A DNA stretch of 64,000 nucleotides, from contig NC_064039.1 in assembly GCF_932526225.1 (NCBI RefSeq), positions 6,257,459 through 6,321,458 on the forward strand. Reading direction: 5' to 3'. Source of the DNA: Nematostella vectensis. Its lineage: Eukaryota. Shown piece by piece: positions 1 to 64,000 of this stretch. The translations under genes and the position numbers were made by a program. Every line of letters begins with the position of its first letter. The stretch's first letter is position 1. Below the pieces are notes generated by a model, which did not search any database, was not told where the DNA came from, and saw only the letters and a program-made list of their open reading frames with translations.

Positions 1-257
1 AGACTTGAGAGCGAGCGATCAAGACGAAGCGCTCGGTTTGCGCCAGGCTGGTAGAGCGGGTATAATCAAAGATTAAGAGACTGCACTGAACAAAGGCACG
101 TCGACAACACAAACCAAGCCCTTATCTATACAATCACATTTCATAAATTCATTAGCTTGTAACCCTTTGCTCTCCAACCAACCATTTGAGACCAGCATTT
201 ACGGGCAACAATATCGAGCTCTAGTTCATTACCAGACAAGACCAAACATACACAATA

Positions 258-3200
258 ATGTGGTCATTACGGACACACGGCACGGCGTACATCTTACTTC
301 TTCTAACGAACCAAGGTAAGAGAATAAAGATTGCCGTACAAGAGATGGTATAGCCGTGCTGTATTTAACCTACAGATTGCATTTTTGCATGCGATGATCG
401 TAAAACCAACACTCGCTCAGTTAGCAATAAAAATCCAGGATAAGAGGATTTTATTGGTTATTCACACCGTTATTTTAGTGTGTGTTACAGCTGTCAATAA
501 TGGTTTGTGAGTTCTCACCGTGTGATCACAAAAACTCAGTTTTTCAGGGTCTAGGGAAGACGGACTTGGCCCTTGACTTAGATAACGGACGTGTTTATGG
601 AGGAAACCCTTACATAAAAATCCTCGATTCCCCCGGACCCTCTCATAAGCAAAGATGCTCTTCCCAGGCGCTTATCCGCTTGGACTTCAGCGGCCCTTAT
701 AAGAGAGTGAAGTTTGAATTATTCTATGGCGCGGAACCGAAACAATGGACGTTTTTGCTTTCCGATTCTCCGGCTGCGTACGGGTTTGGTGGTGACCACA
801 AGTACACCAGTAACTGTGCATCAATGCAGATCTTCAACAAACAGTTACGAATTTACAGCAACGTATTGCCGAATTACCGGAGACACAGCCTAAACGGCCA
901 ATCCCTCATGGATGTTATAGATGATGTGGTTAACAAAGGAACGAATATGACAGTCAACGCAAGCGATGAGATGCTTGCTTGGAAAACCAGAAGTGAGAAC
1001 TGGACTGAAGGTGACAGAATCCACAGCCCTTATTTGTTCACACTGGCTGGACAACAAACCGACTACGGGCCGAGAGAATATTTTCTTTACGTTGCGTTCA
1101 ACAGAGTTCCGTTAGGTGAATTTCATAATGGTTCCGGTCTCTGCCAAGTTCGTATTAACTTCAAAAGAAAACCAGGTTAGTAAAGGTGAAAGCTTTCAGC
1201 TTTAATTTTGTTTTCTTTTGCTAATTGTTGTTCTTTGTATTGAGCTTGCGCTTAACGCACTCGACTTGTGTTATTTCTATTGACTCAGTCACTGTGTCTG
1301 GAGGGGGGTTCTCAGCTTATTCACACTTAATCGGAAGTGAGACAAACAAACGCAGCATTAGCGTAGTTTAATTTAAACAAACAATAACATTATGGATTAT
1401 TGATGTTTATAAGCACTGTGTTTATCACGCGTCTAATAGAGATTCATGCCAACGTAGCGCGGAGAAGAGAGATATTAACGCTCGTTAGCACATCAGAACA
1501 GACAGACACATTATACGGGGAATAGATCAAAGAACAGCCCCATATATGATGATAGCTGTTAATACCATTAAGATTAGTGTAGGCACGAACTTCGTGCATT
1601 TATTAACAAGATATACGAGACCCCTTGGAGAAAATGCAGTTTATCTGTAAAAACTTGCGGGTCGAATTGCAAGGGAAAATCATTGAGGACATGAAGATAT
1701 TTTCTCGTTTATCTCTGATGATGTCGTCTGATACGGCGATAGGGAATGGCTATCTATGAGTGTGCTACTTCTACGTCAATTACACATATGGAAAATGTAA
1801 GACTAGAACTAACACCGAGCAAATTACAGACAGTCACTTAAATACGCATCTCCTTTACGTTGAACCATACGGAGCTAGTCTTGAGATAAGGGTTTATTTT
1901 TAGGCTCGAGTTGGATTAGCTTTCGTTGCGCTATGTTGGCGTTAGCCTTTAGTAGTTTATAGATTACAGCTCTATTAATTTGATGACCGGCGTAACGTGT
2001 CAAACTATGTTATTTAACTCTAATCATCCACTCCAGCAGAGGAATGCACAAGCAATTGCAACAATTTATCTCACGCATTTTTGTCGGGGAGCTTTTGTAA
2101 TCGCCACATGACAGTTTACGCCGCGTTGTCATGTTTCAGACTTCGAATGAACGCGCTAACAGGATCGATAATTCCGCCTGTGATTTTGTTACAAAAGCCT
2201 CCTGCCGAACAACAGTGTGCCGACAGAGACATGCAAACCAGATGAAAGAATGAATCGGGGACCAGGAGAGAAACTATGACAAAAAAGCGGCGGCAATTAC
2301 TGAACGCGTGCTCTCCCCCCAAATAACTAGAGCGTGGACATCCACAGATGGAAAAATAAACACCGCCATTATTAGACTGTGAACCAATTCTAGCTAAAAG
2401 CCGAGTGAATTTGGTGATGGCTATATAAAAGACGCTATTAGAAATACCGGTGTCGAAGCATTTTGTGTCTGAAATCGCTATTAAGTTTGGACGTTAGATC
2501 ATAATGAAAATTGAATCCATTTACTTGTACTTAGCGATGTGATACGAAACATGCGTTGTTCTTTTCGCGCGAGTATTTCGTCAACTATTTTCTATTGGCT
2601 TTGTGCGTAACTAAATCCATCTGGGTCTCTTTCAAGATCCGATGCTGGGGGGTCATGCCGTGCTTGCGACAGCGGGAGAGTCTGGAAATCTATGTTTCTC
2701 GTTTCACGACGAAATCAGGCCTTGGGACATGCGTCTCAAAACGACTTTTCTAGAAAATTACCTTCTCAAACTAGGGGATTTGCGCGCATTTAACAGATAA
2801 ACCACTTGAATTAACTAGAGAAGCTGATTTCCTAATGGAAAGGCTTTCTCTTTGAAGGAGCGATAAACCCTCCTTATAGACATCGGATTAATGCACTTAT
2901 TTAAAACACTGTTTTTCGAAAGCGTACTCATTACTGAATTCCGTCAACGCCAAAGACTTCGTTGTGAAGACTATAAATTAAAGCAAATTCATATTCTGAG
3001 TGTAGTTTTTTTGTTATTTGCTATATCAGGGATTGAAGAGTTCGTCACGAGGTGAAAATTGTCCTGTAGTTCACAAATTAGAAACTGCTTGACCTTTGAA
3101 AATGTGTACTCTACTAAAAGCTGAGAAAAACTCGAGGAATGAGGCGAGGAACTAAAAGAATGGAGATCAGGTCAACACACATAGGTTTTTTTGGGAGAAT

Positions 3201-6200
3201 ACGTTCGCCAAAATTAAACAATTGTTTAGTCAAAAAGAACACTTTAACTGACTGTGCCCATAATAATCGATCATATTTGGAAGATTAGAGCTCTATATTA
3301 TTTAACCTTTGAATAAGACTGCTACAATTACCTATTGTTGACAATATAAAACTTTATCTGATAAAAAAAGTATGGAAAATAGAATTTTACAAATCCATAA
3401 TACAGCTGTTACGCGCGTTTTTTCGCGCCAACTAAATTCCAATGCCCATATTTAGGATGAGTTGCTTCGTCTCGTTAAAAAAAGGATTAAAGTTAGTTTG
3501 TTTTTAAGAGGTCTGTCGAGGAGGTTTTGAAATACGCAGATTGAAGTTATTTTTCTCCAAAATGACAAAGCGTACTCCCTTTGCGATGCGAAAGCTAAAA
3601 TTTGCAACACAACGTTCCCATATCACTTGTCCCTCTGTCGTGAGAATTGCCCTTAAATGTCAAAGGGACGACTCGGGATTGATAAGAGGACTTTAGACGG
3701 TAAGCCTAGCGTTATAATTCCCCAAACCGGATCCATCGAGAAATCATCAAGTGAAAATCTTAAAATCAACTACCTTTTTTAGATCACTTGAGCTTCAGAA
3801 TGCTTTCGCGTTTGAGGTCAAGTAAGTTTTTACTTTATCCGTGTGAGTTTCTGCTATCTCTGCTTTGATAAAAGTGTCAATAGGAAATCGGGCTTAGCCG
3901 AGGATAACCTCTACGTTGTTACTTTTATAAGGATGGTGCAAATTAAAAATCACGGCATTTTTTTTTTACCGAACTCATTCATAATCCGCGCTTGTCGCTA
4001 AAAGTTGTCCCCAGAAGGAGGGGGTGGGGAGCTGGTGTAAGTTCAGGTTTTAAGCAACCAATCGTGAGCCGGAAAATACGTATTGGCATGACAGAAGGAT
4101 CACATTAACGGAGTCAATCTCCCTTGAACCAATAGAAAGTCTATTACCCAAACCATTTTTATCCCTCTTATATTTTATAGTTTTCTTTATAACAATGATT
4201 AATGAATTACATAAAAATGAGATAAAAGAAAGATAAAGAAAATCTAACCACACAGGAAGTCGTAATCTTTAGGTGGGTCAATGAATTGCACATTTGTTCA
4301 ACACTAAGGAGATGCCTCTGAACGCACTTCCGCTTCCGCTGTTTTCAAGTTATGTCCTTAGTGATTAACTGGCTGCTTTATTCATTGTTTTCTCGTATTA
4401 TTAGATAAAAACGTTTGCGCACAAAAATTCCATCTTTGCCCTAAGCACTAAAAAAAGTTCTTGTTGCAATGAACTGGCTGCTACTCGACTAATGATTTTC
4501 TCTTATTTTAGGTCCGATTCATACGTCGCGCTCCAGCCGTACTGAATCTAATTGTCTATTTGTATCCACACAAATACTTCGGGCTTAACGTTGATTCGGA
4601 CGTCGCACTCAATATGTCGCGAGTATTAAAAGTTGACTCGATACAGAGTTTCTTTTGCCAAAAGTAAAACAAACATGGTAATCGATTCATCACATTTAAA
4701 GCTCGACGTTTGAATCGGGGTCGTGCTTTTGCCGTGCAGCACAACTGGTGCAGCCGCGCTTAGTGCCGTGCCGAACTCAATTCTGCCGTTCCGAACTTAT
4801 GTGCGCAATTCAAACAAGTGGATTCGGCACAGTAGGAGCGCGACGTAGAAATCGGGCCTTAGATGCGACTGCACAAAGAATAACTACTAACCTTTGTCAT
4901 ATGAATGCAAAGTCCTACTAACTGGTTACGGTACGGTATTGGGTACTCTTATTCGCAGATAACAGCGTTTGCGCAAAGATTCGCCACCTTTGCCATAAGC
5001 ACGCGGATTGCAGAAATACAGATGCTGGCTACCGGTGCATGTGCAAACCAGGCTTTGTCGGCAATGGAGTCAGCTCGTGCAAAGGCAAGTCAATCAATGT
5101 CAGAGAATGAGGAAATCGCAGAAATTAGTAGTGGAAAGGGGCGGGAAAGAGGGGAGACGGGAAGGGAAAAAGCGATAATGAAAACTGTCACGGGGTATAC
5201 TATGCTGTCGCAGCACAGGCCCGGAGCCAGGATTTTAAGCGGGGGGTTTCGTTTAACCATAAAACGGACCATTTTCTCTAAGGTAGCTCATCCTAGCTCG
5301 CAGTTCAATTTTCCTTCATCAGAGCGGACCTTCCAGTCGTGTGGGACCCCCCTGGCTACGGGCCTGCAGCAGATCTAGTAGCATAGGTTAGGCATAGGTA
5401 CGTGGCGTGACGTGACAGGGTGGAGGTCGTGCGATGTTGAGTGGCGTGACTTTTTAGTGATGACACAATGAACATGTTTGATAGTTGACACTACGTGACA
5501 CTAAGTGACATGATATGACAGTATAAAATATAGAGAATAATTAATGTAAAACACCGATGTGCCAGGTGACTCACGTGACGCGAATAACATGATTGGGTAA
5601 CTTGAAAGTATTTCGTGACAACGGCGTGGTGAGTCTTTCGCGAAACAACAAGAGACGTGACATGGCAGTGTGACATGTGGCGCGGCAGTCGTGATGCTAG
5701 CAGGTCATTCATAAGTGCTATGGATGTCGTGACGAGTGTGACCGTCACGCGTAACGCGCGACACTGTTCTTTATAGATTTGGATGAGTGCGAGTTGAATA
5801 ATGGTGATTGCCAGCAATCCTGCCATAACTTGGAAGGAAGCTACATCTGCAGATGTAATAGAGGATACACACTGCTCCCTAACGGCCGAGACTGTACTGG
5901 TAAGTATCACTATCCAGACAGACGTAAAATGTTTAGTATTAATGTTTAGTTTGCAATATTTTTTTTTATCATGATTGTACAGAGAGGAGCCCTGGAAGCA
6001 ATTTGATCAGTCAGAGAATTCGCTTGAGATTCCATGTGGGACAGTGCGCAAAACGCAAATGGAGAAAGCTATTTCTGGACGAGCTGAAAAGTAAACTTCT
6101 CAGGTAAGGACTACACGAAAACCTTACATTTGAAAACCTTACATTTGAACACAACATTCAACAATAACGCCCTACAGAGGCGACTTTCATTATCTGATGA

Positions 6201-9200
6201 GACAGTTCAACGACCATGCGCGATACGTTACATTTCACACGAAAGCAAAGCTCCTTGAGCAGCAACGCATACTCTGTCTATACAGCGCTTTTGTAGTAGA
6301 TATACGCTATTTCTCATAGAGTTTCGAAAATCCTTTTGAGCCCCTCACTTTTAGGCCAGCTCTGCAGCCCTTGATAGCAACTACATGGTGGAAAAAAATC
6401 TTCAACGAATCAATTTCTATTTATTCTCTGAACTTGTGCGTGATACTATAGTAGCTGCTGATTAAACTCTGTTTTTTTTATCGTAAATAAACTTACTAAA
6501 TTCTTCGCATACCATGAACTTGAAAACACTTTTTTGTCTTGTTGCAGTCGGCAGGTGTGTAAGTTCCCCTGCGCCATCCACGGCTTGTCGCTCAAATGCC
6601 GATCAAGGAGAACTGAGATGGTGGCTAACTTCGAGTTCAGACTTGACGAGAGTGTTATCTTCACGTCTCGCTTGTGTAACAATAGCTGCCTGCGATGCGA
6701 GGTAGAGAAAGGACTGCAGAAGTTCATAGCGGACTTGAGGCAGCTTGCTTCCAGTGATAAGTTCAACGTGACCCTGTCGGGTCAGGTTTTTACGGTCAAC
6801 GGAAAACCCATAAAAGTACCACGACTGCGCAACGCCTGTCCTCAAGGAAGACGGCGCAAAAACAAAAGACTCGGTAAGCGAATGACTTCAATGATAGTAC
6901 TATACATTTCCATCGCCCATATGTGTGAGTAAAGCGAGCCCTATCCTCGGGGACCCAGGGCGTTTCGGAGATCGGGCACACAGGGAGCGCGCGAAAAGAA
7001 AGACCTGTGTGCCCGATCTCCGCGACGCCCTGGGTCCCCGAGGATGAGCGAGCCCCATGGCGGCTGTGTTGTAGGCGCCCCCATCGTCAAAGGGAGGGGA
7101 GACGAGGGAGGGACTTTTTAGCTCCCCGTGCAATCGAAAGGATGCAAAGCTAAAGACTCTCTATAGGCAGAGAGGTAGCAAAACTGCAAAGCATTGGTGC
7201 ACGCCGACATTGGGAGATAAACATCATTCCCCTTTCACGCTTGAGCTTGGCTATCCTTTATGTCTCATATTCAGGATACGATAGCCACACCCCTAGCCAA
7301 AATCACGGATAGCCACACCCCTAACCATACTCACGGAAAGCCACACCCCTAACAATACTCATGGAAAGCCACACCTCTAACCACACTCACGGATAGCCAC
7401 ACCCCTAACCATACACACGGATAGCCACACCATAATACTCACGGATAGCCACACCCCTAACCATACCTACGGATAGCCACACCCCTAACCAGGCTCACGG
7501 ATAGCCACACGCCTAACTATATTCACGGATGGCCACTTTCCTAACCATACTCACGGATGGCATGGATTGTCGTTGCAGCTGGATGCCATCCTGGTATGTA
7601 CTTTGACATCTTCCTGCGGAGATGTGTCAATTGCACACGAGGATCCTTCCAGCCTCAACGCTCGGAGACCTTCTGCTTTCGCTGTCCTGGCAACAAGACG
7701 ACGCTGTACTCTGGCGCACGTGACCTGTCTCAGTGTAGAGGTATATGCGAGCAATATATAAAGGGGAAAACGAAAATCGGAAAAGAAAACCATTTATGTT
7801 GCTAACAGCAAGTAGGACAATAGTTTCCTATGGTAGAAAACATCTCATATATTATTGTATGCCTGCCTCACTTATAAAGAGGCGTAGCCAAGGGGTGGCC
7901 TAGGGGGACCCCCCCCCCCCTCTAGCAGCCAAAAATACAGTAAATGTATGAAACATTATCTAAAATACAGGAGAAAATGCCTTGAAAGGGCCTTTTGGGC
8001 CCCCTCCTGTTTAAAATCCTGGCTACGCCGCTGCTTATATTATGTCCAAGCCAGATTAGCCTACGTGTAGCCGCTGACTCGCGAAACAGCGGCTACACGT
8101 AGGCTAAAGCCAGATAGGCCACATAAATAAATTGCACATCCAGACACTAGGCTTACGGGGGTACTGCACATCTTGTCACTTCTGTAATACTTGCATTGCC
8201 TGTCCAGGGATTATAGAGTGCCAACACAGGAATTACACAGTGCCTGAAATAATAAATGGTGGGATCAGAATTTTGCACTATATAAACACCAAGCTGCATG
8301 TCCTTTTTTGTCTTGTAGACAAAGATAATAATACTATTTCGGGCTGTATATTAGCCACGCATTATGTGTGTTGGGGGAGGGGGCAGAATTTGTAAACGAT
8401 TTGTTGAATGTAGCTCCTAACCTTATTAAAGTATCTGCCAAAATTGGCTTGCAAGTACTGATTGGCTCAGAATGGTTTTACTGACGACACAGAAAACCAA
8501 AACAAATCGTGTTTGAAAAAAGCGGGTCGCGATACAACGGATTCGACAGTAATGTATGCACTCTCTTTGTTTCCATAGAAACAAAATGCGGTGGAAACCT
8601 GACATCAATGTCAGGCGTCATAACATCCCCAAACTACCCCGACGCCTACCCTCGCTTCCTGGAATGTACCTGGACAATCCATCCGCGAAGAGGGCGCAAC
8701 ATCTTGCTTCTTATTCCAAGTATCTCGCTTCCGACCACGCCCGACTGCTCGGACTATCTGACGATGCGGGAGAGTTCGAGTCCTTACTCTGTGTTTACAT
8801 ATTACGCGTGTGAGTCCTTCGATCAGCCCGTGGCGTTAGTGTCACGCTCCAAGAACCTCCATATCAAGTTTAAGTCGAGCCAGAACAGCATGGCGGAGGG
8901 ATTCAAAATATTTTATGTCACATTTGAAGGTAGGTGTCCTTTCCTTAGCTACGCACGTTTGGGTTCTTTGATTAAAAACAACAGCATTTTTACCTGTGTT
9001 TTTTAGAGCGTTTCAGGAACATTGTGAAACACATCGTTGAAGACGGGGAGTTGTATGCAAATGAAACAAACAGACGACTGCTTCAGGTGGGAACAACAAT
9101 ATCAAATTGTTTGACTAGACAGGTCCCTGGACATTGAAAGTTTTCTTGTCGGCTGTAAAAGTCCAGCATTTCTCAATTCTTTTAAATTTTGTTATCTCAG

Positions 9201-9857
9201 GTACGGAGTGGAATCCCTCACTTTGTTCAAGCATTCACCATTTCTCAAGCCCTTATAATTTTGTCAATCTCAGGGACGGATCCAGGGTTGAACCCGTTTT
9301 ATATGAAAAATTTCAGGTTACACTTTATCCTCGACCTCCTTTAATCGTTCAATTGTTTGCAAGTCTTTGTTATAGTCACCTCCCCCTCAGGTTGTCAAGA
9401 TCAGCCTTACTATATAAAGGCCTCCCCATAAAACAATGCTGAGTGTTATGGGACTCCAGGCACGAGGCAAAGAGCGGGGCTCTGGGCCCGTATCCCCTCC
9501 CAATATTTTCAGAATTGTAAGGAATGGACCAGTAAGGGCGTGGCTGTGCCCTCCAATATTTTCTTAATGTTTTTGTATCGTGCCCCCAATATTTAGAGGC
9601 CTGCTACAGGTCTACACTGCCATGATGGTAACTCGATCAATTTTAATTCTCTTTGACAGGATGAGACTCTTGTGCGCCAAATTCTGGACGTGATAGTAGA
9701 CCCATCGAGCTTTGAATATTCAATCAGCTCCAATCGCTTACACAGCAAGATTCCAAGTGGATTGCTAAAGTTCATTGAAAATAAAGTGTACGACTTTTTC
9801 TCGAACGTCAGTCCTTACAGGAAAAAGCGAGCAACACAGAGATCAACTTTCGTCTGA
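258..9857 (+). CDS. SCUBE-like secreted protein gene, multi-exon (unknown N-terminal domain, EGF, cbEGF, spacer, GCC2/GCC3-type Cys-rich repeat, CUB, SCUBE-type C-terminal tail)
   Basis: Exons were read from ORF frames plus splice consensus; phases are consistent from exon 2 onward. Exons: 479/491..1175; 4959..5084 (EGF: CAKIRHLCHKHADCRNTDAGYRCMCKPGFVGNG; GC-AG donor AAG|GCAAGT); 5777..5899 (cbEGF: DLDECELNNGDCQQSCHNLEGSYICRCNRGY); 5983..6103; 6548..6873; 7579..7740 (GCHPGMYFD..CVNCTRGSFQ..FCFRCPGNKTT); 8579..8929 (CUB: CGGNLTSMSGVITSPNYPDAYPRFLECTWTI); 9007..9086; 9660..9857 (TGA). 258..315 (MWSLRTHGTAYILLLLTNQ, donor AAG|GTAAGA) looks like a signal-peptide exon. Its phase (1) does not fit the acceptors at 478 or 490, so the 5' end is unresolved. 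Confidence 0.7.
4511..4858. mobile_element. MITE with ~40-bp TIRs and TTA target duplication (PIF/Harbinger-like), in a SCUBE-like intron
   Basis: The left end GGTCCGATTCATACGTCGCGCTCCAGCCGTACTGAATC pairs with the reverse complement of the right end GGCCCGATTTCTACGTCGCGCTCCTACTGTGCCGAATCC. TTA flanks both sides (4508..4510 and 4859..4861). Confidence 0.65.
5218..5364. mobile_element. MITE-like element with GGCC(C/G)(G/T)AGCCAGG termini
   Basis: The left end is GGCCCGGAGCCAGGATTTTAAGCGGGGGG and the right end is CCCCCCTGGCTACGGGCC. It appears to be the same family as 7881..8029. Confidence 0.45.
7270..7556. repeat. 28-bp minisatellite (CACGGATAGCCACACCCCTAACCATACT), ~10 copies
   Basis: Direct tandem copies in the intron just before the GCC2/GCC3 exon. 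The left breakpoint of the segmental duplication falls in its last units. Confidence 0.9.
7881..8029. mobile_element. MITE-like element (GGCGTAGCCAAGG ... CCTGGCTACGCC); second copy at 12323..12465 within the duplication
   Basis: It has 12-13-bp terminal inverted repeats. Its internal CCAGGATTTTAAACAGGAGGGGG resembles the end of 5218..5364. Confidence 0.4.
8057..8106. repeat. Perfect 20-bp-stem hairpin (TAGCCTACGTGTAGCCGCTG / CAGCGGCTACACGTAGGCTA); duplicate at 12493..12542
   Basis: Exact inverted repeat with a 10-nt loop, flanked by GCCAGAT direct repeats. Confidence 0.85.
9475..9606 (+). repeat. Dispersed ~135-bp repeat family (SINE/MITE-like); other copies at 13901..14031 (+) and 26201..26338 (-)
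   Basis: The copies share the blocks CCAATATTTTCA(G/A)AATT(G/A)TAAGGAA, CCAA(A)TATTTTCTTAATGTT.TTGTAT.GTGCCCCC and GGCCTGCTA. Confidence 0.6.
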
Positions 9858-11950
9858 TTCGTTACCTGTTTGTAGTGTTCAATTACAAGTAGTTGGCTCT
9901 GTCCTCAGTTAGGAGCTTAATAGGACAAGTGATCATAGGAAACGATCAATAAACGACGGGCATTAAAAGGGTATTGGAAGCAGAAAGACAGATCTAGGAA
10001 CTGGAATGTGTTTCCAAATGACTTTAGTGGCCTTTAAGCCTTGGCACACTGTAAGCAGACAGATGGGTATTATGATACTTCCTAGAATAAGTTATAGGGG
10101 TCAGAGATGACAAGAGAATAATAAGAGTAGAGAAAATACAGAATGGAGCTCTTCCTACAGCTTATGAAAAGCCAATTTTGAAGTTGAGTATACTAGAATT
10201 ATGTGAATTTTACAAAGGGACTCAGTTTAGCTCGATAGTGCTAGACAGTGATTAGTTTGTATGGATTTTATTGTTTTAATACTGACAGATATAGAATGGA
10301 TTCAACTGAGATAAAGCCAGAAGTTGATACTAAATGAAAGACATTTCCCTAAGTAAAACCACACAAAGGACACATTTTCTTTTTTAAGAGTAGTAGACCT
10401 AGGCAAGACCCTCTGGGTCAACCAGTAATCATGGCTAAGATATCAGATACCATAAAGGCCTGTCATGTTAATTTTACTAAATTAAAATAAATAGATAAAT
10501 ACTGTTAAGGATTAAACTGCAAGTTTATCACCCCCCCTCCCCCCAAAAAAGCATTGTATTTTTGTAGAAACATTGGTTGATATACTTTATCTATGGGTCT
10601 GATTCTGAGAGGCTGGGTTGTGTTCTAATTAGGACACAAGCACAATGCAAACATTTGTTTCCATTTTGAAATGGGAATGTAAGTGAACACAATCTGGTTG
10701 ATGTCCTTGCATTTTGTGCTTAACTGTATCATTAAGTGAGACAAGATTTCTTTTACATTTATCTAGTACATATTAAGCATGTTTACAGTTCTTATGAGAC
10801 CATATAAGGTTTATTACAAAGTAGACCTTTTACAATTTATCAGACTTGAGCTTGTACATAAAATAAAGTTAAACAAATACAAGAAAAAGCTTGCAAAAAA
10901 AAAACAATGACTTCATTTATTGGGCACAACTTCTTAATGCACTTGTGTAATATTGCCAACAGCCACACCCGCCACAATTGTAAATAAATCTGCTTTGATA
11001 CCTAGTCCTTTATGGGAGATTGTGGCTCTGACTTAAAAGTCTATAAGCGGTTTCTCCTTTCTATAAGTGACTATAGGTTCATTAAAGATTCTAGCCGTAT
11101 GAGGCTGAGATCCGTGATAAGTTGCCAGTTTTTTATAAGAATCTTTAGAAGATTCTGCTTAGCCGGGTGGAACCTCATGACAAAATGTTTAGATTCGTTT
11201 ATTAGATGCCATGTTTGCCTCAAAACGCATTTTGCCTGTCCGTGAATTCAACACTCGCCGTTATGTATGTTGTGAAATCGCGTAACCGTATCTAGAATGA
11301 GTTGCGGATTTCGGCTTAGAAGGTGGCAAGTGAGGGATTTGTTCTCAAAGGAGGCCATCTCCCTAGACACAAACCCTTCTTATAACTAAGAGGGTGGCAA
11401 GAGGAGGGAATGCGTGTACTGAAAAGTTTCCTTAAGCTATGGACATCAAGGATATTTAAATCAATGAATCTTTCGCCCTTTTATAGACTTCTGATGAAGT
11501 AAATAAAGTGTGTAGTGTCTTTGAGATTACTCGAGATTACACTTTTGCTTGAGCGTTATATGCCGACGATATACGCTAGACGTGGTTTATGAGGTGACAA
11601 AAACTTTAGGTGACATATTATATGTCTTTGTAGTGGAATTTGTCGTTCTTTAATGTTTCACGTCTATAGGAGCGTTGCTCGACCTGACATAAGCGCTTTC
11701 TTTGTGCATGTTAAGTTTCTTAGAGTTATTTAGGACATATCTGCAGTACAGCTCACTCCTCAGTTTTAATAGATTTCTTAAAATCAAACAGGAAGATTTG
11801 AGGCTGCCGAGAATCGCCACTGTAACTCGTAGAATTCAAAGTGCACTTTGGCTAAATCTGGCTTTTTCTGAGAGAGGGCTCGCTCATCTCGTCTAAGGTG
11901 CCTTCCGATGTCATCGTTTGATGAAAAATCGGCGGGCGGTTATAGCGTTT

Positions 11951-14900
11951 ACACCCCTAACTATACTCACGGATGGCCACTTTCCTAACCATACTCACGG
12001 ATGGCATGGATTGTCGTTGCAGCTGGATGCCATCCTGGTATGTACTTTGACATCTTCCTGCGGAGATGTGTCAATTGCACACGAGGATCCTTCCAGTCTC
12101 AACGCTCGGAGACCTTCTGCTTTCGCTGTCCTGGCAACAAGACGACGCTGTACTCTGGCACACGTGACCTGTCTCAGTGTAGAGGTATATGCGAGCAATA
12201 TATAAAGGGGAAAACGAAAATCGGAAAAGAAAACTATTTATGTTGCTAACAGCAAGTAGGACAATAATTTCCTATGGTAGAAAACATCATATATTATTGT
12301 ATGCCTGCCTCACTTATAAAGAGGCGTAGCCAAGGGGTGGCCTAGGGGACCCCCCCTCTAGCAGCCAAAAATACAGTAAATGTATGAAACATTATCTAAA
12401 ATACAGGAGAAAATGTCTTGAAAGGGCCTTTTGGGCCCCCTCCTGTTTAAAATCCTGGCTACGCCGCTGCTTATATTATGTCCAAGCCAGATTAGCCTAC
12501 GTGTAGCCGCTGACTCGCGAAACAGCGGCTACACGTAGGCTAAAGCCAGATAGGCCACATAAATAAATTGCACATCCAGACACTAGGATTACGGGGGTAC
12601 TGCACATCTTGTCACTTCTGTAATACTTGCATTGCCTGTCCAGGGATTATAGAGTGCCAACACAGGAATTACACAGTGCCTGAAATAATAAATGGTGGGA
12701 TCAGAATTTTGCACTATATAAACACCAAGCTGCATGTCCTTTTTTGTCTTGTAGACAAAGATAATAATACTATTTCGGGCTGTATATTAGCCGCGCATTA
12801 TGTGTGTTGGGGGAGGGGGCAGAATTTGTAAACGATTTGTTGAATGTAGCTCCTAACCTTATTAAAGTATCTGCCAAAATTGGCTTGCAAGTACTGATTG
12901 GCTCAGAATGGTTTTACTGACGACACAGAAAACCAAAACAAATCGTGTTTGAAAAAAGCGGGTCGCGATACAACGGATTCGACAGTAATGTATGCACTCT
13001 CTTTGTTTCCATAGAAACAAAATGCGGTGGAAACCTGACATCAATGTCAGGCGTCATCACATCCCCAAACTACCCCGACGCCTACCCTCGCTTCCTGGAA
13101 TGTACCTGGACAATCCATCCGCGAAGAGGGCGCAACATCTTGCTTCTTATTCCAAGTATCTCGCTTCCGACCACGCCCGACTGCTCGGACTATCTGACGA
13201 TGCGGGAGAGTTCGAGTCCTTACTCTGTGTTTACATATTACGCGTGTGAGTCCTTCGATCAGCCCGTGGCGTTAGTGTCACGCTCCAAGAACCTCCATAT
13301 CAAGTTTAAGTCGAGCCAGAACAGCATGGCGGAGGGATTCAAAATATTTTATGTCACATTTGAAGGTAGGTGGGGTAGGCACGTTTGGGTTCTTTGATTA
13401 AAAACAACAGCATTTTTACCTGTGTTTTTTAGAGCGTTTCAGGAACATTGTGAAACACATCGTTGAAGACGGGGAGTTGTATGCAAATGAAACAAACAGA
13501 CGACTGCTTCAGGTGGGAACAACAATATCAAATTGTTTGACTAGACAGGTCCCTGGACATTGAAAGTTTCTTGTCGGCTGTAAAAGTCCAGCATTTCTCA
13601 AATCTTTTAAATTTTGTTATCTCAGGTACGGAGTGTAATCCCTCAATTTGTTCAAGCATTCACCATTTCTCAAGCCCTTATAATTTTGTCAATCTCAGGG
13701 ACGGATCCAGGGTTGAACCCGTTTTATATGAAAAATTTCAGGTTACACTTTATCCTCGACCTCCTTTAATCGTTCAATTGTTTGCAAGTCTTTGTTATAG
13801 TCACCTCCCCCTCAGGTTGTCAAGATCAGCCTTACTGTATAAAGGCCTCCCCATACAACAATGCTGAGTGTTATGGGACTCCAGGCACGAGGCAAAGAGC
13901 GGGGCTCTGGGCCCGTATCCCCTCCCAATATTTTCAGAATTGTAAGGAATGGACCAGTAAGGGCGTGGCTGTGCCCTCCAATATTTTCTTAATGTTTTTG
14001 TATCGTGCCCCCAATATTTAGAGGCCTGCTACAGGTCTACACTGCCATGATGGTAACTCGATCAATTTTAATTCTCTTTTGACAGGATGAGACTCTTGTG
14101 CGCCAAATTCTGGACGTGATAGTAGACCCATCGAGCTTTGAATATTCAGTCAGCTCCAATCGCTTACACAGCAAGATTCCAAGTGGATTGCTAAAGTTCA
14201 TTGAAAATAAAGTGTACGACTTTTTCTCGAACGTCAGTCCTTACAGGAAAAAGCGAGCAACACAGAGATCAACTTTCGTCTGATTCGTTACCTGTTTGTA
14301 GTGTTCAATTACAAGTAGTTGGCTCTGTCCTCAGTTAGGAGCTTAATAGGACAAGTGATCATAGGAAACGATCAATAACCGACGGGCATTATAAGGGTAT
14401 TGGAAGCAGAAAGACAGATCTAGGAACTGGAATGTGTTTCCAAATGACTTTAGTGGCCTTTAAGCCTTGGCACACTGTAAGCAGACAGATGGGTATTATG
14501 ATACTTCCTAGAATAAGTTATAGGGGTCAGAGATGACAAGAGAATAATAAGAGTAGAGAGAATACAGAATGGAGCTCTTCCTACAGCTTATGAAAAGCCA
14601 ATTTTGAAGTTGAGTATACTAGAATTATGTGAATTTTACAAAGGGACTCAGTTTAGCTCGATAGTGCTAGACAGTGATTAGTTTGTATGGATTTTATTGT
14701 TTTAATACTGACAGATATAGAATGGATTCAACTGAGATAAAGCCAGAAGTTGATACTAAATGAAAGACATTTCCCTAAGTAAAACCACACAAAGGACACA
14801 TTTTCTTTTTTAAGAGTAGTAGACCTAGGCAAGACCCTCTGGGTCAACCAGTAACCATGGCTAAGATATCAGATACCACAAAGGCCTGTCATGTTAATTT

Positions 14901-15367
14901 TACTAAATTAAAATAAATAGATAAATACTGTTAAGGATTAAACTGCAAGTTTATCACCCCCCTCCCCCCCAAAAAACATTGTATTTTTGTAGAAACATTG
15001 GTTGATATACTTTATCTATGGGTCTGATTCTGAGAGGCTGGGTTGGGTTCTAATTAGGACACAAGCACAATGCAAACATTTGTTTCCATTTTGAAATGGG
15101 AATGTAAGTGAACACAATCTGGTTGATGTCATTGCATTTTGTGCTTAACTGTATCATTAAGTGAGACAAGATTTCTTTTACATTTATCTAGTACATATTA
15201 AGCATTTTTACAGTTTTTATGAGACCATATAAGGTTTATTACAAAGTAGACCTTTTACAATTTATCAGACTTGAGCTTGTACATAAAATAAAGTTAAACA
15301 AATACAAGAAAAAGCTTGCAAAAAAAAAAACAATGACTTCATTTATTGGGCACAACTTCTTAATGTA
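11951..15367 (+). repeat. Segmental duplication, copy B (~3.4 kb)
   Basis: See copy A. The copies are separated by ~1 kb of unique sequence (10938..11950). Confidence 0.9.
12023..14283 (+). CDS. Duplicated 3' exon cassette of the SCUBE-like gene (GCC2/GCC3 exon, CUB exon, two tail exons). Either a partial gene copy or an alternative 3' cassette
   Basis: Exons 12023..12184, 13015..13365, 13433..13512 and 14086..14283 are near-identical to 7579..7740, 8579..8929, 9007..9086 and 9660..9857. Reading frames, AG/GT junctions and the stop codon are all intact. Only a few substitutions are seen (SFQPQ>SFQSQ, GARD>GTRD, EYSIS>EYSVS). No upstream EGF exons belong to this copy. Confidence 0.5.
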
Positions 15368-15904
15368 CTTCCCGATGTACAAACACTCAGGACATTCAAA
15401 CAATTAAATGTTTTTTTTATATGGTACATAACAGAAATGATATTTTTTCTTAAAGGAAAACAAGTAAAACATCTGCATATAATTCTAAGTAAAGTGTTTC
15501 AGAGAAGCATATAAATAATAAAACATGAGACTTGGTAAGAACAAATAATTACATATTTCACTTAAATCAAGAAATTTTTAAATTCCAAAACACACAACTT
15601 TCAAAATTCTCTAGGTAATTTCATTGCAAAAGTGATTTTATTTCTCAGCAAAGTGTGTCATCTGTGTACACCCTGTACCATGCAGACTAAAGCAAAGAAG
15701 GGTAGGATATACATACATGGAGGCCTTATGTATGATGTGAAATGAATAAAATTTAAGCTTTTTTTAGAGCTTTGAGATTTAGAATTTTATTTTGTTTGCT
15801 GTTTTGAAGCAATCACAGTGCTCTCTTACTGGTTAGCATTGGTTGAAATTGTGTAAAAAAAATAAGAATTTTGAGGTGAGAGCATATTGCACCATTGCAT
15901 CTTC

Positions 15905-17052
15905 TCACAATAGAGCATCTCTGCCTTCTCTTTGCTTAGACAGTTCCTTCTTCACAAGCTTTTCAAGTTCAAATAGATGATTGTCACACTGATGATCATG
16001 TTCTGTAATTTTTTCAATTACTGCAGCAAGGTTTAAGAGGTACTCAGAGTTTTTGCCACTTGTACCTTTAGAGTGAGCTATTTGATAAGCTATCTCAGGC
16101 AAGGGTGCTGGACCAAGATAAAACTCATTTTCTTGAGTAGCAACATAAAGCATCACCTGAAATTGCTCTTCTAAATTACCACTTGGATGGAACGTTGTAA
16201 AACCAGCAGTGTATCCATCCTTTTCTCTGATATCAAGGTACCTCAGAACACTTGGTACATCTTGAGCATCAACTTGATAGGAAATACCCCAAACTGTGCT
16301 CTAAATGTAAAACAGAGTTATGTTTCCTTTTCCATGGTGTGTCACTGGGGCATAATTTGAAAAAGTTGACAAACCACATCAGGTACCACATATCAGGTAC
16401 CACTCAACCAATGCCTTCCGTTCACTAAATGGCCCCCATCTCTCCCCTTTACTGATATCCATAGAATCATAGAGCATTGGCATCGATTCTGTCTGTCCCC
16501 TTCCTACCCTTTCAACAACGACAGATAAGCACCCCAACCTCGATGAGCCACTGGGCTTTTCAATGAACAAAAAGTACCCCAACCTCGATGAACCACGGGG
16601 CTTTTCAATCATTTTCAGTAGTGGATTTGTTGTTGAGCTGTTGTCATTGGGACTATTTGGTGGACTTGTAAGGTTTAGGGTGTAACCTAAACTTGAAGCC
16701 TAAGCAGTTTATATGTTATATTAACTTAAGTAACGTAATAAATTTGCTGTGTAACACTACCTTGGAATCTGGCAGTAGCGTTGCCACTCTCCCTGGCTGG
16801 AAAAAAATCACATTGGATATGAAATCTTCAAGTTATGGCAGTCGTTTAATAGAAAATCTGACGCTGAATACTTAGTACCTTTCCTGGAACTCCACGGTGG
16901 TCACAGCTGCCTTGATAAAATTTTCGCACATATCCCTTGATGTAGCCGGCGACTTTCTTCTTGTAAGGAAAATCGACCTTCCAAACCAGAGAACCATAGC
17001 CGAAGATCCAAAGATCTTGGCCTTCTTCAAGAACAAAATTGTCGCCAGTCAT
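15905..17052 (-). CDS. CHAC2: ChaC-family glutathione-specific gamma-glutamylcyclotransferase (CHAC2-like), 3 exons
   Basis: Exons 16879..17052, 16761..16796 and 15905..16300 (201 aa). Product: [41 protein letters not shown]|[12 protein letters not shown]|[45 protein letters not shown]. This matches ChaC hallmarks (YGSLxWK, HRG.PG.PGRV.TL). The ORF-track start at 17058 is a TTG; the first ATG is at 17052. Confidence 0.85.
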
Positions 17053-17230
17053 ATTCAATTAGTTGTTAATGGCTTGAAATAATGCGTATACTTATCCATA
17101 GGGCTAAGTACCTGTAATAAATCAAAACAACAATAAATAAAAAACGCCATAACCACCGTTTTGGACCGAGAAAGACTGGGTCTATTATAAGCCGCTGGCT
17201 TAGAATTCGTAGGCTCGCATTTCGTTCCAC
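17053..17230. promoter_or_regulatory. Putative bidirectional promoter between the divergent CHAC2-like and UMPS genes
   Basis: Only ~180 bp separates the two divergently oriented start codons. No transcript data are available. Confidence 0.35.
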
Positions 17231-18664
17231 ATGTTCAAAATGGCGGGAGAAAACGATGAAGCTCTGATCGCACAACTGTTCGAAATTAACGCCTTCAAGT
17301 TTGGCAAATTTACGCTTAAAAGCGGCATAGACTCCCCAGTGTATATCGACCTTCGTGTCATCGTCTCGTACCCTGATGTCCTTCAGAGCGTTAGTAAGCT
17401 GATGTGGAATGTTGTCTCGGATGCCGGTTTAAAGTTCGACGTGATTTGCGGTGTCCCTTACACCGCACTGCCTATCGCTTCATGCATGTCCGTCAATAAT
17501 AATGCGCCCATGGTGATGAGACGAAAGGAGGCCAAAAGCTATGGAACGAAGAAGCTCATCGAAGGGCATTTTGAAGAAGGGTCAACTTGTCTAGTGATTG
17601 AGGATATCGTTACTAGTGGGTCTAGCGTACTGGAGACTGTTGAGTCGCTGACTTCTGTAAAGTTACAAGTCACTGACACTGTGGTTTTACTTGATCGTTG
17701 CCAGGGAGGGAAGGATAAGCTGGATTGTGCAGGAATTAGGCTACACTCTTTGTTTACCTTGCCTAGAGTGTTAAAAGTCCTACATGCACAAGGCAAAGTC
17801 GATGATGCAGTTGTGGAGAGTGTTAGGGAATTTCTTGAGGCTAACCAGTTTAAAGCTACGTCAGATGTAACTCCAGTGCCACCGAAAGGGAGAGATCTTA
17901 GTTTTCTTAAGCGACTTGAGATGAGTAGCAATCCTGTAGCCAAGAAAGTGTTTAAGATAATGCATTCCAAGGAAACAAATCTGGCAGTGTCTGTTGATCT
18001 CACTAAAAGTGGCAACATTCTAAACCTTGTCAATCAAGTTGGCCCTCATGTTTGCATAGTCAAGACGCATGTAGACATCATTGAAGATTTCACTCCTGGT
18101 TTTGTGGCTTCATTGCAAAATCTAGCTACCAAGCACAACTTTTTGATATTTGAGGACAGAAAGTTTGCAGACATTGGTAACACAGTGAAACATCAGTACA
18201 GCAAAGGTATATACCACATTTCTGACTGGGCTCATATCACCAATGCCCACCCTGTTCCTGGAGAAGGAGTCATAACTGGACTTAAAGAAATAGGGGCACC
18301 CAAAGGGAACGGGTGTCTGATTATAGCAGAGATGAGTGCAAAGGGAAATTTTGCTAATGGCGAATACACAAAAGCAGCGATTGAGATGGCAAAAAATCAC
18401 CAAGATTTTGTATTTGGGTTCATCAGTATTGGAAGTATCGTAGATGACCCTGGCTTCGTCCACATGACACCTGGGGTCAAGCTTATCAAGGGGGGTGATG
18501 CTTTAGGTCAGCAGTACTTGACACCAGAGGAGGTTGTCGGCAAGAAGGGGAGTGATGTCATAATTGTGGGGCGTGGGATATATGAAGCTGAAAATCCTGC
18601 TTCTGCTGCCATTGAGTATAAAGAAGCTGCCTACAAGGCCTACCTACAGAGAATTACCAAGTAA
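17231..18664 (+). CDS. UMPS: UMP synthase (orotate phosphoribosyltransferase + OMP decarboxylase fusion), encoded in a single exon
   Basis: 477-aa uninterrupted ORF. OPRT half: FKFGKFTLKSGIDSPVYIDLR, CGVPYTALP, LVIEDIVTSGSSVLET. ODC half: ETNLAVSVDL, VKTHVDI, FEDRKFADIGNTV, QQY.TPEEV...GSDVIIVGRGI. The second ATG at 17240 (caaaATGG) may be the true start. Confidence 0.93.
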   Translation: MFKMAGENDEALIAQLFEINAFKFGKFTLKSGIDSPVYIDLRVIVSYPDVLQSVSKLMWNVVSDAGLKFDVICGVPYTALPIASCMSVNNNAPMVMRRKEAKSYGTKKLIEGHFEEGSTCLVIEDIVTSGSSVLETVESLTSVKLQVTDTVVLLDRCQGGKDKLDCAGIRLHSLFTLPRVLKVLHAQGKVDDAVVESVREFLEANQFKATSDVTPVPPKGRDLSFLKRLEMSSNPVAKKVFKIMHSKETNLAVSVDLTKSGNILNLVNQVGPHVCIVKTHVDIIEDFTPGFVASLQNLATKHNFLIFEDRKFADIGNTVKHQYSKGIYHISDWAHITNAHPVPGEGVITGLKEIGAPKGNGCLIIAEMSAKGNFANGEYTKAAIEMAKNHQDFVFGFISIGSIVDDPGFVHMTPGVKLIKGGDALGQQYLTPEEVVGKKGSDVIIVGRGIYEAENPASAAIEYKEAAYKAYLQRITK

Positions 18665-20818
18665 GGACCTGTGCCTACATAGAGTATAGAAAAAATAAAA
18701 ACTCTAGCATGATATGCTATTATATCCATCCATAAAAGAAATACATTTTTGCATTTTAGAATTGCAATGTGAGTAGCTAAGAACATACACTGCCAGGTGA
18801 CAGTTGATAACTTGAATTTTTTATTCCTGTGTCAGCACTGGCTTAGGGAACCATGTTTCCATGTGCTGTTCAAGATGCAAATGAACATGAAACAATCAAC
18901 TTGGCTTAATTGCCTGTATTTGCATTTGGAAAGGGAGATGAAGGAACAGGGCCTGCTGTAAACCTTAGTCAAGTTGTGTAGATACTTTCAGTAATGTGAA
19001 ACAAAAAACAAACAAAAATGGTACAAAATAGACGTTAAGAAATATAAGTATATTGTTTTGTTGCTTTCTTGCATTCTCGCCCATTTTTATTATTATTTAT
19101 TATTATTATTTGCTGGTCATAAAGTTTGTCATATTTTGTAAGCACATGCTTGGGAAGAGGTGTGATTTTTTGTCTCACAGCTCAAAGTAATGATTCACAT
19201 ACAGTATGAAGGAAAGCACTAAGCTGCAATGGAATGTAAAAGTTATTCTTGGTTTTCTATTGGTAAATAGCTTGAAATCCTAAAGAATACAGTAGCAATA
19301 GGCATTTAGTTTAGACATTTGATTTCAGTAAATATTTAGAATAAAATATATGTGAGGAATGTTTGTTCTCTCTTACCCCTATCAGCTGAAAAATACAGTA
19401 AATAATTGTTTAGATGTTTCCCAGTAAAATAAATTTGCTTTCATCTAAGTTTTTCCCTATGTTTGAATGTACTGTAAGCATTTCACAAATACTATAACAA
19501 AAATATAATTGAAATCATAGGGATATGTTTGTTGATAAAGTCCTATTGTTGTTGCTTTTATTTTTAAAAGTGATGCTACAAAGAAAAAACTTATTGGCAG
19601 TGCAATTGGCTTCCTAGAATATCTAAGGTAATAGTATATGTCTTTTTCTGGGAATATTATTCATCTACAAATGGATAAATTTTGTAGCTCCAGTGTCTTT
19701 TGAACTGCAAATGTTTGCATTTATTATGTCACTGGTTTGTGGCTTTTGTATAATATAGTCACTGTTGAGTGCTGAGAAGGTTTTAGATTAAAAACAAGAA
19801 GAGAAGAAGAACTAGATAAAAAATTGTGGCTGTACTTTATTCGACAACTGTAAAATGTGTTATTTTAGTCCATAATATGTTCATAAACATTTATATTTTT
19901 TACAGCCATATACAGCAATCAATAGATTCTAGGGATTAGAGCAGACTATATGAAGTTAAGGCTAGATGGCACTTTCCATAGCACTTTGTAATTTGTAATC
20001 TGTTTGAATGGGTCCACCATTCAATAATGATATTCTCATCATCATCTCCTCCTCATACAAGAATAATATTGTATATTGATAATATAGGAATTTTATTGTC
20101 TTTTTTTTCTTTTTCTAATGTCTAAATATTTCTTCATGTTGTCATATTGTCACTCTTCCATCCCTTTCTTATTCTTCTGCTGAGCTTTTTTGTCTGCTTC
20201 ATGTGATCTGATAAAAATGAACAAAAACAGCATTAAATGTATACACATTTACAAGCCATCTTGAACCAAAGTATCTACCTAGGAGGGGGGGGGGGTTAGA
20301 AAATAATAACCTTTGTACTGTACTGTGTGTATCAAGTAAAATATGTAGAGACAAACCCATTTTTAACTGTTTTGTGTTGGGGAGGATGGAGGGTTTTAGA
20401 TAAAAAAGTACAGTACAAAGCTTTTTTTTATTGAAGAACCACAAAAACATCAACTTGCATAATTTCTGAATCTGCCAGCACCTCCCCACAATAAGCTCCC
20501 AGCAATGGCACTGTTTCAGTATTGTTTTTGGAGGTACTGTACTGCGAATGAATGAATTTAGAAAACTGTCCTTCTAGCAGCTGAAATGTTGAATTACAAA
20601 GTGCAGGTACAATGTGGTCAAGTCAAAGGCACAGGAAGGCAACACATAGCTGATATACATGTTTGACTATACTTAGATTGAAATCGTTGTTTCTTGTTTG
20701 GAAGGAGAACCCAGAGAACAAGGAGAAAAGCTATTGAAGCAAAGGCCTGGGAGAACCAAAAAAACTCAACTTACAAAATTGGAACCCAAGCTATTACTGC
20801 TATTACTGCTTCCACTAC

Positions 20819-22346
20819 CTTAGCATGATCTCTGTGCAGTGTGCAATTTTGTCCCAGTCATAGTTAGTCACTTTGCTCAGCTCGTTTGTCCAAGATGGGA
20901 TCAAGTTGAGGCAGATGCGTGATGCTGCTATACAAGACGATGTTATCAAGGATGGGGAAAATGAAAGGAATGTATGATCTGTAAATAGAAAAAAAAACCT
21001 TTTAGAACAAAGCAAGTAATTTGGTATACATTAAAACTCAGTTGGCTAAGGAGAAACAATATTCAGTAGGAGTTAGTGTGGACTGCAAGAATTTTATAGG
21101 AGGGGTAATGCAAGCATTGAATCTCTTATTTTGAAGTGGAAGAGGGTGTTGTACCCTTGGCCCATCCTTGGTAGATCCACCTAAAACAATATCTAAGAAA
21201 TCATGTATTTCCAGCTTTTTAATGGATTTTAAAGAAATTTCCTGTATTCAATAAAAAAAATAAAATTTCTTTATAATAGATGTTAGAGGGTATAATAAGC
21301 CATTTTGAAGGTTGGTGTATTTTAAATAAAACCTCTCTAATAATAGTTGTAGAAAATTATTACAGTAAAGTTTGGAGTTTTGGCTGATGAAATGAACCCA
21401 CCTTGAAAGGATATTTCCAAAAAGTAGTAGACATATTTCCGTAGGTAGGTGCTTGTCTTTTTATAGTCTATTGTCATCTCAGACTCTTTGTAATCTATGG
21501 TTGCCTTAGCCAAGTAATATTCCAGAAATTGCACGGGGGTTGGTAGGTCTATATTCCAATTAAAGAATTCTAATAGGAGCAATTCCATTTGATGGTATTC
21601 AGCATGCTGGTAAGTGTTATTTACAAATTTGTTGAGAGTCGAGATGTCTGGTATCTGGTTCTCGTTTTCATCAAACTTTGCTGTGAAGAAAAGAAAATAT
21701 AAATTATATAGAATCGTCTTTTTTTTGTTAGTATTTGACGCAATAAAACCTTGACGTTATTGATGTATCCCTAAGCATTTGAGAGAATCGGATTCCATGG
21801 AAGTTTTTTTGTCTGCATCAGCAGCAAGATAACTTATTGAATAATTTTACATTGGTAACTTCTTGAATAATTTTACATTGGTTTGGTTCTGTTTGATCCT
21901 GCTCGCTAAGCTATTGAAGAATGCGCAAAAGTTCAATTCTACATAAATCTTTAATGATGTTTAAATAGTTAAAACAAAGAATTCATGTAGATGGATCTTT
22001 TTGTTATTCAATAAGTCAACAAATCTCTCGCGAGCGAAGTACTTTTTTAACTTATTTCACAACAAATCTCACCTGCAAGCAACAAGGCAGTCAACGCCAA
22101 GAGGTGAAGCTGCGACTCTTGAATTATGAACTTATCCATAAAGAAATCCATATAGTAAATAGCCAGGTGAACTACACCATGAGATGAACCAAGTTTTTCT
22201 CCTATCACAGCCAACCAATCAACCAAATAACGACGAATCTTAAGCTGAGGCGAAGCCGCCATAAAATTCGGAATGCGAGCTTCTTTCTCTCTCAAAACCT
22301 CGTGGATATCTGAAGCTAGTGAAGATGACGAACATTCTTCTACCAT
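20819..22346 (-). CDS. CCNJ: Cyclin J-like gene; first three coding exons, 3' end unresolved
   Basis: Exons 22073..22346, 21402..21680 and 20819..20978. Product: ..LASDIHEVLREKEARIPNFMAASPQLKIRRYLVDWLAVIGEKL..HLAIYYMDFFMDKF..QLHLLALTALLLA|AKFDENENQIP..MELLLLEFFNWNIDLPTPVQFLEYYL..YFLEISFQ|DHTFLSFSPSLITSSCIAASRI... This is colinear with the cyclin J cyclin box. At 20818 there is either a donor (AG|GTAGTG) or an in-frame TAG at 20815..20817. Confidence 0.7.
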
Positions 22347-22822
22347 TATAGACGCCTAGTATCATCCAAAGGGTAAGTTTAGCCGTATAGTATTCAAACC
22401 AATCCGGCAAACAAATCTAGAGAGACAGAAAACTAGCTCACCACGCGGGAGCCAAATATTCTGTTGCGTCTTCGCGTTGCCGACTTTTTTTTCATTTCGC
22501 ATTTCGCGGGAAATTTGTAGGCGTCCAAATAAGGGCTTTACTGCCTTATATGGTAAAGTTAGCTACTTAGCTTTCCTACCGAATTTGTATCAATTTTTTA
22601 TTTGAAAATAGCCATTCTAGGCATACTATTCCACAAAAAATAGGTAAGTTGGTAAGTATCACAAATACCTTTTCGTTTGAGAAATTGCGATTCTTATGTT
22701 TTTGCGACCCTGTGTTTTCCCATAACACCCCGCGGGCCTCAAGGCTTCTTGTTTTGCTTGGCTTGCAGGAAGTTTGGGAAGTTTTCAGTTCTTCGTCGTT
22801 CTTATTCGCCATTTTTACAAAC
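22347..22822. promoter_or_regulatory. Putative bidirectional promoter between the cyclin-J-like and MVP genes, containing an E2F-type site
   Basis: The start codons are divergent and ~480 bp apart. TTTCGCGGGAAA at 22502..22513 contains the classic E2F core GCGGGAAA. Confidence 0.35.
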
Positions 22823-25800
22823 ATGAGTAATGTTGTGCGAATACAGCCGTTGCAGTACGTCCACGTACAGGATCTGGTATGCAAACGGCCTCAACACCAA
22901 AAGATTCTTTCCTTCACTGTAGTTATTTTATCATAGTCCTTCAGCCGTATTAATTTTCCGGTTTGCTTTCGATAAAAAAAAGCTTCTTATTTCTTATACT
23001 TAATTATATTGTAAACAAAGTACACCACCCCCATTACAAAAGCGTTCTTTAGCGATAATTGCAAGTCATTTTGTATTTAAATTTAAAGCTGGTCTATCCA
23101 GAGACACACAAAACTGCATTTTTTTGTATTGCATTTAAGCTCATTTTCTTCTCTCATCAAATAAACGATAATATGTTCTTATTGCAAACAAATATTAACC
23201 ACTGCTTTGTATCTTGGTAGATTTTTAAGTGAGAAAATATTTAACTTAAAAAAAATAATTCTTGACACTTTTGTATTCTTAACTGTAGAATACCAACATC
23301 ACCGTGCTGGAGGTTGGCCCAAAATGCATGATACTACAGGATAATTATGTATTGGTGAAAGGTCCTTTGCCGTTCATCGTGGTACCCCCTGGGCATTACT
23401 GCGTTATTGAAAACCCTGCCACGTGAGTATCTGCATGCACTGTCCCCAAATCTGGACACTCCCCCACCCATAGGCCCAAGTTTATGGACCTAGAAATGGA
23501 CCACAGTCTATAAAACCAGACAAGGACTTCCCAGTCTGAGTGGGGATAAATACTAGATATAATAGTTTCACATTTTGGGAATGTATGGATACCACTTGAA
23601 TGTTGAGGTAATTTTGGTCACATATGGAGCCATAAAGATGTCCATGTTGTCCATTGGTTTAGGGAAATTTAATTAACCAAGATTTCATTTTGATAGTAAA
23701 AAAACTAAAAAAATATGCACCAGAGAATGCTGCTACATATAAGGCCCTTGCTCATTTTGGAAAAAAATATCCAAATTTGTTTCAAATGGTCAGAAATGTA
23801 CTAAAATAAACACATTATAAAAAAAATTGATTTATCTAAGAAAAGAAGACCTTATTGTGCATGCTTTTGATTTTAGTGATACCCATGAACCAGGCAAGCT
23901 GAGCAATCTACGCCATGGTTATAGAGAAATGAGGTTCCATAAGGTAAGATATTAAATTGTGTTGATTTTTGCTCAAAGAATTATTCATAAATTTTGAAAA
24001 TTGGGATTTTTCATTAAAGGAGCCCTTTCCACTTTATCCTGGAGAGATTCTTGTTGGAGTGACTGATGAAAAAGGTTAGTTGTTCTTCTGTCAGTTTTTG
24101 ACAAATATTGTGTAATGGAAATTGTCATGAAGTATAGGAAGGCAGCTAGGCAGAATTAGGTGAGGAAGGTGTACAGTCCTATGTACCATATGGAAAAAGG
24201 ATAGTATTTGTGGATCATTCAATAACAAATTACCCACTTTTTGTGGAAAACACACAAACTATAAGCACCCCCCCCCCCATGTACACACCTAATCAGGGAC
24301 TTGTATGGTACACAGCAGCAATGTTAGTGTGGACTATGCTTGTTTTTGTTTTGCAAATGTTAGAATATATCTTTGAATGTATGATAGCAATCATGGATAA
24401 AAAAGCATCAAAAATGAAAAAAAGTAAAACAGGTGTAGCAAGGATTGATCTTAACTGTTCTATTTCTGCAATTAAAACATCCCTGTTTTCTATTTCTCAA
24501 GACTATTATAAAGCCATCAAGAAAGTTCCTGTCATAGCACCAGACCAAGGACTAAGGCTATGTGCCACTGTGGATCACATAGATGGGGAGGTGCAGCGAG
24601 TAGCAGGAGAAATGTGGCAACTTGAAGGCCCACTCACCTACCATCCAACTCCATATGCAGTGAGTATCCCTTACCTACCATCAAACCTATATGATGCAGT
24701 GAGTATCCCTTACTTACCATCCAACTCCATGATGCAGTGAGTATCTCTTACCTATCAGCCAACTCCATGATGCAGTGAGTATCTCTTACCTATCATCCAA
24801 CTCCATATGCAGTGAGTATCCCTTACCTATCAGCCAACTCCATATGCAGTGAGTATCCCTTACCTACCATCCAACTCCATATGCAGTGAGTATCCCTTAC
24901 CTATCAGCCAACTCCATGATGCAGTGAATATCCCTTACCTATCAGCCAACTCCATATGCAGTGAGTATCCCTTACCTATCAGCCAACTTCATATACAGTG
25001 AGTATCCCTTACCTATCAGCCAACTCCATATGGAGTGAGTACCCCTTACCTACCATCCAACTCCATGATGCAGTGAGTATCCCTTACCTACCATCAAACC
25101 TATATGATGCAGTGAGTATCCCTTACCTATCAGCCAACTCCATATGGAGTGAGTATCCCTTACCTACCATCCAACTCTATATGCAGTGAGTATCCCTTAC
25201 CTACCATCAAACCTATATGATGCAGTGAGTATCCCTTACCTATCAGCCAACTCCATATGGAGTGAGTATCCCTTACCTATCAGCCAACTCCATATGCAGT
25301 GAGTATCCCTTACCTATCAGCCAACTCCATGATGCAGTGAGTATCCCTTACCTATCATCCAACTCCATATGCAGTGAGTATCCCTTACCTAACAGCCAAC
25401 TCCATATGGAGTGAGTATCCCTTACCTACCATCCAACTCCATGATGCAGTGAGTATCCCTTACCTATCAGCCAACTCCATGATGCAGTGAGTATCCCTTA
25501 CCTATCAGCCAACCTCATATGCAGTGAGTAGCCCTTACCTATCAGCCAACTCCATATGCAGTGAGTATCCCTCACTTACCACCCAATTCCATATGCACAA
25601 AAGGAAAAGGTTAGGCTGTTTAGGGGTTGTTTTGTATTTAAAAGGTATTCAGGTATTTTGTTTCTTCTACTTTGTTGACAGGAAGTGACATCAACCATCA
25701 AAGCCAGCATTATCCACCCTGGGGAGGCAATAAGGCTCAAAGCAAAGCAAGATCTAATAGACAAACATGGAAAGTAAGAAGTCTAAAATAAGATATAATT

Positions 25801-28800
25801 AATAATAGCAATGACCTATCACAAATAAGTCATATTCGACCTCACTGCTTGGCATACACTAGCAGGGGTGGGTCCGGGGATTTTTGAAGGGAAAGAGGGT
25901 GGATAGGTGTGAAGGCAACCTCCGCAGCACCCCCTTGATCCACTACTACCTAGCTACAAGCACACAATTCTTTATTCACAGATACTTAAAAATAATATTA
26001 TTTTAATTGGGGCATACTGTTTTCAGAGCCACACCTTTGCACATAACATGTTTATTAATCTGGTTATCAATCAGGTTATACACCTATAGCAATTAAGGTG
26101 ATCTATAAAAAATGGAAAATGATCAATGCCAAACACCACTGGTCAATGAAAACAAGTCTTGTATCTGTTTATAACATTTAGTGGGGCTAAATCATAGCAA
26201 TAGCAGGCCACATAAGATTGGGGGAGGGGGGCACAATACAACAACATTAAGAAAATATTTGGGGGGGGGACGCCCCTATTGGTAATTTCCTTATAATTTT
26301 TGAAAATATTGGTGGGGGTCACATGCCCCCAGTGCCCCACCCCCTGCTATGGCAATGTAATGAATGAATGAATTTTTAATACAAGAAAACATTATTATTT
26401 GCCAAACTTTGTTCCATCCATTCTCTTATAGTCAAACTTTATTGAAATAGGGGAATATGATGTTGGGGAAATAAAACTTGTTACCACCTCGCCTTTAAAA
26501 TGAACTCTGCTTCTGGGTGTTGTCTTAGGAAACGAGTTACTGGTGAGGAGTGGCTGGTGCGGGAGCCAGGTGCTTATTTGCCAGGAATCTTTGAACAGGT
26601 GTGAATCAGTGGAAAAAAAACTAGTGTGTTCATAGTAAAGTTGATTTCTCTTCGTGCAACTATGTAGTGAAAGGACCACTGGGCCCCAATTGGTCTTTTG
26701 TGAGCTCTTGTGAGCATTTGCTGTAAAAGCACCCTAAAATATTGTGAACAATTGGACATTGCTGGAAATTAAAATATTTGCTTTGGAATCGTAAACAATC
26801 TGTAGTAAAAAAGTCAAGCATGTGGACATTGGAAAAGAAATGCATACAAGCATCCAAACTTTTAAAATTTATGGGACCATTAAGGCCCTTTTGGATAAGA
26901 AACTTACTTCTTGCCTTCCGCTGACCATATATTTGCAGGTCAAAGGTGTCCAGGGAGCCTACACACTTACTCTCGAAAATGCCTTGCATATGATGGCCAA
27001 GGAAACATGTACTGATGGCCTCGGGAAGAAAAGGTGATTGCATATTATTACTCAACTTTTGCTTAAGAGTCGCATGTACTTATCTAGGAAAGTGTTCTCA
27101 AATTGCGATAAAAAGAGGCATTGATTGTAAAAGCGATGCCTGATTTAGAGGGTCATGGAACAATAGCAGATGTTCATAGGCCTTTAGTATGAGTTAGATC
27201 CACGACACCGGAAAGAGGATGATGGTTTGTGCATGTCTGATTGCACACACATCCATTTCTTGCAGATATCACATTGTTTTTAGGACAGCATTTCATGCTT
27301 TCCCTTGCCCCAACAGGATCTGGCACTGGCAAAAATAAGTTTGGATACAGAATGAAGCATACAGAAGCCAGTGCTACCGGAATCGTAGACCTAAATCACC
27401 CTTTTGTTTCTATGGAAGGGGGATCTTTCTCTCATTACTGTACAACTGCAGCAAACCTTTAATTGTATACCCTTGAATACCATGTATCTTAGATATCAAT
27501 TATAGAAACTATTAACTTTCTAGTTTTGTTCAGCATTTGGCCTATTCAATGAAGATAGTTTTGTTCAGCATTTGACCTATTCAATGAAGACTAGTGATGA
27601 AAAACACTTGGTCAAAGCCATCTCTTTGGTTTTGCTTTTAATGTACAAGCTGATGTAACATCTCCTCTGGTCTTGCCCTCTAGAAATGCTGGTGATGAGT
27701 GGCTTGTCACCATAGATGATACTGAATCTTATATCCCAGAGGTTTCCGAGGTGAGATCATGGCCCCAATGTTTTAGATTTCCACTTTTCTCATGCTATGA
27801 TAAGGTTCTTCTAATCACACTGACTGAGAAATAAGCGCAAAAAACTTTCCCGTCAAGAATATACATTTAAGTAGCTTGTGATTGGAAATAATTGATGAGA
27901 TTCTGTAGGCTGCTTACATTTGAGTTGCCAATTAAACAAAATTCAGCCTATATACATAGAGCTTGTGTTCTTGTGGGCTAGTTTTGGGGTCCAAAAATAT
28001 GGGGCTGTGTGAAAATGTGCTTTTTGATGGTAGTAGTGATCTTAATCACATTCTTTCTTTGTAGCACTTAGTTAAGCAAGTCAGCAAGACAATCCTGAAG
28101 AAAAGCCAGTTTTGTGTGGTCTTAGATCCAGTCAACAGCAAAGGGAAAAATCAGCTGGGCAAAAAAGAGCTGCGTAAGGGGGTCATTTCCTTCTTCTTGC
28201 ATCCAGGTAAACACCGGTGTATAGATTACATATCTTTGCTCAAAAGTGTGATAGATGATTTTGTTTCTTAAGGATAATTGCATGCTCATAGACTACACGC
28301 CATGCCTCACCTCAAACGTCCAGTTCAACTTTGCAATATAAAATTATGTGATTTTTTGGGTGGCAAACACGCCGAAACAGAAATGGCCGTGTCCCTCGCA
28401 CCAGAGAGCGACGAAAAGATAAAATCTGTCAATGAAAATGATTTTTTAGGGATGAGTACGTCGTTTTTTATTGTAATTATATGTCACCAAAAGACGGAGC
28501 ATGCGCGAGTCCAAAAAGTCACTTGATCTTCTAGTGCATGTCGCCCTCTCTACCTTGACAAGGCTTTTCATTTTAATTTGTCTTTTGTGTTTTACACAGT
28601 AAGGTTTAGATTTCAAAGGGAATGGATTATTACTCAATACAAAGGCAGTAGGCAATTACTTGGACATTGGCTTGGCTTAGGGCTCGTCTCACTATATCTG
28701 ATACATGATTTTCTATATTACATCAGGCGAGTCTCTCGAAGCGGGGGTACAGACCGCCCACATCCTTGAAGCCGATGAGTCGCTTGTCCTGTCAGCTGTC

Positions 28801-31800
28801 AACAAGTTTAAGGACAATTCTTATCCTAAAGGTAAAAGCATGTTTTTTTTTTTTGTCGTCAATCATAATTCCAACTGATATAAACATATGCGTGCATTGC
28901 TCATGGATTCCAATTATTATTCCTGCCCATTCCCATTTGCTTTCTCAAAATTCCAATTGACAACGTGTGTCTTCAAGCATTTGCGCGTCTTTACCAGGAG
29001 ATTTCTCTTAATTTCCTCATGATTTCTAATGACGCGTGCTTGCTTATCATCACGGTGCATCGCTTATTGTTTTCTTTTTCTTTGATGGTTTCCTATTGAT
29101 GACATGCGTTCGTTGATAATCAGCGTGTACTTAACCATCGTTGCTTATTCTTTTCTTATAATTTCAATTGATGACGCACGTTCCTTTATCATTAGCGCAT
29201 ATTGCTCATTGTTTTCTCATAATTCCAATTCGTGATTTGCGTTCTTTTTAGCATTAGCGCGTATTGCTCGTTGGTTTCTCATAATTCCAATTGATAAAGC
29301 GCGTTCTTTTATCATCAGCGCGTATTGCTTATTGTTTTCTCATAATTCCTATTGCTAACGCGCGTTCTTTAAGCATTTTCGCGTATTACTCATTGTTTTC
29401 TTAAAATTCCTATTCATGACGCGCGTTCTTTTAGCATCAGCGCGTATTGCTCATTGTTTTCTCATAATTCCAATTCGTGATGTACGTTCTTCTAAGCATT
29501 AGCGCGTATTGCTCAATGTTTTCTCATAATTTCAATTGCTAACGCGCGTTCTTTTATCATCAGCGCGTATTGCTTATTGTTTTCTCATAATTCTTATTGA
29601 TAAAGCGCGTTCTTTTATCATTAGCGCGTATTGCTCATTGTTTTCTCATAATTCCTATTGATGAGGAGGTTATCATATAAAAGAAATAAATGAATGCTAT
29701 GCTATGCTCTGGCTTACGGATAACACGGAATAGTTAAACCTCATCAATAAAGCGAATACAGTAGATGCCTTCTCTTGTATCGTGCGAGTATTAGTGACCA
29801 CAATAATGAGCATATAATCAAATGAAATGGGTATTTGAGATCCAAGGTGCCTCTTGACGGTGATAAACCCATCTCGAGCATATTTTATTTGATCCCTCAG
29901 AACCGGTTACCCGTCTTCCTGGTGATCGATGGATGATTCTCGGCCCCATGGATTACGTACCTCCAATCGAGGTCAAGATTATCGCCAGGAGGTATCGTAT
30001 AATATTCTATTTATACAGGTGAATGTATTGCTGGCTTGTGTACAGTGTATTCTAGGCTAAAGGCTTACGTATCATTGTAAAACCGACGTCGCGAGCGACG
30101 CCTGTCACTTTTATAGGCATACTATATCGTCAGACTAACTAAAACAAGTGCTGACAATTTTGACTTTCAGGAAAAACAATTTTGCTTAAAGCCGCATTGT
30201 CACCAGTTTACTTCCGGTCGATTATGTAACAATCTCCGATGATTTTTAACGGAAAACGCGAACAATATTTCAAAATATTTAAGGCAGTGTGTCTATTGGA
30301 AGTTTCTTCGAGGATGTGATCGATAATTTAGAGCAGATGGCCTGTTGAATATCTCGGATTTTAATAGATCCTTTTGTCTTTTAACGGTTAAGGTTTCCGT
30401 CGGACCTCCGGAAGTAAACTGGTGACAATGCGGCTTTAACTAGAATGTTTCTACCTATACTTAACATAGCATTATTGTTGTATTTTAGGAAAGCGATTCC
30501 CTTGAATGAAAATGAAGGCGTATATGTGCGAGATACACAAAGTGGAGCTGTAAGTCATGGTCATACCAAAGCCATGCGCGAGTTTCCTGCGATTAATATT
30601 ACAATAGGGGACTTGCGCTAAGAGATCACGTGACTGTTTGGGTGGCAAACGCTCAGGCTTTAAGCGGCAAAATAACAGCAACAAAAAGCAACTTATCAGC
30701 GCTCACGTGAAAAGCCAGAATTCTTTTCTGTCAGAAAGTTTCATTTAAAGATTTTATTTTTTCGTCGTTCTCTTGTGTGACGGGCGCAGTCATTTCTGGT
30801 TTTGTTTGTTTTATTATTTTGTTTTGAATCTGCCAACCAGAAAGGTCACGTGATCTCTTAGCGGCTATTTATTGTATTTGTAGGTACGCGCCGTTATGGG
30901 TCCTCAGTCATATCTCCTCAACACATTTGAGGAGCTCTGGGAGAAGGAACTCCCCGATGACATGGAAAAAATTCTCAGGTGGGATCATCTGTCACCGCTA
31001 ATCTGAGTTGTGCATATTTTAAATTGTTTGGTTTTCCTTTAAGCACACAGTCCATTCTATTCTTGAGTGAGAGTACTTTCTTGAGTGAGAGTACTTTCAA
31101 ATCAGACAACAGTTCCCGGTATAGACGTCCATATTGTCTACAATACTCAACCAAACATTGTGATGTTAAAATCCGTACATGTTATTGGTTCTTTTGTTGG
31201 TCGTTATAGTTAATGGCATGGCATTACTGTCGAATCCGTTGTATCGCGACACTGCTCTTCAAAACATCGATTTGTTGTTGTCTTTTGGGGTTTTCTGTTC
31301 CGCCTGTCAAATTATTCTAAGCCAATCAGATTCATGCCATCTCTCGCCTAGTGGAGTAAGTACGCAGCTGCTTTGTCTCCTATTATCTTTGTTTTACAAA
31401 GGAGTTCTTTTGTCTCTATTCTTCTCGTTCTTTGTGTCGAGGTGCGAATATTGTTCATTTGCCCAATCAAATTGCAGCTTGTAAGAGCTGCGTACTGACC
31501 CGCCTAGTGCAGTTGCCTGGCTTTCTGTTGCAAAACTGTCTTGTTTTTGTCCAGAGGATAGCCAGGGAAGTGCACAAAGCAAGACTCTGATTGGCTCAGA
31601 ATGGTTTTACTGACGAAACAGAAAACCAAAACAAATCGTGTTTTGAAAAAGTGGGTCTCGATACAACGGATTCGACAGTAATCCATTTACATGCCCTTTA
31701 GCAAATATAATAAATACTTTTTAGAATTTTCTATTTTCATGGTTTAGAGATTTGTACCCCTATTTTGTTTGCAGACAAGGTGGGGGCTTTGGCTCTGAGG

Positions 31801-34800
31801 ATATCCGCAAGTTGGCTTACTTTGAGTCATCAATCGATCCTGCCCTCGCCAAACATGGTGTAAGCTTGACATACCACACCCATGTCCGCTACATGTGGCT
31901 AAACACCACGCCCATCCAATCTCATGCCAATCCTACCACACCCATGTCTGCTACCTCTGGCTAAACACCACGCCCATCCAATATCATGCCAATCCTACCA
32001 CACCCATGTCTGCTACCTATGGCTAAACACCACGCCCATCCAATCTGATGCCAACCCTACCACACCCATGTCCGCTACCTCTGGCTAAACACCACGCCCA
32101 TCCAATCTCATGCCAATCCTACCACACCCATGTCTGCTACCTCTGGCTAAAGACCACGCCCATCCAATCTGATGCCAATCCTACCACACCCATGTCCGCT
32201 ACATGTGGCTAAACACCACGCCCATCCAATCTGATGCCAACCCTACCACACCCATGTCCGCTACATGTGGCTAGACACCACGCCCATCCAATCTGATGCC
32301 AACCCTACCACACCCATGTCTGCTACCTATGGCTAAACACCACGCCCATCCAATCTCATGCCAACCCTACCACACCATTGTCCGCTACCTCTGGCTAAAC
32401 ACCACGCCCATCCAATCTCATGCCAACCCTACCACACCCATGCTCGTCCCCTTTGATTAAACACCAGGGACCAGTTCCTGAAAGGCCGATTAACTTAGCC
32501 CTAGATCAGCTGTAGATTAGCCTAATCCCGGGTTAAAATACGCTGATCGTGGGTTAGCTAACCTACGGATAACTCACACAAAGTTTGGGAGGCCTGTGTT
32601 ACGCCAACTAAACCGTAGGTTAGTGAGTTAACCCACCTCGCGAGTAGGGTTAGATTTTACCTTCAAACTAACCCAGAGTTAGCGTCAATGCGGGGGTGAA
32701 CATTTAATCGGGGTTAGGGCAAATTTATCCCTGGGTTAGCGCTAATCGGCTTTTCAGGAACCGGCCCCAGGAATACTAGAGCATTCCATCCAGGATTGTA
32801 ATAAAACTTGTGTTTTATATCCATCGTGTCTGACAACCCATCACGCCTCTCTCATAATCCCGGATACAACAGGACCCATTCTTCAAGGTTATTTCATGCA
32901 TTTTTCTCCCTTCCAGGGTCGTGATAAGACTCGTGTCGTAGTCTATAGGTGTCCTGGAAACACAGCTGTTCAGGTTAGCAAATTATTCATAGTTGTTTTG
33001 TTGTTGGCCTTAAGCCTCACTTAGCTCTTCTATTACAGGTATACGACTATCGCAGGAAATCAGCTCGATTCATATTTGGACCAGATTTGGTGAGTGACTT
33101 TACTCAAGTTATCTTCAAATACCCCCCCCCCCCCGCCCCTCCCCTCCCCCCCCCAATACAAGGATCACACCGCCTATTTCTTGTTGTTTTAGATGCGATT
33201 TATAAAAAAAAAAATATTCCTTCACGACTGAAGCCAAAACGTGTCTTCTGTTGATTACAGTATACGTTTTGACGATTAAAGCGACTCGATTCGTCCTGAT
33301 GAGCTCCATATTCCTCCATATGTCCGTCTCGTAGTGTTTTTAAGAACGACTGTTACGACTGGTATGACTATATGTCGCATGACTTCACTTACATAAAGTG
33401 TGTCTTGCAGGCGGTGCTTGGACCCCACGAGAGTTTTAATGTGCTGAGCCTTAGCGGTTAGTGTTCAACCCATGTTGTCATGCTAAAGGGGTGCTTAAAG
33501 GTGGTCTATAAAAAGGTGGTCGTTTCATACTATCGCATTGACTGAATTTAATGTAAAGCTGCATCGTCGACAGTTTACCTCAGGTCGAGTACGTAACAAT
33601 GTTAATGTCAAATAGCGCGGATTCTAATAGGTTCTATTGTCTTTTAACGCTTGAGCTTTCCGTCGGACCTTCAGAAGTAAACTGGTGACAATGCGTCTTT
33701 ATAAAGCATCTGTTGTTGTTTTAGATAGCCGTCATGAGTTTGATGTCATTATATTATTTAGCCGCTATTTTATTATATTTCTTCGATCAATAATCCCCTG
33801 CCTAGGAAATTAAATAGAGGTCGAACATGGGCAACCACATGTGGCCCACAGTATTGAAAGAGGCGCGAGGCGCACAATGGATTATATAGATCACTTTTTC
33901 TTTCCCAGTAACCATTGCACACCACGAAAAAAAGCTCGTCCTCCCGAGAACACCTTGCGTTCCTCTTATCCTGCTCTTCCTCACAGTTTTAGCTACTAAG
34001 TATAAGTCTGATCAAATATACTAAGTATAAGTCTGATCAAATATACTAAGTATAAGCCTGATCAAATATACTAAGTATAAGTCTGATCAAATATACTAAG
34101 TACAAGTCTGATCAAATATACTAAGTACAAGTCTGATCAAATGTACTAAGTACAAGTTTGATCAAATGTACTAAGTACAAGTCTGATCAAATGTACTAAG
34201 TATTAGTCTGATCGAATGTACTAAGTAAAAGTCTGATCAAATGTCTTTTGGCAGCCGGTAAGCCTAAACGTCCAAACGCCCTAAAGACAATCTGCCTGAT
34301 GCTAGGACCTGATTACATCACAGACTTGTTGGAGGTGAGCCCCCAGAAATTGTATCAGGAAAAAAATAAGCCCTTTTATAACAGTTAGGAGTATTTCACA
34401 CCTCAGTAACTCACAGACACCAAAAGCAAGAAAGTGTTTGACTTCTATTATTTTACAGCGCGAAAACCAGAGGCATTCTAATGTGTTGACGGTCTCGCGA
34501 AATACGTTTTGTCTAAAGATGTTAATGCTATTTTATCATAACTATTAGAACGTTGTGGTTGGAAATAGGGGCCTCGGGGGTCTATTGACACTCGCATAGG
34601 GCCTTGATTCGGGATTTCTGAATACCTACACTCGTGTTGCACATTTTAGGTGGAGACCACGGACCATGCAAGACTTCTGATCAAGATAGCCATGAACAAT
34701 TATTTCGACGTGAGTATCATAATGGTGTTCGTAAACTGCATGATATATATCCTGTATCTTTACTGATAAGGATTCGGTCGCATGTTAAAACGCGCTATGT

Positions 34801-37800
34801 ATTGACATATAAACGGAGTAAGGGCCATTTTTTAAGAAGTACTGTAGTACGATAACTCAGGAAATTAATGAGAACATAGCTTCTATAATCTATGGATTTT
34901 CCTCCTTCACATAGGTATGTCTTTATTGCAGGTTGATCCGTCTGATCCAGAAGCAGTGAAGGACATGTTTTCAGTACCAGACTTTATTGGATTCGTCTGC
35001 AAGAATATTGGTAAGTGTTTAAAGTTTATGATTCCTTTCCTCCCATCAACATTAGCGTTGTAAAAAGAGAGAAGATAAGATAGGAAAGAAAGTGAAGCTG
35101 TTGGAAATAACTTAAATTCTAGCTCTTAGGTTTGGTTTCAAGGTTAGGTGAAAAGTTCGAAAATGCTTGTCAGTACTGTATCTTTACGTGGCGTGGTTTT
35201 TCAGCGAGTCGCATCCGCGCTAATGTCGCGCAGGTGACGTTTGACGAGTTCCATCGCTACTCAGCCAAGATCATCAGGAAGGCGGTGTTTGGAGTGGATG
35301 AGAAAGGAAATGTCAGGAACAGACTGCGATTTGACGATAATCGATTGGTGAGTACTCATGATTTGGGTGTTTCAGCCACAAAGACTGCAAATAGAACATC
35401 CCAATTGACATATTGATATCGACAGAAGCAACAGAAAGTTAAACGTTTTTTATTATTATAAAGTTTTGCTCCACCCTAATGTAAGTTGGGTAGTATATGC
35501 TCAATTACGAGGGCTTAAATGAAAAGCCGTCTACATTACGGTAACGTTGGAAATAATCTCCCTCTACTCCCGGCTGCCCTTCGTTCTCCATACGTTTCTC
35601 TTGTGGGTCTGAATAGGGATGGTGATTGCATTCTCTTAGTGCAGCTTAATGTTTGCAACGGCTTTCACAAGTGACCATCCGCACGTCAATAGCCCTCGGC
35701 AGCATTCCCGTTTTGACGCACGTCTGTGGCTGTTTTCTATGCAGGTGGTGACTAACATAGATATCCAGAGCATCGAGCCTGTTGACCTGAATATGCGCGA
35801 CAGCCTCAGCAAGTCTGTGCAGATGGCCATTGAGATCTCCACAAAGTACGTCCATTACGTATAGACACCATACCACATTGAGATCTCCACAAGGTGCCTC
35901 CATTACCTATAAATTGCATACCACATCGTGATCTCAAAATAAATAGCATACTATCCATTACACTTCCATTTTTTTACCTCGTTCTCTAAAACGCTCCAGT
36001 GGTTTCGATTGTTTCAGGCAATGCCATGTATCAGTGTATTAGACAACCCCCCAGTAGTTCAACTCTCTTGTTTCGTCTAGATCTATTGAGATGGCTGCTG
36101 CACAGGAAGCCAAAAGAACGGAACAAGCTGCCCGAGGACAATTAGAACGACAAAAACTCACCAACGAAAAGGTAACTAAACTTATGAAACAAAAATACCA
36201 CCAGGAGGGTTCTGCCCATCTATTAGAACCATTTTGTGTCGTTGACATAGATTTTTGCATACAATGAATGGACTATAATTGTTTGCAGGATGCTGAGGCT
36301 GCCCGTAAGAACCTTTATGAGCTCCAGGCAATAACAGCAGCTGTAGAGTCGTCAGGGCAGACGAAAGCTGAGTCCAAGGTAAGGTGTCCATCTTACTCAT
36401 ATTTCTTTACCCCTTTTCTGTGGTCCTTCTACTTACTTTTTCCCTCCCCCTTCTTCCTCATTCACATCCCCCTTATTTACATCTTCTTTCCCTCACCCAA
36501 GCTTCATCCTCTGGATCCCTCATCCTCTTTCCCTCCTTCCTCCTCCACATCTCCCATACTCTTCTCCCCCTCCTTCTTCTTACACGTCTCCCATACTTTT
36601 TTCCCTCCCCCCTTCTTCCTCCTCCACGTCTCCCATACTTTCCCTCCCCCTTCTTCCTCCTTCACGTCTCCCATAATTTTTCCCTACCCCTTCTTCCTCC
36701 TTCACGTCTCTCATAATCTTTCCCTCCCCCTTCTTCCTCCTCCACGTCTCCCATACTCTTTCCCTCCCCCTTCTTCCTCCTTCACGTCTCCCATAATCTT
36801 TCCCTCCCCCTTCTTCCTCCTTCACGTCTCCCATACTCTTTCCCTCCCCCCTTCTTCCTCCTCCACGTCTCCCATACTCTTTCCCTCCCCTTCTTCCTCC
36901 TTCACGTCTCCCATACTCTTTTCCTCCCCCTTCTTCCTCCTCCATGTCTCCCATACTCTTTCCCTCCCCCTTCTTCTTCCTTCACATCTCCCATAATCTT
37001 TCCCTCCCCCTTCTTCCCCCTCCACGTCTCCCATACTCTTTCCCTCCCCCTTCTTCCTCCTTCACGTCTCCCATACTCTTTCCCTCCCCCTTCTTCCTCC
37101 TCCACGTCTCCCATACTCTTTCCCTCCCCCCTTCTTCCTCCTCCATGTCTCCCATAATCTTTCCCTCCCCCTTCTTCCTCCTTCACGTCTCCCATACTCT
37201 TTCCCTCCCCCTTCTTCCTCCTTCACGTCTCCCATACTCTTTCCCTCCCCCTTCTTCCTCCTTCACGTCTCCCATACTCTTTCCCTCCCCCTTCTTCCCC
37301 CTCCACGTCTCCCATACTCTTTCCCTCCCCCTTCTTCCTCCTCCATGTCTCCCATAATCTTTCCCTCCCCATTCTTCCTCCTCCACGTCTCCCATACTCT
37401 TTCCCTCCCCATTCTTCCTCCTCCACGTCTCCCATCTTCTTTTCCTTTCTTCTTCCTTTCTCCTTCACGTCTTCCATACTCTTTTATTTATCTCCATCTC
37501 CATTATCATCTTAATTCTTTATGTATTTTTCTAGGCAAAGGCGGAAAAACTCTTGATCGAAGGTCAAAGTGCGATAGAATGTAAGTTTAATTCAGGCGCA
37601 CCATCCGTTCACGGAGGATATGTTACTTGTTCGCGAATGAATGATCACAAATACGATATGTGGCCTAACTCAGTCAACGTTTCGATAACGAAAACCACAC
37701 CTAAAAACACACTTGCAACCTTATTATTAATCTATTTCTCAGCAACACCTTCATTTAGAGTTGTTAAAGTACCTGCGTAATTAATGCGTCCTTGACTTTA

Positions 37801-39269
37801 TCAGTGGCCAGGCTGAAGGCAGAAGCGGCGCAGATAGAACTACAAGCGGAGTTGGAATCAAGAAAGATAGTAAGTTTGGAGGGTAATCGTGCGAGAATCT
37901 TTTTCGCCAGGTGTTTTTTTCTCTTGTTATGAATGTAAACTTAACGGGATTTGATAAATGAAATGGTGCTAGCATTCCATTACATATCTTTTTCAATAAC
38001 TAGACAAAGAGCTTTGTAATATGATATAAATGATAATGCTGTATATGCATTGAAAAAAGTAAAAGCATCACACAACAGGGCGTCGGATGTTTGTCGTTCT
38101 ACAGAAACGCGAAGGGGAGCTCGACTTCCTTAAGAAGAAAAACGAACAGGAAATACAGCGTGCCAAAGAACTGGCGGCCGTGGAGGTGAGAGGTGTTTTG
38201 AGATGGTTGCTCTGTGTTGGTGTTGTGTGTTGTTGTAGGTGAGGTGTTGTGTGTCGTTTTAGGTAAGGTGTTGTGTGTTGTTGTAGGTGAGGTGTTGTGT
38301 TTTATTGTAGGTGAGGTGTTGTGTTTTGTTGTAGTTTAATTGTTGTGAGATGGTTGCTTTAGGGTTAGGTGTTGTGTGTTACTGTAGGTGAGGTGTTGTG
38401 TGTTGTTGTAGGTGAGGTGTTGTGTTGTGTTTTGTTGTAGGTGAGGTATTGTGAGATGGTTGCTGTAGGGTTAGGTGTTGCGTGTTGTTGTAGATGAGGT
38501 GTTGTGTTATGGATGATGTGGGTTTGTTGTTGTGAGTGATTGGTACTGTCTGTTGGAGTGTTGTCGGTTGAATGGTTGACGAAAAGCATTTTCCATCCCC
38601 AATTCAAGGTCGCCAAGTTCTCAGCCAAGGTGAAATCAATCAAGCCAAAAACAATCAGCAACATCGCTAAGTCAGGACCGCGCTCGAAGGTAAACAGCGA
38701 TAAGCGTTAATCTTTTTCTTTGTCGTGTTTTTCCAATAAAACGAACCCAACCTCAAATAGATACAGCGCTGGCAATTTTCAACGCAATGGGAAGTAGTCT
38801 TGCGCCACTACCAAACAGCTCCAGCATTTTTGGCAAACACCAAGGGCCCTTGCAAGAACCTTTTTTGGCGTGAGGGAGGGGGACGGGGGCATGGACAGTC
38901 CTTGTTTTCATATGTGGGGGGCCAGTAGGGCTGCGATTGGGGTGAAATCCATGGATACTAAGCATTGTCGCCAAGGACTCCTTTGTCTAGGATTAACCGA
39001 GAAGGGCCGTGCTAGCAGTGTAAAATTGTGCTGGCAGTTAAATGTATAGTGACGCAACAGTGAAGACAAAGCCATAGCTACCAATACTACAACTACTATT
39101 GCATGAAGTTTTATTCGGCTTACTCTCAACTCTCTCTCTTTCCTTTCAGGCGGAGTTGCTCCAGTCACTTGGAATAGAACAAGCTCTCATTACGGATGGC
39201 AAGACACCACTGAACTTGTTCCAATCAGGTGGACAGATAAGTACAACAGTGTTACGCGGTGCGCCTTAA
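22823..39269 (+). CDS. MVP: Major vault protein, complete 30-exon gene (853 aa)
   Basis: Exons: 22823..22876, 23289..23422, 23877..23943, 24020..24074, 24502..24659, 25682..25773, 26529..26598, 26939..27033, 27684..27750, 28065..28206, 28727..28831, 29901..29991, 30489..30549, 30884..30978, 31775..31859, 32917..32973, 33039..33089, 33411..33456, 34255..34334, 34650..34709, 34932..35010, 35205..35347, 35745..35845, 36081..36171, 36289..36378, 37535..37580, 37805..37869, 38105..38185, 38609..38689, 39150..39269. All junctions are GT-AG and the summed length of 2562 nt stays in frame. The product is colinear with MVP: [18 protein letters not shown].., repeated ..GEEWLV.. vault repeats, [91 protein letters not shown]. 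Confidence 0.93.
24640..25606 (+). repeat. 37/38-bp minisatellite that reiterates the MVP exon-5 3' end plus its splice donor (~25 copies)
   Basis: The unit is CCAACTCCATATGCA|GTGAGTATCCCTTACCTATCAG. The first copy is the real exon 5/intron 5 junction at 24659/24660. Confidence 0.9.
28975..29665 (+). repeat. 61-bp minisatellite in MVP intron 11 (~11 copies)
   Basis: The unit is GCGCGTATTGCTCATTGTTTTCTCATAATTCCAATTGATAAAGCGCGTTCTTTTATCATCA. Confidence 0.9.
30189..30436. mobile_element. Stowaway-like MITE with TA target duplication, in MVP intron 12
   Basis: The TIRs are AAGCCGCATTGTCACCAGTTTACTTCCGG ... CCGGAAGTAAACTGGTGACAATGCGGCTT, flanked by TA on both sides. Confidence 0.75.
31860..32445 (+). 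repeat. 62-bp minisatellite in MVP intron 15 (~9.5 copies)
   Basis: The unit is ACCACACCCATGTCCGCTACATGTGGCTAAACACCACGCCCATCCAATCTCATGCCAATCCT. Confidence 0.9.
33556..33699. mobile_element. Internally deleted copy of the same Stowaway-like MITE family, in MVP intron 18
   Basis: The TIRs are AAGCTGCATCGTCGACAGTTTACCTCAGG ... CTTCAGAAGTAAACTGGTGACAATGCGTCTT, flanked by TA. It shares the internal block TTGTCTTTTAACG.TT.AG.TTTCCGTCGGACC with 30189..30436. Confidence 0.7.
33994..34243 (+). repeat. 25-bp minisatellite in MVP intron 18 (~10 copies)
   Basis: The unit is TACTAAGTATAAGTCTGATCAAATA. Confidence 0.9.
36440..37480 (+). repeat. 40-bp almost pure-pyrimidine minisatellite in MVP intron 25 (~23 copies)
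   Basis: The unit is TTCACGTCTCCCATAATCTTTCCCTCCCCCTTCTTCCTCC. It generates long spurious ORFs on both strands. Confidence 0.9.
38190..38560 (+). repeat. Irregular GT-rich ~22-24-bp minisatellite in MVP intron 28
   Basis: Variants of GTTGTAGGTGAGGTGTTGTGTGTT. Confidence 0.8.
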
Positions 39270-39439
39270 GAACAAAGTATACGGACGCTAAACAAACCCT
39301 AGAATAGCAAGCACATTATCAGTTAACGAAATCGCGAATGCCAAACAATCGAAAGACATTTAGCAGTTGTACATTATTTACTTCGATGACGTATGGAGAG
39401 GCCAAATCTCTCGAAATCAGAATTCAATTTTGCGCATGT

Positions 39440-40905
39440 GAACCTCCGTGCAAACGCTAAATTAGCCAGTGCTGCTGGCACAGCAATGTTAAATTAGCCA
39501 GTACTGCTGGCCTAGCAATGTTAAACTAGCCAGTACTGATGGCCTAGCAATGTTAAACTAGCCAGTACTGATGGCCTAGCAATGTTAAACTAGCCAGTAC
39601 TGATGGCCTAGCAATGTTAAACTAGCCAGTACTGATGGCCAAGCAATGTAAGATTAGCCAGTACTGCTGGCCTAGCAATGTTAGATTTGCCAGTACTGCT
39701 GGCCTAGCAATGTTAAATTAGCCAGTACTGCTGGCCTAGCAATGTTAAATTAGCCAGTACTGCTGGCCCAGCAATGTTAAATTAGCCAGTACTGCTGGCC
39801 CAGCAATGTTAAATTAGCCAGTACTGCTGGCCTAGCAATGTTAGATTAGCCAGTACTGCTGGCCTAGCAATGTTAAATTAGCCAGTACTGCTGGTCCAGC
39901 AATGTTAGATTAGCCAGTACTGCTGGCCAAGCAATGTTAAATAAGCCAGTACTGCTGGCCTAGCAATGTTAAATTAGCCAGTACTGCTGGCCCAGCAATG
40001 TTAAATTAGCCAGAACTGCTGGCCCAGCAATGTTAGATTAGCCAGTACTGCTGGCCCAGCAATGTTAAACTATCCAGTACTGCTGGCCTAGCAATGTTAG
40101 ATTAGCCAGTACTGCTGGCCCAGCAATGTTAGATTAGCCAGAACTGCTGGCCCAGCAATGTTAGATTAGCCAGTACTGCTGGCCTAGCAATGTTAAATTA
40201 GCCAGTACTGCTGGCCTAGCAATGTTAGATTAGCCAGTACTGCTGGCCTAGCAATGTTAAACTATCCAGTACTGCTGGTCCAGCAATGTTAGATTAGCCA
40301 GAACTGCTGGCACAGCAATGTTAAATTAGCCAGTACTGCTGGCCTAGCAATGTTAAATTAGCCAGTACTGCTGGCCTAGCAATGTTAAATTAGCCAGTAC
40401 TGCTGGCCTAGCAATGTTAAATTTGCCAGTACTGATGGCCCAGCAATGTTAAACTAGCCAGTAATGCTGGCCTAGCAATGTTAAATTTGCCAGTACTGCT
40501 GGCCTAGCAATGTTAAATTAGCCAGAACTGCTGGCACAGCAATGTTAAATTAGCCAGTACTGCTGGCCTAGCAATGTTAAATTAGCCAGTACTGCTGGCC
40601 TAGCAATGTTAAATTAGCCAGTACTGCTGGCCCAGCAATGTTAGATTAGCCAGTACTGCTGGCCCAGCAATGTTAAATTTGCCAGTACTGCTGGCCTAGC
40701 AATGTTAAATTAGCCAGTACTGCTGGCCTAGCAATGTTAAATTAGCCAGTACTGTTGGCCTAGCAATGTTAAATTAGCCATTACTGCTGGCCTAGCAATG
40801 TTAAACTAGCCAGTACTGCTGGCCCAGCAATGTTAGATTAGCCAGTACTGCTGGCCTAGCAATGTTAGATTAGCCAGTACCGCTGGCACAGCAATGCTGG
40901 CCCTG
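39440..40905 (+). repeat. 32-bp satellite (~45 copies) immediately downstream of the MVP stop codon
   Basis: The unit is GCCAGTACTGCTGGCCTAGCAATGTTAAATTA, with point variants (A/G at TTAAAT/TTAGAT, CC(T/C)AGC). Confidence 0.92.
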
Positions 40906-41340
40906 TTTCTACGCCATTTTGAAAGGCAGCTGTGGAAAGGCAGCTGTGGAGTTATTGGTCTACATGCCTTGTATCTTGTGGACCGAGCGTAGCTAATTAA
41001 GCGAAACTGGTCGACGTTGACGCTGTTTGCACGAGTTTGAGCATATCGTATAGATGCACTTCAACAAGAAATTCATAGAAAGGTAGCTTCTAATCACCTC
41101 TACAAATCTGAATGAATTAGATAAATTAAGAAATTTTCTCTTCTGAGGCATGGTCCCCAAGAGGTGTATAAAATAATATCTGTCAATAAGCATTCAATGC
41201 TGTTATCATGCATTATCATCATTTTTCTAATAAGAAAAAGTAATAAAACCCGATAACTCAGGTAAAGATCTATATGGCGTTTTTTTATAAATACAAAAAG
41301 CCCAAATATTAGTCGTATTCGTGAACCAGAAAAACGCAAT

Positions 41341-41441
41341 ACACCAAAAACTGGTGTTCGACTCTGCCAAATTTTCTTCTTTAATAAGACTTCCTCAGCG
41401 CTGACGAAAATTTGGCAGAGTCGAATACCAGTTTTTGGTGT
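41341..41441. repeat. 101-bp foldback (35-bp arms)
   Basis: ACACCAAAAACTGGTGTTCGACTCTGCCAAATTTT ... AAAATTTGGCAGAGTCGAATACCAGTTTTTGGTGT. Confidence 0.85.
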
Positions 41442-41559
41442 ATTTCCGTTTTATATAGAATCACTTAATATCTTTAGATAATTTACCTGTGTCCCTCGTA
41501 TAAGGACTCTCCACTATTTACATTATTAAAAAATTTCTTAACGAATTTTAATGCGCTAA

Positions 41560-42800
41560 AAAAGATGTCAGGAATTTTGTTTAACTTCTACAGGAAGAGC
41601 CGTTTCCGTTTGTTTTTCTGGATTCGCAGCATTAGAATGTTGCTTCGATGCGTCTCCCCAGACTGAAGCTCCATGGTCCATGAGTGGCTTTGTTAATGTG
41701 TTAGAAAATGTTTTCCGCACCATCGGTGACAGATATTTTTTTTACAGCGCTTTAGCAGTCCTAGCCGCTGTTGGCCTAGCAATCATTGATAAATGAAATA
41801 TAATTAGGATTGATAAAATAACAATGGGTCGAGAATTTATCCGGGTTGCGCCTCTTGTAGTTGAAAGTGACAAAGAAAGACTCCTTCCTATGAATACCAA
41901 CTGCTGTGGTCCTATCAGGGGTGTGCATCCGGTTTCAAAATTCTTATGGTTCACCAAATATATAAGCGCGAGTCCCGATATTAAGTCATGTTGTTACCCC
42001 GGGGTAAATTTCTGCCGTCAACGCAGGCTATCTCACCTAGGCTTAGCAATGGCAGGCGCAGCGGTTTTTAAAATCTTGCGCTTATGTTGTCCAATCCAGT
42101 TGCCTTGGATATACGGGAAGACCCTTCCGGTATTTCAGCACAAACTCCAGTGATATTTTTGCAATTTTGCATGTCTTATCCGTCGTTCTCAGATATTCTA
42201 AGCTCGATTTGGGGTCGCCATTTGAGGTGCTAGATCTTTGGGTAGATGCCATTGCACAAAGAATTGGTTAAAGCATCTGCAACGATAAGTGTGATCTTTT
42301 TTAAAGTCATTTCCAATTCTGATTTTAGTAGTCACTGCAGCTTTTCTTGAAGCACGGCCATAGTGTTCTTTAAATGTTTTAAATATTCTTTCGGACTTTT
42401 GCTGTTTTCCAGAGCATCCACGGGATATCCACAATTGGAGCCGTTCCTGATTTGCGGGTCTTTTGCAATAGGATATAAGGGTAACTTATCGATCCATATA
42501 TATCTGGTGTCATGCTTGGAGGTTGGGTCTGTCTTTTCACTCTTTTTTATCCAATGAGGCATGGAAATCCGCGACACCAATAAAAGTTCGATTGACAAGG
42601 TCTACAGCATCGTTAGGCTCATCAAACATGTACATGCCAGGGCGCTTGTTCCAGGTCAGATTGGAACGTGTCTTCGAAATTCTCAATGTGTCGCAGAGCG
42701 ATTTGTGATATAACCATGACCGTTTATCTGGCGATTTCTTTTTCGTACAACCCCCACTGGAAGGTGGTCTGAAATGGCGATATTGAATACTTCGTCTTTT
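41560..42800 (-). pseudogene. Degenerate, internally deleted non-LTR retrotransposon remnant
   Basis: Minus-strand frames give ..CFNQFFVQWHLPKDLAPQ.. (pre-RT region), ..NSRPIVILSILIIFHLSMIA.. (RT motif 1-like, compare NYRPISLLS..K..E) and ..LTKPLMDHGASVWG.. (post-RT, compare RP.LEY.S.VW). Stops and frameshifts interrupt these segments. Confidence 0.45.
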
Positions 42801-43168
42801 ATCATACTTTAGCGGTGACTAGTGTACACGTGGTCAAGACATGATTTCGGCATGATGACGGCGTGAAACTGGTCAAGAGTGGGTATTCGAGCCCAGACTC
42901 CAGGGTGAAAGGGGGCGGAAATTGAATGAGCAGTGGGCTTCATTATATTTCCTCGTTTCGTGGACACTTCGAAACCATGTTATGAAAGTAGGTGTTTTCT
43001 GGATTAAGCCACAACTGCACTAGAAAGTATTTCTCAGGTCATAACAAATACAACAAGTTGAGAGAGTATCATGCATTTATCAGCGTCGTTTATTCAAAGG
43101 CTATTTAATACCTTAAGTACATTTTACAATTTGTTAACAAAATTTGCTAAAAAATGAACTAACATTTA

Positions 43169-43309
43169 GGCTTAGTTCAAACGTCGTATCATCCATGAGC
43201 CGTATTCAATGCAAATGCATGCAAATGAAGATGAAACAATCAACTCGATTCATTTGCATGCATTTGCGTTGAATACGGCTCATGGATAATACGACGTTTG
43301 AGCTTAGCC
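43169..43309. mobile_element. Foldback MITE with TTA target duplication; same terminal family as 4511..4858
   Basis: GGCTTAGTTCAAACGTCGTATCATCCATGAGCCGTATTCAATGCAAATGCATGCAAATGAA and its near-perfect reverse complement. TTA flanks both sides. Confidence 0.7.
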
Positions 43310-43999
43310 TTAACGAGATCTGAAAAATTGGCCCGACTGAAAACTGACTATTGCGCGATCTCAAGTGAATTTCAATTGAAGTGAAACGGTATAGGCTGCT
43401 TTCAAATACATGCCAACGGGATTACATGACCAAGAGTTAAACAAACAAAATTATATTTTAGCCTCAAGTATCTAGCCTCCCCAATTCCGCTGATATCCAA
43501 TGTCCTCCACCTCGCCTCATCCCTTTCCTTCTCCACCTTCCTCGGTCTTCTTCGTCTTTACGGTCGTCGATGCCTCTATCTTTCTGGAAATTTCTATCGG
43601 TCCGGCGGGCATTGCCACTTTTCTGGGAATTTTTATCGGTCCGGCTACCATTTCATCATCGGGCCTGCTGAAATATCAACTACTTTAGTCTGCGGTAAAG
43701 CTGGCAAACTAAGCACCAGTCATGTATGTAGAATGTACCCGGTGGCGTTTTTGTTTATTTCTGGGCAGTTTTGTTTGGTTGTACCGGGTACTCGTAGTTG
43801 TTCAGTAATGCGCTACGCAGGTTATATAGACTATTTCCGTGAAATCATCAAAGGGGGAGGGGGGAGGGGGGGAGACAAATTGAATGGGCGCATGCATTTC
43901 CCACAGCGAACTCAAGCTAAATGTAGAGCTTTGAAATTTAGACAAAAATAAACTTTCCAATGTAGCGTCGCGCGACACGTTAGGATGTGAAAAGAAAGA

Positions 44000-44700
44000 A
44001 TTATGGACAAACAAAATTAAACATATTTTAAATCACGCCGGCCTAGGAGAAATATGGTCAACCCCACCAGACACAGAAATATCAATAAATCTCATAAGAC
44101 AGAGACTGACAGATGTAGAACAATAAATTTGGCTAAATGAAATTTATAACGATGAAAGGAAGGACCCTCGACATAAAAACAAATTAAGAACATTTAGGAA
44201 ATTTAAGAGCGTTCACAATTACGAAGATTATCTCCCAAGTTAAAAATGTTAATCACACAATTGCACTAACAAAGCTTAGACTAAAGCAACCACAAATTAG
44301 CTATCGAAACAGGACGTCACACAAAACCGTACACTCCCCCTCAACAAAGAATGTGCCCAATATGCTTGGTCGAAGTCGAGGACGAGGAACACTTTATGAT
44401 AAAATGCCCGGCATATAGTGAATTGAGGAAACAAATGTATAGGGTTTTTCAATCCGCAACAAAACAGAATCTAAAAGCAATGCCTCCTGACATTTTTGAA
44501 GGTGATTAGTTTGAAACAGGAGAGTGCAACCAAATAAGAAATAGCTCAATTTGTTTGGGAAGCAACAAAAATAAGGGAAAGTGCTTTGTAATGAGAATTA
44601 TATAATCACATCGCTACAAAGTACGATGATAGAGAATTTATTGTAAATAGGAATATAATTAAATGCATTTAGAGCAACGCCCGTGAATCAAAGATGAAAA
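44000..44700 (+). pseudogene. 3' remnant of a non-LTR retrotransposon (ORF2 C-terminal tail)
   Basis: 44288..44509 reads NHKLAIETGRHTKPYTPPQQRMCPICLVEVEDEEHFMIKCPAYSELRKQM, the typical H.L.IE.GR...R.C..C...EDE.HF...C..Y tail. Upstream parts (KLRTFRKFK, LTKLRL) are in other frames and contain stops. Confidence 0.65.
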
Positions 44701-44759
44701 GCTGCCAAATAAAATCATTGAATGAATTGAATTGCATACCATTTTAAGAATAGTGTTTT

Positions 44760-45748
44760 TGAGACAGAAAATCGCCCCTGCTCATGGTTGCTCACTTCCG
44801 GTTTGCCAAGGAAACCCAGATGAACAGGGAACAAATTGAATGGGCGCATGCATTTTTTTTACGCTCGATATATTTATTTTTCAAGAATAGTGTTTCGTTT
44901 TAGTTTTTTTTACTGGATTCGTTAAGAGATTTCTTTATCCCAATCCAAGTCTTAATGGTATACATACCACCAGTACTCTTCCTGTTTGCTCGCCGATACA
45001 ACGTAACCATCTTCGCTTCTTGACTTGGCCTCGCTCCACCTTTGAAGATTGGGCTTGACATCGTTTGCGTCCTCTTTGCTCATGTTGCTGCTGAATTTAA
45101 AAATCATGAAAACACGAACTTTTACAACTAACTATTGGGGAATCTGGAGCGAGTTTAAAAGGTCGACTTTGCCTGATGTGAAAAACAAAACCTACAAGAC
45201 AGAGAAAAATGTGGGTGTTCGAGTGTACTGTAGCCTACCCCGTAGGCATCTCAAAGAGCATTCAACTGTTCAAAGAGCAATAGAGAAAAATTGCCCAACA
45301 CCGCCTGGTTGAACTCCCTGTGGAGTGCTCATGATTTCTCACTTCCGGTTTGCCAAGGAAACCCAAATCAAAGGGGAATAAATTGAATGGACGCATGCAT
45401 GGTTTTACGCTCGATATATTCATTTTTCAAGAATAGTGTTTCGTTCTAGATTTTTCTTACTGGATTCTTTTAGAGATTTCTTTATCCGTATCCAAGTTTA
45501 CACTGAAGAGTAGTGTGTTACCTTTCGGCCTTAGTCGGCTGAACATCGCTCAACTTTTCCAGATCAGGCTTGACATCCTTTGTGTCTTCTTTGCTCATGT
45601 TCCTGCTGACTCTAAAAATTATGAAAGCGTGAACTTTCACAATAAGCGGTATGGGGTAATCTGGAGAAGGTTGGAAGGTCGAATTTGTTTGATGTGAAAA
45701 AAAAAACCCTTCAAGACTGAGGAAAATGTGGGCTAAAGCCTTTCCCTC
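44760..45748 (+). repeat. Host 547-bp tandem repeat (unit 1 complete; unit 2 interrupted by the Maverick/Polinton element and continuing at 62383)
   Basis: The marker CTCACTTCCGGTTTGCCAAGGAAACCC occurs at 44791 and 45338. The units share AATTGAATGG.CGCATGCAT, TTTTCAAGAATAGTGTTTCGTT and a minus-strand MSKED..DVKP.L mini-ORF. Confidence 0.75.
45743..45748. repeat. Target-site duplication, left copy (TCCCTC)
   Basis: Identical hexamer directly abutting both element ends. A 6-bp TSD is the Maverick/Polinton hallmark. Confidence 0.75.
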
Positions 45749-46255
45749 AGTAGTAGGGTTTTGGCGCAGCTGGCGCAACTTTTTGATCTCCCCAAATTTC
45801 ATTCCAAAAGTGGCGCAAAAGTCTCCGCACACCTCCGCCAAGCCTCGCGACCTGCGCATGCGCGAGTTTGCCAGAGATCTCTCGCACGACCAAGCCCACC
45901 TGTCAATCACTTTGTCACGTGACGGCCACGCCCACCTGTCAATCACTTTGTCACGTGACGGCCACGCCCACCTGTCAATCACTTTGTCACGTGATAGCCA
46001 CGCCCACCTGTCAATCATTTTGTAAAAAACCTGTCAATCACTTTGTCACGTGATGACCACGCCCACCTGTCAATCATTTTGTCAAAAACCTGTCAATCAC
46101 TTTGTCAAAAACCTGTCAATCACTTTGTCAAGAACCTGTCAATCACTTTGTCAAAAACCTGTCAATCACTTTGTCAAGAGCCTGTCAATCATTTTGTCAC
46201 GTGATAGCCAAGCCCACCTGTCAATCACTTTGTCACGTGCTGCACCTAGGGGGAG
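45749..46255 (+). repeat. Left terminal inverted repeat of the Maverick/Polinton element
   Basis: The outer ~150 bp are identical to the reverse complement of 62233..62382. They are followed by 12 copies of a subrepeat with core CCTGTCAATCA(C/T)TTTGTCA, in 36-bp (..GTCACGTGACGGCCACGCCCA..) and 23-bp (..GTCAAAAA..) variants. GCGCATGCGC lies at 45854..45863. Confidence 0.9.
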
Positions 46256-46270
46256 CCTGGGGGCTATTCT

Positions 46271-46281
46271 GGTCTAAAGAC
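46271..46281 (+). promoter_or_regulatory. Degenerate early-type box GGTCTAAAGAC upstream of ORF 46301
   Basis: It lies 20 nt before the ATG and carries one mismatch to GGTTTAAAGAC. Confidence 0.3.
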
Positions 46282-46300
46282 GTATGAGACCCTAGATAAA

Positions 46301-46561
46301 ATGACATTAAAGACGGAGGTGAAGATTAAAAACGGTGCGGCTACCGCCGGCGGTTGTTCGGTGCCGGAGGTGAACGTGAGTAACACTGCGGATGCGGGGC
46401 CTGAACACTGCTGTTGTAACGCTGATTACTATGAAGACTCAGAATACGGAAGCTTCGACCCCGTTGGGTTTGTGGCCGGAGCGGCGACAATTGTCCTTGG
46501 TGTTCTAGCAATGTTAGTCTCCATGCCACGGTATGGCGAAAAAAGATGGGTGAGATACTAG
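46301..46561 (+). CDS. Element ORF: small tail-anchored membrane protein (86 aa), function unknown
   Basis: ATG-initiated ORF just inside the left TIR. It is preceded by the degenerate box GGTCTAAAGAC (46271..46281). It has a C-terminal hydrophobic helix, VGFVAGAATIVLGVLAMLV. Confidence 0.35.
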   Translation: MTLKTEVKIKNGAATAGGCSVPEVNVSNTADAGPEHCCCNADYYEDSEYGSFDPVGFVAGAATIVLGVLAMLVSMPRYGEKRWVRY

Positions 46562-46652
46562 TCCACGGATGTGGTGCGGAGGCTTTAGACCGCACCGCCC
46601 CCACGCGGACCCCTTCGGAAGTCTTAGCAACCACACACATCACACCCAGAGG

Positions 46653-46674
46653 GAGCTCGAGGGGCTAGCCTCTC
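46653..46674 (+). other. Palindromic motif copy GAGCTCGAGGGGCTAGCCTCTC (upstream of the TFIIB-like gene)
   Basis: Non-coding copy, ~30 nt upstream of the early box. Confidence 0.6.
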
Positions 46675-46701
46675 AGCTTCACATCTAAAAAAGCTTTTGA
46701 A

Positions 46702-46716
46702 AAGTGGTTTAAAGAC
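46702..46716 (+). promoter_or_regulatory. Early-type TATA-like box AAGTGGTTTAAAGAC (TFIIB-like gene)
   Basis: TTTAAAG starts 26 nt before the ATG at 46734. It is part of a 46-nt block identical to the PolB upstream region. Confidence 0.6.
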
Positions 46717-46733
46717 ATGAACAGTTTAATAAA

Positions 46734-47660
46734 ATGGAGGAACGAACAGTTGAACGTACGGCTGAAGATCGGTCACCACCACCATATAATATCCTCGGCG
46801 GACCGGTGCCTGAGATTAACGCCCCCACCCTCATGCCGGAATTTGCACTGTTTGACCGAGCCCTCACCGAATACGAGACTAGTAGAGCCTCCTTGGGAGA
46901 CGAGGATAGTAGTAACACCCTTTGCAATCATGGCGACCTAGTCACAGAGGACGGGGTCACTAGTTGCTTAGAGTGCGGGGAACAGATGCAGCGCGTGATC
47001 GCGCACGAAAGGGAATGGGGTTTTTACGGACATTCCGACGGCGAACGGTCTTCGGATCCAAGTCGGGTCCAGGTACGTAGGTCTGAGGATAGAAATATTG
47101 ACAAGGATGTGGAGAACATGGGTTTTAGCGGGGTAATTGTATCCAAAGCTAACGAGATATACACTCAGGTGACGAAAGGCCAGATTTTTCGCGGCGACCC
47201 ACGGAAGGCGGTCGTCTTTGCGTGTATCTACTACGCCTACAAGATGTCCGGTAAGTGTCAGACACCGAAAACCTTGATGGAAACTTTTGGATTGAGCAGG
47301 AAGAGTTGCCTTAAGGGTCTAAAAATCTTTAGTATTAACGTGCCTAAAGATTACTTACTACACGGAACGTCTCCCACCGTCGTGGACCACATTCACGATG
47401 TGATGGATAGATTCTCGGCGTCCCCCGCACAGAAGGGAGAGGTGGTCCAGCTCTACTACAGATCTAAGAACCGCTCGTCTGAGTTGAATCGCGCTCGCCC
47501 ACAATCCTTTGCGGTCGCTTTAACCTATTACTGGGTACGGCTAAAGGGGGTCGATATTACACTTAAAAAATTCTCCGAAAGAACGGGCGTCTCCGAGTTA
47601 ACCATCAGTAGGAAAGCGAGAGAAGTGGCCACAGTCCTGGGTACGCCTGGTGTGGTATGA
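46734..47660 (+). CDS. Element-encoded TFIIB-like transcription initiation factor (zinc ribbon + B-reader-like segment + two cyclin folds)
   Basis: 308 aa. CNHGDLVTEDGVTSCLECG..REWGFY..SDPSRVQ parallels TFIIB CPNHPDAILVED..ICPECG..SEWRTF..KDPSRVG. RGDPRKAVVFACIYYAYKMSG..TLMETFGLSRKSCLKGLKIF parallels the first cyclin repeat ([42 protein letters not shown]). RARPQSFAVALTYYWVRLKGVDITLKKFSERTGVSELTISRKAREV parallels the second ([38 protein letters not shown]). The comparison is from memory of the TFIIB sequence, not a computed alignment. Confidence 0.8.
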   Translation: MEERTVERTAEDRSPPPYNILGGPVPEINAPTLMPEFALFDRALTEYETSRASLGDEDSSNTLCNHGDLVTEDGVTSCLECGEQMQRVIAHEREWGFYGHSDGERSSDPSRVQVRRSEDRNIDKDVENMGFSGVIVSKANEIYTQVTKGQIFRGDPRKAVVFACIYYAYKMSGKCQTPKTLMETFGLSRKSCLKGLKIFSINVPKDYLLHGTSPTVVDHIHDVMDRFSASPAQKGEVVQLYYRSKNRSSELNRARPQSFAVALTYYWVRLKGVDITLKKFSERTGVSELTISRKAREVATVLGTPGVV

Positions 47661-47749
47661 TGTTTCCTGATTTCCAGAGAAATCAGGATTTCCAGAAAAC
47701 TGTCAGTTCGGAGTAGATGTGAATTAACACGTCTAAAGAAATTCGAAAA

Positions 47750-47764
47750 AAGTGGTTTAAAGAC
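47750..47764 (+). promoter_or_regulatory. Early-type TATA-like box AAGTGGTTTAAAGAC (ankyrin gene)
   Basis: TTTAAAG starts 26 nt before the ATG at 47782. Confidence 0.6.
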
Positions 47765-47781
47765 GTGGATGTAATAACAAA

Positions 47782-48606
47782 ATGGATATGCAAAGTGCTG
47801 GAAGTCTTACAAATCTCACCGTGGAGGATCAAGCCGCCACCTTAGCGAGGTGGGGAGCCGCAGACTTTGACGCCGTTATGGAGCGCGCGGCGTGGGAGGG
47901 GTGCGTCGAGACCGTGAGGTTGTGTAAGAGTTGGGGTGCGACGGATTTCGAAAAGCCGATGGTCAGGGCCGCAATGAACGGCCACACCGAGATCGTTAAG
48001 ATGTGTTGTGAGTCGGGCGCCTGTGACTTCGTGTATCCAGCGTCCATGGCCGCGAAAGGCGGGCACGTAGAGGTTTTGAAGGTGATGGGCGAGTATTGTG
48101 CCGACGGAGGAGAGGCCATGACCGAGGCCATGGGTGCTGCGGCGGCGGAAGGTCAGGTGGGGGTTGTTGAGTTGTTGATAGATCTAGGTGTCGATGTCGA
48201 TGTCGGTTGGGCCACCGCTGAGGCGGCGTACAATGGGCACGTTGAGGTTCTGAAGCTGCTGAGAGAAAACTTCTGGGAGTTTGACCCGGACTATGCTATA
48301 ACACCAGCCATCGAATCTCGCAACCTCGAGATTGTGAGGTTGTGCTTGGAGTGGGGCGCGACCGATCTCATTGTACATATGAACTACGCACGGTTTTGGC
48401 ATCTGCATAAGATTTTCGCGGTGCTACGTGCGGCGTGGGGGTGGAGTCTTGTGCATGAGGAGCTCCCGGAGAAGCTACACAAGGTGAGATTCCGTAGAAA
48501 GCTGGAGGACGAACTAATGCCAGTAGCTTGGCATCCGGACAGGTTTTGGGATTGGTGCATGGATGAGCAAGAGAAGGAAATGTTGGGAGAATGCTTCGCC
48601 AGGTAG
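47782..48606 (+). CDS. Element ORF: ankyrin-repeat protein with a Trp/Cys-rich C-terminal tail
   Basis: 274 aa with about 6 repeats bearing the ankyrin signature: AAWEGCVETVRLC, AAMNGHTEIVKMC, AAKGGHVEVLKVM, AAAEGQVGVVELL, AAYNGHVEVLKLL, ESRNLEIVRLCLEWGA. The tail is VAWHPDRFWDWCMDEQEKE. The early-type box lies at 47750..47764. Confidence 0.75.
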   Translation: MDMQSAGSLTNLTVEDQAATLARWGAADFDAVMERAAWEGCVETVRLCKSWGATDFEKPMVRAAMNGHTEIVKMCCESGACDFVYPASMAAKGGHVEVLKVMGEYCADGGEAMTEAMGAAAAEGQVGVVELLIDLGVDVDVGWATAEAAYNGHVEVLKLLRENFWEFDPDYAITPAIESRNLEIVRLCLEWGATDLIVHMNYARFWHLHKIFAVLRAAWGWSLVHEELPEKLHKVRFRRKLEDELMPVAWHPDRFWDWCMDEQEKEMLGECFAR

Positions 48607-48647
48607 ACGCCGACCGGCTAGAAGGCGGGTATCGCGTGTTGGATTGA

Positions 48648-48663
48648 AAAGTGATTTAAGGAC
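48648..48663 (+). promoter_or_regulatory. Early-type box AAAGTGATTTAAGGAC (zinc-ribbon gene)
   Basis: It directly abuts the ATG at 48664 and lies 27 nt before the second ATG at 48682. Confidence 0.55.
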
Positions 48664-49011
48664 ATGACCGGTTTGATAGAAATGGAGAACCAAACGGTGA
48701 AAGACTCGAAAGTATCCCCCGTAAAGCGAACAACGGATTATAAGTGTCTTCATGGCAGAGTGAAATATTATTGCAAAGATTGTCACGGATCGCAAATCTG
48801 CCCTCACAACCGGAGAAAAACGCGGTGCAGAGAATGTAACGGCGGTAGCATTTGTGAGCACAGACGAGCAAGATATGTCTGTAAAGACTGCAAGGGGAAA
48901 GGGATGTGTGAACACAGCAAACAGAGACCCTTTTGTAAGTTATGCGGAGGGTCTCAAATATGCGAACACGATAGACAAAAGCACCATTGCAGAACGTGTA
49001 ACGGAAATTAA
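48664..49011 (+). CDS. Element ORF: tandem Cys/His zinc-ribbon repeat protein (putative nucleic-acid binding)
   Basis: 115 aa with four tandem units of C-x-H-x(4-6)-C-x2-C-x-G-x3: CLHGRVKYYCKDCHGSQI / CPHNRRKTRCRECNGGSI / CEHRRARYVCKDCKGKGM / CEHSKQRPFCKLCGGSQI / CEHDRQKHHCRTCNG. It shares the N-terminal MTGLIEMEN and the promoter with the PolB gene. The functional start may be the second ATG at 48682. Confidence 0.6.
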   Translation: MTGLIEMENQTVKDSKVSPVKRTTDYKCLHGRVKYYCKDCHGSQICPHNRRKTRCRECNGGSICEHRRARYVCKDCKGKGMCEHSKQRPFCKLCGGSQICEHDRQKHHCRTCNGN

Positions 49012-49026
49012 CATTGACCCACTCAG

Positions 49027-49053
49027 TTTTGTAACGCGTCTCACGTTACAAAA
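49027..49053. terminator. Perfect 10-bp stem hairpin at the convergence point of the plus and minus gene blocks
   Basis: TTTTGTAACG-cgtctca-CGTTACAAAA, 16 nt after the stop codon of the zinc-ribbon gene. A role in 3' end formation is speculative. Confidence 0.3.
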
Positions 49054-49208
49054 CACATACATTCCTAATCACCCTAACAACTAGCGATTCTGAAAATAGG
49101 TTTTGTATTTACATTGAGAGTTCGCGGTCGCCAGGGTGGTCTGGTATGCACGTGAACAGGTATTGTCTTCTTGCGGTACGTCACATCCGTCCACATGCAC
49201 CCCGCATG

Positions 49209-50735
49209 TTACCGGAATAGATACCAAGCTAAACCAGCCGTAAAGGCTGTGATCGTGACAAGGTTATTTTCGTGCTGCGTGTTCGTGGGTTTAATCACGT
49301 CCGGCTTTGGGTTAGTTTTCGCCTCCGGTTCCGGTTTGTGAGCCGTGACTGACTCGGTATGAGGTAACACAATCTTTGAATGACCCATATTATGTTTAGG
49401 GATCGTTTTTATCTCGTTATTTATCGGATTCAGCCCCAGTTTCATATCAGTGGTGGCTTTTTGTAACTTGTTATTATAGCCAGCGATCGAAGTGTTGTTA
49501 TTTATCACAAGATACGATGGACTTAACCAACAGCCGAGGGCGAAAGCTAGGTCTAGTTTTTGTCTCGCCTGTTGTAAAGCAAACTGATACCGTTGTATAC
49601 TTTTCGATATACTGTTTTCCACCACCGCGCTTTCGAAGAGTTTCGTGAAGACCTGTTTCGTTTCCTGAGCTGAACCGCTATCGCCGACGATTGACGACCG
49701 GGTCTGAACTTGCGCGCCTAGAATACAGTAGACAAAGGCTTCGATGCTCTGGTTTATCCTAGACAACCCAGCTTTGGTTAACCCCATTGATTTTTCCGGA
49801 AAGAACCACTCATACTGAAACCCAGTTCTAAGGTCTTTCAGGTACTCGATCTCAAAGTGATTCATGTGTTCGTGGTCGCTTTTGGCAGCGTCCCATTCGT
49901 CGTGTAATTGATCAATGGTGCCATAAGGCTTATACTTGTCGTTAGAAGATGACAAGCCGTGATAATCATAATTATAAACGTTCCCTAACCCGTGATTTAT
50001 CGGTCTGAGGAACCGGAAATCGTCACCAGTTCGGAATTCTGTTCTTAGTTTTTGGTAAGCCGCTTCGCTGTAAAAGTTTTTATTCCAACTAAAGAGCCTA
50101 TCTTTTGGAAGAGGGCATTGTAGCTCGTTTAATATTCGTCTGATAGTGAAAATGATGTGAAATCTGTAGAATGACCCCACTTGAGAGTCGTCAATCATGT
50201 CACGCGTCACACCACATCCAGCAGTCGCGCAAAACATAGCAAAATTTAAGGCTTGACTCCAATAACTGAGGTTTGGGGCGTCGAGCCACCTACTAGCCTC
50301 CTTTGCTGTTCTGAATACTAGCAAGCTGTCGGTGAATATGTCCCTAAAAACAAAGTGTGTCTTCACCTTTGGTGTTATAAAAACATTAAAAGAGACGTAA
50401 TTATTTCTCGTAGGGTTTTCGTCCCACGGCAATATCTTGTACTCTGCACGCGCGTCTAGTCTGTATTGTTTTGGGAACCCAAACAGTTGCTGGATCGTTT
50501 CCTTGTATGCTTGTGTGTCGTCGGCGACTAGAAAATCCTGGATATTCTCGGGTTTCCAGCTATTACCAGGGAAGTGATATAACGTTTTGACTAGATTCCC
50601 ATTCTTGTCGAATGGATCGTATTCGTCCCCATTGAAAACGAATTGCACATTGCCGTGCCCGTCGGCAGAGAACCTGAAGCGTGAGTAGTAGGGGTACCTT
50701 TTCACAAATTCTGTAAACTTCATCTTATATGACAT
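49209..50735 (-). CDS. Element ORF: 508-aa protein of unknown function with a C-terminal transmembrane anchor
   Basis: Long uninterrupted ATG ORF in the minus-strand gene block. The box GATTTAAAAAC lies upstream at 50743..50755. The C-terminus NLVTITAFTAGLAWYLFR is hydrophobic. I recognise no family motif. Confidence 0.6.
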   Translation of the reverse strand: MSYKMKFTEFVKRYPYYSRFRFSADGHGNVQFVFNGDEYDPFDKNGNLVKTLYHFPGNSWKPENIQDFLVADDTQAYKETIQQLFGFPKQYRLDARAEYKILPWDENPTRNNYVSFNVFITPKVKTHFVFRDIFTDSLLVFRTAKEASRWLDAPNLSYWSQALNFAMFCATAGCGVTRDMIDDSQVGSFYRFHIIFTIRRILNELQCPLPKDRLFSWNKNFYSEAAYQKLRTEFRTGDDFRFLRPINHGLGNVYNYDYHGLSSSNDKYKPYGTIDQLHDEWDAAKSDHEHMNHFEIEYLKDLRTGFQYEWFFPEKSMGLTKAGLSRINQSIEAFVYCILGAQVQTRSSIVGDSGSAQETKQVFTKLFESAVVENSISKSIQRYQFALQQARQKLDLAFALGCWLSPSYLVINNNTSIAGYNNKLQKATTDMKLGLNPINNEIKTIPKHNMGHSKIVLPHTESVTAHKPEPEAKTNPKPDVIKPTNTQHENNLVTITAFTAGLAWYLFR

Positions 50736-50742
50736 ATAAGAT

Positions 50743-50755
50743 GTTTTTAAATCAG
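50743..50755 (-). promoter_or_regulatory. Variant box CTGATTTAAAAAC (ORF 49209..50735)
   Basis: It lies 9 nt before the first ATG at 50735 and ~21 nt before the second ATG (MSYKM). Confidence 0.4.
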
Positions 50756-50813
50756 TCCTTTACGCATCTCAATTCATAGATCCATCCGACGGGAGTTCTC
50801 TCGTACAGAAATT

Positions 50814-51419
50814 TCACCGAGCGGGTCGACTCGCCAGGTCTTTCAAAATCTCTTCTCTTACTGTTTCCCTCAGCTTGGTAATGTTTACGTTTTTTTCGTC
50901 CTCTCTTACCGACTTTTGACGGATCTGGAGCTTTAGAGCCTCAAACTTGTCCACCTCGTTCAAGATTAAAGAGAACTCTTCGTCTGATATTTTGTTGTCT
51001 TTTAAAGCTTTAGAGACCAGGTCGCGTATGCTATTTACTTTTGCCTTTGCCATCGCCGCTGTTTGGTCGTGCTTGGAGACTTTTTGCGACAGCCGTTTAG
51101 AAACCGCCGCACAGCCTACAGACGTAAGACCGAAAACACCGGCCAAAGCACCCAACGGAACTCCGACGACGATACCAAAACCTGACAGAGAAGTCCCCAA
51201 ACCACTAGACCCAAGAATGACGGATAAGAGTCCTAAGACCACACTTAACTTTGAAAACACGCTCTGCCCTCGTTTATACTTTTTCCTCACGTTCTCGTAA
51301 TGTTTAACTTCTTGCTCCAAACTTCCCAAAACATCGTGGGTCTTTTGGAGTCTGAAGTTATCACCCGAGGGGCTGACCCCTCGGGGTACGTTCGGGTAGA
51401 TTGAGTTGTACTCTTCCAT
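50814..51419 (-). CDS. Element ORF: two-pass glycine-zipper membrane protein with a C-terminal coiled coil (201 aa)
   Basis: Central segment LSVVLGLLSVILGSSGLGTSLSGFGIVVGVPLGALAGVFGLTSVGCAAV, followed by a charged helical tail. The box CACTTAAAGAA lies upstream at 51442..51455. Confidence 0.6.
   Translation of the reverse strand: MEEYNSIYPNVPRGVSPSGDNFRLQKTHDVLGSLEQEVKHYENVRKKYKRGQSVFSKLSVVLGLLSVILGSSGLGTSLSGFGIVVGVPLGALAGVFGLTSVGCAAVSKRLSQKVSKHDQTAAMAKAKVNSIRDLVSKALKDNKISDEEFSLILNEVDKFEALKLQIRQKSVREDEKNVNITKLRETVREEILKDLASRPAR
51366..51384 (-). other. Related palindrome CCGAGGGGTCAGCCCCTCG inside ORF 50814..51419
   Basis: It shares the GAGGGG-N-CCCCTC arms with the other copies and encodes PRGVSPS. 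Confidence 0.4.
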
Positions 51420-51441
51420 AGCTTTATTATGGGGAGAATTT

Positions 51442-51455
51442 ATTCTTTAAGTGAT
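51442..51455 (-). promoter_or_regulatory. Variant box ATCACTTAAAGAAT (ORF 50814..51419)
   Basis: It lies ~25 nt before the ATG at 51419 and overlaps the stop codon of the penton candidate. Confidence 0.45.
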
Positions 51456-52070
51456 TTCTAAAATTAGACGTATCGGGTAGAGACCGCGCTCTATTGTGTT
51501 TCCGTCACCACCCTTTATACTAAGACGGAGACTACTCACGTAACCGACTGATGTGGTGCTAACCCGTACCGGATCGCTTGGATTGAGGTATATCTTTCCT
51601 TCATCAAGCTCTACACTTGCTAGGATTTGTGAGGGCGCCCCTTGTTGGAGGGAGTCAGACGCGTTCACAAGATCGCAGTGGATAAAAATAGCCTCGTGAC
51701 CTATCATCTTTATCTCGTGGCGAGTGTTTGCTTCCAGCTCCCTGGTCTTGAGTCCTAACAGGCAGGCGAGCGGCTCATTCAACGCGACGTTCCGGTGAAC
51801 TTCGAGTGACGAGTCTCTAATAGAGACTGACTTTTCACCAAGACGCATACCCCCATCTATTTGACGTTTTAGCGTCTCGATCGTATACTGCCCCGCGGGG
51901 ATCCTAAGGATAATGTTCTCACCGTCGGAGACCGTTCCCTCGCTTGAGAGACTGTTACAACGATTATGAAACGCACATCCTCGCAGCGCGATAAACCGCG
52001 GCTTTTCAATAGGTTGTTCTAAATAGACAGTAAAGTCACCAACGTTTCCTTCAATGTAGAGTAATACCAT
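51447..52070 (-). CDS. Element ORF: candidate minor capsid (penton, single jelly-roll) protein, 207 aa
   Basis: The size, beta-rich composition and position within the morphogenesis block fit a Polinton minor capsid protein. The motif AIFIHCDLV..S resembles penton-like proteins I recall from invertebrate Polintons. No structure prediction was possible here. Confidence 0.45.
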   Translation of the reverse strand: MVLLYIEGNVGDFTVYLEQPIEKPRFIALRGCAFHNRCNSLSSEGTVSDGENIILRIPAGQYTIETLKRQIDGGMRLGEKSVSIRDSSLEVHRNVALNEPLACLLGLKTRELEANTRHEIKMIGHEAIFIHCDLVNASDSLQQGAPSQILASVELDEGKIYLNPSDPVRVSTTSVGYVSSLRLSIKGGDGNTIERGLYPIRLILEIT

Positions 52071-52073
52071 TTG

Positions 52074-53096
52074 TTATGATTTCCGTCTCCTTTTAAATCG
52101 TTCTACGGAATACAGGACGACAGCGACGATGAGAAGCCATGCGTTTTTAGCTAAAAAGCCAACAACTTCACCTGCCGTTCTAAATATGAAACTAGCTATA
52201 GCACCAACCATTCCTGGGAGTATTTCTCCTAATTTTTTGCCTATTGTTTTCAGACCATTTCCAACACCTTTTGCAACACTAGTCAGCCCAGCTTTCAGAT
52301 TAGAGACAATAACACCGATAACAACGCCCACAGCGGTAACGACAGCAGCGACTGTAAATCCGTATTTCTTAAAAATCGCTTTGACACGATCTTTCAACGA
52401 CATTCTCTCTTCAAGATTTTCTCTCTCCAATTGATTCTCTTCCAAAGTCTCATCTATGACAGAATTTCTTTCGCTGAGCTCTTCATTTTTACGATCTATA
52501 GCTCTTAGTCTTTCTTGGTTAGTTGTTTCACTTCGTTCCTCATTATTTTTTCTCATTTGCTCGGTGTTTCTCTCTTCTTCTTCTCTGAGTGTATTACCTG
52601 TAGCGTCTAGTTCATCGAGTTGAATCTGAATTTGCTTGTACTTTCCGGATCTGATTTTGTCGTCAACACTCTTCCGCACCGTTCTATCCTCATTATACAA
52701 CCTTTCTGGTCTAGTCCAACCACCTTTTCTCGCAGAATAGAAGGAAATGAATTGTTTTCCTCTCTCATCCGTTGAAATCTGAACTAGATTTTCATCAAGA
52801 TCTGGATATTTCGATAACAAAAGGTCTACCCTAAGTGTGTCCGTTGAAGGAGAACCTCCCATATTCTGTAACTCCATGTACTCGGGGACAGCCCTCCCGG
52901 GGTTTCGTGTTTTCCATAAGTCAGTCAACCTCCTACTCACATAGCTTGCACCTCTACCAAATCTGTTTGAAATCCTTTCATTCCATGATTCTCTTCCCTC
53001 ACCATCGTTTGGAATAAGAGAGTCATAATCTTCGTCTACAGTAGTATTCAAATCTTCTCTACCTTCTTCTGTTGTGGGATCAAAATCTATATCCAT
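52074..53096 (-). CDS. Element ORF: coiled-coil protein with C-terminal multi-helix glycine-rich membrane domain (340 aa)
   Basis: A central E/R/N-rich heptad-like region (LREEEERNTEQMRKNNEERSETTNQERLRAIDRKNEELSERN) is followed by FTVAAVVTAVGVVIGVIV, ILPGMVGAIASFIF and AWLLIVAVVLY. The box GACTTAAAGATT lies upstream at 53121..53133. Confidence 0.6.
   Translation of the reverse strand: MDIDFDPTTEEGREDLNTTVDEDYDSLIPNDGEGRESWNERISNRFGRGASYVSRRLTDLWKTRNPGRAVPEYMELQNMGGSPSTDTLRVDLLLSKYPDLDENLVQISTDERGKQFISFYSARKGGWTRPERLYNEDRTVRKSVDDKIRSGKYKQIQIQLDELDATGNTLREEEERNTEQMRKNNEERSETTNQERLRAIDRKNEELSERNSVIDETLEENQLERENLEERMSLKDRVKAIFKKYGFTVAAVVTAVGVVIGVIVSNLKAGLTSVAKGVGNGLKTIGKKLGEILPGMVGAIASFIFRTAGEVVGFLAKNAWLLIVAVVLYSVERFKRRRKS
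52089..52100 (-). promoter_or_regulatory. Variant box CGATTTAAAAGG (penton candidate), inside the 3' coding end of the upstream gene
   Basis: It lies ~20-25 nt before the ATG at 52070 and is encoded within ..ERFKRRRKS* of ORF 52074..53096. Confidence 0.4.
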
Positions 53097-53120
53097 TTCT
53101 TATTTTGTTTGAAAATAAGA

Positions 53121-53133
53121 AATCTTTAAGTCG
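53121..53133 (-). promoter_or_regulatory. Late-type box CGACTTAAAGATT (ORF 52074..53096)
   Basis: It lies 34 nt before the ATG at 53096. Confidence 0.5.
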
Positions 53134-53140
53134 TGCCAGC

Positions 53141-53557
53141 TCATATCCACCTACTCGCTACATAGCCAAGGGCTAACATTCCACCTCCAACGTACGCCAT
53201 CTCTCCCATCTTTTGGTTGCTACTTGGTCTGTAGTAATCTGAGAGCTCAGGCTCTTTCAAATCAAAATCTGGATGTGTTTGAGCGTATAGTTTGAAAGCC
53301 TCATCCGTCTCTTTATCGTTCTCATCCGCACGAACTTTATCGTTGTATTGTTCAGTCAACCAATCCTGGTATTCCTGTCTTTTTTTCTGCCAATCACCCA
53401 TTGCTTGTTGATACTTTTCAAGCGCTTTATCGTGTCTTATTTTTTCTTTATCAACATGAGTAGCGTCAGAAGACAAGTATCTCGCTAGGTAACTCCCTCC
53501 GACAAACGCCGTCGCATTAATAAAAGCCCCACCAATCATAAATGCTATACTCGCCAT
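53141..53557 (-). CDS. Element ORF: small membrane protein (138 aa; N- and C-terminal hydrophobic helices)
   Basis: MASIAFMIGGAFINATAFVGGSYLA at the N-terminus and MAYVGGGMLALGYVASRWI at the C-terminus. The box GACTTAAAGATC lies upstream at 53575..53588. Confidence 0.55.
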   Translation of the reverse strand: MASIAFMIGGAFINATAFVGGSYLARYLSSDATHVDKEKIRHDKALEKYQQAMGDWQKKRQEYQDWLTEQYNDKVRADENDKETDEAFKLYAQTHPDFDLKEPELSDYYRPSSNQKMGEMAYVGGGMLALGYVASRWI

Positions 53558-53574
53558 TTATTAATCAATCTATA

Positions 53575-53588
53575 AGATCTTTAAGTCG
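53575..53588 (-). promoter_or_regulatory. Late-type box CGACTTAAAGATCT (ORF 53141..53557)
   Basis: It lies 28 nt before the ATG at 53557. Confidence 0.5.
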
Positions 53589-53589
53589 C

Positions 53590-53814
53590 CTACAGCGGTT
53601 TTGGCAAAATCTTTTGTGTTTCCAGATAATCTTTCAGATACATACTACCGGACAGGACAGCAACCCATTTAGCGTAGTTTGTAACACTTGACGAAGGGTC
53701 GCTGATGAATGACTCTTTCATAGCCTTTTTAGCAACATAACCCACGCCGGCGGCTAATCCGATGATGACTGCTGAGTCGGTGATCGTTTTCACAAGTTTG
53801 TTTTCAGTTGACAT
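53590..53814 (-). CDS. Element ORF: small membrane protein (74 aa)
   Basis: Hydrophobic segments AVIIGLAAGVGYVA and WVAVLSGSMYL. The perfect late-type box GTGATTTAAAGATT lies upstream at 53840..53853. Confidence 0.5.
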   Translation of the reverse strand: MSTENKLVKTITDSAVIIGLAAGVGYVAKKAMKESFISDPSSSVTNYAKWVAVLSGSMYLKDYLETQKILPKPL

Positions 53815-53839
53815 GATTTTATTTATTACAGATTCAGAT

Positions 53840-53853
53840 AATCTTTAAATCAC
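53840..53853 (-). promoter_or_regulatory. Late-type box GTGATTTAAAGATT (ORF 53590..53814)
   Basis: It lies 35 nt before the ATG at 53814. The 14-mer is identical to the one at 54335..54348. Confidence 0.55.
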
Positions 53854-54311
53854 AACATTCCTATTTTTGGCGTCGCGTTCGGGAGGCTAGCCCCTCGAGC
53901 TCCCCCTAGGTGGGAGGTGGGTCTCCCAAGAGTTTCGGCCTCGTTGACGTTAATCTTAGACGGCTCGCCCTCTTTCTTTTTGTAAAAACGCATATACATA
54001 TCCAATGCGGTGAGCCCTATTCCAACTAGAGCCAGTACAGTTGTAAACGATAGCTCTGGAATCCAAGCGTCCGAGAGGCTATCCCCTCGAGCTCCCTCTT
54101 GGTGGGGTGTCTCTGCTCGTGCAGCGTCTTCTGAACTCGCCTCCGCCTCGCGTTTCATCTCCCTAGCAAGTGCTTCTCTACACCTCCTATTATATTCGGC
54201 AACTCTCTTACCAGAAGCGACTTTTATAGGATCTTTCTCCTTAGCGGCACTCTTCTTCCTGGGGGGAGGGTCCTTTGTGATTTGCTCAACCTCTTGATTT
54301 TCGTCAGACAT
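53850..54311 (-). CDS. Element ORF: basic N-terminus plus single-TM protein (153 aa)
   Basis: K/R-rich N-terminus (PPRKKSAAKEKDPIKVASGKRVAEYNRRCREALAREMKRE), then a TM helix LSFTTVLALVGIGLTALDMYM. It contains two in-frame copies of the palindromic motif. The box GTGATTTAAAGATT lies upstream at 54335..54348. Confidence 0.55.
   Translation of the reverse strand: MSDENQEVEQITKDPPPRKKSAAKEKDPIKVASGKRVAEYNRRCREALAREMKREAEASSEDAARAETPHQEGARGDSLSDAWIPELSFTTVLALVGIGLTALDMYMRFYKKKEGEPSKINVNEAETLGRPTSHLGGARGASLPNATPKIGML
53883..53902 (-). other. Palindromic motif copy inside ORF 53850..54311
   Basis: The reverse complement reads GAGCTCGAGGGGCTAGCCTC, encoding GARGASL. It lies ~35 nt upstream of the late box for ORF 53590..53814. 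Confidence 0.6.
54075..54094 (-). other. Palindromic motif copy inside ORF 53850..54311
   Basis: The reverse complement reads GAGCTCGAGGGGATAGCCTC, encoding GARGDSL in the same codon phase as the copy at 53883. Confidence 0.55.
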
Positions 54312-54334
54312 GATTCTTTACTCACTGAATAAAG

Positions 54335-54348
54335 AATCTTTAAATCAC
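54335..54348 (-). promoter_or_regulatory. Late-type box GTGATTTAAAGATT (ORF 53850..54311)
   Basis: It lies 33 nt before the ATG at 54311. Confidence 0.55.
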
Positions 54349-54352
54349 ATCA

Positions 54353-54488
54353 TGCTCAAGAGCTTGCTCAGTTGTGCTCAAGAGCTTGCTCAGGTGTGCT
54401 CAAGAGCTTGCTTAGGTGTGCTCAGGTGTGCTCAAGAGTTTGCTTAGGTGTGCTCAGGTGTGCTCAAGAGTTTGCTCAGTTGTGCTTG
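54353..54488. repeat. Intra-element 22-bp minisatellite (GTGCTCAAGAGCTTGCTCAGGT, with 10-bp short variants), ~6 copies
   Basis: It lies in the spacer between ORF 53850..54311 and ORF 54454..54981 and extends into the last ~10 codons of the latter. Confidence 0.8.
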
Positions 54489-54981
54489 AAACTTCTTGAA
54501 GTTTGTTGGAAGTCTCCTGTGAAGGTGTTAGTTTAACATGCTTAGCGACCCGAAAGATGGCACTAGCAAGTGCTACCATCCTTCCTCCCTTCAATACCAA
54601 GAGACCTGCAAAGTTTGACAATTCGCGTTTAACCAACTCGTCGTTCTGTAAGTCTTTGCTAAGCGCTTCGGTGTCATCTACAGGAACCACGTAGGAAATG
54701 ACTTGAGACACCACTTGAAGTGCTGATTCTACTAATCCATCAGTAACTTGTTTGCCTAAGACAGTCTGGTAGCGAACAAAGTACTTTTCGACGTCTTTCG
54801 CCGGGAGCTTCTTGATGTCCCCTAAACTCATGTCCACACCAAGAAATTCCTTCGTAGTCCCAAGAGATGCGAGAATAGCCAGCGATTCTCGTTTGACTTC
54901 AACATCGTCTTCGAGAGGCTCACCCTTCGAGCTCCCCTTAGACTTAGGCTCCTCTTCCATATAATCCTCAATGCTTGCCAT
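54454..54981 (-). CDS. Element ORF: 175-aa acidic/helical protein, function unknown
   Basis: The ORF track starts at 55047. However, the early-type box AAGTGGTTTAAAAAC (55006..55020) lies inside that extension, 33 nt before the ATG at 54981 (MASIEDYMEEE..). I therefore take 54981 as the start. The protein contains no Cys, so it is not a cysteine protease. Confidence 0.55.
   Translation of the reverse strand: MASIEDYMEEEPKSKGSSKGEPLEDDVEVKRESLAILASLGTTKEFLGVDMSLGDIKKLPAKDVEKYFVRYQTVLGKQVTDGLVESALQVVSQVISYVVPVDDTEALSKDLQNDELVKRELSNFAGLLVLKGGRMVALASAIFRVAKHVKLTPSQETSNKLQEVSSTTEQTLEHT
54915..54934 (-). other. Palindromic motif copy inside ORF 54454..54981
   Basis: The reverse complement reads GAGCTCGAAGGGTGAGCCTC, encoding SSKGEPL in the same codon phase. 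Confidence 0.5.
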
Positions 54982-55005
54982 CTTATTTTGTAAGTAGACC
55001 AAGAT

Positions 55006-55020
55006 GTTTTTAAACCACTT
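55006..55020 (-). promoter_or_regulatory. Early-type box AAGTGGTTTAAAAAC (ORF 54454..54981)
   Basis: It lies 33 nt before the ATG at 54981 and directly follows a palindromic-motif copy. Confidence 0.5.
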
Positions 55021-55021
55021 C

Positions 55022-55043
55022 GAGGGGTCAGCCCCTCGAGCTC
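55022..55043 (-). other. Palindromic motif copy abutting the early box of ORF 54454..54981
   Basis: The reverse complement reads GAGCTCGAGGGGCTGACCCCTC, immediately followed by GAAGTGGTTTAAAAAC. Confidence 0.55.
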
Positions 55044-55670
55044 TCACCGCGTGGCAGGAATCTCCAAATAACGTTGGAATGGATGTCGTAGGCAGAAACA
55101 GAGTCTGGAATACTTTTCAGTTTTCAGCAGTTCTACAAACTTTTTACGAGTCTCAACGTCTAAGTCACCCCCATAATCTTCAAACAGTGTTTTGGTACCG
55201 ATTTGAGATGGATTATGGAATGTAACCACACAGGCGACGTTATCACGGAAGGGCTTTGCTATGGATGTTAATTGTTGCGTCAATACCCACACTGATAATC
55301 CTTCGTGTCTCCCTGAGAACGCTAAATTGATAAACTTGTTCGAGCGTTGCTTTAGATCTTTCGATACAGCACAGTCATCCAAAACGAGTAACGTATTTGT
55401 ACCAGAAAATAGCACCGCACAATCTGTTAGTAACTCGTTAATCTCATCGGTGTTACTAGCATCCGGCGATAATACCAAGAAACGTTTATCTCCGTGAGCA
55501 AATCTACGATAGGACTTGTTTTTCGCATAAGTCGGACAAATCAACACAATGTATTCAAACACATGCCGGAACGGCCCTCGGAGCTGTTCCGTGAGGTACT
55601 TTGTCTTCCCACAATTAGTAGGTCCTGTGATAATACAATGAAAAGGAACTTTTTCCCGTAATTCTTCCAT
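55044..55670 (-). CDS. FtsK/HerA-type DNA-packaging ATPase
   Basis: Walker A is IITGPTNCGKT and Walker B is LLVLDDCA. The size (~208 aa) and position next to the capsid gene are typical of Polinton and PRD1-adenovirus-lineage packaging ATPases. The ORF-track start at 55691 is a TTG; the first ATG is at 55670 (MEELREK), ~25 nt downstream of the box TATTAAAAAGGAC. Confidence 0.85.
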   Translation of the reverse strand: MEELREKVPFHCIITGPTNCGKTKYLTEQLRGPFRHVFEYIVLICPTYAKNKSYRRFAHGDKRFLVLSPDASNTDEINELLTDCAVLFSGTNTLLVLDDCAVSKDLKQRSNKFINLAFSGRHEGLSVWVLTQQLTSIAKPFRDNVACVVTFHNPSQIGTKTLFEDYGGDLDVETRKKFVELLKTEKYSRLCFCLRHPFQRYLEIPATR

Positions 55671-55691
55671 TCTTTTTGTATTATCACACAA

Positions 55692-55705
55692 GTCCTTTTT
55701 AATAC
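55692..55705 (-). promoter_or_regulatory. Variant box GTATTAAAAAGGAC (ATPase gene), overlapping the MCP stop codon
   Basis: It lies ~25 nt before the ATG at 55670. The MCP TAA stop codon is embedded in the box. Confidence 0.45.
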
Positions 55706-56937
55706 ATGATTGCTCTCAAATTCGAGTTCATAACCTCCATCAACGCGTCGGCTACTACAAACATGTAGCAGGTGATGTTTCCCGTTCCTCCAACTTTTCG
55801 TTTCATCTCGAGTTTTACTCCGTCTCGCGTGTTGTTCAAGACCAGACCTCCTCCGTGAATGCTGTTATCTGGGTGTGCCCTCAAGTCGACCCACAGAGCA
55901 AACTTGTTATTAGCGTAAAAATCCTTTTGCTTGACACCCTCTCTACCGAAACGTTTCTTTACCGACTCCCAGAGGTCCGGCGGTGTCATCCCCTTGGAGT
56001 AGAGACGGTTTGGCATGCCATCCACATTAATGTTGATCGATGTGATGCTTGGATTGACAAACTTTTCGGAATCCCTTGCTCCTCCGGTGTAGCTCTCTGT
56101 GAACAGGCACAATATCCCTGTCATTGACCTCCTCGGCAGATTAATGTGCTCGTTTATGACACCATCATTAGGTTTGGAGATGGTGAACGTTTTGTGGAGA
56201 ATGACGTTCTCGTAAAAGAATCCTCTACCAACCTGATAAGCCGACAACGCCTCACGAGCTAAGTATTCACTTGAGATGCAAGCATATTCCAACTCGAGGT
56301 TTGTGATTGTGTACGTTGGAGTCTTGACCGTGTCAGCATAAACAACGACGTCGGAAACTGGGGCTAGAGTAATTTCAAAGATTAGCGGATGAGGTAACGC
56401 CTTTGGATAAAAGACCCCATGCTCGCCGAGAATAGGATGGTCGAGTGGAATGCAGTACTTGGTGTTGTGAACTGCTGCAAGAGCTACTTCCTTAGCATCT
56501 GATGTCGCTTTGTCACCTGCATTTGTCCTGAGCTTCCTCATGTTCTCAGAGGAGATACCTTGTTTTATTCTATCCTCACGATCTTCAGCTTGTAAGTATA
56601 AGTCGTGATAGGTTTGGAAGAGATCGTATCTTTGAGTATCCTGTAGTGTTTCTCCACCGAAAAGAATCTTGAGCCTTGACACTAGGTTCCGGCCAACGTT
56701 GTTGACGAGAGTATTATTCGCGTGTCCTGTGACGTTTAAGTCAAATAGTAAGGATACACTACCTGGAACAATCACTACATTTTCAGCAAGTTTTGGAATA
56801 TTTATATAGAGGGTTTCTCCAGGACTTGCCGATGAGGGATTGAATGTAATCCGATTCAGCGACGATTCCGCTTTCAGGCCGAAGGGTTCCCGTGGGATCC
56901 TGTTTGGGTTAATTTTTTCTGATATCGCTTGTGCCAT
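55699..56937 (-). CDS. Candidate major capsid protein (double jelly-roll expected), 412 aa
   Basis: Its position is immediately upstream of the packaging ATPase. It carries a late-type box, and its size and beta-rich composition fit. No other ORF in the element is a better MCP candidate. The fold was not verified. Confidence 0.55.
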   Translation of the reverse strand: MAQAISEKINPNRIPREPFGLKAESSLNRITFNPSSASPGETLYINIPKLAENVVIVPGSVSLLFDLNVTGHANNTLVNNVGRNLVSRLKILFGGETLQDTQRYDLFQTYHDLYLQAEDREDRIKQGISSENMRKLRTNAGDKATSDAKEVALAAVHNTKYCIPLDHPILGEHGVFYPKALPHPLIFEITLAPVSDVVVYADTVKTPTYTITNLELEYACISSEYLAREALSAYQVGRGFFYENVILHKTFTISKPNDGVINEHINLPRRSMTGILCLFTESYTGGARDSEKFVNPSITSININVDGMPNRLYSKGMTPPDLWESVKKRFGREGVKQKDFYANNKFALWVDLRAHPDNSIHGGGLVLNNTRDGVKLEMKRKVGGTGNITCYMFVVADALMEVMNSNLRAIMY

Positions 56938-56961
56938 CTTTTATTTTAAGAAAAGAGAGAT

Positions 56962-56975
56962 AATCTTTAAATGAG
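56962..56975 (-). promoter_or_regulatory. Late-type box CTCATTTAAAGATT (MCP gene), overlapping the integrase start codon
   Basis: It lies 34 nt before the MCP ATG at 56937. The palindromic TTTAAA core sits in the 33-bp divergent MCP/integrase spacer. Confidence 0.55.
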
Positions 56976-57963
56976 TAACGAAAGCAGGTTATCAAAAATA
57001 TACTATTCCACCGATGGATACTGGAAAGGGTATTCAGCTATTTATAAGTTAGCTAGTGTCGCTAAAGTCAGTGAAGCCGAGGCTAAGAGGTGGCTTGAAA
57101 AACAGGCGTTGTGGCAGATCTATCTCCCAGCTCCAAAGTATGTCCCCAGACCGCATTGGACTGTGAATAAACCTAATCAGATTCACCAAGCCGATCTGTT
57201 GTTTATGCCCCACGATAACGTAGGCAGAAAAACCTACCGTTACGCGTTGGTCGTGATTGATATTGCCTCGAGATATAAAGATGCAGAAGCACTGACTACC
57301 AAGGATTCGAGTGGAATTGCTAAAGGGTTTGAAAAGATATACTCCAGAAAACTTAAATGGCCTCATACGGTGATTGTCGATCCGGGGACAGAATTTAGGG
57401 GAGAGGTAACGAAGATTATGAAAAAGAAGGGGGTTACCATCCAGCGAAGCGAAGCTGGGAACCATCGCGCACAGGCTTTTGTCGAACGCGCCAATAGAAC
57501 ACTGGCGGAGAGGTTGTTTTCTTATCAGTATGCTCAAGAAATGATTAGCGATGATCGGTCCAGAGTTTGGGTGAAACGATTGCCAGATGTTTTGAAGACT
57601 CTGAATAGTCAACCCATAAGAATTACTGGCAAAGAGCCTGTAAAATCTATTGGTTTGAAAGAGGTTGATATTGACCCTCCAACGTATAAGCGGCCTGTTG
57701 GACTTGACGAAGTTAGACTACCACCAGGGGTTAGAGTTAGATATCTATTAGCTCCTGGAGAAGAGGAAGGAGGTGAACGCAGACGAGCCACAGACCCCAT
57801 TTGGAGTTTGAAAGTGTTTGATCTATCACGCAGTGTTGTTTCGGTTGGGCAGCCTGTGTTGTACTACCTCTCCGAAGGCGCTCCAAGGAGGTCGTTCGTT
57901 AGGGAAGAACTTCAAGTCGTCCCTGAAGATACTGAGCCACCACCTAATAGCGTTCTGAAATGA
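56971..57963 (+). CDS. Retroviral-type (rve) DDE integrase
   Basis: The catalytic-core pattern is HQADLLFMP..(D), VIVDPGTEFRG (D), AQAFVERANRTLAERL (E), with typical spacing. The C-terminal beta-rich tail (VLYYLSEGAPRRSFVREELQVV) looks chromo/SH3-like. Confidence 0.9.
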   Translation: MSNESRLSKIYYSTDGYWKGYSAIYKLASVAKVSEAEAKRWLEKQALWQIYLPAPKYVPRPHWTVNKPNQIHQADLLFMPHDNVGRKTYRYALVVIDIASRYKDAEALTTKDSSGIAKGFEKIYSRKLKWPHTVIVDPGTEFRGEVTKIMKKKGVTIQRSEAGNHRAQAFVERANRTLAERLFSYQYAQEMISDDRSRVWVKRLPDVLKTLNSQPIRITGKEPVKSIGLKEVDIDPPTYKRPVGLDEVRLPPGVRVRYLLAPGEEEGGERRRATDPIWSLKVFDLSRSVVSVGQPVLYYLSEGAPRRSFVREELQVVPEDTEPPPNSVLK

Positions 57964-60900
57964 CCGTGAGCGAAGGTGTGAATACCATCATCACAGATGA
58001 CCCGTTTATCATCCTCATGAGATAGAGCGACCTTGTTCACCGTTTCAGTGTAAACATCATGCTTATGACTTCTGATGACATTCATAAGTCTCATCTGAGG
58101 TTTCTTACCAAATAAGCAATCCTTGTAGTCATCGAAACCGATGCTCTTCTTGACGACTGCTCTCTTGACGCCCTTGCATTTCTTTTCTTCTTTACCTTCA
58201 TCCATCTTGTACGAGTAAAGTTTGGCCCTCAGTCCTACAAATTCTGTGATTTGCTGGCCCCCAGCCTCATCTTTAAACATTCCGATGACTTTCTTGTTCA
58301 CACCCACCTCAATACCAGATGGGTGACCCTTCGGAAAGTTGCTGGTGTCGAACATGGACCTCACATCCCCGCTGATGTCCTCGTAAAAGTCTTTCGTCTC
58401 GATCTCATACATCAGGCTGTCAGTATCAGTGAATAAGAGCTTTGCATCCTCACCGTACTTAGGCTTGACGAAGTTGTAGTGGAAATCGTACATGAGCGTC
58501 TTACTCAGGTCCAGAATGGACATACCCAAGTAGACAGGCTTGTTGAAGATCAGCTTTGTCTTCTTCATGTGGATGGCGGCTAGATTCTCGCAAAAGATGG
58601 TGCGATGTTGATAGTTCGGCTTTGATATGAGCTTCTTGGCCTGCTTCTCGTCCGTCACCAACCGAATGTCCACCCTGTTCCTAATGTTCTCCATAGTCTT
58701 ACCAAAGACGGAGTTGTTCATTAACTTGAAAAAATCTTTCTCAAAATCGTTTGTCGCCTTGGCTCTCAGATCGGTGTTCAAGTCAATGTAGGGCTCCAGC
58801 CAAGCAGACTCCTCAAAAGTGACACCCCTGTGAATCTTGGTGACTTTTAGCCCAAAACTCACATAAAGTCTCAGAGTCTCATGGTGGATAACGTACTTTG
58901 TCTTGTCGTTAAGGTTGGGGACCAACTTGTCCACATTGCCTAGCCCGATAGATTCCGGGGCTAGTGGGTAATCGTTGTGTAAGTCATGTAGGTGGTGAGG
59001 GTACTCCAAGTCAACCTCCAGAATGCATGGGCGGTCTCTCCAACCTGACAGCTCTTGGTCACCCATCCACCTGAAACCGTGAGTCGGTAAAGGGTTGCTC
59101 ATCGCCCAGCCATACAAATTGTTAGCATCAAGGTAGGTGATATATTTTGTGGGTAGGTCAGGGTCATACTCCTTCATGTAAGGGTTATTTGCCTCCCCAT
59201 GTCTGTTGCTTATCATGGAGACACCCCCACGGATGCCCTTCTCAATCATGAGCAACATGTCATAGTCCGTTAGAAGCTCTAGCCTCACCTTGGTGGTCTT
59301 CAACGCTGCATCCCAAGCCAACCCTGGCGCTGTGTAGTACCAAGCGGGGTCCAGACCGTAATTCTTGAGACAAACGTCCCTAAAGTTCTCGAAAACGTCA
59401 GCTAAAAGCAACACATCCGACTCTAGGTACAGATTGTGGTAATCCCTCATGGTCCCCATCCCAAAGGCCTCCCACACTCTCCGCGCGTGCAGGTGATCCT
59501 CCTCCGATATGTCGGTGTCGTTGAGTTTGGAGTGGAACGCCTCTCTCTGTGGGAGCTGTGTTGCGTCGAGCTTGCTAAAGCCGTCGAACCAGTCGTAAGG
59601 GAAAACACCCTTCCTCAACAACAGCTGAAGCTCCTCCCCCTCATAGTACTCCGCCAGGTTTTTGAAGCACTCCCTTGACATATTACCCACTAGACTGTCG
59701 AGACTGGCCGACATAAACCTGAAACTGTCGATAAATCTGATATCACGTTTAACATCAATCTTGTTGCCCTCCTTGTTCGTGAAACTGTCGACTACAATCT
59801 GTTTTGTGAAAGAAATATACTTTTCCTCGTTATTAGGTATACAGTTTATTTTACCTTCCGATGTACCAAGGTTCTTGATAAATAGATGGCTGTCGTACCC
59901 AGACAGATTGTGAAAGATAACAGGAAAGAACTTTGGAATTTTGTGATCTAAGTTGCATGCGTTGTGAGCAGCACCTCTGTACTTCCCTGTAAGGTGGCAA
60001 TGGTCCAAAACCTTGTCTTCCCCTAATTCACCCTCACAGATGTGGCAGTGAGTGGCGTCGTTATAGGCGATTTTGTCCTTCGGAGTCATTTTCACCTTCT
60101 TAGGGAACCTGAACTTATCATAAATTTTCTTAATGTCTGACTCCAAAGACTCTACGAAAAGCTGTGGGATATCTTCGTCTGGAGATTCAGCTGTGTATCG
60201 TACAAGCTCGGATGGGGATATATCTCCGTCGAAACACTTGATGAGATAGCAGAAACCAGACGGTTTGTGTTTCTGGTATTGCTTAGTGAAGCTTTTACTC
60301 TCATCTGGGGAGCATGTGTCTATATTCTCTGTGAAGCTCTCAAAGTCGGCGTAGACAACAAAGGGGACACGCATTTTTCTGTTGTAGTTTTTGAATTTAA
60401 TGTGGGGTAGATTTCCATCCTTATCTATCTTAGGCATCTCTATTCCAACCGCTTCATGATTGCCGCAGCATTCAGAATGTTTTTCTAATGATTGTTTGCA
60501 CCGAAACGAGTTCAGACATCTACAGCATAAAAAACGAGTATGATGAAACTCATCAATTTGAGTAGATACTAATCTCATCATATTCTTTATCCAGCAGTAA
60601 TGATTCGTCTCATCATCCGAGATGAGAAGTAAGTTGATTGCATTATCTGGATCCTTCTCACTGATTCTCAATGGATATATTTTGGTTTCGTATCCAAACA
60701 CATTAACCGTATACTGGTTCTGTTTCTCGAACTTGTCAATCTGTTTTAGTGAGACGGGGAACTCTATCCCTGACCAGTCGAATTTCTCAGAGCTCTCTAT
60801 CATTTGTTTACTGAACCTTTGAGGATCTTTCTCCCTAGGATACACAGCAGAGGTTACTGCCCACTTGAAACATTCGTGATCATTCTCGTTCTTAACATTG

Positions 60901-61838
60901 ATGATCGCCTTCTTAGACGCTAGTTTCAGCGGCAGCGGAATATAGGAAGACCCAGAAAGCGGTTCAAAGGGATCTATGTTGATGTCAAAGTATTCCACTT
61001 GGTCAAACTGCCATCCGGAGCCTTGCTTCTGGAACAGCTCAACTAATCCGAGTAAATAATTTGTCATCGTATCGAACAAATCAGAGAGATCAGTCGACTC
61101 TGTCACAATCTCGGGCTTCTCTGTATGAAAATATCCCAGTTCTTCTTCGATCTGAGCTGTAGCCGGATCCTCTTTTATAAACCCGCAAGTAAAGATAAAC
61201 TTCACTTTGATAGGCTTTTTTTGTCGACTGATGAGCTCTAAGACTTTCGGTTTGATTCTGGCGATGAATGTCTTGGGGTCGTAACCTCTCTGCCCGGCTA
61301 TTCCGTGGGTTTTAAGATACCCCTTCAACGCCGTCTGTTGTTCCTTGGGTGTGAAGCGATCTTCCACCTCCTCGTGTAGACGCTTAATCCTCTCCTTCAG
61401 ACGTTCGACCCGTTTATCTGCAGCCTCTTTGACGGTCTTTTTGACGGGCTCGGGGACATAAGATAGTATCCAATCCGCAAACTTGTCTAACTCGCTCTTG
61501 ATCAAGTTGGCCGCCCTGTTTGCAAAATGCTTGAGTGATTGGACGCGGGAACTCCGTGGGGGTTGGGAGGGTTTTAGAATAGGGACATTAATCTCAGGTA
61601 TCGGGCCGTCGAGAATACTCTCCGACGTGTTGGACGGGGTAATGCGGGGTGGTCGTGGCAGCCCTTTGACAAGTTTGGGTAAAGGAACCCGTCGGGGTGG
61701 TGGTGGTGGTGACGTGCTGGTCAGCGCCCCGACGAGCTCGTCTCTCCGCATCCAGTAATATCTTGGGATACCCCGCTCCTTGGCGAGGGCTTTCAGATCT
61801 TTCACCTTCAGGTTCTCCATTTCTATCAAACCAGTCAT
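57912..61838 (-). CDS. Protein-primed family B DNA polymerase with a long N-terminal (terminal-protein-like) region and a SAP-like motif
   Basis: 1308 aa. Pol motifs: YLDANNLYGWAM (A), KLMNNSVFGKTME (B), LLFTDTDSLMY (C). Exonuclease region: VVYADFESF. N-terminus: LKVKDLKALAKERGIPRYYWMRRDELVGAL (SAP-like). The early-type box lies at 61839..61853. The functional start may be the second ATG at 61820. Confidence 0.95.
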   Translation of the reverse strand: MTGLIEMENLKVKDLKALAKERGIPRYYWMRRDELVGALTSTSPPPPPRRVPLPKLVKGLPRPPRITPSNTSESILDGPIPEINVPILKPSQPPRSSRVQSLKHFANRAANLIKSELDKFADWILSYVPEPVKKTVKEAADKRVERLKERIKRLHEEVEDRFTPKEQQTALKGYLKTHGIAGQRGYDPKTFIARIKPKVLELISRQKKPIKVKFIFTCGFIKEDPATAQIEEELGYFHTEKPEIVTESTDLSDLFDTMTNYLLGLVELFQKQGSGWQFDQVEYFDINIDPFEPLSGSSYIPLPLKLASKKAIINVKNENDHECFKWAVTSAVYPREKDPQRFSKQMIESSEKFDWSGIEFPVSLKQIDKFEKQNQYTVNVFGYETKIYPLRISEKDPDNAINLLLISDDETNHYCWIKNMMRLVSTQIDEFHHTRFLCCRCLNSFRCKQSLEKHSECCGNHEAVGIEMPKIDKDGNLPHIKFKNYNRKMRVPFVVYADFESFTENIDTCSPDESKSFTKQYQKHKPSGFCYLIKCFDGDISPSELVRYTAESPDEDIPQLFVESLESDIKKIYDKFRFPKKVKMTPKDKIAYNDATHCHICEGELGEDKVLDHCHLTGKYRGAAHNACNLDHKIPKFFPVIFHNLSGYDSHLFIKNLGTSEGKINCIPNNEEKYISFTKQIVVDSFTNKEGNKIDVKRDIRFIDSFRFMSASLDSLVGNMSRECFKNLAEYYEGEELQLLLRKGVFPYDWFDGFSKLDATQLPQREAFHSKLNDTDISEEDHLHARRVWEAFGMGTMRDYHNLYLESDVLLLADVFENFRDVCLKNYGLDPAWYYTAPGLAWDAALKTTKVRLELLTDYDMLLMIEKGIRGGVSMISNRHGEANNPYMKEYDPDLPTKYITYLDANNLYGWAMSNPLPTHGFRWMGDQELSGWRDRPCILEVDLEYPHHLHDLHNDYPLAPESIGLGNVDKLVPNLNDKTKYVIHHETLRLYVSFGLKVTKIHRGVTFEESAWLEPYIDLNTDLRAKATNDFEKDFFKLMNNSVFGKTMENIRNRVDIRLVTDEKQAKKLISKPNYQHRTIFCENLAAIHMKKTKLIFNKPVYLGMSILDLSKTLMYDFHYNFVKPKYGEDAKLLFTDTDSLMYEIETKDFYEDISGDVRSMFDTSNFPKGHPSGIEVGVNKKVIGMFKDEAGGQQITEFVGLRAKLYSYKMDEGKEEKKCKGVKRAVVKKSIGFDDYKDCLFGKKPQMRLMNVIRSHKHDVYTETVNKVALSHEDDKRVICDDGIHTFAHGHFRTLLGGGSVSSGTT

Positions 61839-61853
61839 GTCTTTAAACCACTT
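61839..61853 (-). promoter_or_regulatory. Early-type TATA-like box AAGTGGTTTAAAGAC (PolB gene)
   Basis: It abuts the ATG at 61838 and lies 27 nt before the second ATG at 61820. Confidence 0.6.
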
Positions 61854-61881
61854 TTCAAAAGCTTTTTTAGATGTGAAGCTT

Positions 61882-61902
61882 AGAGGCTAGCCTCCCGAGC
61901 TC
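61882..61902 (-). other. Palindromic motif copy (upstream of PolB, at the inner TIR edge)
   Basis: The reverse complement reads GAGCTCGGGAGGCTAGCCTCT and contains the perfect 12-bp palindrome GAGGCTAGCCTC. Confidence 0.6.
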
Positions 61903-62382
61903 CCCCTAGGTGCGACACGTGACAAAGTGATTGACAGGTGGGCTTGACTATCACGTGACAAAGTGATTGACAGGTTCTTGACAAAATGATTGACAGGTTC
62001 TTGACAAAATGATTGACAGGTTTTTTACAAAGTGATTGACAGGTGGGCGTGGCTATCACATGACAAAGTGATTGACAGGTTTTTGACAAAGTGATTGACA
62101 GGTGGGCTTGGCCGTCACGTGACAAAGTGATTGACAGGTTTTTTACAAAGTGATTGACAGGTGGGCTTGGCTATCACGTGACAAAGTGATTGACAGGTGG
62201 GCTTGGCTATCACGTGACAAAATGATTGACAGGTGGGCTTGGTCGTGCGAGAGATCTCTGGCAAACTCGCGCATGCGCAGGTCGCGAGGCTTGGCGGAGG
62301 TGTGCGGAGACTTTTGCGCCACTTTTGGAATGAAATTTGGGGAGATCAAAAAGTTGCGCCAGCTGCGCCAAAACCCTACTAC
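61899..62382 (-). repeat. Right terminal inverted repeat of the Maverick/Polinton element
   Basis: Reverse complement of the left TIR, with 11 subrepeat copies in a slightly different order. GCGCATGCGC lies at 62269..62278. The base at 62383 is ambiguous between TIR and TSD. Confidence 0.9.
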
Positions 62383-62388
62383 TCCCTC
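62383..62388. repeat. Target-site duplication, right copy (TCCCTC)
   Basis: See the left copy. If 62383 is counted as TIR instead, the TSD is the 5-bp CCCTC. Confidence 0.75.
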
Positions 62389-62498
62389 AAGCATCTTAGA
62401 GAGCCCTCAAAAGAGAGACAAAAAAATAACACTTTGCAAATAAAAACAAATTCTAGGGTTGTTTAGAATAAGATTGATTTGGAATTTTATTAATAAAT

Positions 62499-62980
62499 CC
62501 ATTAACATTTCCACTTTGCAAATATAAATAGAATAAAGTAGAGGAAAGAATGCGGACCTATTTATGGTAAGTAGTAGACACCGGATATCATTAATATACT
62601 CCGCATTCCTGAGTACCGAAGTGTAGTACTGTAGTACTGTACCCTGAGCACCAGAACCTCCATTAACATTTCCACTTTGCAAATATATATAGAATAGAGT
62701 AGAGGAAAGAATGCGGACCTATTTATGGTAAGTAGTAGACACCGGATATCATTAATATACTCCGCATTCCTGAGTACCGAAGTGTAGTACTGTAGTACTG
62801 TACCCTGGGCACCAGAACCTCCATTAACATTTCCACTTTGCAAATATATAGAATAGAGTAGAGGAAAGAATGCGGACCTATTAATGGTAAGTAGTAGACA
62901 CCGGATATCATTAATATACTCCGCTTTCCTGAGTACCGAAGGGTAATACTGTTCCCCTGGTACCAGACCCTCCACACTTC
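62499..62980 (+). repeat. 161-bp tandem repeat, 3 copies, on the right flank of the element
   Basis: CCATTAACATTTCCACTTTGCAAATAT recurs at 62499, 62660 and 62821. Confidence 0.9.
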
Positions 62981-64000
62981 TCTCGTCCAGTCACGGGCTG
63001 TAGGATAATTTGACTCCGAAATAAAGTCTAATGTCTTGTTAGTGTTGAATAAGCACGTATTCCTACTTTGATGCTACCTGGTAATAAATGAGTAAATCGA
63101 CCACCTCGACCCCCAGCGGCGCGTTTTTTCTCTTCCCCGCCGCTGGGGGTGGAGGTGGTACGAATGCGGAACTGTTTAAAACATAAATTAGACACACCAG
63201 CAAACATCATCAATAAGCTCCGCATTCTAAGGGGTATTGTTTTAAAATAATTTTTCTCGTATAGAGTGTATTTGCAAAAATCTAAAACACATAGTCCATT
63301 GTTTCGTCGCACAGCTCACATATTTTCCATAAATTCAATCCTTATTAGATAAAATTCCAAGCTTTGCGCAAACGGTAGCTATAACCCACGGTAAGCTGCT
63401 AGAAAACTCCAGGAAAGAACATTTTCTGCCTTATTATGCTCCAAAAAAAAGAACAGCCAAGCCTCAACTGAAAATAAGAAGTTCTTATAAAGTTGTCATT
63501 GATTGTACGCAAGCAGATAATATATATATTTTTTTAATTAAATGATATGTTATAGGAAAAGTAATTTTCCTCGTAAGTAATTAGTACATTTAGTTAGCAC
63601 TAATACACTATAATCTCTTATTTTTTATGCTTGCTTGAACACGACATTTGGAATATTACATTTTGTGTTCCACACCGGGTAATGAAAACGACCCTTCAAT
63701 AGAAACGATGGTGTAAAAATGTGCGCTTTTAATGATATCCTAAATTCGACCAAATTAACCTAGAGGAGGTGGGATTCATATAACAAGAAATATGTGCACG
63801 CTCAGAAGTTATTAGACTACCCTGTTTCCAGAGCCTCGAACGTCTCTTAGTGGGCAGCGCGGCAATAGGGGGGATGGGACCGCCTTTTATCTTCTCAGTA
63901 CATTATAAAACGCTCGCATTTGACCATAAAATAAAACTCAAAAAGCATGCGAGTAGATCGATGCTTTTTAGAATATTTTTCTAATAAAATGGCTCCAAGC

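What the first reader, a model, noticed from the sequence alone, without database searches (positions are those of the whole stretch)
46641..46740. One promoter-plus-leader cassette is reused for three genes (TFIIB-like, zinc-ribbon, PolB)
Seen in sequence:
- 46 nt (AGCTTCACATCTAAAAAAGCTTTTGAAAAGTGGTTTAAAGACATGA) are identical between 46675..46720 and the reverse complement of 61835..61880. In both cases a copy of the palindromic motif precedes them.
- The PolB and zinc-ribbon genes share the box plus the first ~45 coding nt: ATGAC(T/C)GGTTTGATAGAAATGGAGAAC.., giving MTGLIEMENLKVKD versus MTGLIEMENQTVKD.
- In the TFIIB-like gene the same leader has a 1-nt deletion (ATGAACAGTTTAATAAAATGGAG). 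The first ATG (46717) is therefore out of frame and only the second ATG (46734) opens the gene.

Inference: the conserved AAAATGGAG is the real initiator in all three genes, at 46734, 48682 and 61820. The cassette was spread by intra-element recombination or gene capture and gives strict co-regulation of polymerase and regulators.
Basis: seen in the sequence. Interest (0 to 1): 0.6.

Follow-up and report, generated by a model that had tools for sequence, protein, structure and literature searches.

The report
Maverick end-repeat promoter drives cargo genes
The repeated "promoter plus leader" is the inner edge of the terminal inverted repeat of a 16.6-kb virus-like Maverick/Polinton transposon in the sea anemone Nematostella vectensis. 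It carries the polymerase gene's promoter and first codons, and copies of it head the cargo genes at the other end, one of which is a transcription factor taken from a giant virus.

Summary
The 46-nt identity, the shared MTGLIEMEN start of the PolB and zinc-ribbon ORFs, and the 1-nt-shorter TFIIB-like leader are all present.

The context changes the reading:
- Window 45749-62383 is an intact Maverick/Polinton with ~500-bp terminal inverted repeats (TIRs) and a CCCTC target-site duplication.
- The PolB/TFIIB-like identity is the inner part of that TIR.
- In a related anemone element the TIR covers the PolB promoter plus 64 PolB codons, and the gene at the far end is the ortholog of this zinc-ribbon gene.
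- The core box TTTAAAGA is not specific to three genes. It lies 25-35 nt before the ATG of 12 of 16 genes here and 10-12 of 14-15 genes in three related elements.

- 105 of 120 PolB homologs start at the ATG2 equivalent (ME...).
- ATG1 is replaced by another codon, followed by an early stop, out of frame or absent in other copies and relatives.
- All 20 compared TFIIB-like sequences keep ATG2.

New finding: the TFIIB-like gene is 33 PolB-derived codons fused to a complete giant-virus-type TFIIB (up to 70% identity).

Which polymerase reads the box is unresolved. I rate this a new variant of a known kind, of moderate interest.

The parts
45749..62383 (.). Complete Maverick/Polinton element (16,635 bp), flanked by the 5-bp target-site duplication CCCTC (45744-45748 and 62384-62388)
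   Evidence: Termini AGTAGTAGGGTTTTGGCGCAGC on both ends and CCCTC on both flanks. Dense intron-less ORFs: rve integrase, A32-type ATPase, weak capsid hit, TFIIB, ankyrin. Synteny with L002, L003 and L070.
45749..46261 (+). Left TIR, outer part: unique terminus followed by an array of 23/36-nt units ACCTGTCAATCACTTTGTCA(CGTGAYRGCCAMGCCC)
   Evidence: Inverted-repeat pairs I1-I4, 92-97% complementary to 61894-62383. Global alignment gives 454 matches in 526 columns, with differences in unit number.
61894..62383 (-). Right TIR, outer part. It continues without interruption into the PolB cassette.
46246..46561 (+). Short cassette: degenerate palindrome, TCTAAAGAC box at 46273-46281, 3-codon upstream ORF ATG AGA CCC TAG at 46284-46295. 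It is followed by an 86-aa ORF (46301-46561) with a hydrophobic stretch. This is part of a block, 46262-46639, that is present only in the left arm.
46640..46754 (+). Long cassette of the TFIIB-like gene, which is the inner TIR on the left arm: palindrome 46653-46672, box AAGTGGTTTAAAGAC 46702-46716, ATG1 46717 (out of frame), ATG2 46734
   Evidence: (I5). The same structure is seen in a second copy, L066.
46734..47660 (+). TFIIB-like gene (308 aa). Codons 1-33 (46734-46832) derive from the PolB 5' end. From Met34 (46833) it is a complete giant-virus-type TFIIB.
   Evidence: Pfam PF00382, E 1.5e-8. Human TFIIB in the PDB, E 1.8e-5, aligned over the zinc ribbon and both cyclin repeats. Residues 19-35 NILGGPVPEINAPTLMP align with PolB residues 68-84. 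95 of 115 metagenomic homologs start at the residue aligned with Met34.
47716..48606 (+). Ankyrin-repeat gene (47782-48606) with its cassette: spacer CACGTCTAAAGAAATTCGAAAAAAGTGG, box 47750-47764, GTG in place of ATG1, one-codon upstream ORF ATG TAA at 47769-47774
   Evidence: Identical in L066.
48598..49011 (+). Zinc-ribbon gene (initiator 48682, stop 49011) with its cassette: degenerate palindrome overlapping the ankyrin stop codon, box AAGTGATTTAAGGAC 48649-48663, ATG1 48664 in frame
   Evidence: (I16). Orthologs are Rho_N + zinc-ribbon proteins whose N-terminus lies in the TIR.
54981..55043 (-). Short cassette of the 175-aa gene: palindrome 55024-55043, box AAGTGGTTTAAAAAC 55006-55020, ATG 54981
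50745..56971 (-). Generic boxes in front of the morphogenesis-module genes. Coordinates give the first base of each box on the minus strand: 508-aa 50751, 201-aa 51450, 207-aa 52097, 340-aa 53129, 138-aa 53584, 74-aa 53849, 153-aa 54344, major capsid protein 56971. Each lies 16-35 nt before its ATG.
61801..61915 (-). Long cassette of PolB, which is the inner TIR on the right arm: palindrome 61883-61902, box 61839-61853, ATG1 61838, ATG2 61820
57912..61820 (-). [quoted passage not shown]
   Evidence: Motifs DFE, NLSGYD, YLDANNLYG, KLMNNSVFGKT and FTDTDS are visible in the translation. Rho_N and Endonuclease_7 hits. More than 2000 homologs.

Best explanation
The cassette is the inner portion of the terminal inverted repeat of a Nematostella vectensis Maverick/Polinton.

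That portion holds the PolB gene's promoter-like region: an upstream GC-rich palindrome, an A-rich spacer, and the box AAGTGGTTTAAAGAC. It also holds a 17-18-nt leader, the PolB initiator and the first PolB codons. Because the repeat exists at both ends, the gene next to the other end gets a copy of the PolB promoter and begins with PolB-derived codons.

In relatives that gene is the zinc-ribbon gene. In the Nematostella lineage further cargo sits between it and the terminus: an ankyrin gene, a giant-virus TFIIB fused in frame behind 33 PolB-derived codons, and an 86-aa ORF. Each of these is preceded by a more or less decayed copy of the same cassette.

The core of the cassette, TTTAAAGA, is the generic gene-proximal promoter motif of the whole element family. 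Its first T lies 25-35 nt before almost every start codon, with an AT-rich spacer and an A at -3 and G at +4 around many ATGs. The ATG that abuts the box (ATG1) belongs to the promoter region and is not a start codon. Translation starts at ATG2.

Shown: the TIR geometry, the distribution and conservation of the box, the non-conservation of ATG1, the conservation of ATG2, and the chimeric structure of the TFIIB-like gene.

Inferred: that the box is a promoter, that transcripts start in the short spacer so that leaders are very short, and that cargo was added at the terminus by fusion to the TIR-borne PolB 5' end.
For: TIR:
- Outer arms 45749-46261 / 61894-62383 are 92-97% complementary.
- Inner arms 46640-46754 / 61801-61915 are contiguous with the outer arm on the right.
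- The target-site duplication is CCCTC.
- In the related element L002 the inverted repeat 2015-2305 / 15661-15951 (97%) spans 100 nt upstream plus 191 nt of PolB coding sequence. The far-end gene there is a 165-aa Rho_N + zinc-ribbon protein.
- That protein aligns with the window's zinc-ribbon protein at about 70% identity.

Generic box:
- In the window, 18 of 24 motif hits in the element fall 15-45 nt upstream of gene starts (0.36 expected), covering 12 of 16 genes.
- The counts in relatives are 10/14 (L002), 10/15 (L003) and 12/15 (L070).

ATG2:
- 105 of 120 PolB homologs start ME..VK, and the Rho_N domain begins at residue 2.
- ATG1 is ATA in paralog P0188, GTG in the ankyrin copy, followed by an early stop in L002 and L070, absent in L003, and out of frame in two TFIIB copies.
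- All 20 compared TFIIB-like sequences keep Met1, five have Val at position 34, and the 33-codon extension stays in frame.

Chimera.

Graded cassette similarity.
Against: - The left arm is not contiguous. A 378-nt block (46262-46639) with the 86-aa ORF separates the outer TIR from the TFIIB cassette, so on that side the cassette is a displaced inner TIR.
- Cassette similarity to PolB is not monotonic with distance from the terminus (TFIIB 17.9 > Zn 8.7 > Ank 4.7). A simple serial terminal-capture history does not fully fit.
- No transcript, start-site or protein data were available, so promoter function is inferred from position and conservation only.
- If the box is a canonical metazoan TATA box, the start site would be about 28-33 nt after its first T. 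That falls at or beyond ATG2 in the 26-27-nt cassettes, so the geometry is non-canonical.
- The null model for positional enrichment is uniform. It ignores that intergenic DNA is AT-rich, and overlapping motif variants were counted separately.
Confidence: 0.75

Rival explanations
1. One reading: a dedicated promoter-plus-leader module was copied by intra-element recombination to exactly three genes (TFIIB-like, zinc-ribbon, PolB). This makes them a strictly co-regulated early regulon, distinct from the rest of the element.
For: - The long form (palindrome, spacer, AAGTGGTTTAAAGAC) is confined to PolB, TFIIB, Zn and, more decayed, Ank.
- Structural genes use a shorter TTAAAGAT-type box with 19-25-nt spacers. 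An early/late split is therefore conceivable.
Against: - Two of the three copies are simply the two TIR edges.
- At least six genes carry the GAC/AAC-type box.
- The GAC versus GAT distinction is not conserved in L002, L003 or L070, whose PolB promoters read TTAAAGAA or TTTAAAGAT.
- No expression data are available.
Confidence: 0.15
2. The element-encoded, giant-virus-derived TFIIB is the factor that reads the boxes. It would replace host TFIIB on TBP-bound TTTAAAGA and set an unusually short box-to-start distance for host RNA polymerase II. The TIR promoter would then drive a positive feedback loop.
For: - The protein is an intact TFIIB, with zinc ribbon, linker and two cyclin repeats.
- It is kept as an intact 307-308-aa ORF in at least 33 distinct sequences. 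Its core evolves more slowly than the N-terminal extension (0.064 versus 0.166 differences per site).
- It is only remotely similar to cellular TFIIB (E 1.8e-5 to human TFIIB).
- The box geometry is non-canonical for a metazoan TATA box. In established knowledge, TFIIB influences start-site selection.
Against: - The related elements L002, L003 and L070 have the same box architecture, but no TFIIB gene in the 14 kb seen. L002's far-end gene is the zinc-ribbon gene. The box therefore predates the capture and does not need it.
- No binding or expression data are available.
Confidence: 0.15
3. Virophage-like dependence: the boxes are promoters of a giant virus that infects anemone cells or cells living with them. 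The Maverick would be transcribed by that virus's cytoplasmic machinery, as mavirus is by CroV.
For: - The closest relatives of the TFIIB-like core (50-70% identity) sit on 138-395-kb metagenomic contigs. One of these (L067), read over 21 kb, carries Rpb2, Rpb10, NIF phosphatase, UCH, SOD and HMG genes.
- The Nematostella clade falls inside their diversity.
- On one such contig, TTTAAA/TTAAAA peaks 21-35 nt before ATGs, in 13 of 28 genes. This is the same geometry as in the Maverick.
- Compact intron-less genes with a motif just before each ATG are typical of virophages. Papers on mavirus promoter motifs are PMC8547959 and 10.1101/068312.
Against: - The giant-virus contig has 28% GC, so TTTAAA is common there. 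A second contig (L001) shows the pattern in only 3 of 14 genes. The exact TTAAAGA 7-mer is absent from all 28 upstream regions of L067.
- No giant virus of cnidarians is documented in the material searched.
- A virophage would have no obvious need for its own TFIIB.
- The element has an rve integrase and dozens of germ-line copies, as ordinary animal Mavericks do.
Confidence: 0.1
4. ATG1 is used. MTGLIE would be a functional N-terminal peptide shared by PolB and the zinc-ribbon protein, and the 74-aa ORF from 46717 would be expressed.
For: - ATG1 is in frame in two genes.
- It has a purine at -3 (GACATGA).
- P0309, a zinc-ribbon ortholog, has a different 6-residue extension, MDIIIK.
Against: - None of the 120 PolB homologs starts with MTGLIE.
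- ATG1 is ATA, GTG, followed by an early stop, absent or out of frame in other copies and relatives.
Confidence: 0.05
5. The boxes are splice acceptors or processing sites. TTTAAAG|A would join a common leader to each ORF, adenovirus-style, rather than act as a promoter.
For: - Twelve minus-strand genes form a co-oriented array (508-aa gene to PolB), interrupted only by the plus-strand integrase. Ten of them carry an exact box, each ending in AG shortly before the ATG.
Against: - An A at -3 of the AG and a purine-rich upstream context (GAAAAGTGG) make a poor acceptor under the established YAG/polypyrimidine consensus.
- The same box precedes the terminal genes PolB and TFIIB and both divergently oriented genes (integrase and capsid protein), where no upstream donor exists inside the element.
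Confidence: 0.04

Closest known systems
Maverick/Polinton elements (polintoviruses) of animals, including the Polintons of Nematostella vectensis (PMC4028283 uses Polinton-3_NV; stony-coral polintoviruses in PMC11131425)
   Same: The gene set (protein-primed PolB, rve integrase, A32-type packaging ATPase, capsid genes), the long TIRs, the 5-6-bp target-site duplication, the size of about 15-20 kb and the many genomic copies.
   Different: The papers found and read describe none of the following: a conserved gene-proximal box in front of nearly every gene; a TIR that embeds the PolB promoter plus N-terminal codons and so heads the far-end gene; or a TFIIB cargo gene. No protease and no DNA_pol_B_2 Pfam hit was obtained here.
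Virophage and polinton-like-virus promoters (mavirus/CroV late motif; PMC8547959, 10.1101/068312, PMC10945749)
   Same: One short conserved motif sits immediately upstream of most genes of a small PolB/integrase element related to Mavericks. Intergenic regions are very short.
   Different: There the motif copies the helper giant virus's promoter and the host is a protist. Here the host is an animal, no helper is known, and the motif (TTTAAAGA) is TATA-like.
Yeast cytoplasmic linear virus-like elements pGKL1/2 (PMC6831550, PMC6211774)
   Same: Linear-type elements with TIRs and protein-primed PolB. Every ORF is preceded by a short upstream conserved sequence and has a very short, unconventional leader.
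   Different: Those elements encode their own RNA polymerase and capping enzyme and are cytoplasmic. This element encodes only a TFIIB-like factor and is integrated in the nuclear genome.
TFIIB of Nucleocytoviricota (listed as a core giant-virus protein in 10.1101/2022.05.25.493380)
   Same: The TFIIB-like core (from Met34) is 50-70% identical to about 275-aa TFIIBs. One of these, read over 21 kb, lies on a contig that carries RNA polymerase subunits. The native start position is retained.
   Different: Here the gene sits in a 16.6-kb Maverick without RNA polymerase genes. It is fused to 33 PolB-derived codons and is driven by the TIR promoter.
Eukaryotic TATA box with flanking TFIIB-recognition elements (established knowledge)
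   Same: TTTAAAGA is a TATA-like AT-rich octamer in a fixed position upstream of genes. G-rich bases (GTGG) flank it upstream in the long cassettes.
   Different: The first T is only 25-35 nt (26-27 nt in the cassettes) from the initiator ATG. The canonical 28-33-nt TATA-to-start spacing would leave no leader, or would start downstream of the ATG. GTGG does not match the SSRCGCC consensus of the upstream TFIIB-recognition element.

Membership tests
Maverick/Polinton | [quoted passage not shown] | tested here: inconclusive
   The canonical exonuclease and polymerase motifs (DFE, NLSGYD, YLDANNLYG, KLMNNSVFGKT, FTDTDS) are visible in the 1302-aa ORF, and there are more than 2000 homologs. However, Pfam DNA_pol_B_2 did not hit at E<=1, there was no PDB hit by phmmer, and there was no phage tblastn hit.
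Maverick/Polinton | Retroviral-type (rve) integrase | tested here: met
   PF00665, E 9.9e-8, 32.6 bits, exactly at the gathering score. The syntenic genes in L002, L003 and L070 also hit rve.
Maverick/Polinton | Long terminal inverted repeats and a 5-6-bp target-site duplication | tested here: met
   About 500-bp arms at 92-97% identity, identical termini AGTAGTAGGG, and CCCTC on both flanks.
Maverick/Polinton | Morphogenesis module: double-jelly-roll major capsid protein, penton protein, A32/FtsK-type ATPase, adenain-like protease | tested here: inconclusive
   ATPase met (PF04665, E 4.6e-11). The 412-aa protein gives only a sub-threshold Capsid_N hit (E 0.0036). No penton or protease hit was obtained. 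No structure prediction was run.
TFIIB family | N-terminal zinc ribbon plus two cyclin-like repeats | tested here: met
   PF00382 at 35 bits (cut-off 23.6) for repeat 1. The alignment to human TFIIB covers residues 122-296 (both repeats) and the ribbon segment CNH...CLEC against CPNH...CPEC.
Giant-virus (Nucleocytoviricota) TFIIB clade | Closest relatives are encoded on giant-virus genomes and share the same domain limits | tested here: met
   50-70% identity to 115 metagenomic proteins of about 275 aa. Contig L067, 138 kb and 28% GC, carries Rpb2, Rpb10 and other virus-typical genes. UniRef labels one homolog 'viral metagenome'. In a rough NJ tree the Nematostella clade sits four nodes in from the midpoint root. 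95 of 115 homologs start at the residue aligned with Met34. The tree is rough and no reference isolate was included.
Canonical TATA-box core promoter (Pol II) | TATA-like octamer whose first T lies about 28-33 nt upstream of the transcription start site | not testable with these tools
   No start-site data. The box-to-ATG distances of 25-35 nt would imply leaders of 0-6 nt, or starts downstream of ATG2 in the cassettes.
Virophage-type promoter mimicry | The same motif in front of the element's genes and of a helper giant virus's genes | tested here: inconclusive
   TTTAAA/TTAAAA peaks 21-35 nt before ATG on giant-virus contig L067 (13 of 28 genes), but on L001 only 3 of 14 genes show it, and TTAAAGA itself is absent from all 28 L067 upstream regions. 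No helper virus has been identified.

The most novel reading that the evidence does not exclude
An animal Maverick has taken a complete TFIIB from a giant virus and expresses it from its terminal-repeat promoter as a working initiation factor. This factor would direct a polymerase to the element's own TTTAAAGA boxes, either host Pol II with shifted start-site geometry or the RNA polymerase of a co-infecting giant virus. That would make it the first Maverick with a self-encoded general transcription factor. It would also be evidence that Mavericks and giant viruses meet inside cnidarian cells, that is, a virophage-like relationship in an animal.
Probability: 0.15. Interest if true: 0.85.

Novelty: new variant of a known kind. 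Interest (0 to 1): 0.5.

Why it matters
Mavericks/Polintons are thought to be ancestors or close kin of virophages, adenoviruses and giant viruses, yet how animal Mavericks are transcribed is essentially unknown. This family offers three things:
- A simple, testable promoter grammar: one box 25-35 nt before nearly every ATG, conserved across sea-anemone species.
- A concrete mechanism for cargo acquisition: in-frame fusion to the PolB 5' end that lies inside the terminal repeat, so any gene landing next to a terminus is expressed.
- A recent gene transfer from a giant virus into an animal Maverick, which implies that the two kinds of virus have shared a cell.

Nematostella is a laboratory model with transgenesis and abundant RNA data, so all three points can be tested directly.

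Tried and rejected
- Retrieving other Nematostella copies by exact protein look-up failed. This applied to the window's UMP synthase, TFIIB-like and 115-aa zinc-ribbon proteins and to NCBI paralogs P0001, P0002 and P0005. Only a 1.2-kb metagenomic copy, L066, was obtained.
- A metagenome scan for the degenerate cassette pattern gave 0 hits.
- A viral-contig scan for the 16-mer AAAGTGGTTTAAAGAC gave 62 single, unrelated hits, consistent with chance.
- The 15-mer box alone is only marginally enriched in the whole window (7 hits against 3.2 expected; 5 of 100 shuffles reach 7). Its position relative to genes is what is non-random, not its count. Host and element densities are 0.92 and 1.44 per kb.
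- Rfam gathering-threshold search of 45-63 kb found no known RNA family at the cassettes.
- The GC-rich palindrome is absent from L002, L003 and L070, so it is not part of the family-wide promoter.
- A PDB phmmer search and a phage tblastn search with PolB gave nothing.
- Literature searches found no description of TFIIB in Polintons or of a Maverick promoter box, and nothing on miR-9460.
- Rejected: chance similarity, a terminator or poly(A) function of the box (it also precedes the terminal genes), and a replication-origin role (it occurs at every gene).
Full report
**1. The observation**

The three sequence statements are correct.
- 46675-46720 equals the reverse complement of 61835-61880, 46 of 46 nt.
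- The zinc-ribbon ORF from 48664 and the PolB ORF from 61838 (minus strand) share ATGAC(C/T)GGTTTGATAGAAATGGAGAAC. They translate to MTGLIEMENQTVKD and MTGLIEMENLKVKD.
- The TFIIB-like leader is one base shorter, so ATG 46717 is out of frame with ATG 46734.
- The 20-nt palindromic motif GAGCTCGAGGGGCTAGCCTC precedes both long copies. It occurs six times in the window against none in 100 shuffles.
- Alignment z-scores against shuffled sequence are 17.9 (TFIIB-PolB), 8.7 (Zn-PolB), 7.5 (TFIIB-Zn) and 5.5 (TFIIB-Ank).

**2. What surrounds it**

- 45749-62383 is a complete Maverick/Polinton. Both termini read AGTAGTAGGGTTTTGGCGCAGC and both flanks read CCCTC.
- The outer ~500 bp of each end are inverted repeats at 92-97% identity, built from 23/36-nt tandem units.
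- Between them lie about 16 tightly packed intron-less ORFs. Pfam identifies:
  - an rve integrase;
  - an A32-type ATPase;
  - a weak capsid match;
  - an ankyrin protein;
  - a TFIIB-repeat protein.
- The 1302-aa ORF shows the family-B polymerase motifs in its sequence, although Pfam, PDB and phage searches did not hit it.
- The host is Nematostella vectensis. The TFIIB-like protein is 96% identical to 'transcription initiation factor IIB-like [Nematostella vectensis]', and its 90% cluster holds 33 distinct sequences on many chromosomes.

**3. Why PolB and the TFIIB-like gene share 46 identical bases**

- On the right arm the TIR runs without interruption from the tandem units through the palindrome, spacer, box, leader and the first seven PolB codons, down to 61801.
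- The left arm has the same inner segment at 46640-46754, with 99 of 116 columns identical. It is displaced inward by a 378-nt block that carries an 86-aa ORF with its own shortened palindrome-plus-box.
- The 'cassette' is therefore the inner TIR.
- A relative confirms this is a family trait. In L002 (PolB 75% identical, syntenic) the inverted repeat covers 100 nt upstream and 191 nt, or 64 codons, of PolB. The far-end gene is a 165-aa Rho_N + zinc-ribbon protein whose N-terminus is PolB's.

**4. The third copy**

- The window's zinc-ribbon protein is the ortholog of that far-end gene. It is 64-72% identical to Rho_N + zinc-ribbon proteins of 156-177 aa. It has lost the Rho_N segment and keeps only MENQTVKD.
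- Its cassette (48598-48712) is therefore best read as an older inner-TIR copy.
- The ankyrin gene has a still more decayed copy, with the same box and a recognisable spacer.
- The order of similarity is not monotonic with position, so the history is more complex than one-by-one terminal addition.

**5. The box is generic**

- TTAAAGA or TTTAAA(A/G) lies 15-45 nt, mostly 25-35 nt, before the ATG of 12 of 16 genes in the element. 18 of the 24 motif hits in the element fall in those windows, which make up 1.5% of strand positions (0.36 expected).
- Two further genes have one-mismatch versions.
- The same holds in L002 (10/14), L003 (10/15) and L070 (12/15), elements with 66-75% PolB identity from other ENA assemblies.
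- The overall density of the motif is similar in host and element. Its position is what is special.
- The enrichment statistic uses a uniform null and counts overlapping variants, so the P-values are inflated, but the pattern is plain by eye.
- The GC-rich palindrome is specific to the Nematostella lineage.

**6. Which ATG**

For PolB:
- 105 of 120 homologs begin ME(N/K/E)..VK at the ATG2 equivalent.
- The Rho_N/SAP-like domain starts at residue 2.
- The one Nematostella paralog that reads through the region has ATA where ATG1 would be (ESWFKDITGLIE).

An ATG directly after the box recurs in several PolB promoters, but with no conserved reading frame:
- L002 has ATG CAT ATA TAA.
- L070 has ATG ATT TGT TAG.
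- L003 has none.

In other cassettes of the window, the ankyrin copy has GTG in its place and the 86-aa cassette has a 3-codon upstream ORF.

For the TFIIB-like gene:
- All 20 compared sequences keep Met1.
- Five have Val in place of the internal Met34.
- The 33-codon extension stays in frame, although it evolves 2.6 times faster than the core.

**7. The TFIIB-like gene is a chimera**

- Residues 19-35 (NILGGPVPEINAPTLMP) align with PolB residues 68-84 (SILDGPIPEINVPILKP), and the DNA aligns too.
- From Met34 on, the protein is 50-70% identical to about 275-aa TFIIBs. 95 of 115 of these start exactly at the residue aligned with Met34.
- Those homologs come from metagenomic contigs of up to 395 kb. 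A 138-kb contig, read over 21 kb and with 28% GC, carries Rpb2, Rpb10, a NIF phosphatase, UCH, SOD and HMG genes. One homolog is labelled 'viral metagenome' in UniRef.
- Identity between the Nematostella protein and these (median 59%, maximum 71%) is within the range they show among themselves (median 68%, minimum 53%). In a rough NJ tree the Nematostella clade sits four nodes in from the midpoint root.
- Similarity to human TFIIB is only E 1.8e-5, so the gene is not a copy of the host's TFIIB.
- A complete giant-virus TFIIB, with its own start codon, was therefore inserted in frame behind a PolB 5' fragment next to the terminus.

**8. How it most likely works**

- Shown: the TIR carries the PolB promoter region and start. 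The far end re-uses it. The box is the common motif of the family. ATG2 is conserved.
- Inferred: the box nucleates transcription initiation a few bases downstream, giving very short leaders and leaving ATG1 outside the mRNA. The A(-3)/G(+4) context around many ATGs fits eukaryotic initiation.
- Who reads the box is open:
  - For a canonical Pol II TATA box the spacing is too short in the cassettes (26-27 nt from the first T to ATG2).
  - Relatives have the box without a TFIIB gene in the part seen, so the captured factor is not generally required.
  - A giant-virus contig shows a TTTAAA peak at the same distance from its ATGs, in 13 of 28 genes. That genome is very AT-rich and a second contig does not show the pattern.

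**9. Comparison with known systems**

- Membership in Maverick/Polinton is supported by the integrase, ATPase, TIR and target-site duplication. It is supported by sequence motifs only for PolB. The capsid, penton and protease are unconfirmed.
- The promoter arrangement works like those of virophages and of yeast linear virus-like elements, which have one short motif before every ORF. Neither a helper virus nor an element-encoded polymerase is present here.
- I found no paper describing a promoter box in animal Mavericks, a TIR-embedded PolB start that heads the far-end gene, or a TFIIB cargo.

**10. Verdict**

- The underlying object is a known kind of element with new features.
- Interest is moderate. 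It would be high if the giant-virus link turns out to be functional.

Noticed in passing
window 46833-47660 (within the gene 46734-47660): The TFIIB-like core is a complete giant-virus-type TFIIB, 50-70% identical to about 275-aa proteins on 138-395-kb metagenomic contigs. One of these, read over 21 kb, carries Rpb2 and Rpb10. The core is fused behind 33 PolB-derived codons. No equally close homolog was seen in other anemone assemblies.
   Followed up: partly
window 57195-57262 (+): A full-length Rfam match to the mir-9460 microRNA precursor family (102.9 bits, gathering score 85) lies inside the rve integrase ORF. This suggests that the annotated microRNA derives from this Maverick family, or is a small-RNA-producing hairpin of it.
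   Followed up: no
window 45890-46240 and 61915-62260: The outer TIRs are arrays of about 13 units ACCTGTCAATCACTTTGTCA, alternating with a CACGTG-containing 16-nt extension. The relative L003 has unrelated 19-nt AT-rich tandem units at the equivalent place. These may be protein-binding arrays at the termini.
   Followed up: no
window 46246, 46653, 53883, 54075, 54915, 55024, 61883: Seven oriented copies of a GC-rich multi-palindrome, CACCYAGRGGGAGCTCGAGGGGCTAGCCTC, with a predicted hairpin of -15 to -21 kcal/mol. Two copies lie in frame inside ORF 53850-54311, where they encode GARGxSL, and one lies inside the 175-aa ORF. The motif is absent from the related elements L002, L003 and L070.
   Followed up: partly
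window 54343-54488: A tandem array of 10/12-nt TGCTCA-type units lies between the 175-aa and 153-aa genes. Similar 'tgagca' units sit upstream of the orthologous gene in L002.
   Followed up: no
window 56938-56973: The capsid and integrase genes diverge from a 33-nt intergenic region. The integrase ATG (56971) overlaps the reverse complement of the capsid gene's box (ATCTTTAAATGAG).
   Followed up: no
L002 15354-15851 and window 48682-49011: PolB, the far-end zinc-ribbon proteins and the TFIIB-like protein all share a short N-terminal motif, (N/S)ILD(E/G)PIPEINVP, downstream of the Rho_N/SAP-like domain. It is kept at the protein level in three different proteins and its function is unknown.
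   Followed up: partly
window 49209-53096: No Pfam match was obtained for an adenain/Ulp1-type protease or a penton protein. The 508-aa, 340-aa, 207-aa and 201-aa ORFs are unassigned.
   Followed up: partly
window 43800-45740 and 62498-62978: The element sits in repetitive host DNA: direct repeats of about 547 nt on the left and 161-nt tandem repeats on the right.
   Followed up: no
window 17231-18664 (+): An intron-less 477-aa ORF for UMP synthase (phosphoribosyltransferase plus OMP decarboxylase domains) lies in the host part.
   Followed up: no
window 36001-38000: Strong strand-composition anomaly (GC skew -0.54, AT skew -0.28) with overlapping ORFs on both strands.
   Followed up: no

Follow-up and report, generated by a model that had tools for sequence, protein, structure and literature searches.

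A giant-virus-type TFIIB gene resident in an intact Polinton/Maverick of Nematostella vectensis

Polintons/Mavericks are regarded as relying entirely on the host for transcription, and the connection of these elements with giant viruses and virophages has for the most part been drawn from evolutionary arguments. An open reading frame resembling the general initiation factor TFIIB within such an element of Nematostella vectensis therefore raises the question of whether the protein is a genuine initiation factor, where its gene came from and which polymerase it would serve. The window, i.e. the whole stretch of 64,000 nucleotides that was analyzed, had been read in the original prediction as containing a TFIIB homologue outside the canonical Polinton gene set and a candidate for an undescribed system. 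In agreement with the first point, we found neither a listing nor any other report of TFIIB as a Polinton/Maverick gene in the literature. The second point holds for TFIIB itself, but it has a precedent in VLTF3, a giant-virus-typical transcription factor occurring in polintoviruses (PMC11131425).

The 308-aa ORF, from ATG to TGA, was located exactly at 46734..47660 on the forward strand, as predicted, and its product belongs to the TFIIB family. The TFIIB cyclin profile PF00382 matched residues 121-199 with an E value of 1.5e-8 and 35 bits (cut-off 23.6), and human TFIIB was aligned by phmmer to residues 122-296 (E 1.8e-5). When an AF2 model was compared with the PDB by Foldseek, the best 37 matches were TFB, TFIIB or Brf without exception, and the core of the model superposed on the TFB/TFIIB-TBP-DNA complexes 1ais, 1c9b and 1vol. 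These data confirmed the two expected cyclin-fold repeats, which are arranged in tandem at aa 132-215 and 216-303 (47127..47642, +).

The zinc ribbon consists of C64-N-H66-x11-C78-L-E-C81, with the ligands encoded at 46923..46976 (+); the motif had been correctly recognized, but the spacing from H to C is 11 residues and not 14. All four ligands, C64, H66, C78 and C81, are invariant across 44 aligned sequences, and the AF2 model shows three short strands in the ribbon (69-72, 75-78 and 84-87). No match to the Pfam profile Zn_Ribbon_TF was found in the protein. The ribbon is followed by a B-reader/B-linker-like segment (aa 91-131; 47004..47126, +), and the suggested correspondence between REWGFYG..SDPSRVQ and SEWRTF..KDPSRVG of human TFIIB was reproduced by phmmer, which paired both stretches, albeit weakly when taken alone (5 bits). 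In the 44-sequence alignment this segment is among the best-conserved parts of the family; its identity within the viral family is 74-89%. It showed low pLDDT in the AF2 model, which was made without partners, as is expected for a reader/linker that is ordered only on the polymerase. Since Pfam, phmmer against the PDB, the AF2 model and Foldseek agree, the 308-aa protein is a genuine member of the TFIIB family. It shares the order of domains of cellular TFIIB, TFB and Brf (zinc ribbon, putative reader/linker, two cyclin folds) but differs from cellular TFIIB in its low identity (about 27% to the human protein), in a first ligand pair spaced C-x-H instead of C-x2-C/H, in the phmmer-aligned residue equivalent to the HTH arginine R286 of human TFIIB, which we take to be a BRE contact and which is not conserved, and in being multi-copy and transposon-borne.

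The carrier was delimited by end alignment, flanks, inverted repeats and gene content as a complete Polinton/Maverick of 16,635 bp (45749..62383). Its termini read AGTAGTAGGG... and ...CCCTACTACT (AG...CT) and are flanked by the target-site duplication CCCTC(A). The terminal inverted repeats (TIRs) are about 500 bp long; the left one (45749..46261) is mostly made of 23/36/59-bp tandem units (ACCTGTCAATCACTTTGTCACGTG...) and the right one (61894..62383) of tandem units identical in kind. The TFIIB gene sits between the TIRs and inside the target-site duplication. A protein-primed type DNA polymerase gene (pPolB, 1308 aa; 57912..61838, -) was recognized in translation by the motifs YADFES, NLSGYDSHLF, YLDANNLYG, KLMNNSVFGKT and TDTDS (Exo I/II, Pol A/B/C); the assignment rests on these motifs, as neither a polymerase profile in Pfam nor phmmer against the PDB gave a match. 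A SAP/Rho_N-like domain lies at the N-terminus of the protein, which also contains an EndoVII-like insert and is 75% identical to PolB of the related Polinton L007. A retroviral-type (rve) integrase (56971..57963, +) scored 32.6 bits with PF00665, exactly the cut-off, and an A32-type packaging ATPase (55044..55691, -) was detected with PF04665 (E 3.7e-11). The major capsid protein (MCP; 55699..56937, -) matched Pfam Capsid_N weakly (17 bits, cut-off 24) and has 755 homologues, some of them with PF16903.

Seven morphogenesis and unknown genes, p508, p201, p207, p340, p138, p153 and p197, occupy 49209..55047 on the reverse strand, each preceded by a TTAAAGA-type box; with the exception of p207 they are common to related Polintons. 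Pfam returned nothing credible for the seven unknown ORFs at permissive thresholds, and in the search for an adenain-like cysteine protease and a penton protein no Pfam match was obtained with p197, p207 or the other small ORFs. The sequence pattern of p207 suggests that it may encode the penton protein; as the only element gene lacking a homologue in related Polintons it was also considered as a TBP, which was rejected on account of its penton-like sequence and the lack of a TBP signal. Pfam searches of the element ORFs revealed no RNA polymerase subunit, no TBP and no further giant-virus gene besides TFIIB. Downstream of the latter, an accessory cassette comprises an ankyrin-repeat gene (47782..48606, +), with a GTGGTTTAAAGAC promoter as for the TFIIB gene, and a gene for a 115-aa CxxC-repeat protein (48664..49011, +), whose 5' part, comprising the promoter and the first codons (MTGLIEMEN), again duplicates the PolB 5' end. 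Scans of IMG/VR gave no matches for the capsid protein and a single weak one for the ankyrin protein. With its TIRs, target-site duplication, pPolB, rve integrase, capsid protein and A32 ATPase, the carrier is an intact Polinton/Maverick.

The TFIIB gene is tied to this element by its own 5' end. Its promoter and 5' end (46640..46754, +) are an inverted copy, 83% identical, of the PolB promoter and 5' end at 61801-61915, as established from the inverted repeat and from a four-way alignment of the regions upstream of the TFIIB, PolB, ankyrin and CxxC genes. The copy includes the TTTAAAGA box (46708..46715, +), 26 nt upstream of the ATG. The first 33 residues of the protein (46734..46832, +) form a Nematostella-specific extension containing PPPY and GPVPEINAPTL, which is missing from the giant-virus homologues and derives from the PolB 5' coding region, as M1 of TFIIB is the counterpart of M7 of PolB, and aa 76-88 of PolB correspond to the PEIN segment. 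The gene has thus been re-fitted, its promoter and initial codons being duplicated from the PolB gene of the element itself. At its 3' side a perfect 10-bp hairpin (47665..47688, +; z = -2.8) begins 4 nt past the stop codon and is not followed by AATAAA.

The TATA-like boxes that had been proposed throughout the element were clearly recovered: 8 of the 12 TTAAAGA words in the element are sense-oriented and lie 25-33 nt upstream of the ATG of an ORF (binomial p 2e-12), and most remaining genes have a one-mismatch variant upstream, so that nearly all genes of the element are headed by a uniform box. Similar boxes occur in the related Polintons L006 and L012. The element does not contain AAAATTGA, the early motif of mimivirus. 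After the stop codon, AATAAA/ATTAAA is missing in 12 of 14 element genes. Significant hairpins past the stop codon were found in only 3-4 of the 14, too few for a mimivirus-like hairpin rule for 3' ends, which was discarded.

At least 20 distinct full-length TFIIB sequences of this type (307-308 aa, 82-100% identical) are spread over many chromosomes of N. vectensis, and no truncated copy was seen. Selection was judged from the amino-acid substitution pattern among these copies: 21% of the family-conserved columns vary, against 42% of the variable ones (Fisher p 0.003), a pattern which indicates purifying selection. Taken with its location, the ORF would appear to be a functional, selectively maintained TFIIB-family initiation factor resident in an intact Polinton/Maverick.

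Related Polintons carry a second, very divergent TFIIB-like lineage, which the original prediction had not noted; it is not detected by Pfam, and its nearest relatives are also giant-virus proteins. At least one related Polinton, L009, shows no TFIIB within the 20 kb examined. L006, whose sequence ends too early, and L008, which is rearranged, were set aside in this comparison; the MCPs of these two are 83-85% identical to that of the element. The case of L009 means that the factor is not indispensable for the Polinton clade, whereas the second lineage argues that its function is useful to these elements. As each of the two lineages has giant-virus relatives of its own, repeated physical contact with giant viruses is suggested. 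The two giant-virus-type TFIIBs point to a connection of animal Polintons with these viruses for which we found no earlier report.

As for the origin of the gene, the Polinton protein is 57-70% identical to TFIIBs on giant-virus contigs, as compared with the 27% shared with human TFIIB. These contigs also encode Rpb2, Rpb5, Rpb10, P9_TM, TK and an NIF phosphatase, and the synteny of NIF and TFIIB is conserved. Among 80 IMG/VR loci with TFIIB homologues, many of them named GVMAG, none contained Polinton genes. In neighbor-joining (NJ) trees the Nematostella clade received 100% bootstrap support and was joined with 16 giant-virus sequences at 88%, the next giant-virus clade being excluded at 96%; the phylogeny called for by the original prediction thus nests the Polinton TFIIB among giant-virus TFIIBs. 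These comparisons show that the gene was acquired from a giant virus (NCLDV) and not from the host. The capture is not recent, because the GC3 of the gene (0.565) matches that of the element's other genes (PolB, 0.567), while the viral homologues range from 0.17 to 0.41.

The closest known counterpart is the TFIIB of giant viruses, a core or marker gene of Nucleocytoviricota found in GVMAGs (e.g., UniRef A0A6C0J1R7), which falls in the same clade and, in about 275 aa, likewise combines a Cx1H...CxxC ribbon with a reader/linker and two cyclin folds. The Polinton copy differs in its 33-aa N-terminal extension and PolB-derived promoter, in its higher GC3 (0.57) and in its residence in a 16.6-kb integrating element without RNA polymerase or TBP genes. 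The TFIIBs of cultured giant viruses (BFVD) are just 15-25% identical to it. VLTF3, found in polintoviruses and Polinton-like viruses and read as a case of gene exchange (PMC11131425; bioRxiv 10.64898/2026.06.19.733378), is likewise a giant-virus-type transcription factor in small Polinton-type viruses, but belongs to a protein family unrelated to TFIIB, which is a general initiation factor bridging promoter and polymerase. In ciliates, a specialized TFIIB paralogue for transposon transcription has been described (PMC12082453); it too is a dedicated TFIIB-family member transcribing mobile-element DNA, although it is reported to be host-encoded and to serve silencing, whereas the Polinton factor is element-encoded and of viral origin.

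What, then, does the element use the protein for? It probably serves as an initiation factor that is specific to the element and acts at the uniform boxes. On balance, we lean towards a private initiation factor matched to the element's promoters, whose partner in a helper-free nuclear cycle would be host Pol II. According to this model each gene of the element would be read from a TATA-like box of the TTAAAGA type, placed about 25-35 nt before its ATG; the complex of TBP with the box would be bound by both cyclin folds, the zinc ribbon, reader and linker would recruit and position a multisubunit RNA polymerase, and transcription would start just upstream of each ATG. The element would thereby gain an initiation factor of its own, in a helper-free cycle the polymerase and TBP would be those of the host, and the PolB-type promoter would place TFIIB expression in the class of the replication genes. 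Of the private Pol II system originally envisaged, the TFIIB-family factor inside an element with uniform boxes is thus observed, while Pol II as its partner is what we infer.

Several observations weigh against this model. The element encodes neither TBP nor polymerase, and the genomes in which the relatives of its TFIIB act have RNA polymerase genes of their own. A box 25-35 nt from the ATG, if it is a TATA box, would leave next to no 5' UTR, an unusual arrangement for metazoan Pol II mRNAs. The scarcity of polyadenylation signals past the stop codons, the unconserved R286 equivalent and the lack of TFIIB in the examined stretch of L009 also count against it. Moreover, when set against the viral proteins, the Polinton copy is as conserved in its ribbon, reader and linker as the viral clades are among themselves, and this comparison gave no sign of re-adaptation; nothing therefore indicates adaptation to Pol II, and the partner could equally be the polymerase of a co-infecting giant virus.

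A virophage-like use of the factor is the strongest competitor of the Pol II model, though we consider it less likely. Here, the Polinton would multiply, or have multiplied in the past, in cells co-infected by a giant virus, and its giant-virus-type TFIIB would divert the RNA polymerase of that virus to the TTAAAGA promoters in the viral factory, boosting the Polinton and possibly harming the giant virus. The nesting of the protein inside giant-virus TFIIBs with retention of their ribbon, reader and linker is consistent with this use, as are the two separate TFIIB lineages with giant-virus relatives. Furthermore, giant-virus loci with the closest TFIIBs show a TTTAAA peak 20-29 nt upstream of their ATGs (81 of 515 genes), resembling the position of the Polinton box, although in viral intergenic DNA, which is rich in AT, a TTTAAA peak says little. 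Further traits reminiscent of giant-virus and virophage genes are the short leaders, the rarity of AATAAA signals and the hairpins behind some stop codons, but the hairpins reach significance in just the few genes mentioned above. Besides VLTF3, precedents are the helper-matched promoters of virophages and Polinton-like viruses: in mavirus and EMALEs, CroV-like late promoters match virophage genes to the transcription machinery of the helper (bioRxiv 10.1101/2025.10.09.676808). According to the discussion of that paper, these are likewise small, integrating, related elements in which a uniform short motif near each ATG decides which transcription machinery expresses them. Such elements rely on helper-encoded factors and are not reported to carry a TFIIB, whereas the Polinton brings its own factor and has no known helper virus. 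Against a virophage-like use, no cnidarian giant virus surfaced in literature searches, which were aimed at other questions, tens of germline copies speak of germline nuclear integration without an evident helper, and the fully ameliorated composition means that the contact may be ancient. The broader proposal, that cnidarian-type Polintons are present or past virophage-like partners of animal giant viruses and that repeated TFIIB capture steers the viral polymerase to TTAAAGA, we regard as rather unlikely.

It is improbable that the protein is a decoy titrating TBP or polymerase, whether from the host or from a rival virus, or that it is a mere passenger, with the element promoters not driven by it. 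Accessory genes at Polinton ends vary, L009 lacks TFIIB in the stretch seen, and the gene shares its cassette with ankyrin and CxxC genes, cargo of a kind typically involved in interaction with the host. However, interference or passive carriage fits poorly with the pattern of purifying selection and the full length of all copies seen, with the fact that no functional module has been lost, the ribbon, reader and linker that contact the polymerase being among those kept, with the PolB promoter given to the gene and with the independent gain of a TFIIB-like gene by relatives. Finally, a retrocopy of host TFIIB or an endogenous giant-virus fragment merely adjoining the Polinton is hardly credible and both were ruled out: the copies of N. 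vectensis do bear the RefSeq label 'transcription initiation factor IIB-like' and the closest relatives are giant-virus genes, but the low identity to human TFIIB, the position within TIRs and target-site duplication, the PolB-derived promoter and first codons, the GC3 equal to that of other element genes and the lack of other giant-virus genes in the element speak against these readings.

The new result is a metazoan Polinton family stably carrying a giant-virus TFIIB, with relatives bearing a second lineage and with a uniform promoter box in all of them, a combination that opens the question to experiments in an animal established as a laboratory model. Which polymerase is recruited, when the element is expressed and whether cnidarian giant viruses exist can now be asked. 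As metagenomic studies use TFIIB to mark giant viruses, Polinton copies in animal genomes could be mis-scored as a signal of such viruses, and the many 'TFIIB-like' genes of N. vectensis in RefSeq are viral cargo and not host paralogues. If the virophage-like partnership were true, the germline copies of Nematostella would constitute an integrated, inducible reservoir against giant viruses, comparable to mavirus in Cafeteria.

Translation of the forward strand confirmed a 308-aa ORF at exactly 46734-47660, and the claim of the original prediction that it is a TFIIB homologue was borne out by Pfam, phmmer against PDB sequences, AlphaFold2 modelling with Foldseek and the invariant zinc ligands, showing that the protein belongs to the TFIIB family. 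The search with the cyclin-repeat profile was significant, as the Pfam TFIIB repeat (PF00382) matched residues 121-199 (E 1.5e-8) and scored 35 bits, above its cut-off of 23.6. Human TFIIB was matched by phmmer (E 1.8e-5) over residues 122-296, covering both cyclin repeats, and a weak second stretch set CNH...CLECGE...EREWGFY...SDPSRVQ against the ribbon and reader of the human protein. The AlphaFold2 model, based on 44 homologues, had a mean pLDDT of 74.9 and showed three short strands at residues 69-87 followed by two helical bundles; the best 37 Foldseek matches in the PDB were archaeal TFB, TFIIB or Brf chains, with no others among them. C64, H66, C78 and C81 were invariant in an alignment of 44 sequences, so that the ligands of the proposed zinc ribbon stand, while their spacing had to be corrected from x14 to x11 (C-x-H-x11-C-x2-C).

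The gene lies inside a complete Polinton/Maverick of 16,635 bp (45749-62383), delimited by its TIRs, target-site duplication and gene content. The TIRs span roughly 500 bp and are composed of 23/36/59-bp tandem units, the termini read AGTAGTAGGG... at one end and ...CCCTACTACT at the other, and CCCTC(A) is repeated in the flanks as the target-site duplication. The TIR arrays at 45886-46199 and 61956-62242 contain ACCTGTCAATCA and a CACGTG palindrome, which could be putative sites for terminal protein, integrase or a bHLH-type factor. A 1308-aa ORF (PolB, 57912-61838, reverse strand) showed in translation the exonuclease and polymerase motifs of protein-primed family B polymerases (YADFES, NLSGYDSHLF, YLDANNLYG, KLMNNSVFGKT and TDTDS); it also carries a Rho_N/SAP-like domain at its N-terminus and an Endonuclease VII/HNH-like insert at residues 587-630 (59946-60080; Pfam PF02945, 26 bits). 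Pfam further identified an rve integrase and an A32-type ATPase and matched the capsid protein weakly, and hundreds of relatives of the latter, 60-95% identical, were found on Mb-scale contigs of eukaryotic size.

Smaller features were also recorded. A predicted transmembrane helix occurs in an unannotated 86-aa ORF between the left TIR and TFIIB (46301-46561, forward strand), and an unannotated ORF of about 85 aa (53558-53849, reverse strand) follows the element gene p153 with its own TTTAAAGA box. A tandem repeat of 22/32/54-bp units (TGCTCAAGAGCTTGCTCAGGTG) at 54353-54486 separates the element genes p197 and p153 and precedes the box of the latter. The ankyrin-repeat gene (47782-48606) has a C-terminal motif, VAWHPDRFWDWCMDE, which matched no Pfam family and recurs in the related Polinton L007 (12002-12115; 55% identity over 38 aa). 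Outside the element the window holds ordinary animal genes, those upstream being two CUB-domain exons (8509-9006 and 12945-13397), an apparently intronless UMP synthase ORF of 477 aa (17231-18664) and a major vault protein exon (24210-24740).

The best protein match was a RefSeq entry named transcription initiation factor IIB-like [Nematostella vectensis] (96% identity), identifying the host as N. vectensis or a species very close to it. Nematostella copies were 83-96% identical to the ORF, and the next matches, at most 70% identical, were all metagenomic. The contigs examined were AT-rich giant-virus genomes of up to several hundred kb, assigned as such from gene content and GVMAG names, encoding Rpb2 (one with an intein), Rpb5, Rpb10, capsid-associated P9_TM, thymidine kinase and a NIF phosphatase. 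The NIF gene lay directly upstream of TFIIB in three independent giant-virus loci; this CTD-phosphatase-like neighbour was seen in L001, L004/L005, L010 and the GVMAG loci L014-L035. An IMG/VR scan with TFIIB returned 80 loci (34-67% identity), many labelled GVMAG (giant-virus MAG) and none with Polinton genes, and an exhaustive search gave a large family of 1046 clusters at 50% identity. Trees were built by neighbour-joining on Kimura distances and rooted on human TFIIB, whose sequence agrees with the fragments in the PDB phmmer alignment. Six Nematostella sequences formed one clade (100% bootstrap), joined with 88% support by 16 sequences from giant viruses; support for leaving out the next clade of giant viruses was 96%. 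Capture from the host, which the phylogeny was meant to distinguish from a viral lineage, was excluded by this placement among giant viruses and by the 27% identity of the ORF to human TFIIB. On account of the giant-virus context of the relatives, the trees and this low identity, the transfer appears to have run from giant virus to Polinton. No cultured representative of the donor group occurs in BFVD, where the best match was the Marseillevirus TFIIB (24% identity). In those giant-virus loci whose TFIIBs are most similar, AAATTGA was enriched 40-49 nt upstream of genes, which hints at an affinity of the donors to Imitervirales.

The transfer was not a recent one, since the TFIIB gene has the same GC3 as PolB (0.565 and 0.567, respectively), whereas the viral homologues have 0.17-0.41. 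In N. vectensis, at least 33 distinct TFIIB sequences fall into one 90% cluster and others into four clusters of greater divergence, with locations on many chromosomes. Twenty aligned copies were all of 307-308 aa and mutually 82-100% identical; 21% of family-conserved columns varied among copies versus 42% of variable columns (Fisher p 0.003; Spearman rho -0.21, p 5e-4), a pattern such as would be expected under purifying selection. Fixed differences were mostly conservative, with several K to R changes, an expected effect of the rise in GC. Region by region, the similarity of the Polinton TFIIB to the viral clades was on par with that among the viral clades (74% and 80%, respectively, in the reader/linker), and no region stood out as a signal of partner change. 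Overall, the sequence comparisons indicate that the element maintains its TFIIB gene.

The proposed survey of other Polintons revealed a second TFIIB-like lineage. When element proteins were compared with related loci by tblastn, a faint TFIIB match appeared in L007 between PolB and integrase (7265-8068). The L007 protein had no Pfam or PDB sequence match, and hhalign aligned it with the first family at 97.9% probability (E 6e-13); with an HMM built from it, values of about 1e-39 were obtained for giant-virus TFIIBs and of 8e-5 for human TFIIB. Its AlphaFold2 model (pLDDT 72.6) had TFIIB, TFB and Brf as first matches, with target-normalised TM-scores up to 0.73 against TBP-bound cores, and the protein is thus TFIIB-like. 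Homologues 46-87% identical adjoin Polinton genes in 12 loci (L007, L012, L013, L098, L099, L104, L105, L107 and L110-L113), in several positions including the element end beside the element gene p508, as for TFIIB in the window, and this arrangement marks the second lineage as a Polinton gene. The closest relatives outside Polintons were giant-virus proteins, among them P0465 (53% identical), whose 40-kb contig also encodes PCNA and an SFII helicase, and a copy 41% identical on a 196-kb GVMAG. The second lineage and its viral relatives formed a clade (100% bootstrap), and 99 of 100 neighbour-joining replicates kept it apart from the first lineage. Polintons of this clade have thus traded TFIIB genes with giant viruses on no fewer than two occasions. 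The L007 gene seems to have inserted into the PolB 3' end, because its ORF ends in ...RTLSGGNSVSSGTT, the C-terminal tail of the window PolB (FRTLLGGGSVSSGTT); coverage of the L007 contig is about 1x, and the reading frame is apparently shifted near the ribbon.

At the 5' end of the window TFIIB, 115 bp of promoter and first codons correspond, in inverted orientation and at 83% identity, to the promoter and 5' end of PolB, M1 of TFIIB aligning with M7 of PolB, and the sequences indicate that the promoter was duplicated from PolB to TFIIB. This GTGGTTTAAAGAC-type promoter recurs at the adjoining ankyrin and CxxC-repeat genes. The 33-aa N-terminal extension of TFIIB (46734-46832), absent from the giant-virus homologues in the 44-sequence alignment, contains GPVPEINAPTL, matching GPIPEINVPIL of PolB (aa 76-90, 61565-61610) in both protein and DNA; this peptide may be a docking or targeting motif. 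The extension also has a PPPY motif of the WW-binding type. The CxxC-repeat gene (CxxC115, 48664-49011) encodes 115 aa of repeated C-x2-C-x-G-x3-C-x-H units, and it shares both its first codons (MTGLIEMEN) and its promoter with PolB. Several related Polintons have a homologue (L009, 8359-8571; L098; L113), in some cases adjoining the second-lineage TFIIB.

The element-wide TATA-like boxes of the original prediction held up. The element contains 12 copies of TTAAAGA, and eight of them lie in sense orientation at a distance of 25-33 nt ahead of an ATG (p 2e-12); one-mismatch variants, with positions counted from the likely true ATGs, precede five more genes (p508, p207, CxxC115, ATPase and p197). 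Integrase and capsid gene use one palindromic box in common, and the boxes of the element are uniform. L006 and L012, two related Polintons, have similar boxes at about -30. Among the giant-virus loci whose TFIIBs are most similar, the motif TTTAAA peaked 20-29 nt upstream of ATGs (81 of 515 genes), a suggestive counterpart of the Polinton box that is tempered by the AT-richness of these genomes; TTTAAA (-20 to -29) and AAATTGA (-40 to -49) suggest two promoter classes in this uncultured giant-virus clade. Neither AATAAA nor ATTAAA was found within 100 nt 3' of the stop in 12 of 14 element genes, and three or four genes, TFIIB included, have a significant perfect hairpin there (47665-47688, TFIIB; 49026-49054, CxxC115; and, on the reverse strand, 53108-53136, p138, and 55017-55036, ATPase), with z-scores from -1.8 to -4.5. 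The pattern resembles the hairpin-defined 3' ends seen in giant viruses, although not every gene of the element shows it.

In giant viruses, TFIIB counts among the recognised core and marker genes. Another giant-virus factor, VLTF3, has been reported from PLVs and coral polintoviruses (PMC11131425; bioRxiv 10.64898/2026.06.19.733378; 10.1101/2025.10.09.676808), and virophages have promoters matched to helper machinery (bioRxiv 10.1101/2025.10.09.676808). The novelty claimed at the outset is therefore narrowed by VLTF3 and stands for TFIIB, which was not found as a gene of Polintons, Mavericks, polintoviruses, adintoviruses or virophages in the literature covered; Repbase and many subscription papers lay outside this scope, and for this reason TFIIB in Polintons is only provisionally unreported.

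We somewhat favour element-specific initiation by the element's TFIIB with host Pol II as the default polymerase, given its tens of germline insertions, its lack of an RNA polymerase gene and the absence of any known helper virus. A less likely alternative is that TFIIB recruits a giant-virus polymerase. In favour of this are the ancestry of the gene, the lack of change in the segments that contact the polymerase, the fact that capture happened more than once, leaders that would have to be very short, and the small number of AATAAA signals. That TFIIB acts as a decoy or is mere cargo appears improbable, and artefactual explanations of the finding are negligible. Under element-specific initiation, TFIIB and a TBP would nucleate initiation complexes on the TTAAAGA boxes, and TFIIB would position a multisubunit polymerase, with transcription beginning immediately ahead of each ATG. 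The promoter held in common with PolB would make TFIIB an early or replication-class product, which could afterwards boost all promoters of the element.

What the first reader, a model, noticed from the sequence alone, without database searches (positions are those of the whole stretch)
46791..46838. Shared short linear motif IL.GP(V/I)PEIN(A/V)P.L.P near the N-termini of the TFIIB-like protein and PolB
Seen in sequence:
- TFIIB-like aa 20-35 reads ILGGPVPEINAPTLMP (46791..46838). PolB aa 75-90 reads ILDGPIPEINVPILKP (61569..61616, minus strand).
- By my manual base comparison (not a computed alignment) the underlying DNA appears roughly two-thirds identical, so this would be a homologous module rather than low complexity.
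- Both motifs lie in Pro-rich linkers. SPPPY, a PPxY-type motif, sits just upstream in the TFIIB-like protein, and SPPPPPRR sits upstream in PolB.

Inference: the motif may be a common docking peptide for a host or element partner. Possibilities include a nuclear import factor, the capsid/packaging machinery, or coupling of transcription and replication factors at the TIRs.
Basis: partly seen in the sequence, partly recalled or inferred. Interest (0 to 1): 0.55.

Follow-up and report, generated by a model that had tools for sequence, protein, structure and literature searches.

The report
Polymerase tail motif copied onto TFIIB
A 16-residue peptide shared by two genes of a sea-anemone Polinton virus-like element is real: it is a strongly conserved, previously undescribed motif in the disordered tail of the element's protein-primed DNA polymerase, and it got onto the TFIIB-like gene because that gene borrowed the polymerase's promoter and first codons.

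Summary

**The element.** It is an intact 16.6-kb Polinton/Maverick (45749..62383) with TIRs and a CCCTC target duplication, most likely in Nematostella vectensis.

**In PolB.** The motif (consensus N-I-L-D-E-P-V-P-E-I-N-V-P-I-L-K-P) is:
- the most conserved block of a disordered tail between a Rho_N/SAP-like domain and the terminal-protein domain;
- found in 71 clusters out of 1.84 billion representative proteins, essentially all PolB N-termini;
- conserved as protein, not as DNA;
- repeated in tandem in some lineages.

**In the TFIIB-like protein.**
- It lies in a 33-aa N-terminal extension that the listed non-Nematostella homologues lack; those inspected begin at the residue matching M34.
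- The DNA of that extension is a collapsed copy of the PolB promoter and 5' coding region.
- Among 21 Nematostella variants, the motif is the fastest-evolving segment of the protein.

**Verdict.** This is a genuine new peptide module of the polymerase's terminal-protein tail. It spread inside the element by duplication of a promoter/5' cassette. A shared docking function remains possible but unsupported, and the binding partner is unknown.

The parts
46791..46838 (+). Motif copy in the TFIIB-like protein: ILGGPVPEINAPTLMP (aa 20-35)
   Evidence: It lies in an N-terminal extension that AF2 predicts as disordered (pLDDT<50 for aa 1-33).
61569..61616 (-). Motif copy in pPolB: ILDGPIPEINVPILKP (ORF aa 75-90). 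This is the ancestral, strongly conserved copy.
   Evidence: AF2 gives coil with pLDDT 61-65, between linkers of 42-43 (N-terminal side) and 55 (C-terminal side).
46346..46393 (+). Third, half copy of the motif in small ORF86: AGGCSVPEVNVSNTAD (core VPEVNVS at 46361-46381)
   Evidence: this is the third of only three [VI]PE[IV]N hits in the window. DNA island CGGCGG..CGGTGCCnGAGnTnAACG is shared with the TFIIB copy.
46734..46832 (+). 33-aa N-terminal extension of the TFIIB-like gene (leader MEERTVER, SPPPY, motif), ending just before the ancestral start codon M34
   Evidence: the non-Nematostella homologues among the 120 listed all cover only 80-92% of the query, and the 35 whose N-termini were printed begin at or shortly before the residue matching M34; the extension is a collapsed copy of the PolB 5' region.
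46734..47660 (+). TFIIB-like gene (308 aa): N-terminal helix, zinc ribbon and two cyclin-fold repeats
   Evidence: Pfam TFIIB repeat 1.5e-8, homologues, AF2 model.
57912..61838 (-). Protein-primed PolB. Layout: Rho_N (aa 7-38), linker, motif, two helices (102-161), TP/D1 domain (176-290), vOTU-like region, Exo domain with an HNH insert, and Pol domain. The probable true start is at 61820.
   Evidence: The architecture matches that described in PMC11161782.
46640..46754 (+). Promoter/leader cassette in front of the TFIIB-like gene (TCTAAAAAAGCTTTTGAAAAGTGGTTTAAAGACATG...ATGGAG)
   Evidence: 83% identical to the PolB cassette over 115 nt, with an exactly identical 46-nt core.
61801..61915 (-). 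Promoter/leader cassette in front of PolB, directly next to the right TIR repeats
48644..48712 (+). Partial cassette plus leader (MENQTVKD) in front of the Cys-rich ORF3 (48664..49011). No motif is present.
   Evidence: Inverted repeat I15, 87%.
46242..46300 (+). Degenerate cassette in front of ORF86, directly next to the left TIR repeats
46301..46561 (+). ORF86: an 86-aa ORF with a leader, the half motif and a C-terminal hydrophobic stretch
   Evidence: No family hit was found.
45749..46261 (+). Left TIR: a unique terminus followed by arrays of 23/36-nt units containing CACGTG
61894..62383 (-). Right TIR
45744..45748 (.). Target-site duplication CCCTC; the second copy is at 62384-62388

Best explanation
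The motif is a conserved peptide module in the disordered N-terminal tail of the terminal-protein (TP) part of the element's protein-primed DNA polymerase. Its consensus is N-I-L-D-E-P-V-P-E-I-N-V-P-I-L-K-P. It lies between a Rho_N/SAP-like DNA-binding domain and the TP domain.

It most likely works as a short linear docking peptide that binds a conserved partner in an extended conformation. Because it is tandemly duplicated in some lineages, and because its family-wide conservation would be matched by a partner of comparable conservation, I think an element-encoded partner is the most likely kind. Candidates are the polymerase/TP of the same element at the genome ends, or the packaging/capsid machinery. 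That step is inference and the partner is unknown.

Its presence in the TFIIB-like protein, and a half copy in ORF86, is explained by history. The PolB promoter, start codon and first codons form a cassette at the inner edge of the TIR. This cassette was duplicated inside the element and fused in frame to other genes. Internal deletions then removed the Rho_N domain and most of the linker.

In the TFIIB context the peptide is translated in at least some subfamilies, but it evolves under relaxed constraint. It is probably a tolerated passenger, or at most a weak version of the tag, rather than an equally functional docking site.
For: **Shown, for PolB**
- The motif is present in nearly all N-terminal PolB homologues, at 40-50% overall identity.
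- A profile of the motif finds 71 representative clusters at E<=1e-3 among 1.84e9 proteins. On inspection essentially all are PolB N-termini with the layout Rho_N, motif, FADWILSYVPEP.
- It scores 3.52 bits per column, against 1-1.6 bits in the flanks.
- Identity by codon position across 14 coding copies is 0.75/0.86/0.41, so the conservation is at protein level.
- Tandem copies occur in several lineages.

**Shown, for the origin of the TFIIB copy**
- All non-Nematostella homologues among the 120 listed cover only 80-92% of the query, so they lack the extension; the 35 whose N-termini were printed begin at or shortly before MSEFALF, which corresponds to M34.
- The extension aligns collinearly with the PolB 5' region: the cassette, a GTCACCACCACCA island, and the motif.
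- The unusual D-G-P variant is shared by the Nematostella PolB and the TFIIB consensus.
- The same cassette precedes ORF3, Ank and ORF86.

**Shown, for constraint**
- TFIIB copy versus PolB copy: dS 1.38, dN 0.19, with differences by codon position 1/4/9 (p=0.03).
- Among 21 TFIIB variants the motif is the least conserved segment (0.78-0.81, against 0.86-0.96 elsewhere). L21 is P in 19/21, D22 is G in 10/21, and E27 is R, G or K in 7/21.
- M34 is lost in 7/21 variants that still have intact ORFs, so the extension must be translated in those copies.
Against: - No binding partner was identified, and no interaction could be modelled.
- The low dN/dS between the TFIIB and PolB copies, together with invariant N-I-x-x-G-P-V-P and L33 in all 21 TFIIB variants, could mean the TFIIB copy is still functional.
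- The sample of TFIIB variants is young (dS about 0.02 between two copies). It includes dead insertions, so its 'relaxed constraint' may partly be post-insertion decay.
- No PolB N-termini from other Nematostella copies were available for a like-for-like comparison.
- No other complete element of this clade could be inspected at both ends, so I cannot say how general the cassette duplication is.
Confidence: 0.6

Rival explanations
1. Shared functional tag. The peptide is a portable docking tag kept on PolB/TP, the TFIIB-like factor and ORF86. It brings all three to the same partner, for example a replication-transcription hub at the genome ends, the packaging vertex, or a host factor.
For: - In-frame retention of the motif occurs in two further genes, even though the Rho_N domain and linker were deleted.
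- dN/dS is about 0.14 between the TFIIB and PolB copies, with saturated synonymous sites.
- N19, I20, G23-P26 and L33 are invariant in 21 TFIIB variants, and the extension is always open. M34 is lost in 7 variants.
Against: - The motif is the fastest-evolving segment of TFIIB.
- PolB-invariant positions (L76, D77, E82, I87) are not kept in TFIIB.
- ORF86 keeps only the first half of the motif.
- No motif on a non-PolB protein was found in any other lineage.
- All homologues outside Nematostella among the 120 listed lack the extension by query coverage; N-termini were read for 35 of them.
Confidence: 0.22
2. In the TFIIB-like gene the 'extension' is really a 5' UTR. Transcription starts just downstream of the first ATG and translation starts at the ancestral M34, so the peptide is not made from this gene at all.
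For: - M34 is retained in 14/21 variants, including the window copy.
- No ATG lies between 46737 and M34.
- The TATA-like TTTAAAGA lies only 26 nt upstream of the annotated ATG.
- This segment is the least conserved part of the protein.
Against: - 7/21 variants have V or T at position 34 yet keep a full 308-codon ORF. These would lack the N-terminal helix and zinc ribbon if translation began downstream.
- The frame is open in all 21 variants, and the only indel is one whole codon.
- All other genes of the element use an ATG 26-34 nt after the same promoter motif.
Confidence: 0.12
3. The conserved sequence acts as DNA or RNA (an origin, packaging or promoter-downstream element), not as a peptide.
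For: It lies close to the TIR and promoter in both genes. The ORF86 and TFIIB copies show no third-position relaxation (16/19 nt identical).
Against: - Third codon positions are essentially randomised across 14 PolB copies (0.41, against 0.75 and 0.86).
- The same holds between the two window copies (7/16).
- The amino-acid consensus is maintained through many different codons.
Confidence: 0.02
4. The motif is a processing site for the element's protease (adenain-like (M/I/L)XGG|X, or vOTU cleavage after GG). Cleavage would remove the cassette-derived leader, and in TFIIB it would release something close to the native protein.
For: - The window TFIIB copy reads I-L-G-G|P, and 10/21 variants have G-G.
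- The motif ends exactly at the ancestral start of TFIIB.
- PolB carries a vOTU-like Cys/His region, and PMC11161782 proposes vOTU-mediated TP cleavage.
Against: - The family consensus is I-L-D-E-P with no glycine.
- The PolB copy in this same element reads ILDGP.
- Pro at P1' is unfavourable (from my own knowledge).
- No Ulp1/adenain-like protease could be identified in the element.
Confidence: 0.04

Closest known systems
TP-vOTU-pPolB architecture of Polinton polymerases (PMC11161782, PNAS 2024)
   Same: The window PolB has:
- an alpha/beta domain at aa 176-290 (4-5 strands and 2 helices, as the paper's section 6 describes for TP/D1) whose best structural matches are Y-family little-finger domains; the paper's reference list cites little-finger work, but I did not read the section that makes that comparison;
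- a following Cys/His region (HECFKW, NHYCW);
- all Exo and Pol motifs of a protein-primed PolB.
   Different: - In the abstract and the two sections I read, plus the term searches, that paper does not mention the tail upstream of D1.
- Here the tail carries a Rho_N/SAP-like domain, the conserved 17-aa motif and two long helices.
- The motif is sometimes repeated in tandem, alone or together with the following DW..YVP.P block.
N-terminal tails of terminal proteins in adenovirus and phi29 (nuclear or nucleoid targeting, and recruitment through the parental TP)
   Same: A flexible, DNA-end-attached TP tail carrying targeting or recruitment determinants. This rests on established knowledge and on what PMC11161782 summarises.
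   Different: - The motif is acidic and hydrophobic with fixed prolines, not a basic NLS.
- No experimental data exist for any Polinton TP.
- The resemblance is functional analogy only.
Fusion or truncation of boundary genes at terminal inverted repeats in linear dsDNA viruses and plasmids, and re-use of promoter cassettes inside virophages and giant viruses
   Same: - The same promoter block recurs in front of several genes.
- The gene at each end reads inward from the TIR edge.
- The 5' coding part of one terminal gene is found at the other end.
   Different: - Here the duplication carried a functional-looking peptide in frame onto unrelated proteins (a transcription factor and a small hydrophobic ORF).
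- It also occurs at internal positions (ORF3, Ank), so it is not simple TIR extension.
Known linear-motif classes recalled from memory: PxLxP MYND ligand (as in adenovirus E1A-BS69), PPxY WW ligand, class 1a CRM1 NES
   Same: - P86-I-L-K-P90 fits PxLxP and is near-invariant in the PolB family.
- L-x3-[VI]-x2-I-x-V fits the NES spacing.
- TFIIB has SPPPY.
   Different: - These patterns are short and common, and cover only part of a 17-residue conserved block.
- The prolines violate the usual NES definition.
- PPxY is absent from PolB.
- None of these could be tested.

Membership tests
Polinton/Maverick element | [quoted passage not shown] | tested here: met
   ExoI YADFES, ExoII HNLSGYD, ExoIII, and motifs A (DANNLYG), B (KLMNNSVFG) and C (TDTDS) are all present. 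Homologues are named DNA polymerase. No Pfam PolB hit was found.
Polinton/Maverick element | Retrovirus-like (rve) integrase | tested here: met
   Pfam rve, 9.9e-8, at the gathering score; ORF 56971..57963.
Polinton/Maverick element | Capsid and packaging module (DJR major capsid protein, A32/FtsK ATPase, Ulp1-like protease) | tested here: inconclusive
   The A32 ATPase is met (3.7e-11). The capsid match is only a weak Capsid_N hit (0.0036). No protease was found.
Polinton/Maverick element | Terminal inverted repeats and a short target-site duplication | tested here: met
   TIRs of 513 and 490 bp at 92-97% identity. CCCTC flanks both ends.
TP(D1)-vOTU(D2)-pPolB architecture | N-terminal TP/D1 fold: a 4-5 stranded sheet with two helices, resembling a little-finger domain | tested here: met
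TP(D1)-vOTU(D2)-pPolB architecture | vOTU cysteine protease domain with catalytic Cys and His | tested here: inconclusive
   Candidate motifs HECFKW and NHYCW were seen by eye. That region of the AF2 model has pLDDT<50, and no profile match was found.
Short linear motif (docking peptide) | Short conserved island within a rapidly evolving, intrinsically disordered region | tested here: met
   3.52 against 1-1.6 bits per column. Coil with pLDDT 61-65, between linkers of 42-43 and 55, in PolB. pLDDT<50 in TFIIB.
Short linear motif (docking peptide) | Binds a defined partner domain | not testable with these tools
   No multimer prediction or binding data were available.
Adenain-type cleavage site (M/I/L)XGG|X or (M/I/L)XGX|G | Gly at P2 (and at P1 or P1') | tested here: not met
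   The family consensus is ILDEP. Only a subset of TFIIB copies read I-[LP]-G-G-P.
PPxY WW-domain ligand as a shared feature | P-P-x-Y present in both proteins | tested here: not met
   TFIIB has SPPPY, with Y in 20/21 variants. PolB has SPPPPPRR with no Y. This region is not conserved in PolB homologues.
MYND ligand PxLxP | P-x-L-x-P pattern | tested here: met
   P86, L88 and P90 score 3.9-4.2 bits in PolB. In TFIIB, P31 is kept in 20/21 variants, L33 in 21/21 and P35 in 17/21. This is a pattern match only. The definition was recalled from memory, and binding is not testable.
TFIIB family (for the carrier protein) | Zinc ribbon plus two cyclin-fold repeats | tested here: met
   Pfam TFIIB repeat 1.5e-8. 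C64, H66, C78 and C81 are invariant. AF2 shows strands at 69-87 and two helical repeats at 133-302.

The most novel reading that the evidence does not exclude
The 17-residue peptide is a transferable recruitment tag. It tethers the genome-linked terminal protein/polymerase to a conserved partner. In the Nematostella lineage it was deliberately co-opted, through the promoter/5' cassette, to bring a giant-virus-type TFIIB and a small membrane-anchored protein to the same place. That would physically couple replication, transcription and possibly packaging at the ends of a Polinton genome. Tandem motif copies in other lineages would tune avidity.
Probability: 0.2. Interest if true: 0.7.

Novelty: new variant of a known kind. 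Interest (0 to 1): 0.45.

Why it matters
- **An experimental handle.** No Polinton has a worked-out replication or packaging mechanism, and its terminal protein was recognised only recently by structure modelling. A sharply conserved, disordered, sometimes multimerised peptide in the TP tail is a concrete tool. A synthetic peptide could be used to fish for the partner, and motif deletion is a clean test.
- **A route to new chimeric proteins.** The case shows how a virus-like element builds such proteins: a promoter plus the first codons act as a mobile cassette.
- **A caution for sequence readers.** A shared motif in two proteins of one element can reflect shared 5' DNA rather than shared function.

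Tried and rejected
**Searches that led nowhere**
- Exact-protein look-ups of the window TFIIB and of three Nematostella paralogues found nothing, so no paralogue DNA was available. Only one 1.2-kb JGI copy was obtained, and it was too close (dS 0.02) to inform on selection.
A 40-aa profile gave only 5 hits through the word index, all PolB fragments.
- The cassette 24-mer had no match in metagenome contigs. The strict motif DNA pattern had none in viral contigs.
- The looser pattern gave 57 loci. About 45 of these are an antisense artefact (…LLPVPEINTPTFF…, …RRFVPVPEINAPIL…). Only 8 are true hits, and all are PolB-type.

**Hypotheses tested and not supported**
- TIR-array co-occurrence: no tandem arrays were found upstream of PolB in two distant elements. 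There is therefore no support for a model in which a factor binding the TIR repeats docks the motif.
- No protease was found in the element by Pfam or PHROGs.
- PDB sequence search of the polymerase domain found nothing, so PolB identity rests on catalytic motifs.

**Readings rejected**
- Chance or low complexity.
- A DNA/RNA-level element.
- An adenain site.
- A 2A-like skipping peptide (no NPGP).
- A PIP box, NLS, PxIxIT or LxxIxE motif, judged by eye from memory of the patterns.
Full report
**1.
- 46791..46838 (+) encodes ILGGPVPEINAPTLMP, aa 20-35 of ORF 46734..47660.
- 61569..61616 (-) encodes ILDGPIPEINVPILKP, aa 75-90 of ORF 57912..61838.
- DNA identity is 34/48, and matches by codon position are 15/12/7 of 16.
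- BLASTP of the two proteins gives 11/17 identities, E=2e-4.
- No 16-mer in 300 shuffles reaches 11 identities; the shuffle mean is 6.9 and the maximum 10.
- The core [VI]PE[IV]N occurs three times in the six-frame translation of the 64-kb window, against 0.12 expected.

**2. Context.**
- The motif-bearing genes are the outermost genes of an intact Polinton/Maverick element at 45749..62383 (16,635 bp).
- The element has TIRs of 513 and 490 bp, built from 23/36-nt units that contain CACGTG.
- CCCTC flanks both ends.
- Pfam finds a TFIIB repeat, ankyrin repeats, an A32-like ATPase, a weak capsid match and an rve integrase.
- The large ORF has every Exo and Pol motif of a protein-primed PolB, plus an HNH/EndoVII insert.
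- The host is Nematostella vectensis. The TFIIB-like protein has dozens of 83-96% identical RefSeq paralogues there.

**3. What the motif is in PolB.**
- A search with PolB aa 1-200 found about 50 homologues, mostly from large eukaryotic contigs at 40-50% identity. Nearly all carry N-I-[LM]-D-x-P-[VI]-P-E-I-[NK]-[VI]-P-I-L-K-P.
- A 32-column profile of the motif was scored against 1.84 billion representative proteins. It gave 71 clusters at E<=1e-3.
- On inspection essentially all 71 are PolB N-termini with the same layout: a Rho_N/SAP-like helix pair, a variable linker, the motif, then ...FADWILSYVPEP... and ...ALKGYLKTYRI.G.... No unrelated protein family appeared.
- The motif averages 3.52 bits per column against 1-1.6 bits in its flanks. 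It is the most conserved 16-mer in the first ~270 residues.
- Across 14 different coding copies, nucleotide identity by codon position is 0.75/0.86/0.41, so selection acts on the peptide.
- Several lineages carry two or three tandem copies. In some the whole unit [motif + DW..YVP.P block] is repeated.
- AF2 on aa 1-450 with 48 sequences gives the following:

| Residues | Prediction |
|---|---|
| 10-40 | confident Rho_N |
| 49-69 | disordered linker |
| 71-90 | motif as coil, pLDDT 61-65 |
| 102-161 | two long helices |
| 176-290 | alpha/beta domain, pLDDT>90 |

- The domain's strand and helix count matches the fold that PMC11161782 describes for the terminal-protein (D1) domain of Polinton pPolBs. 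The paper says D1 is followed by a vOTU protease proposed to cleave TP off. Its reference list also cites Y-family little-finger work, but I did not read the section that makes that comparison.
- Candidate vOTU Cys/His motifs are visible.
- The motif therefore sits in the flexible tail of the part of the protein that stays attached to the genome ends.

**4. How the motif got onto TFIIB.**
- All non-Nematostella homologues of the TFIIB-like protein among the 120 listed (50-70% identical, ~275 aa) cover only 80-92% of the query.
- The 35 whose N-termini I printed start at or shortly before MSEFALFEQAL, which aligns with M34 of the window protein (LMPEFALFDRAL). Only the Nematostella copies have the 33-aa extension.
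- The DNA upstream of both genes is the same cassette. It runs 46640-46754 versus the reverse complement of 61801-61915, at 83% identity, with an identical 46-nt core.
- Homology continues collinearly into the coding region as three islands:
  - the leader MEERTVER versus MENLKVKD;
  - GTCACCACCACCA, encoding SPPP;
  - the motif itself.
- The Rho_N domain and most of the linker are deleted from the TFIIB copy.
- The unusual D-G-P at motif positions 3-5 is shared by the Nematostella PolB and the TFIIB consensus. Most other PolBs have D-E-P or D-Q-P there.
- The donor was therefore the PolB of this lineage, and the direction of transfer was from PolB to TFIIB.
- The same cassette also precedes other genes:
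  - ORF3 (48664..49011), with the leader only;
  - the ankyrin gene, with the promoter only;
  - ORF86, in degenerate form directly next to the left TIR. ORF86 keeps the first half of the motif, with a DNA island 16/19 identical to the TFIIB copy.
- AF2 predicts TFIIB aa 1-33 as disordered. The body is a normal TFIIB with a helix, a zinc ribbon and two cyclin folds.

**5. Is the TFIIB copy still under selection?**

Evidence for selection:
- Between the TFIIB and PolB copies, synonymous sites are saturated (dS 1.38) while dN is 0.19. Differences by codon position are 1/4/9, p=0.03.
- N19, I20, G23-P26 and L33 are invariant in 21 variants.
- The extension is always open.
- The ancestral M34 is replaced in 7 of 21 variants that keep full ORFs, so the extension is translated there.

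Evidence against selection:
- In those 21 variants the motif is the least conserved segment of the protein. Its pairwise identity is 0.78-0.81, against 0.86 and 0.905 for the other disordered linkers and 0.956 for the zinc ribbon.
- Positions that are near-invariant in PolB have changed:
  - L21 is P in 19/21;
  - D22 is G in 10/21;
  - E27 is R, G or K in 7/21.
- The one available paralogue DNA is too close (dS 0.02) to help.

My reading is relaxed constraint, with some residual conservation that I cannot separate from short divergence time.

**6. Mechanism.**

Shown:
- It is a conserved, disordered, protein-level motif of the TP tail.
- It spread within the element by cassette duplication.

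Inferred:
- It is a docking peptide.
- Its proline-punctuated hydrophobic pattern (I-L..P-V-P..I..V-P-I-L..P) suggests binding in an extended conformation.
- Tandem copies suggest avidity for an oligomeric partner.
- Conservation across divergent elements suggests a partner that is equally conserved. I favour an element protein: the polymerase/TP at the genome ends, by analogy with parental-TP recognition in phi29 and adenovirus, or the packaging machinery.
- A conserved host domain is not excluded. The P-x-L-x-P half matches the MYND-ligand pattern as I remember it.
- I found no support for a TIR-array-binding partner, because two distant elements lack arrays upstream of PolB.
- Rival readings are scored separately in the Rival explanations section: a shared functional tag, a 5' UTR, a nucleic-acid element, and a protease site.

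**7. Comparison with what is known.**
- The element is a Polinton, and its PolB fits the published TP-vOTU-pPolB architecture.
- In the parts of PMC11161782 and the two other Polinton papers that I read or term-searched, the Rho_N-motif-helix tail, the motif itself, and a TFIIB-like gene in a Polinton are not described. My literature search was limited.
- The motif meets the descriptive criteria of a short linear motif but belongs to no class I could match.

**8. Verdict.**
The proposed meaning, a common docking peptide for TFIIB and PolB, is only weakly supported.
- The main new facts are:
  - a previously undescribed conserved motif of the Polinton TP tail;
  - a promoter/5'-coding cassette that has created chimeric N-termini on unrelated genes.
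- Interest is moderate (0.45).

Noticed in passing
window 46301..46561 (+); motif core 46361-46381: A small 86-aa ORF lies directly inside the left TIR edge. It has a cassette-derived leader, a half copy of the motif (GGCSVPEVNVS), a CCC cluster and a C-terminal hydrophobic stretch that could be a tail anchor. It matches no family.
   Followed up: partly
window, 26-34 nt upstream of the ATG of at least 10 of the 15 element ORFs (for example 46708, 47756, 51451-, 53130-, 53585-, 54344-, 56971-, 61847-): An element-wide promoter-like motif, [ACT]TTAAAGA, occurs 12 times in the element against 10 in the other 74% of the window. An extended version (TCTAAAnAA..TTGAAAAGTGGTTTAAAGAC[AG]TG) precedes only the inward-reading end genes: ORF86 (partial), TFIIB, Ank, ORF3 and PolB. 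That suggests two promoter classes, possibly read with the element's own TFIIB-like factor.
   Followed up: partly
window 46718 vs 46734; 61838 vs 61820; 48664 vs 48682: Each cassette has two ATGs 16-18 nt apart. In TFIIB the first is out of frame because of a 1-nt deletion; this is also the case in the independent copy L066. PolB homologues begin at the second one (MENxKVKDLK). The first ATG is therefore probably upstream of, or at, the transcription start.
   Followed up: partly
TFIIB-like gene 46734..47660; locus L065: The TFIIB-like protein is 50-70% identical to more than 100 metagenomic proteins, some on contigs of 365-384 kb. One neighbourhood examined (L065) has NIF phosphatase, P9_TM and WW/UCH genes and looks like a giant virus. 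This suggests gene exchange between giant viruses and this cnidarian Polinton.
   Followed up: partly
window PolB aa 598-630 (about 59949-60047, -): An HNH/Endonuclease VII-like insert (CHICEGELGEDKVLDHCHLTGKYRGAAHNACN) lies between the ExoI and ExoII motifs of the polymerase. It is also called in the distant element L001.
   Followed up: no
window 48664..49011 (+): ORF3 is a 115-aa protein made of repeated C-x-H-x5-C-x2-C-x-G-x3-C units. It matches no Pfam or PHROG family. It shares the PolB leader (MENQTVKD) but not the motif.
   Followed up: no
window 45886-46199 and 61894-62246: The TIRs consist largely of arrays of ACCTGTCAATCACTTTGTCA units, with or without a CGTGAYRGCCAMGCCC extension. 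This gives many CACGTG (E-box) palindromes at each end. Two distant relatives showed no such arrays upstream of PolB.
   Followed up: partly
PolB aa 123-131 (WILSYVPEP), window about 61446-61472 (-): The second most conserved block of the tail (FADWILSYVPEP) resembles the motif itself (IL-x-x-(x)-VPE). In some lineages (L004, P0192) it is repeated together with the motif as one unit. The two blocks may be parts of one functional module.
   Followed up: no
window about 54345-54430 (-), upstream of ORF 53850..54311: A short tandem repeat (GAGCACACCTGAGCAAGCTCTT-like units) lies immediately upstream of the promoter motif of the 153-aa ORF.
   Followed up: no
loci L009-L064 (metagenome and viral contigs): The degenerate DNA pattern for P[VI]PEIN.P..L mostly hits the antisense strand of an unrelated conserved gene (translations …LLPVPEINTPTFF… and …RRFVPVPEINAPIL…). 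This is a recurrent false positive to be aware of when scanning for this motif.
   Followed up: yes

What the first reader, a model, noticed from the sequence alone, without database searches (positions are those of the whole stretch)
47782..49011. Giant-virus-style accessory module: ankyrin-repeat protein and tandem zinc-ribbon protein under class-1 promoters
Seen in sequence:
- A 274-aa protein has about 6 ankyrin-type repeats and the tail VAWHPDRFWDWCMDEQEKE.
- A 115-aa protein is made almost entirely of four to five C-x-H-x(4-6)-C-x2-C-x-G units.
- Both follow the TFIIB-like gene on the plus strand and carry the same box as PolB.

Established knowledge: ankyrin-repeat proteins and iterated Cys-rich zinc modules are typical host-interaction or regulatory genes of large eukaryotic DNA viruses. 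They are not core Polinton genes.

Inference: the left arm (46301..49011) is a regulatory or host-manipulation module. The zinc-ribbon protein is a candidate sequence-specific binder of the palindromic motif or the TIR subrepeats.
Basis: partly seen in the sequence, partly recalled or inferred. Interest (0 to 1): 0.5.

Follow-up and report, generated by a model that had tools for sequence, protein, structure and literature searches.

The report
Polinton accessory genes: ankyrin adaptor, zinc-knuckle array
Two small genes in an intact virus-like transposon (Polinton) of an animal genome encode an ankyrin protein ending in an undescribed 50-residue tail, and a basic protein of five zinc knuckles; relatives of both recur in other Polintons and in contigs that look like giant viruses.

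Summary
Window 47782-48606 encodes a 274-aa protein with six ankyrin repeats and a C-terminal tail. Window 48664-49011 encodes a basic protein with five C-x-H-x6-C-x2-C-x-G units spaced exactly 18 residues apart. Each gene has its own copy of the 16-nt box AAAGTGGTTTAAAGAC, which also precedes PolB and the TFIIB-like gene. They lie in an intact 16.6-kb Polinton with TIRs and a target-site duplication.

New points:
- The tail (..ELxPVAWHPDRxxDWCxDExEK..LW) is a separate C-terminal module. It was found in 747 protein clusters, on unrelated N-terminal domains, and has no Pfam or PDB match.
- It occurs in at least five other Polinton loci. It also occurs as tandem paralog arrays in AT-rich contigs that look like giant viruses.
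- Full-length relatives of the zinc protein carry the N-terminal Rho_N/SAP leader of PolB. The window copy lost it by an in-frame deletion but keeps all 20 Cys/His ligands. dN/dS is 0.13-0.25.
- A tail gene and a zinc gene are adjacent in three elements.

The genes are lineage-conserved accessory genes, not host passengers. The proposed functions (adaptor; nucleic-acid binder) are inferred. "Zinc ribbon" and "TIR binder" are unverified.

The parts
45749..46261 (.). Left terminal inverted repeat of the Polinton (element 45749-62383); carries 12 copies of the core CCTGTCAATCAYTTTGT
   Evidence: Inverted repeats 92-97% complementary to 61894-62383. Termini AGTAGTAGGG...CCCTACTACT flanked by CCCTC on both sides. 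Core copies counted; tandem periods 36, 59 and 23.
46701..46716 (+). Class-1 box upstream of the TFIIB-like gene (context)
   Evidence: Exact match. About 75 nt around it are nearly identical to the region upstream of PolB (I5, 111).
46734..47660 (+). TFIIB-like gene (context; first gene of the left-arm group)
   Evidence: PF00382 E=1.5e-8. NCBIfam TFB E=1.9e-8 over residues 116-302; phrog_20431 E=1e-10. The N-terminus holds the leader motif NILGGPVPEINAP.
47749..47764 (+). Class-1 box AAAGTGGTTTAAAGAC of the ANK gene, 17 nt upstream of the ATG
   Evidence: Exact match; alignment of the four upstream regions.
47782..48606 (+). ANK+tail gene, 274 aa
   Evidence: ORF; Pfam Ank families; AF2 model and Foldseek hits to DARPins. 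Homologues P0001 and P0002 are 38% and 33% identical in the BLASTP alignments, which cover 83-85% of the query; the alignment shows that the tail is included.
47845..48381 (+). Six ankyrin repeats (about aa 22-200), unit 'AAxxGHxEIVKLCxxWGAxDF', period 27-31 aa
   Evidence: Residues 171-204 have pLDDT below 50.
48442..48603 (+). C-terminal 'WHPDR' tail module (aa 221-274): three predicted helices; W250, H251, P252, R254, W258 and C259 nearly invariant in the family
   Evidence: pLDDT 83-97. 747 cluster representatives at E<=1e-3 and 73 at E<=1e-10. Near-invariant columns. C-terminal position and consensus. No Pfam or PDB match.
48644..48712 (+). 5' segment of the zinc gene (box plus first ~16 codons) that is an 87% copy of the 5' end of PolB (61790-61858, minus strand)
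   Evidence: I15; MTGLIEMEN shared; 14 of 22 residues identical.
48648..48663 (+). Class-1 box variant AAAGTGATTTAAGGAC of the zinc gene
   Evidence: 2 mismatches. Related boxes stand before the orthologous genes in L002 and L003, each followed by ..ataaaATGGAGAAC.
48664..49011 (+). Zinc-knuckle array gene, 115 aa (probable true start 48682, 109 aa), pI 9.3
   Evidence: ORF. Homologues 64-69% identical. AF2 pLDDT above 90 over residues 30-110. pN below pS against L002 and L003; dN/dS 0.25 against L003. Composition.
48745..48999 (+). Five CHCC units (aa 28-112), I-C-[EP]-H-x-[RK]-x-[KR]-x2-C-[KR]-[ED]-C-x-G-S-x, period 18 aa
   Evidence: Unit positions and family consensus; near-invariant Cys, His and Gly columns.
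49026..49054 (.). Perfect 11-bp hairpin (GTTTTGTAACG / CGTTACAAAAC, 7-nt loop) between the converging zinc gene and the 508-aa gene; possible 3'-end signal
   Evidence: A similar hairpin lies at 47665-47688, after the TFIIB-like stop codon.
61839..61854 (-). Class-1 box of PolB (PolB CDS 57912-61838, minus strand), the reference copy
   Evidence: Exact match.
61894..62383 (.). Right terminal inverted repeat (11 copies of the core)

Best explanation
Window 47782-49011 holds two lineage-conserved accessory genes of an intact, apparently young 16.6-kb Polinton/Maverick integrated in an animal-like genome. Each gene has its own copy of the promoter-like box that also precedes PolB and the TFIIB-like gene. 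This box differs from the (C/T)TTAAAGAT version in front of the capsid-module genes. They are therefore most likely expressed with the replication and transcription genes (inferred).

Gene 1 is a two-part adaptor. Six ankyrin repeats form the variable target-binding part. A conserved ~50-residue, three-helix C-terminal module (consensus HKxxF..ELxP[VI]AWHPDRxxDWCxDExEK..LW) is the constant docking part. The same module ends hundreds of proteins with unrelated N-terminal domains in Polintons and in contigs that look like giant viruses. The architecture is shown; the docking function and the partner are inferred.

Gene 2 is a basic (pI 9.3) array of five 13-residue Cys-His-Cys-Cys knuckles, presumably binding one zinc each. 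It is the shortened form of a family whose full-length members start with the same Rho_N/SAP domain and 'NILDEPIPEINVP' linker as the N-terminus of PolB. It most likely binds nucleic acid as a cofactor of the replication/transcription group (inferred from basic conserved positions and the fused SAP domain). Its 5' end, promoter included, is a copy of the 5' end of PolB.
For: Element integrity:
- PolB, rve integrase, A32 ATPase and MCP are present.
- The TIRs are 92-97% complementary. The CCCTC duplication and AG..CT termini are present.
- CpG observed/expected is 0.93 in the element against 0.69 in the flank.

Promoter class:
- Box statistics are and the alignments.
- The capsid-module genes carry a different flank around the same TTTAAAG core.
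- Box variants stand before the orthologous zinc genes in L002 and L003.
- In L005 the zinc gene and the tail gene share the same 5' sequence.

ANK fold.

Tail as a separate module:
- 747 clusters match.
- The motif lies a median of 26 residues from the C-terminus.
- N-terminal partners among the top 150 hits are ANK in 9, DUF4116 in 9, Rho_N/SAP in 2, RING in 1 and Death in 1; most have no annotation.
- Near-invariant W, H, P, R, W and C. AF2 pLDDT is 83-97.

Tail genes in Polintons:
- L001 and L026 carry ANK+tail genes; L004 carries two tail genes and L005 one, with other N-termini.

Tail genes in giant-virus-like contigs:
- GVMAG L006 and the 299-kb contig L010.
- Arrays of 6-9 paralogs in contigs of 21-22% GC: L040, L082, L084.

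Zinc family:
- Homologues are 64-69% identical and carry Rho_N.
- The gene sits in the same left-arm position in L002, L003 and L025.
- dN/dS is 0.13-0.25 with saturated dS.
- Basic residues at unit positions 5, 7 and 11 are conserved at 85-99%.
- The zinc gene is adjacent to a tail gene in the window, L004 and L005.
- It lies within 5 kb of a TFIIB-like gene in L012 and L013.
Against: - No biochemical or expression data exist. 'Promoter' rests on conservation and position only.
- The tail matches no known domain, so 'docking module' is an argument from architecture alone.
- The ANK protein has no close homologue (best 38% identity), so selection on it could not be measured. It is a compositional outlier (GC3 0.66 against 0.33-0.57). 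Residues 171-204 are poorly modelled.
- The window zinc gene lacks the Rho_N/SAP domain and linker that all six closest homologues keep, so it could be a crippled copy.
- The pairing of tail gene and zinc gene is not obligatory. L001 and L026 lack the zinc gene; L002, L003 and L025 lack the tail gene. None of 79 environmental tail loci holds a zinc-repeat gene. None of 12 IMG/VR zinc loci holds a tail.
- The giant-virus nature of the AT-rich contigs is inferred from composition, gene density and neighbouring T5orf172 and Rho_N genes. No hallmark gene was found there.
Confidence: 0.5

Rival explanations
1. The tail is a functional analogue of the poxvirus PRANC/F-box or of a SOCS/BC box. The ANK+tail protein would recruit host targets to a cellular cullin-type ubiquitin ligase for degradation. 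This is a specific version of the adaptor model.
For: - The layout is the same as in poxvirus ANK/PRANC proteins: N-terminal ANK, a short conserved helical C-terminal module, and multigene families in large DNA viruses (established knowledge; architecture shown).
- One family member pairs the tail with a RING finger and one with a Death domain.
Against: - No F-box, PRANC or SOCS family is hit by the tail, even at E<=10, for the window tail or for 62 diverse tails. There is no PDB sequence match.
- The N-termini of the ANK-only relatives P0003 and P0004 looked F-box-like by eye, but no F-box family scored at E<=0.1.
- The module is absent from Pfam. Nearly all hits come from unannotated metagenome assemblies. 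A mimic of a common host motif would be expected in annotated cellular proteomes.
Confidence: 0.15
2. The zinc-knuckle protein is not a sequence-specific regulator. It is a general nucleic-acid chaperone or condensing protein (like retroviral nucleocapsid or adenovirus core proteins), or a protein-binding scaffold. The tail is then a signal for virion incorporation or oligomerisation.
For: - The number of units varies widely between relatives: 5 in the window, about 14 in L005 and 10 or more in P0197. L011 gives overlapping hits over about 830 nt. That fits avidity or coating better than a fixed recognition code.
- The TIR core is not conserved in any locus that carries a zinc gene.
- In L004 and L026 the tail genes sit inside or next to the capsid module, beside the A32 ATPase.
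Against: - In the window both genes carry the PolB-class box, not the capsid-class version.
- Orthologues share the PolB leader, which points to the replication group.
Confidence: 0.2
3. The two ORFs are passenger sequences or decaying genes with no current function in this copy.
For: - The window zinc gene has lost its Rho_N/SAP domain and linker, and its box has two mismatches.
- ANK is a GC3 outlier, has insertions relative to P0001 and P0002 and has a low-confidence segment.
- Close relatives of the element lack ANK.
Against: - Both ORFs are intact in an element whose other ORFs, TIRs and target-site duplication are all intact.
- The deletion is in frame, and all 15 Cys and 5 His ligands are retained. 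pN is below pS.
- The ANK+tail architecture, junction included, is shared with genes in two other Polinton lineages.
- The best hits are element genes, not host genes.
Confidence: 0.12

Closest known systems
Poxvirus ankyrin/PRANC (F-box-like) host-range proteins
   Same: N-terminal ankyrin array plus a short, conserved, helical C-terminal module. The C-terminal module is the constant part of a family whose N-terminal part varies. Found in large eukaryotic DNA viruses (established knowledge; architecture here).
   Different: No detectable sequence relation to PRANC or F-box. The tail also caps non-ankyrin domains: DUF4116, 'LSxNPxAIHLLE' repeats, RING, Death and unannotated folds. It occurs in Polintons of 12-17 kb, not only in large viruses. 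The partner is unknown.
Repeat-protein multigene families of giant viruses (ANK, F-box, BTB, MORN, FNIP and similar)
   Same: Tandem arrays of paralogs built from a repeat domain plus a conserved terminal module: L040 has 9 tail genes in 17 kb, L084 has 7 and L082 has 6, all at 21-22% GC.
   Different: The C-terminal module is not one of the described ones; no Pfam family matches. The giant-virus origin of these contigs is inferred, not shown by hallmark genes.
Adintovirus 'Oncoid' proteins (small Cys-rich accessory proteins upstream of PolB; PMC8502044)
   Same: Small accessory proteins with paired CxxC motifs, encoded near the PolB end of animal Polinton-like viruses.
   Different: No LxCxE motif in the window protein or in any of 34 family members. 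The protein is a regular array with an 18-residue period rather than a few CxxC pairs. Orthologues carry a Rho_N/SAP domain.
Retroviral-type CCHC zinc knuckles and the DnaJ CxxCxGxG cysteine-rich domain
   Same: Very short metal-binding units (13-14 residues) repeated in tandem. The CxxCxG element resembles the DnaJ repeat. The basic character resembles nucleocapsid knuckles (sequence).
TFIIB-like transcription factors of Nucleocytoviricota (context for the neighbouring gene)
   Same: A virus-encoded TFIIB-like factor beside genes that share a TATA-like box. TFIIB-like genes co-occur with zinc-repeat genes in the large IMG/VR contigs L012 and L013.
   Different: Here the factor sits in a 16.6-kb Polinton. 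None of the five papers whose full text I queried for it (adintovirus, PLV framework, Bamfordvirae) mentions a TFIIB-like gene in a Polinton.

Membership tests
Ankyrin-repeat proteins | Profile match above the curated threshold | tested here: met
   Ank_2 46 bits (cut-off 27.3), Ank_4 43.4 (22.7), Ank 43.1 (21.1), Ank_3 42.1 (22.3).
Ankyrin-repeat proteins | Stacked helix-turn-helix solenoid fold | tested here: met
   The AF2 model has paired helices through residues 14-164. Foldseek matches DARPins and natural ANK proteins with probability 1.0, E about 3e-5 and TM (target) up to 0.74.
Poxvirus PRANC / F-box-like C-terminal domain | Profile similarity of the C-terminal module to PRANC or F-box families | tested here: not met
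   No such Pfam family at E<=10 for the window tail or for 62 diverse tails. No PDB sequence match.
Poxvirus PRANC / F-box-like C-terminal domain | Binding to Skp1 / SCF | not testable with these tools
   Needs interaction assays or complex prediction.
Zinc ribbon (TFIIB/TFIIS/rubredoxin-like) | Two CxxC knuckles on beta-hairpins forming a three-stranded sheet; profile match to a zinc-ribbon family | tested here: not met
   The unit is C-x-H-x6-C-x2-C, 13 residues long. AF2 shows two isolated bridge residues and one 3-residue helix per unit. No zinc-ribbon Pfam family matches. No PDB fold match.
DnaJ central cysteine-rich domain (PF00684) | Score above the gathering threshold | tested here: not met
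   12.9 bits, E=0.14, cut-off 32.7.
EsV-1-7 cysteine-rich motif (recalled from memory as a Cys-rich repeat linked to brown-algal viruses) | Pfam profile match | tested here: not met
   No such family listed for the window protein at E<=10 or for 34 family members at E<=0.01.
Adintovirus 'Oncoid' proteins (PMC8502044) | LxCxE Rb-binding motif next to CxxC pairs | tested here: not met
   LxCxE is absent from the window protein and from 0 of 34 family members. The definition was read.
Polinton/Maverick element (the host element) | Protein-primed-type PolB, rve integrase, A32-like ATPase and double jelly-roll MCP | tested here: met
   rve E=9.9e-8; Pox_A32 E=3.7e-11; Capsid_N weak at E=0.0036. The 412-aa ORF is 93% identical to the MCP-position gene of L002. 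A 1308-aa PolB is present. The PolB itself was recognised through homologues and its Rho_N and Endonuclease_7 segments, not through a polymerase profile.
Polinton/Maverick element (the host element) | Long terminal inverted repeats and a short target-site duplication | tested here: met
   TIRs of about 500 bp, 92-97% complementary. Termini AG...CT with CCCTC on both sides.
'WHPDR-tail' family (defined here) | C-terminal ~50-residue module with near-invariant L..W-H-P-x-R-x2-D-W-C | tested here: met
   The window tail seeds a profile that finds 747 clusters. Near-invariant columns; C-terminal position.
Rho_N/SAP + CHCC-array family (defined here) | N-terminal Rho_N/SAP domain and 'NILDEPIPEINVP' linker before the array | tested here: not met
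   The window protein keeps only MENQTVKD of the leader. About 50 codons are missing relative to P0013-P0018. The array itself is 64-69% identical, so this is a truncated member.

The most novel reading that the evidence does not exclude
The 'WHPDR' tail is a previously undescribed, virus-specific C-terminal docking domain shared by animal Polintons and giant viruses. It would mark a large superfamily of modular effectors: a variable recognition domain plus a constant tail that plugs into one conserved partner, such as a capsid or packaging component or a host hub protein. The tail gene and the CHCC-array gene would form a recurrent early-gene pair, driven by promoter-plus-leader cassettes copied from the PolB end of the TIR. 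This would be a concrete, shared accessory toolkit linking Polintons and Nucleocytoviricota beyond the capsid module.
Probability: 0.3. Interest if true: 0.7.

Novelty: new variant of a known kind. Interest (0 to 1): 0.45.

Why it matters
Polintons/Mavericks are usually described by their core genes (PolB, integrase, capsid module). Their accessory genes are mostly unannotated.

This locus gives two defined accessory families, neither with a Pfam or PDB match:
- A C-terminal tail module found in 747 protein clusters.
- An 18-residue-period Cys-His-Cys-Cys array.

Both families recur across divergent animal Polintons and have relatives in contigs that look like giant viruses. If the tail is a common docking domain, it offers a way to find viral effectors in metagenomes and a testable link between Polinton and giant-virus host-interaction repertoires.

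The zinc gene starts with a copy of the PolB promoter and leader, and the start of the TFIIB-like gene lies in an extension of the TIR. This suggests a simple way for terminal genes of such elements to gain expression signals.

If the genes turn out to be inert, the locus is still a clean example of accessory-gene turnover at the arms of a Polinton.

Tried and rejected
- Exact look-up of the ANK protein and of the flanking UMPS-like protein in the assembly index found nothing on record. It is only animal-like, from CUB-domain and UMPS-like ORFs read by eye from the translations.
- PDB sequence searches with the tail and zinc profiles gave no significant hit; the only one was a chance-level CYLD B-box at E=0.26.
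- Pfam, PHROGs and NCBIfam found nothing for the zinc array or the tail.
- The idea that the ANK-only relatives P0003 and P0004 carry an N-terminal F-box got no Pfam support.
- The idea that P0032, P0028 and P0197 fuse the array to an HNH-type nuclease, recalled by eye, got no Pfam or NCBIfam support. It is not used as evidence.
- Literature searches for the tail and array peptide strings and for Polinton + ankyrin/TFIIB gave no description of these families.
- A scan of IMG/VR for the exact 16-nt box gave 62 single hits. By my own rough estimate for a 16-mer in a collection of that size, this is about the chance level, so it is uninformative.
- A metagenome scan with the full ANK protein found no close relative.
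- Cluster look-ups gave no organism names. One 'Acinetobacter baumannii' UniRef label on a 60-aa tail fragment is probably contamination.
- dN/dS for ANK was not attempted because the best homologue is only 38% identical.
Full report
**Setting**

The finding lies in the left arm of a complete Polinton/Maverick at window 45749-62383 (16,635 bp).
- The element has terminal inverted repeats of about 500 bp that are 92-97% complementary (45749-46261 and 61894-62383).
- Its termini are AGTAGTAGGG...CCCTACTACT, flanked on both sides by CCCTC.
- On the minus strand it carries an A32-type packaging ATPase, a 412-aa capsid-protein gene and a 1308-aa PolB. An rve integrase is on the plus strand.
- All ORFs are intact. 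CpG observed/expected is 0.93 in the element against 0.69 in the flank, which fits a young insertion.
- The flank holds CUB-domain ORFs and an intronless UMPS-like ORF, both read by eye from the translations. The host therefore looks like an animal. Its species could not be named.

ORF 47782-48606 (274 aa) scores above the curated threshold for four Pfam ankyrin families. Its AlphaFold2 model is an ankyrin solenoid that matches DARPins with Foldseek probability 1.0. The repeat cores lie at residues 36, 63, 90, 121 and 148, with a degenerate sixth near residue 176.

ORF 48664-49011 (115 aa) holds five units of C-x-H-x6-C-x2-C-x-G, spaced exactly 18 residues apart. It has 15 Cys and 8 His, and pI 9.3. 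AlphaFold2 models the array at pLDDT above 90.

The 16-nt box AAAGTGGTTTAAAGAC is exact before the TFIIB-like gene, the ANK gene and PolB. It has two mismatches before the zinc gene and before the 197-aa ORF. No shuffle out of 100 reaches the observed count of six matches at up to 3 mismatches.

In each case an ATG in the context ..a(t/g)a(a/g)aATGG follows 17-20 nt downstream. The zinc protein and PolB therefore probably start at MEN.. (48682 and 61820), not at the upstream ATG that abuts the box.

**The box defines a promoter class**

Every gene of the element has a TTTAAAG or CTTAAAGA core 20-30 nt before its ATG.
- PolB, the TFIIB-like gene, ANK, the zinc gene and the 197-aa ORF share the flank AAAGTGG...GAC.
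- The capsid-side genes (MCP and the 340-, 138- and 153-aa ORFs) have (C/T)TTAAAGAT.
- Related boxes precede the orthologous zinc genes in L002 and L003.
- In L005 the zinc gene and the tail gene begin with the same 5' sequence.

Promoter function is inferred from position and conservation only.

**The ankyrin protein: the tail is the distinctive part**

The closest homologues (P0001 at 38% identity and P0002 at 33%) share the repeat type, the junction and the tail. P0002 lies in a distant Polinton (L001, MCP 33% identical), next to homologues of the 201- and 508-aa genes.

A profile of three tails, searched against 1.84 billion cluster representatives, found 747 proteins at E<=1e-3 and 73 at E<=1e-10.
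- The motif lies a median of 26 residues from the C-terminus.
- L, W-H-P, R, D-W-C are invariant or nearly so.
- Among the top 150 hits the N-terminal parts are ankyrin (9), DUF4116 (9), Rho_N/SAP (2), RING (1) and Death (1). Most are unannotated.
- AlphaFold2 predicts three helices at pLDDT 83-97.
- Pfam finds nothing for the window tail or for 62 diverse tails, even at E<=10. The PDB has no sequence match.

**Where tail genes are found**
- In Polintons. L026 (PolB 34% identical, with a PLA2-like gene and a CUB-gene flank) has an ANK+tail gene directly upstream of the A32 ATPase. L004 (MCP 65% and PolB 73% identical) has two tail genes with other N-termini. L005 has one.
- In IMG/VR. Five loci were found, including a giant-virus MAG and a 299-kb contig.
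- In environmental metagenomes. 79 loci were found, 22 of them with two or more tails. L040 has 9 tail genes in 17 kb, L084 has 7 and L082 has 6. These contigs have 21-22% GC and dense intronless ORFs. Their tandem paralogs are built from 'LSxNPxAIHLLEKNxDKIxW' repeats ending in ..RMNIIRKELMEKTWHPNRFKDWCLDIDELKEL, and their neighbours include T5orf172 and Rho_N genes.

The arrays look like a giant-virus multigene family, but no hallmark gene was found there. The ankyrin protein is therefore one member of a large modular family with a constant C-terminal module and a variable recognition domain.

**The zinc protein: a truncated member of a PolB-leader family**

The closest homologues (64-69% identical, 156-177 aa) begin with a Rho_N/SAP domain and a linker 'NILDEPIPEINVP' before the same five units. 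The N-terminus of PolB carries the same leader: MENLKVKDLKALAKERGIPRYY...SILDGPIPEINVP. The TFIIB-like protein retains MEERTVE...NILGGPVPEINAP.

The window zinc protein keeps only MENQTVKD. About 50 codons are missing in frame.

At the DNA level, 48644-48712 is an 87% copy of the 5' end of PolB (I15). The region 46640-46754, which covers the TFIIB-like promoter and first codons, is an 83% inverted copy of 61801-61915 (I5). On the left side orf86 lies between the TIR repeats and this segment. The promoter-plus-leader cassette thus behaves as an inner extension of the TIR that has been copied onto left-arm genes. This is an inference.

Selection on the array: pN is 0.19-0.25 and pS is 0.60-0.76 between the window, L002 and L003. 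dN/dS is 0.13-0.25 where it can be computed, and dS is saturated. All 20 ligand residues are intact.

**Synteny**
- The zinc gene occupies the same place, immediately left of the converging 508-aa gene, in the close relatives L002, L003 and L025 (MCP 85-93% identical). None of these has a TFIIB-like or ANK gene within 10 kb upstream. L002 is abutted by a 441-bp satellite and may be truncated.
- A tail gene and a zinc gene are adjacent in the window, in L004 and in L005. L004 also has a TFIIB-like gene.
- In the large IMG/VR contigs L012 and L013 a TFIIB-like gene (35% identical) lies within 5 kb of a zinc-repeat gene.
- The pairing is not obligatory. None of 79 environmental tail loci holds a zinc array, and none of 12 IMG/VR zinc loci holds a tail.

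**Interpretation**

Shown:
- Two intact accessory genes, each with its own copy of the PolB-class box.
- An ankyrin fold plus a separate, widespread and unannotated tail.
- A conserved, basic Cys-His-Cys-Cys array under purifying selection, whose family shares the PolB leader.
- Recurrence of both families in several Polinton lineages, with relatives in contigs that look like giant viruses.

Inferred:
- Expression with the replication/transcription class.
- The tail acting as a docking module, by analogy of layout with poxvirus ANK/PRANC proteins. No homology with those proteins was found.
- The array acting as a nucleic-acid-binding cofactor.

The TIR core (12 + 11 copies) is absent from all other loci that carry a zinc gene. 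The number of units also varies from 5 to about 14 or more between relatives.

The passenger-gene rival is unlikely, because the best hits are genes in other elements and the ORFs are intact. However, ANK is a GC3 outlier (0.66) and could be a later acquisition. The zinc gene has also lost a domain.

**Novelty**

None of the five papers whose full text I queried describes these two families or a TFIIB-like/ANK/zinc group in Polintons. Searches for the peptide strings returned nothing relevant.

The nearest described things are:
- poxvirus ANK/PRANC proteins;
- giant-virus repeat-protein families;
- the Cys-rich 'Oncoid' genes upstream of PolB in adintoviruses (PMC8502044), from which this protein differs by lacking LxCxE.

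I rate the finding a new variant of a known kind (viral modular accessory proteins), of moderate interest.

Noticed in passing
window 46640-46754 and 61801-61915; orf86 46301-46561: The inverted repeat continues inside the TIRs. The promoter and first codons of the TFIIB-like gene are an 83% inverted copy of the promoter and start of PolB. On the left side only, the 86-aa ORF, which ends in a hydrophobic stretch (AGAATIVLGVLAMLV), sits between the TIR repeats and this segment.
   Followed up: partly
window PolB N-terminus (61838 downwards), TFIIB-like N-terminus 46734-46850; P0013-P0018: A shared N-terminal leader (Rho_N/SAP domain, proline-rich stretch, then 'NILDxPIPEINxP') occurs on PolB and on full-length zinc-array proteins. 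The motif alone occurs on the TFIIB-like protein. Its function is unknown.
   Followed up: partly
window 49209-61854, upstream of each element gene: Every gene has a TTTAAAG or CTTAAAGA core 20-30 nt before its ATG. There are two flank classes: AAAGTGG..GAC for PolB, TFIIB-like, ANK, the zinc gene and the 197-aa ORF; (C/T)TTAAAGAT for MCP and the 340-, 138- and 153-aa ORFs. With an element-encoded TFIIB-like factor, this looks like a self-contained transcription system.
   Followed up: partly
window 47665-47688 and 49026-49054: Perfect 10- and 11-bp hairpins lie immediately 3' of the TFIIB-like and zinc-gene stop codons. There is none after the ANK stop. They may be 3'-end signals.
   Followed up: no
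window 46659-46674 (also about 45 nt upstream of the boxes at 61839 and 55006): The near-palindrome GAGGGGCTAGCCTCTC (variants GGGAGGCTAGCCTCT and GAGGGGCTGACCCCTC) lies upstream of three of the class-1 boxes. It is absent upstream of the ANK and zinc genes.
   Followed up: no
window 45744-45748 and 62384-62388: CCCTC flanks both ends of the element (target-site duplication). The termini are AG...CT, and the outermost 52 nt are identical.
   Followed up: yes
window 47782-48606: ANK is the compositional outlier of the element: GC 0.56 and GC3 0.66, against GC3 0.33-0.57 for all other genes. It may have been acquired later than its neighbours.
   Followed up: partly
window PolB aa 587-630 (about 59950-60080, minus strand): PolB contains an Endonuclease VII / HNH-like segment (PF02945, E=7.8e-6). 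The PolB of L026 has a faint hit to the same family, and the PolB of L005 shows the same HCHICEG...DHCH motif.
   Followed up: no
L023:8001-8822 and L024:8001-8822: A TFIIB-like gene 66% identical to the window's lies in IMG/VR contigs (322 kb, and a 42-kb giant-virus MAG) with 32% GC. No Polinton core gene lies within 8 kb; a WW+UCH gene is nearby. This hints at exchange of the factor between Polintons and larger viruses or hosts.
   Followed up: partly
L040, L082, L084 (metagenome contigs, GC 21-22%): Tandem arrays of 6-9 paralogous genes are built from 'LSxNPxAIHLLEKNxDKIxW' repeats capped by the WHPDR tail. Pfam gives the repeat itself only weak NosD hits.
   Followed up: partly
L002:6500-9838: A 441-bp satellite (at least 7.6 copies, 95% matches) runs to within about 130 nt of the box of the zinc gene. 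This relative may be truncated on its left side.
   Followed up: no
L001:10001-10705: The database protein P0002 (234 aa) reads through a TGA. In the standard code the ORF ends at ...MWKI (214 aa), matching the end of P0001. The gene caller apparently used another genetic code.
   Followed up: yes
window 8509-9006 and 12945-13397; 17231-18664: The host flank holds two ORFs that are identical over about 140 aa and look like CUB domains by eye, 4.4 kb apart (a local duplication). It also holds an intronless 477-aa ORF that looks like UMP synthase by eye.
   Followed up: no
window 62488-62975 (just outside the right TIR): The 137-aa ORF on the minus strand matches itself at shifted positions (92-93% identity). 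It therefore lies in a short tandem repeat abutting the element.
   Followed up: no
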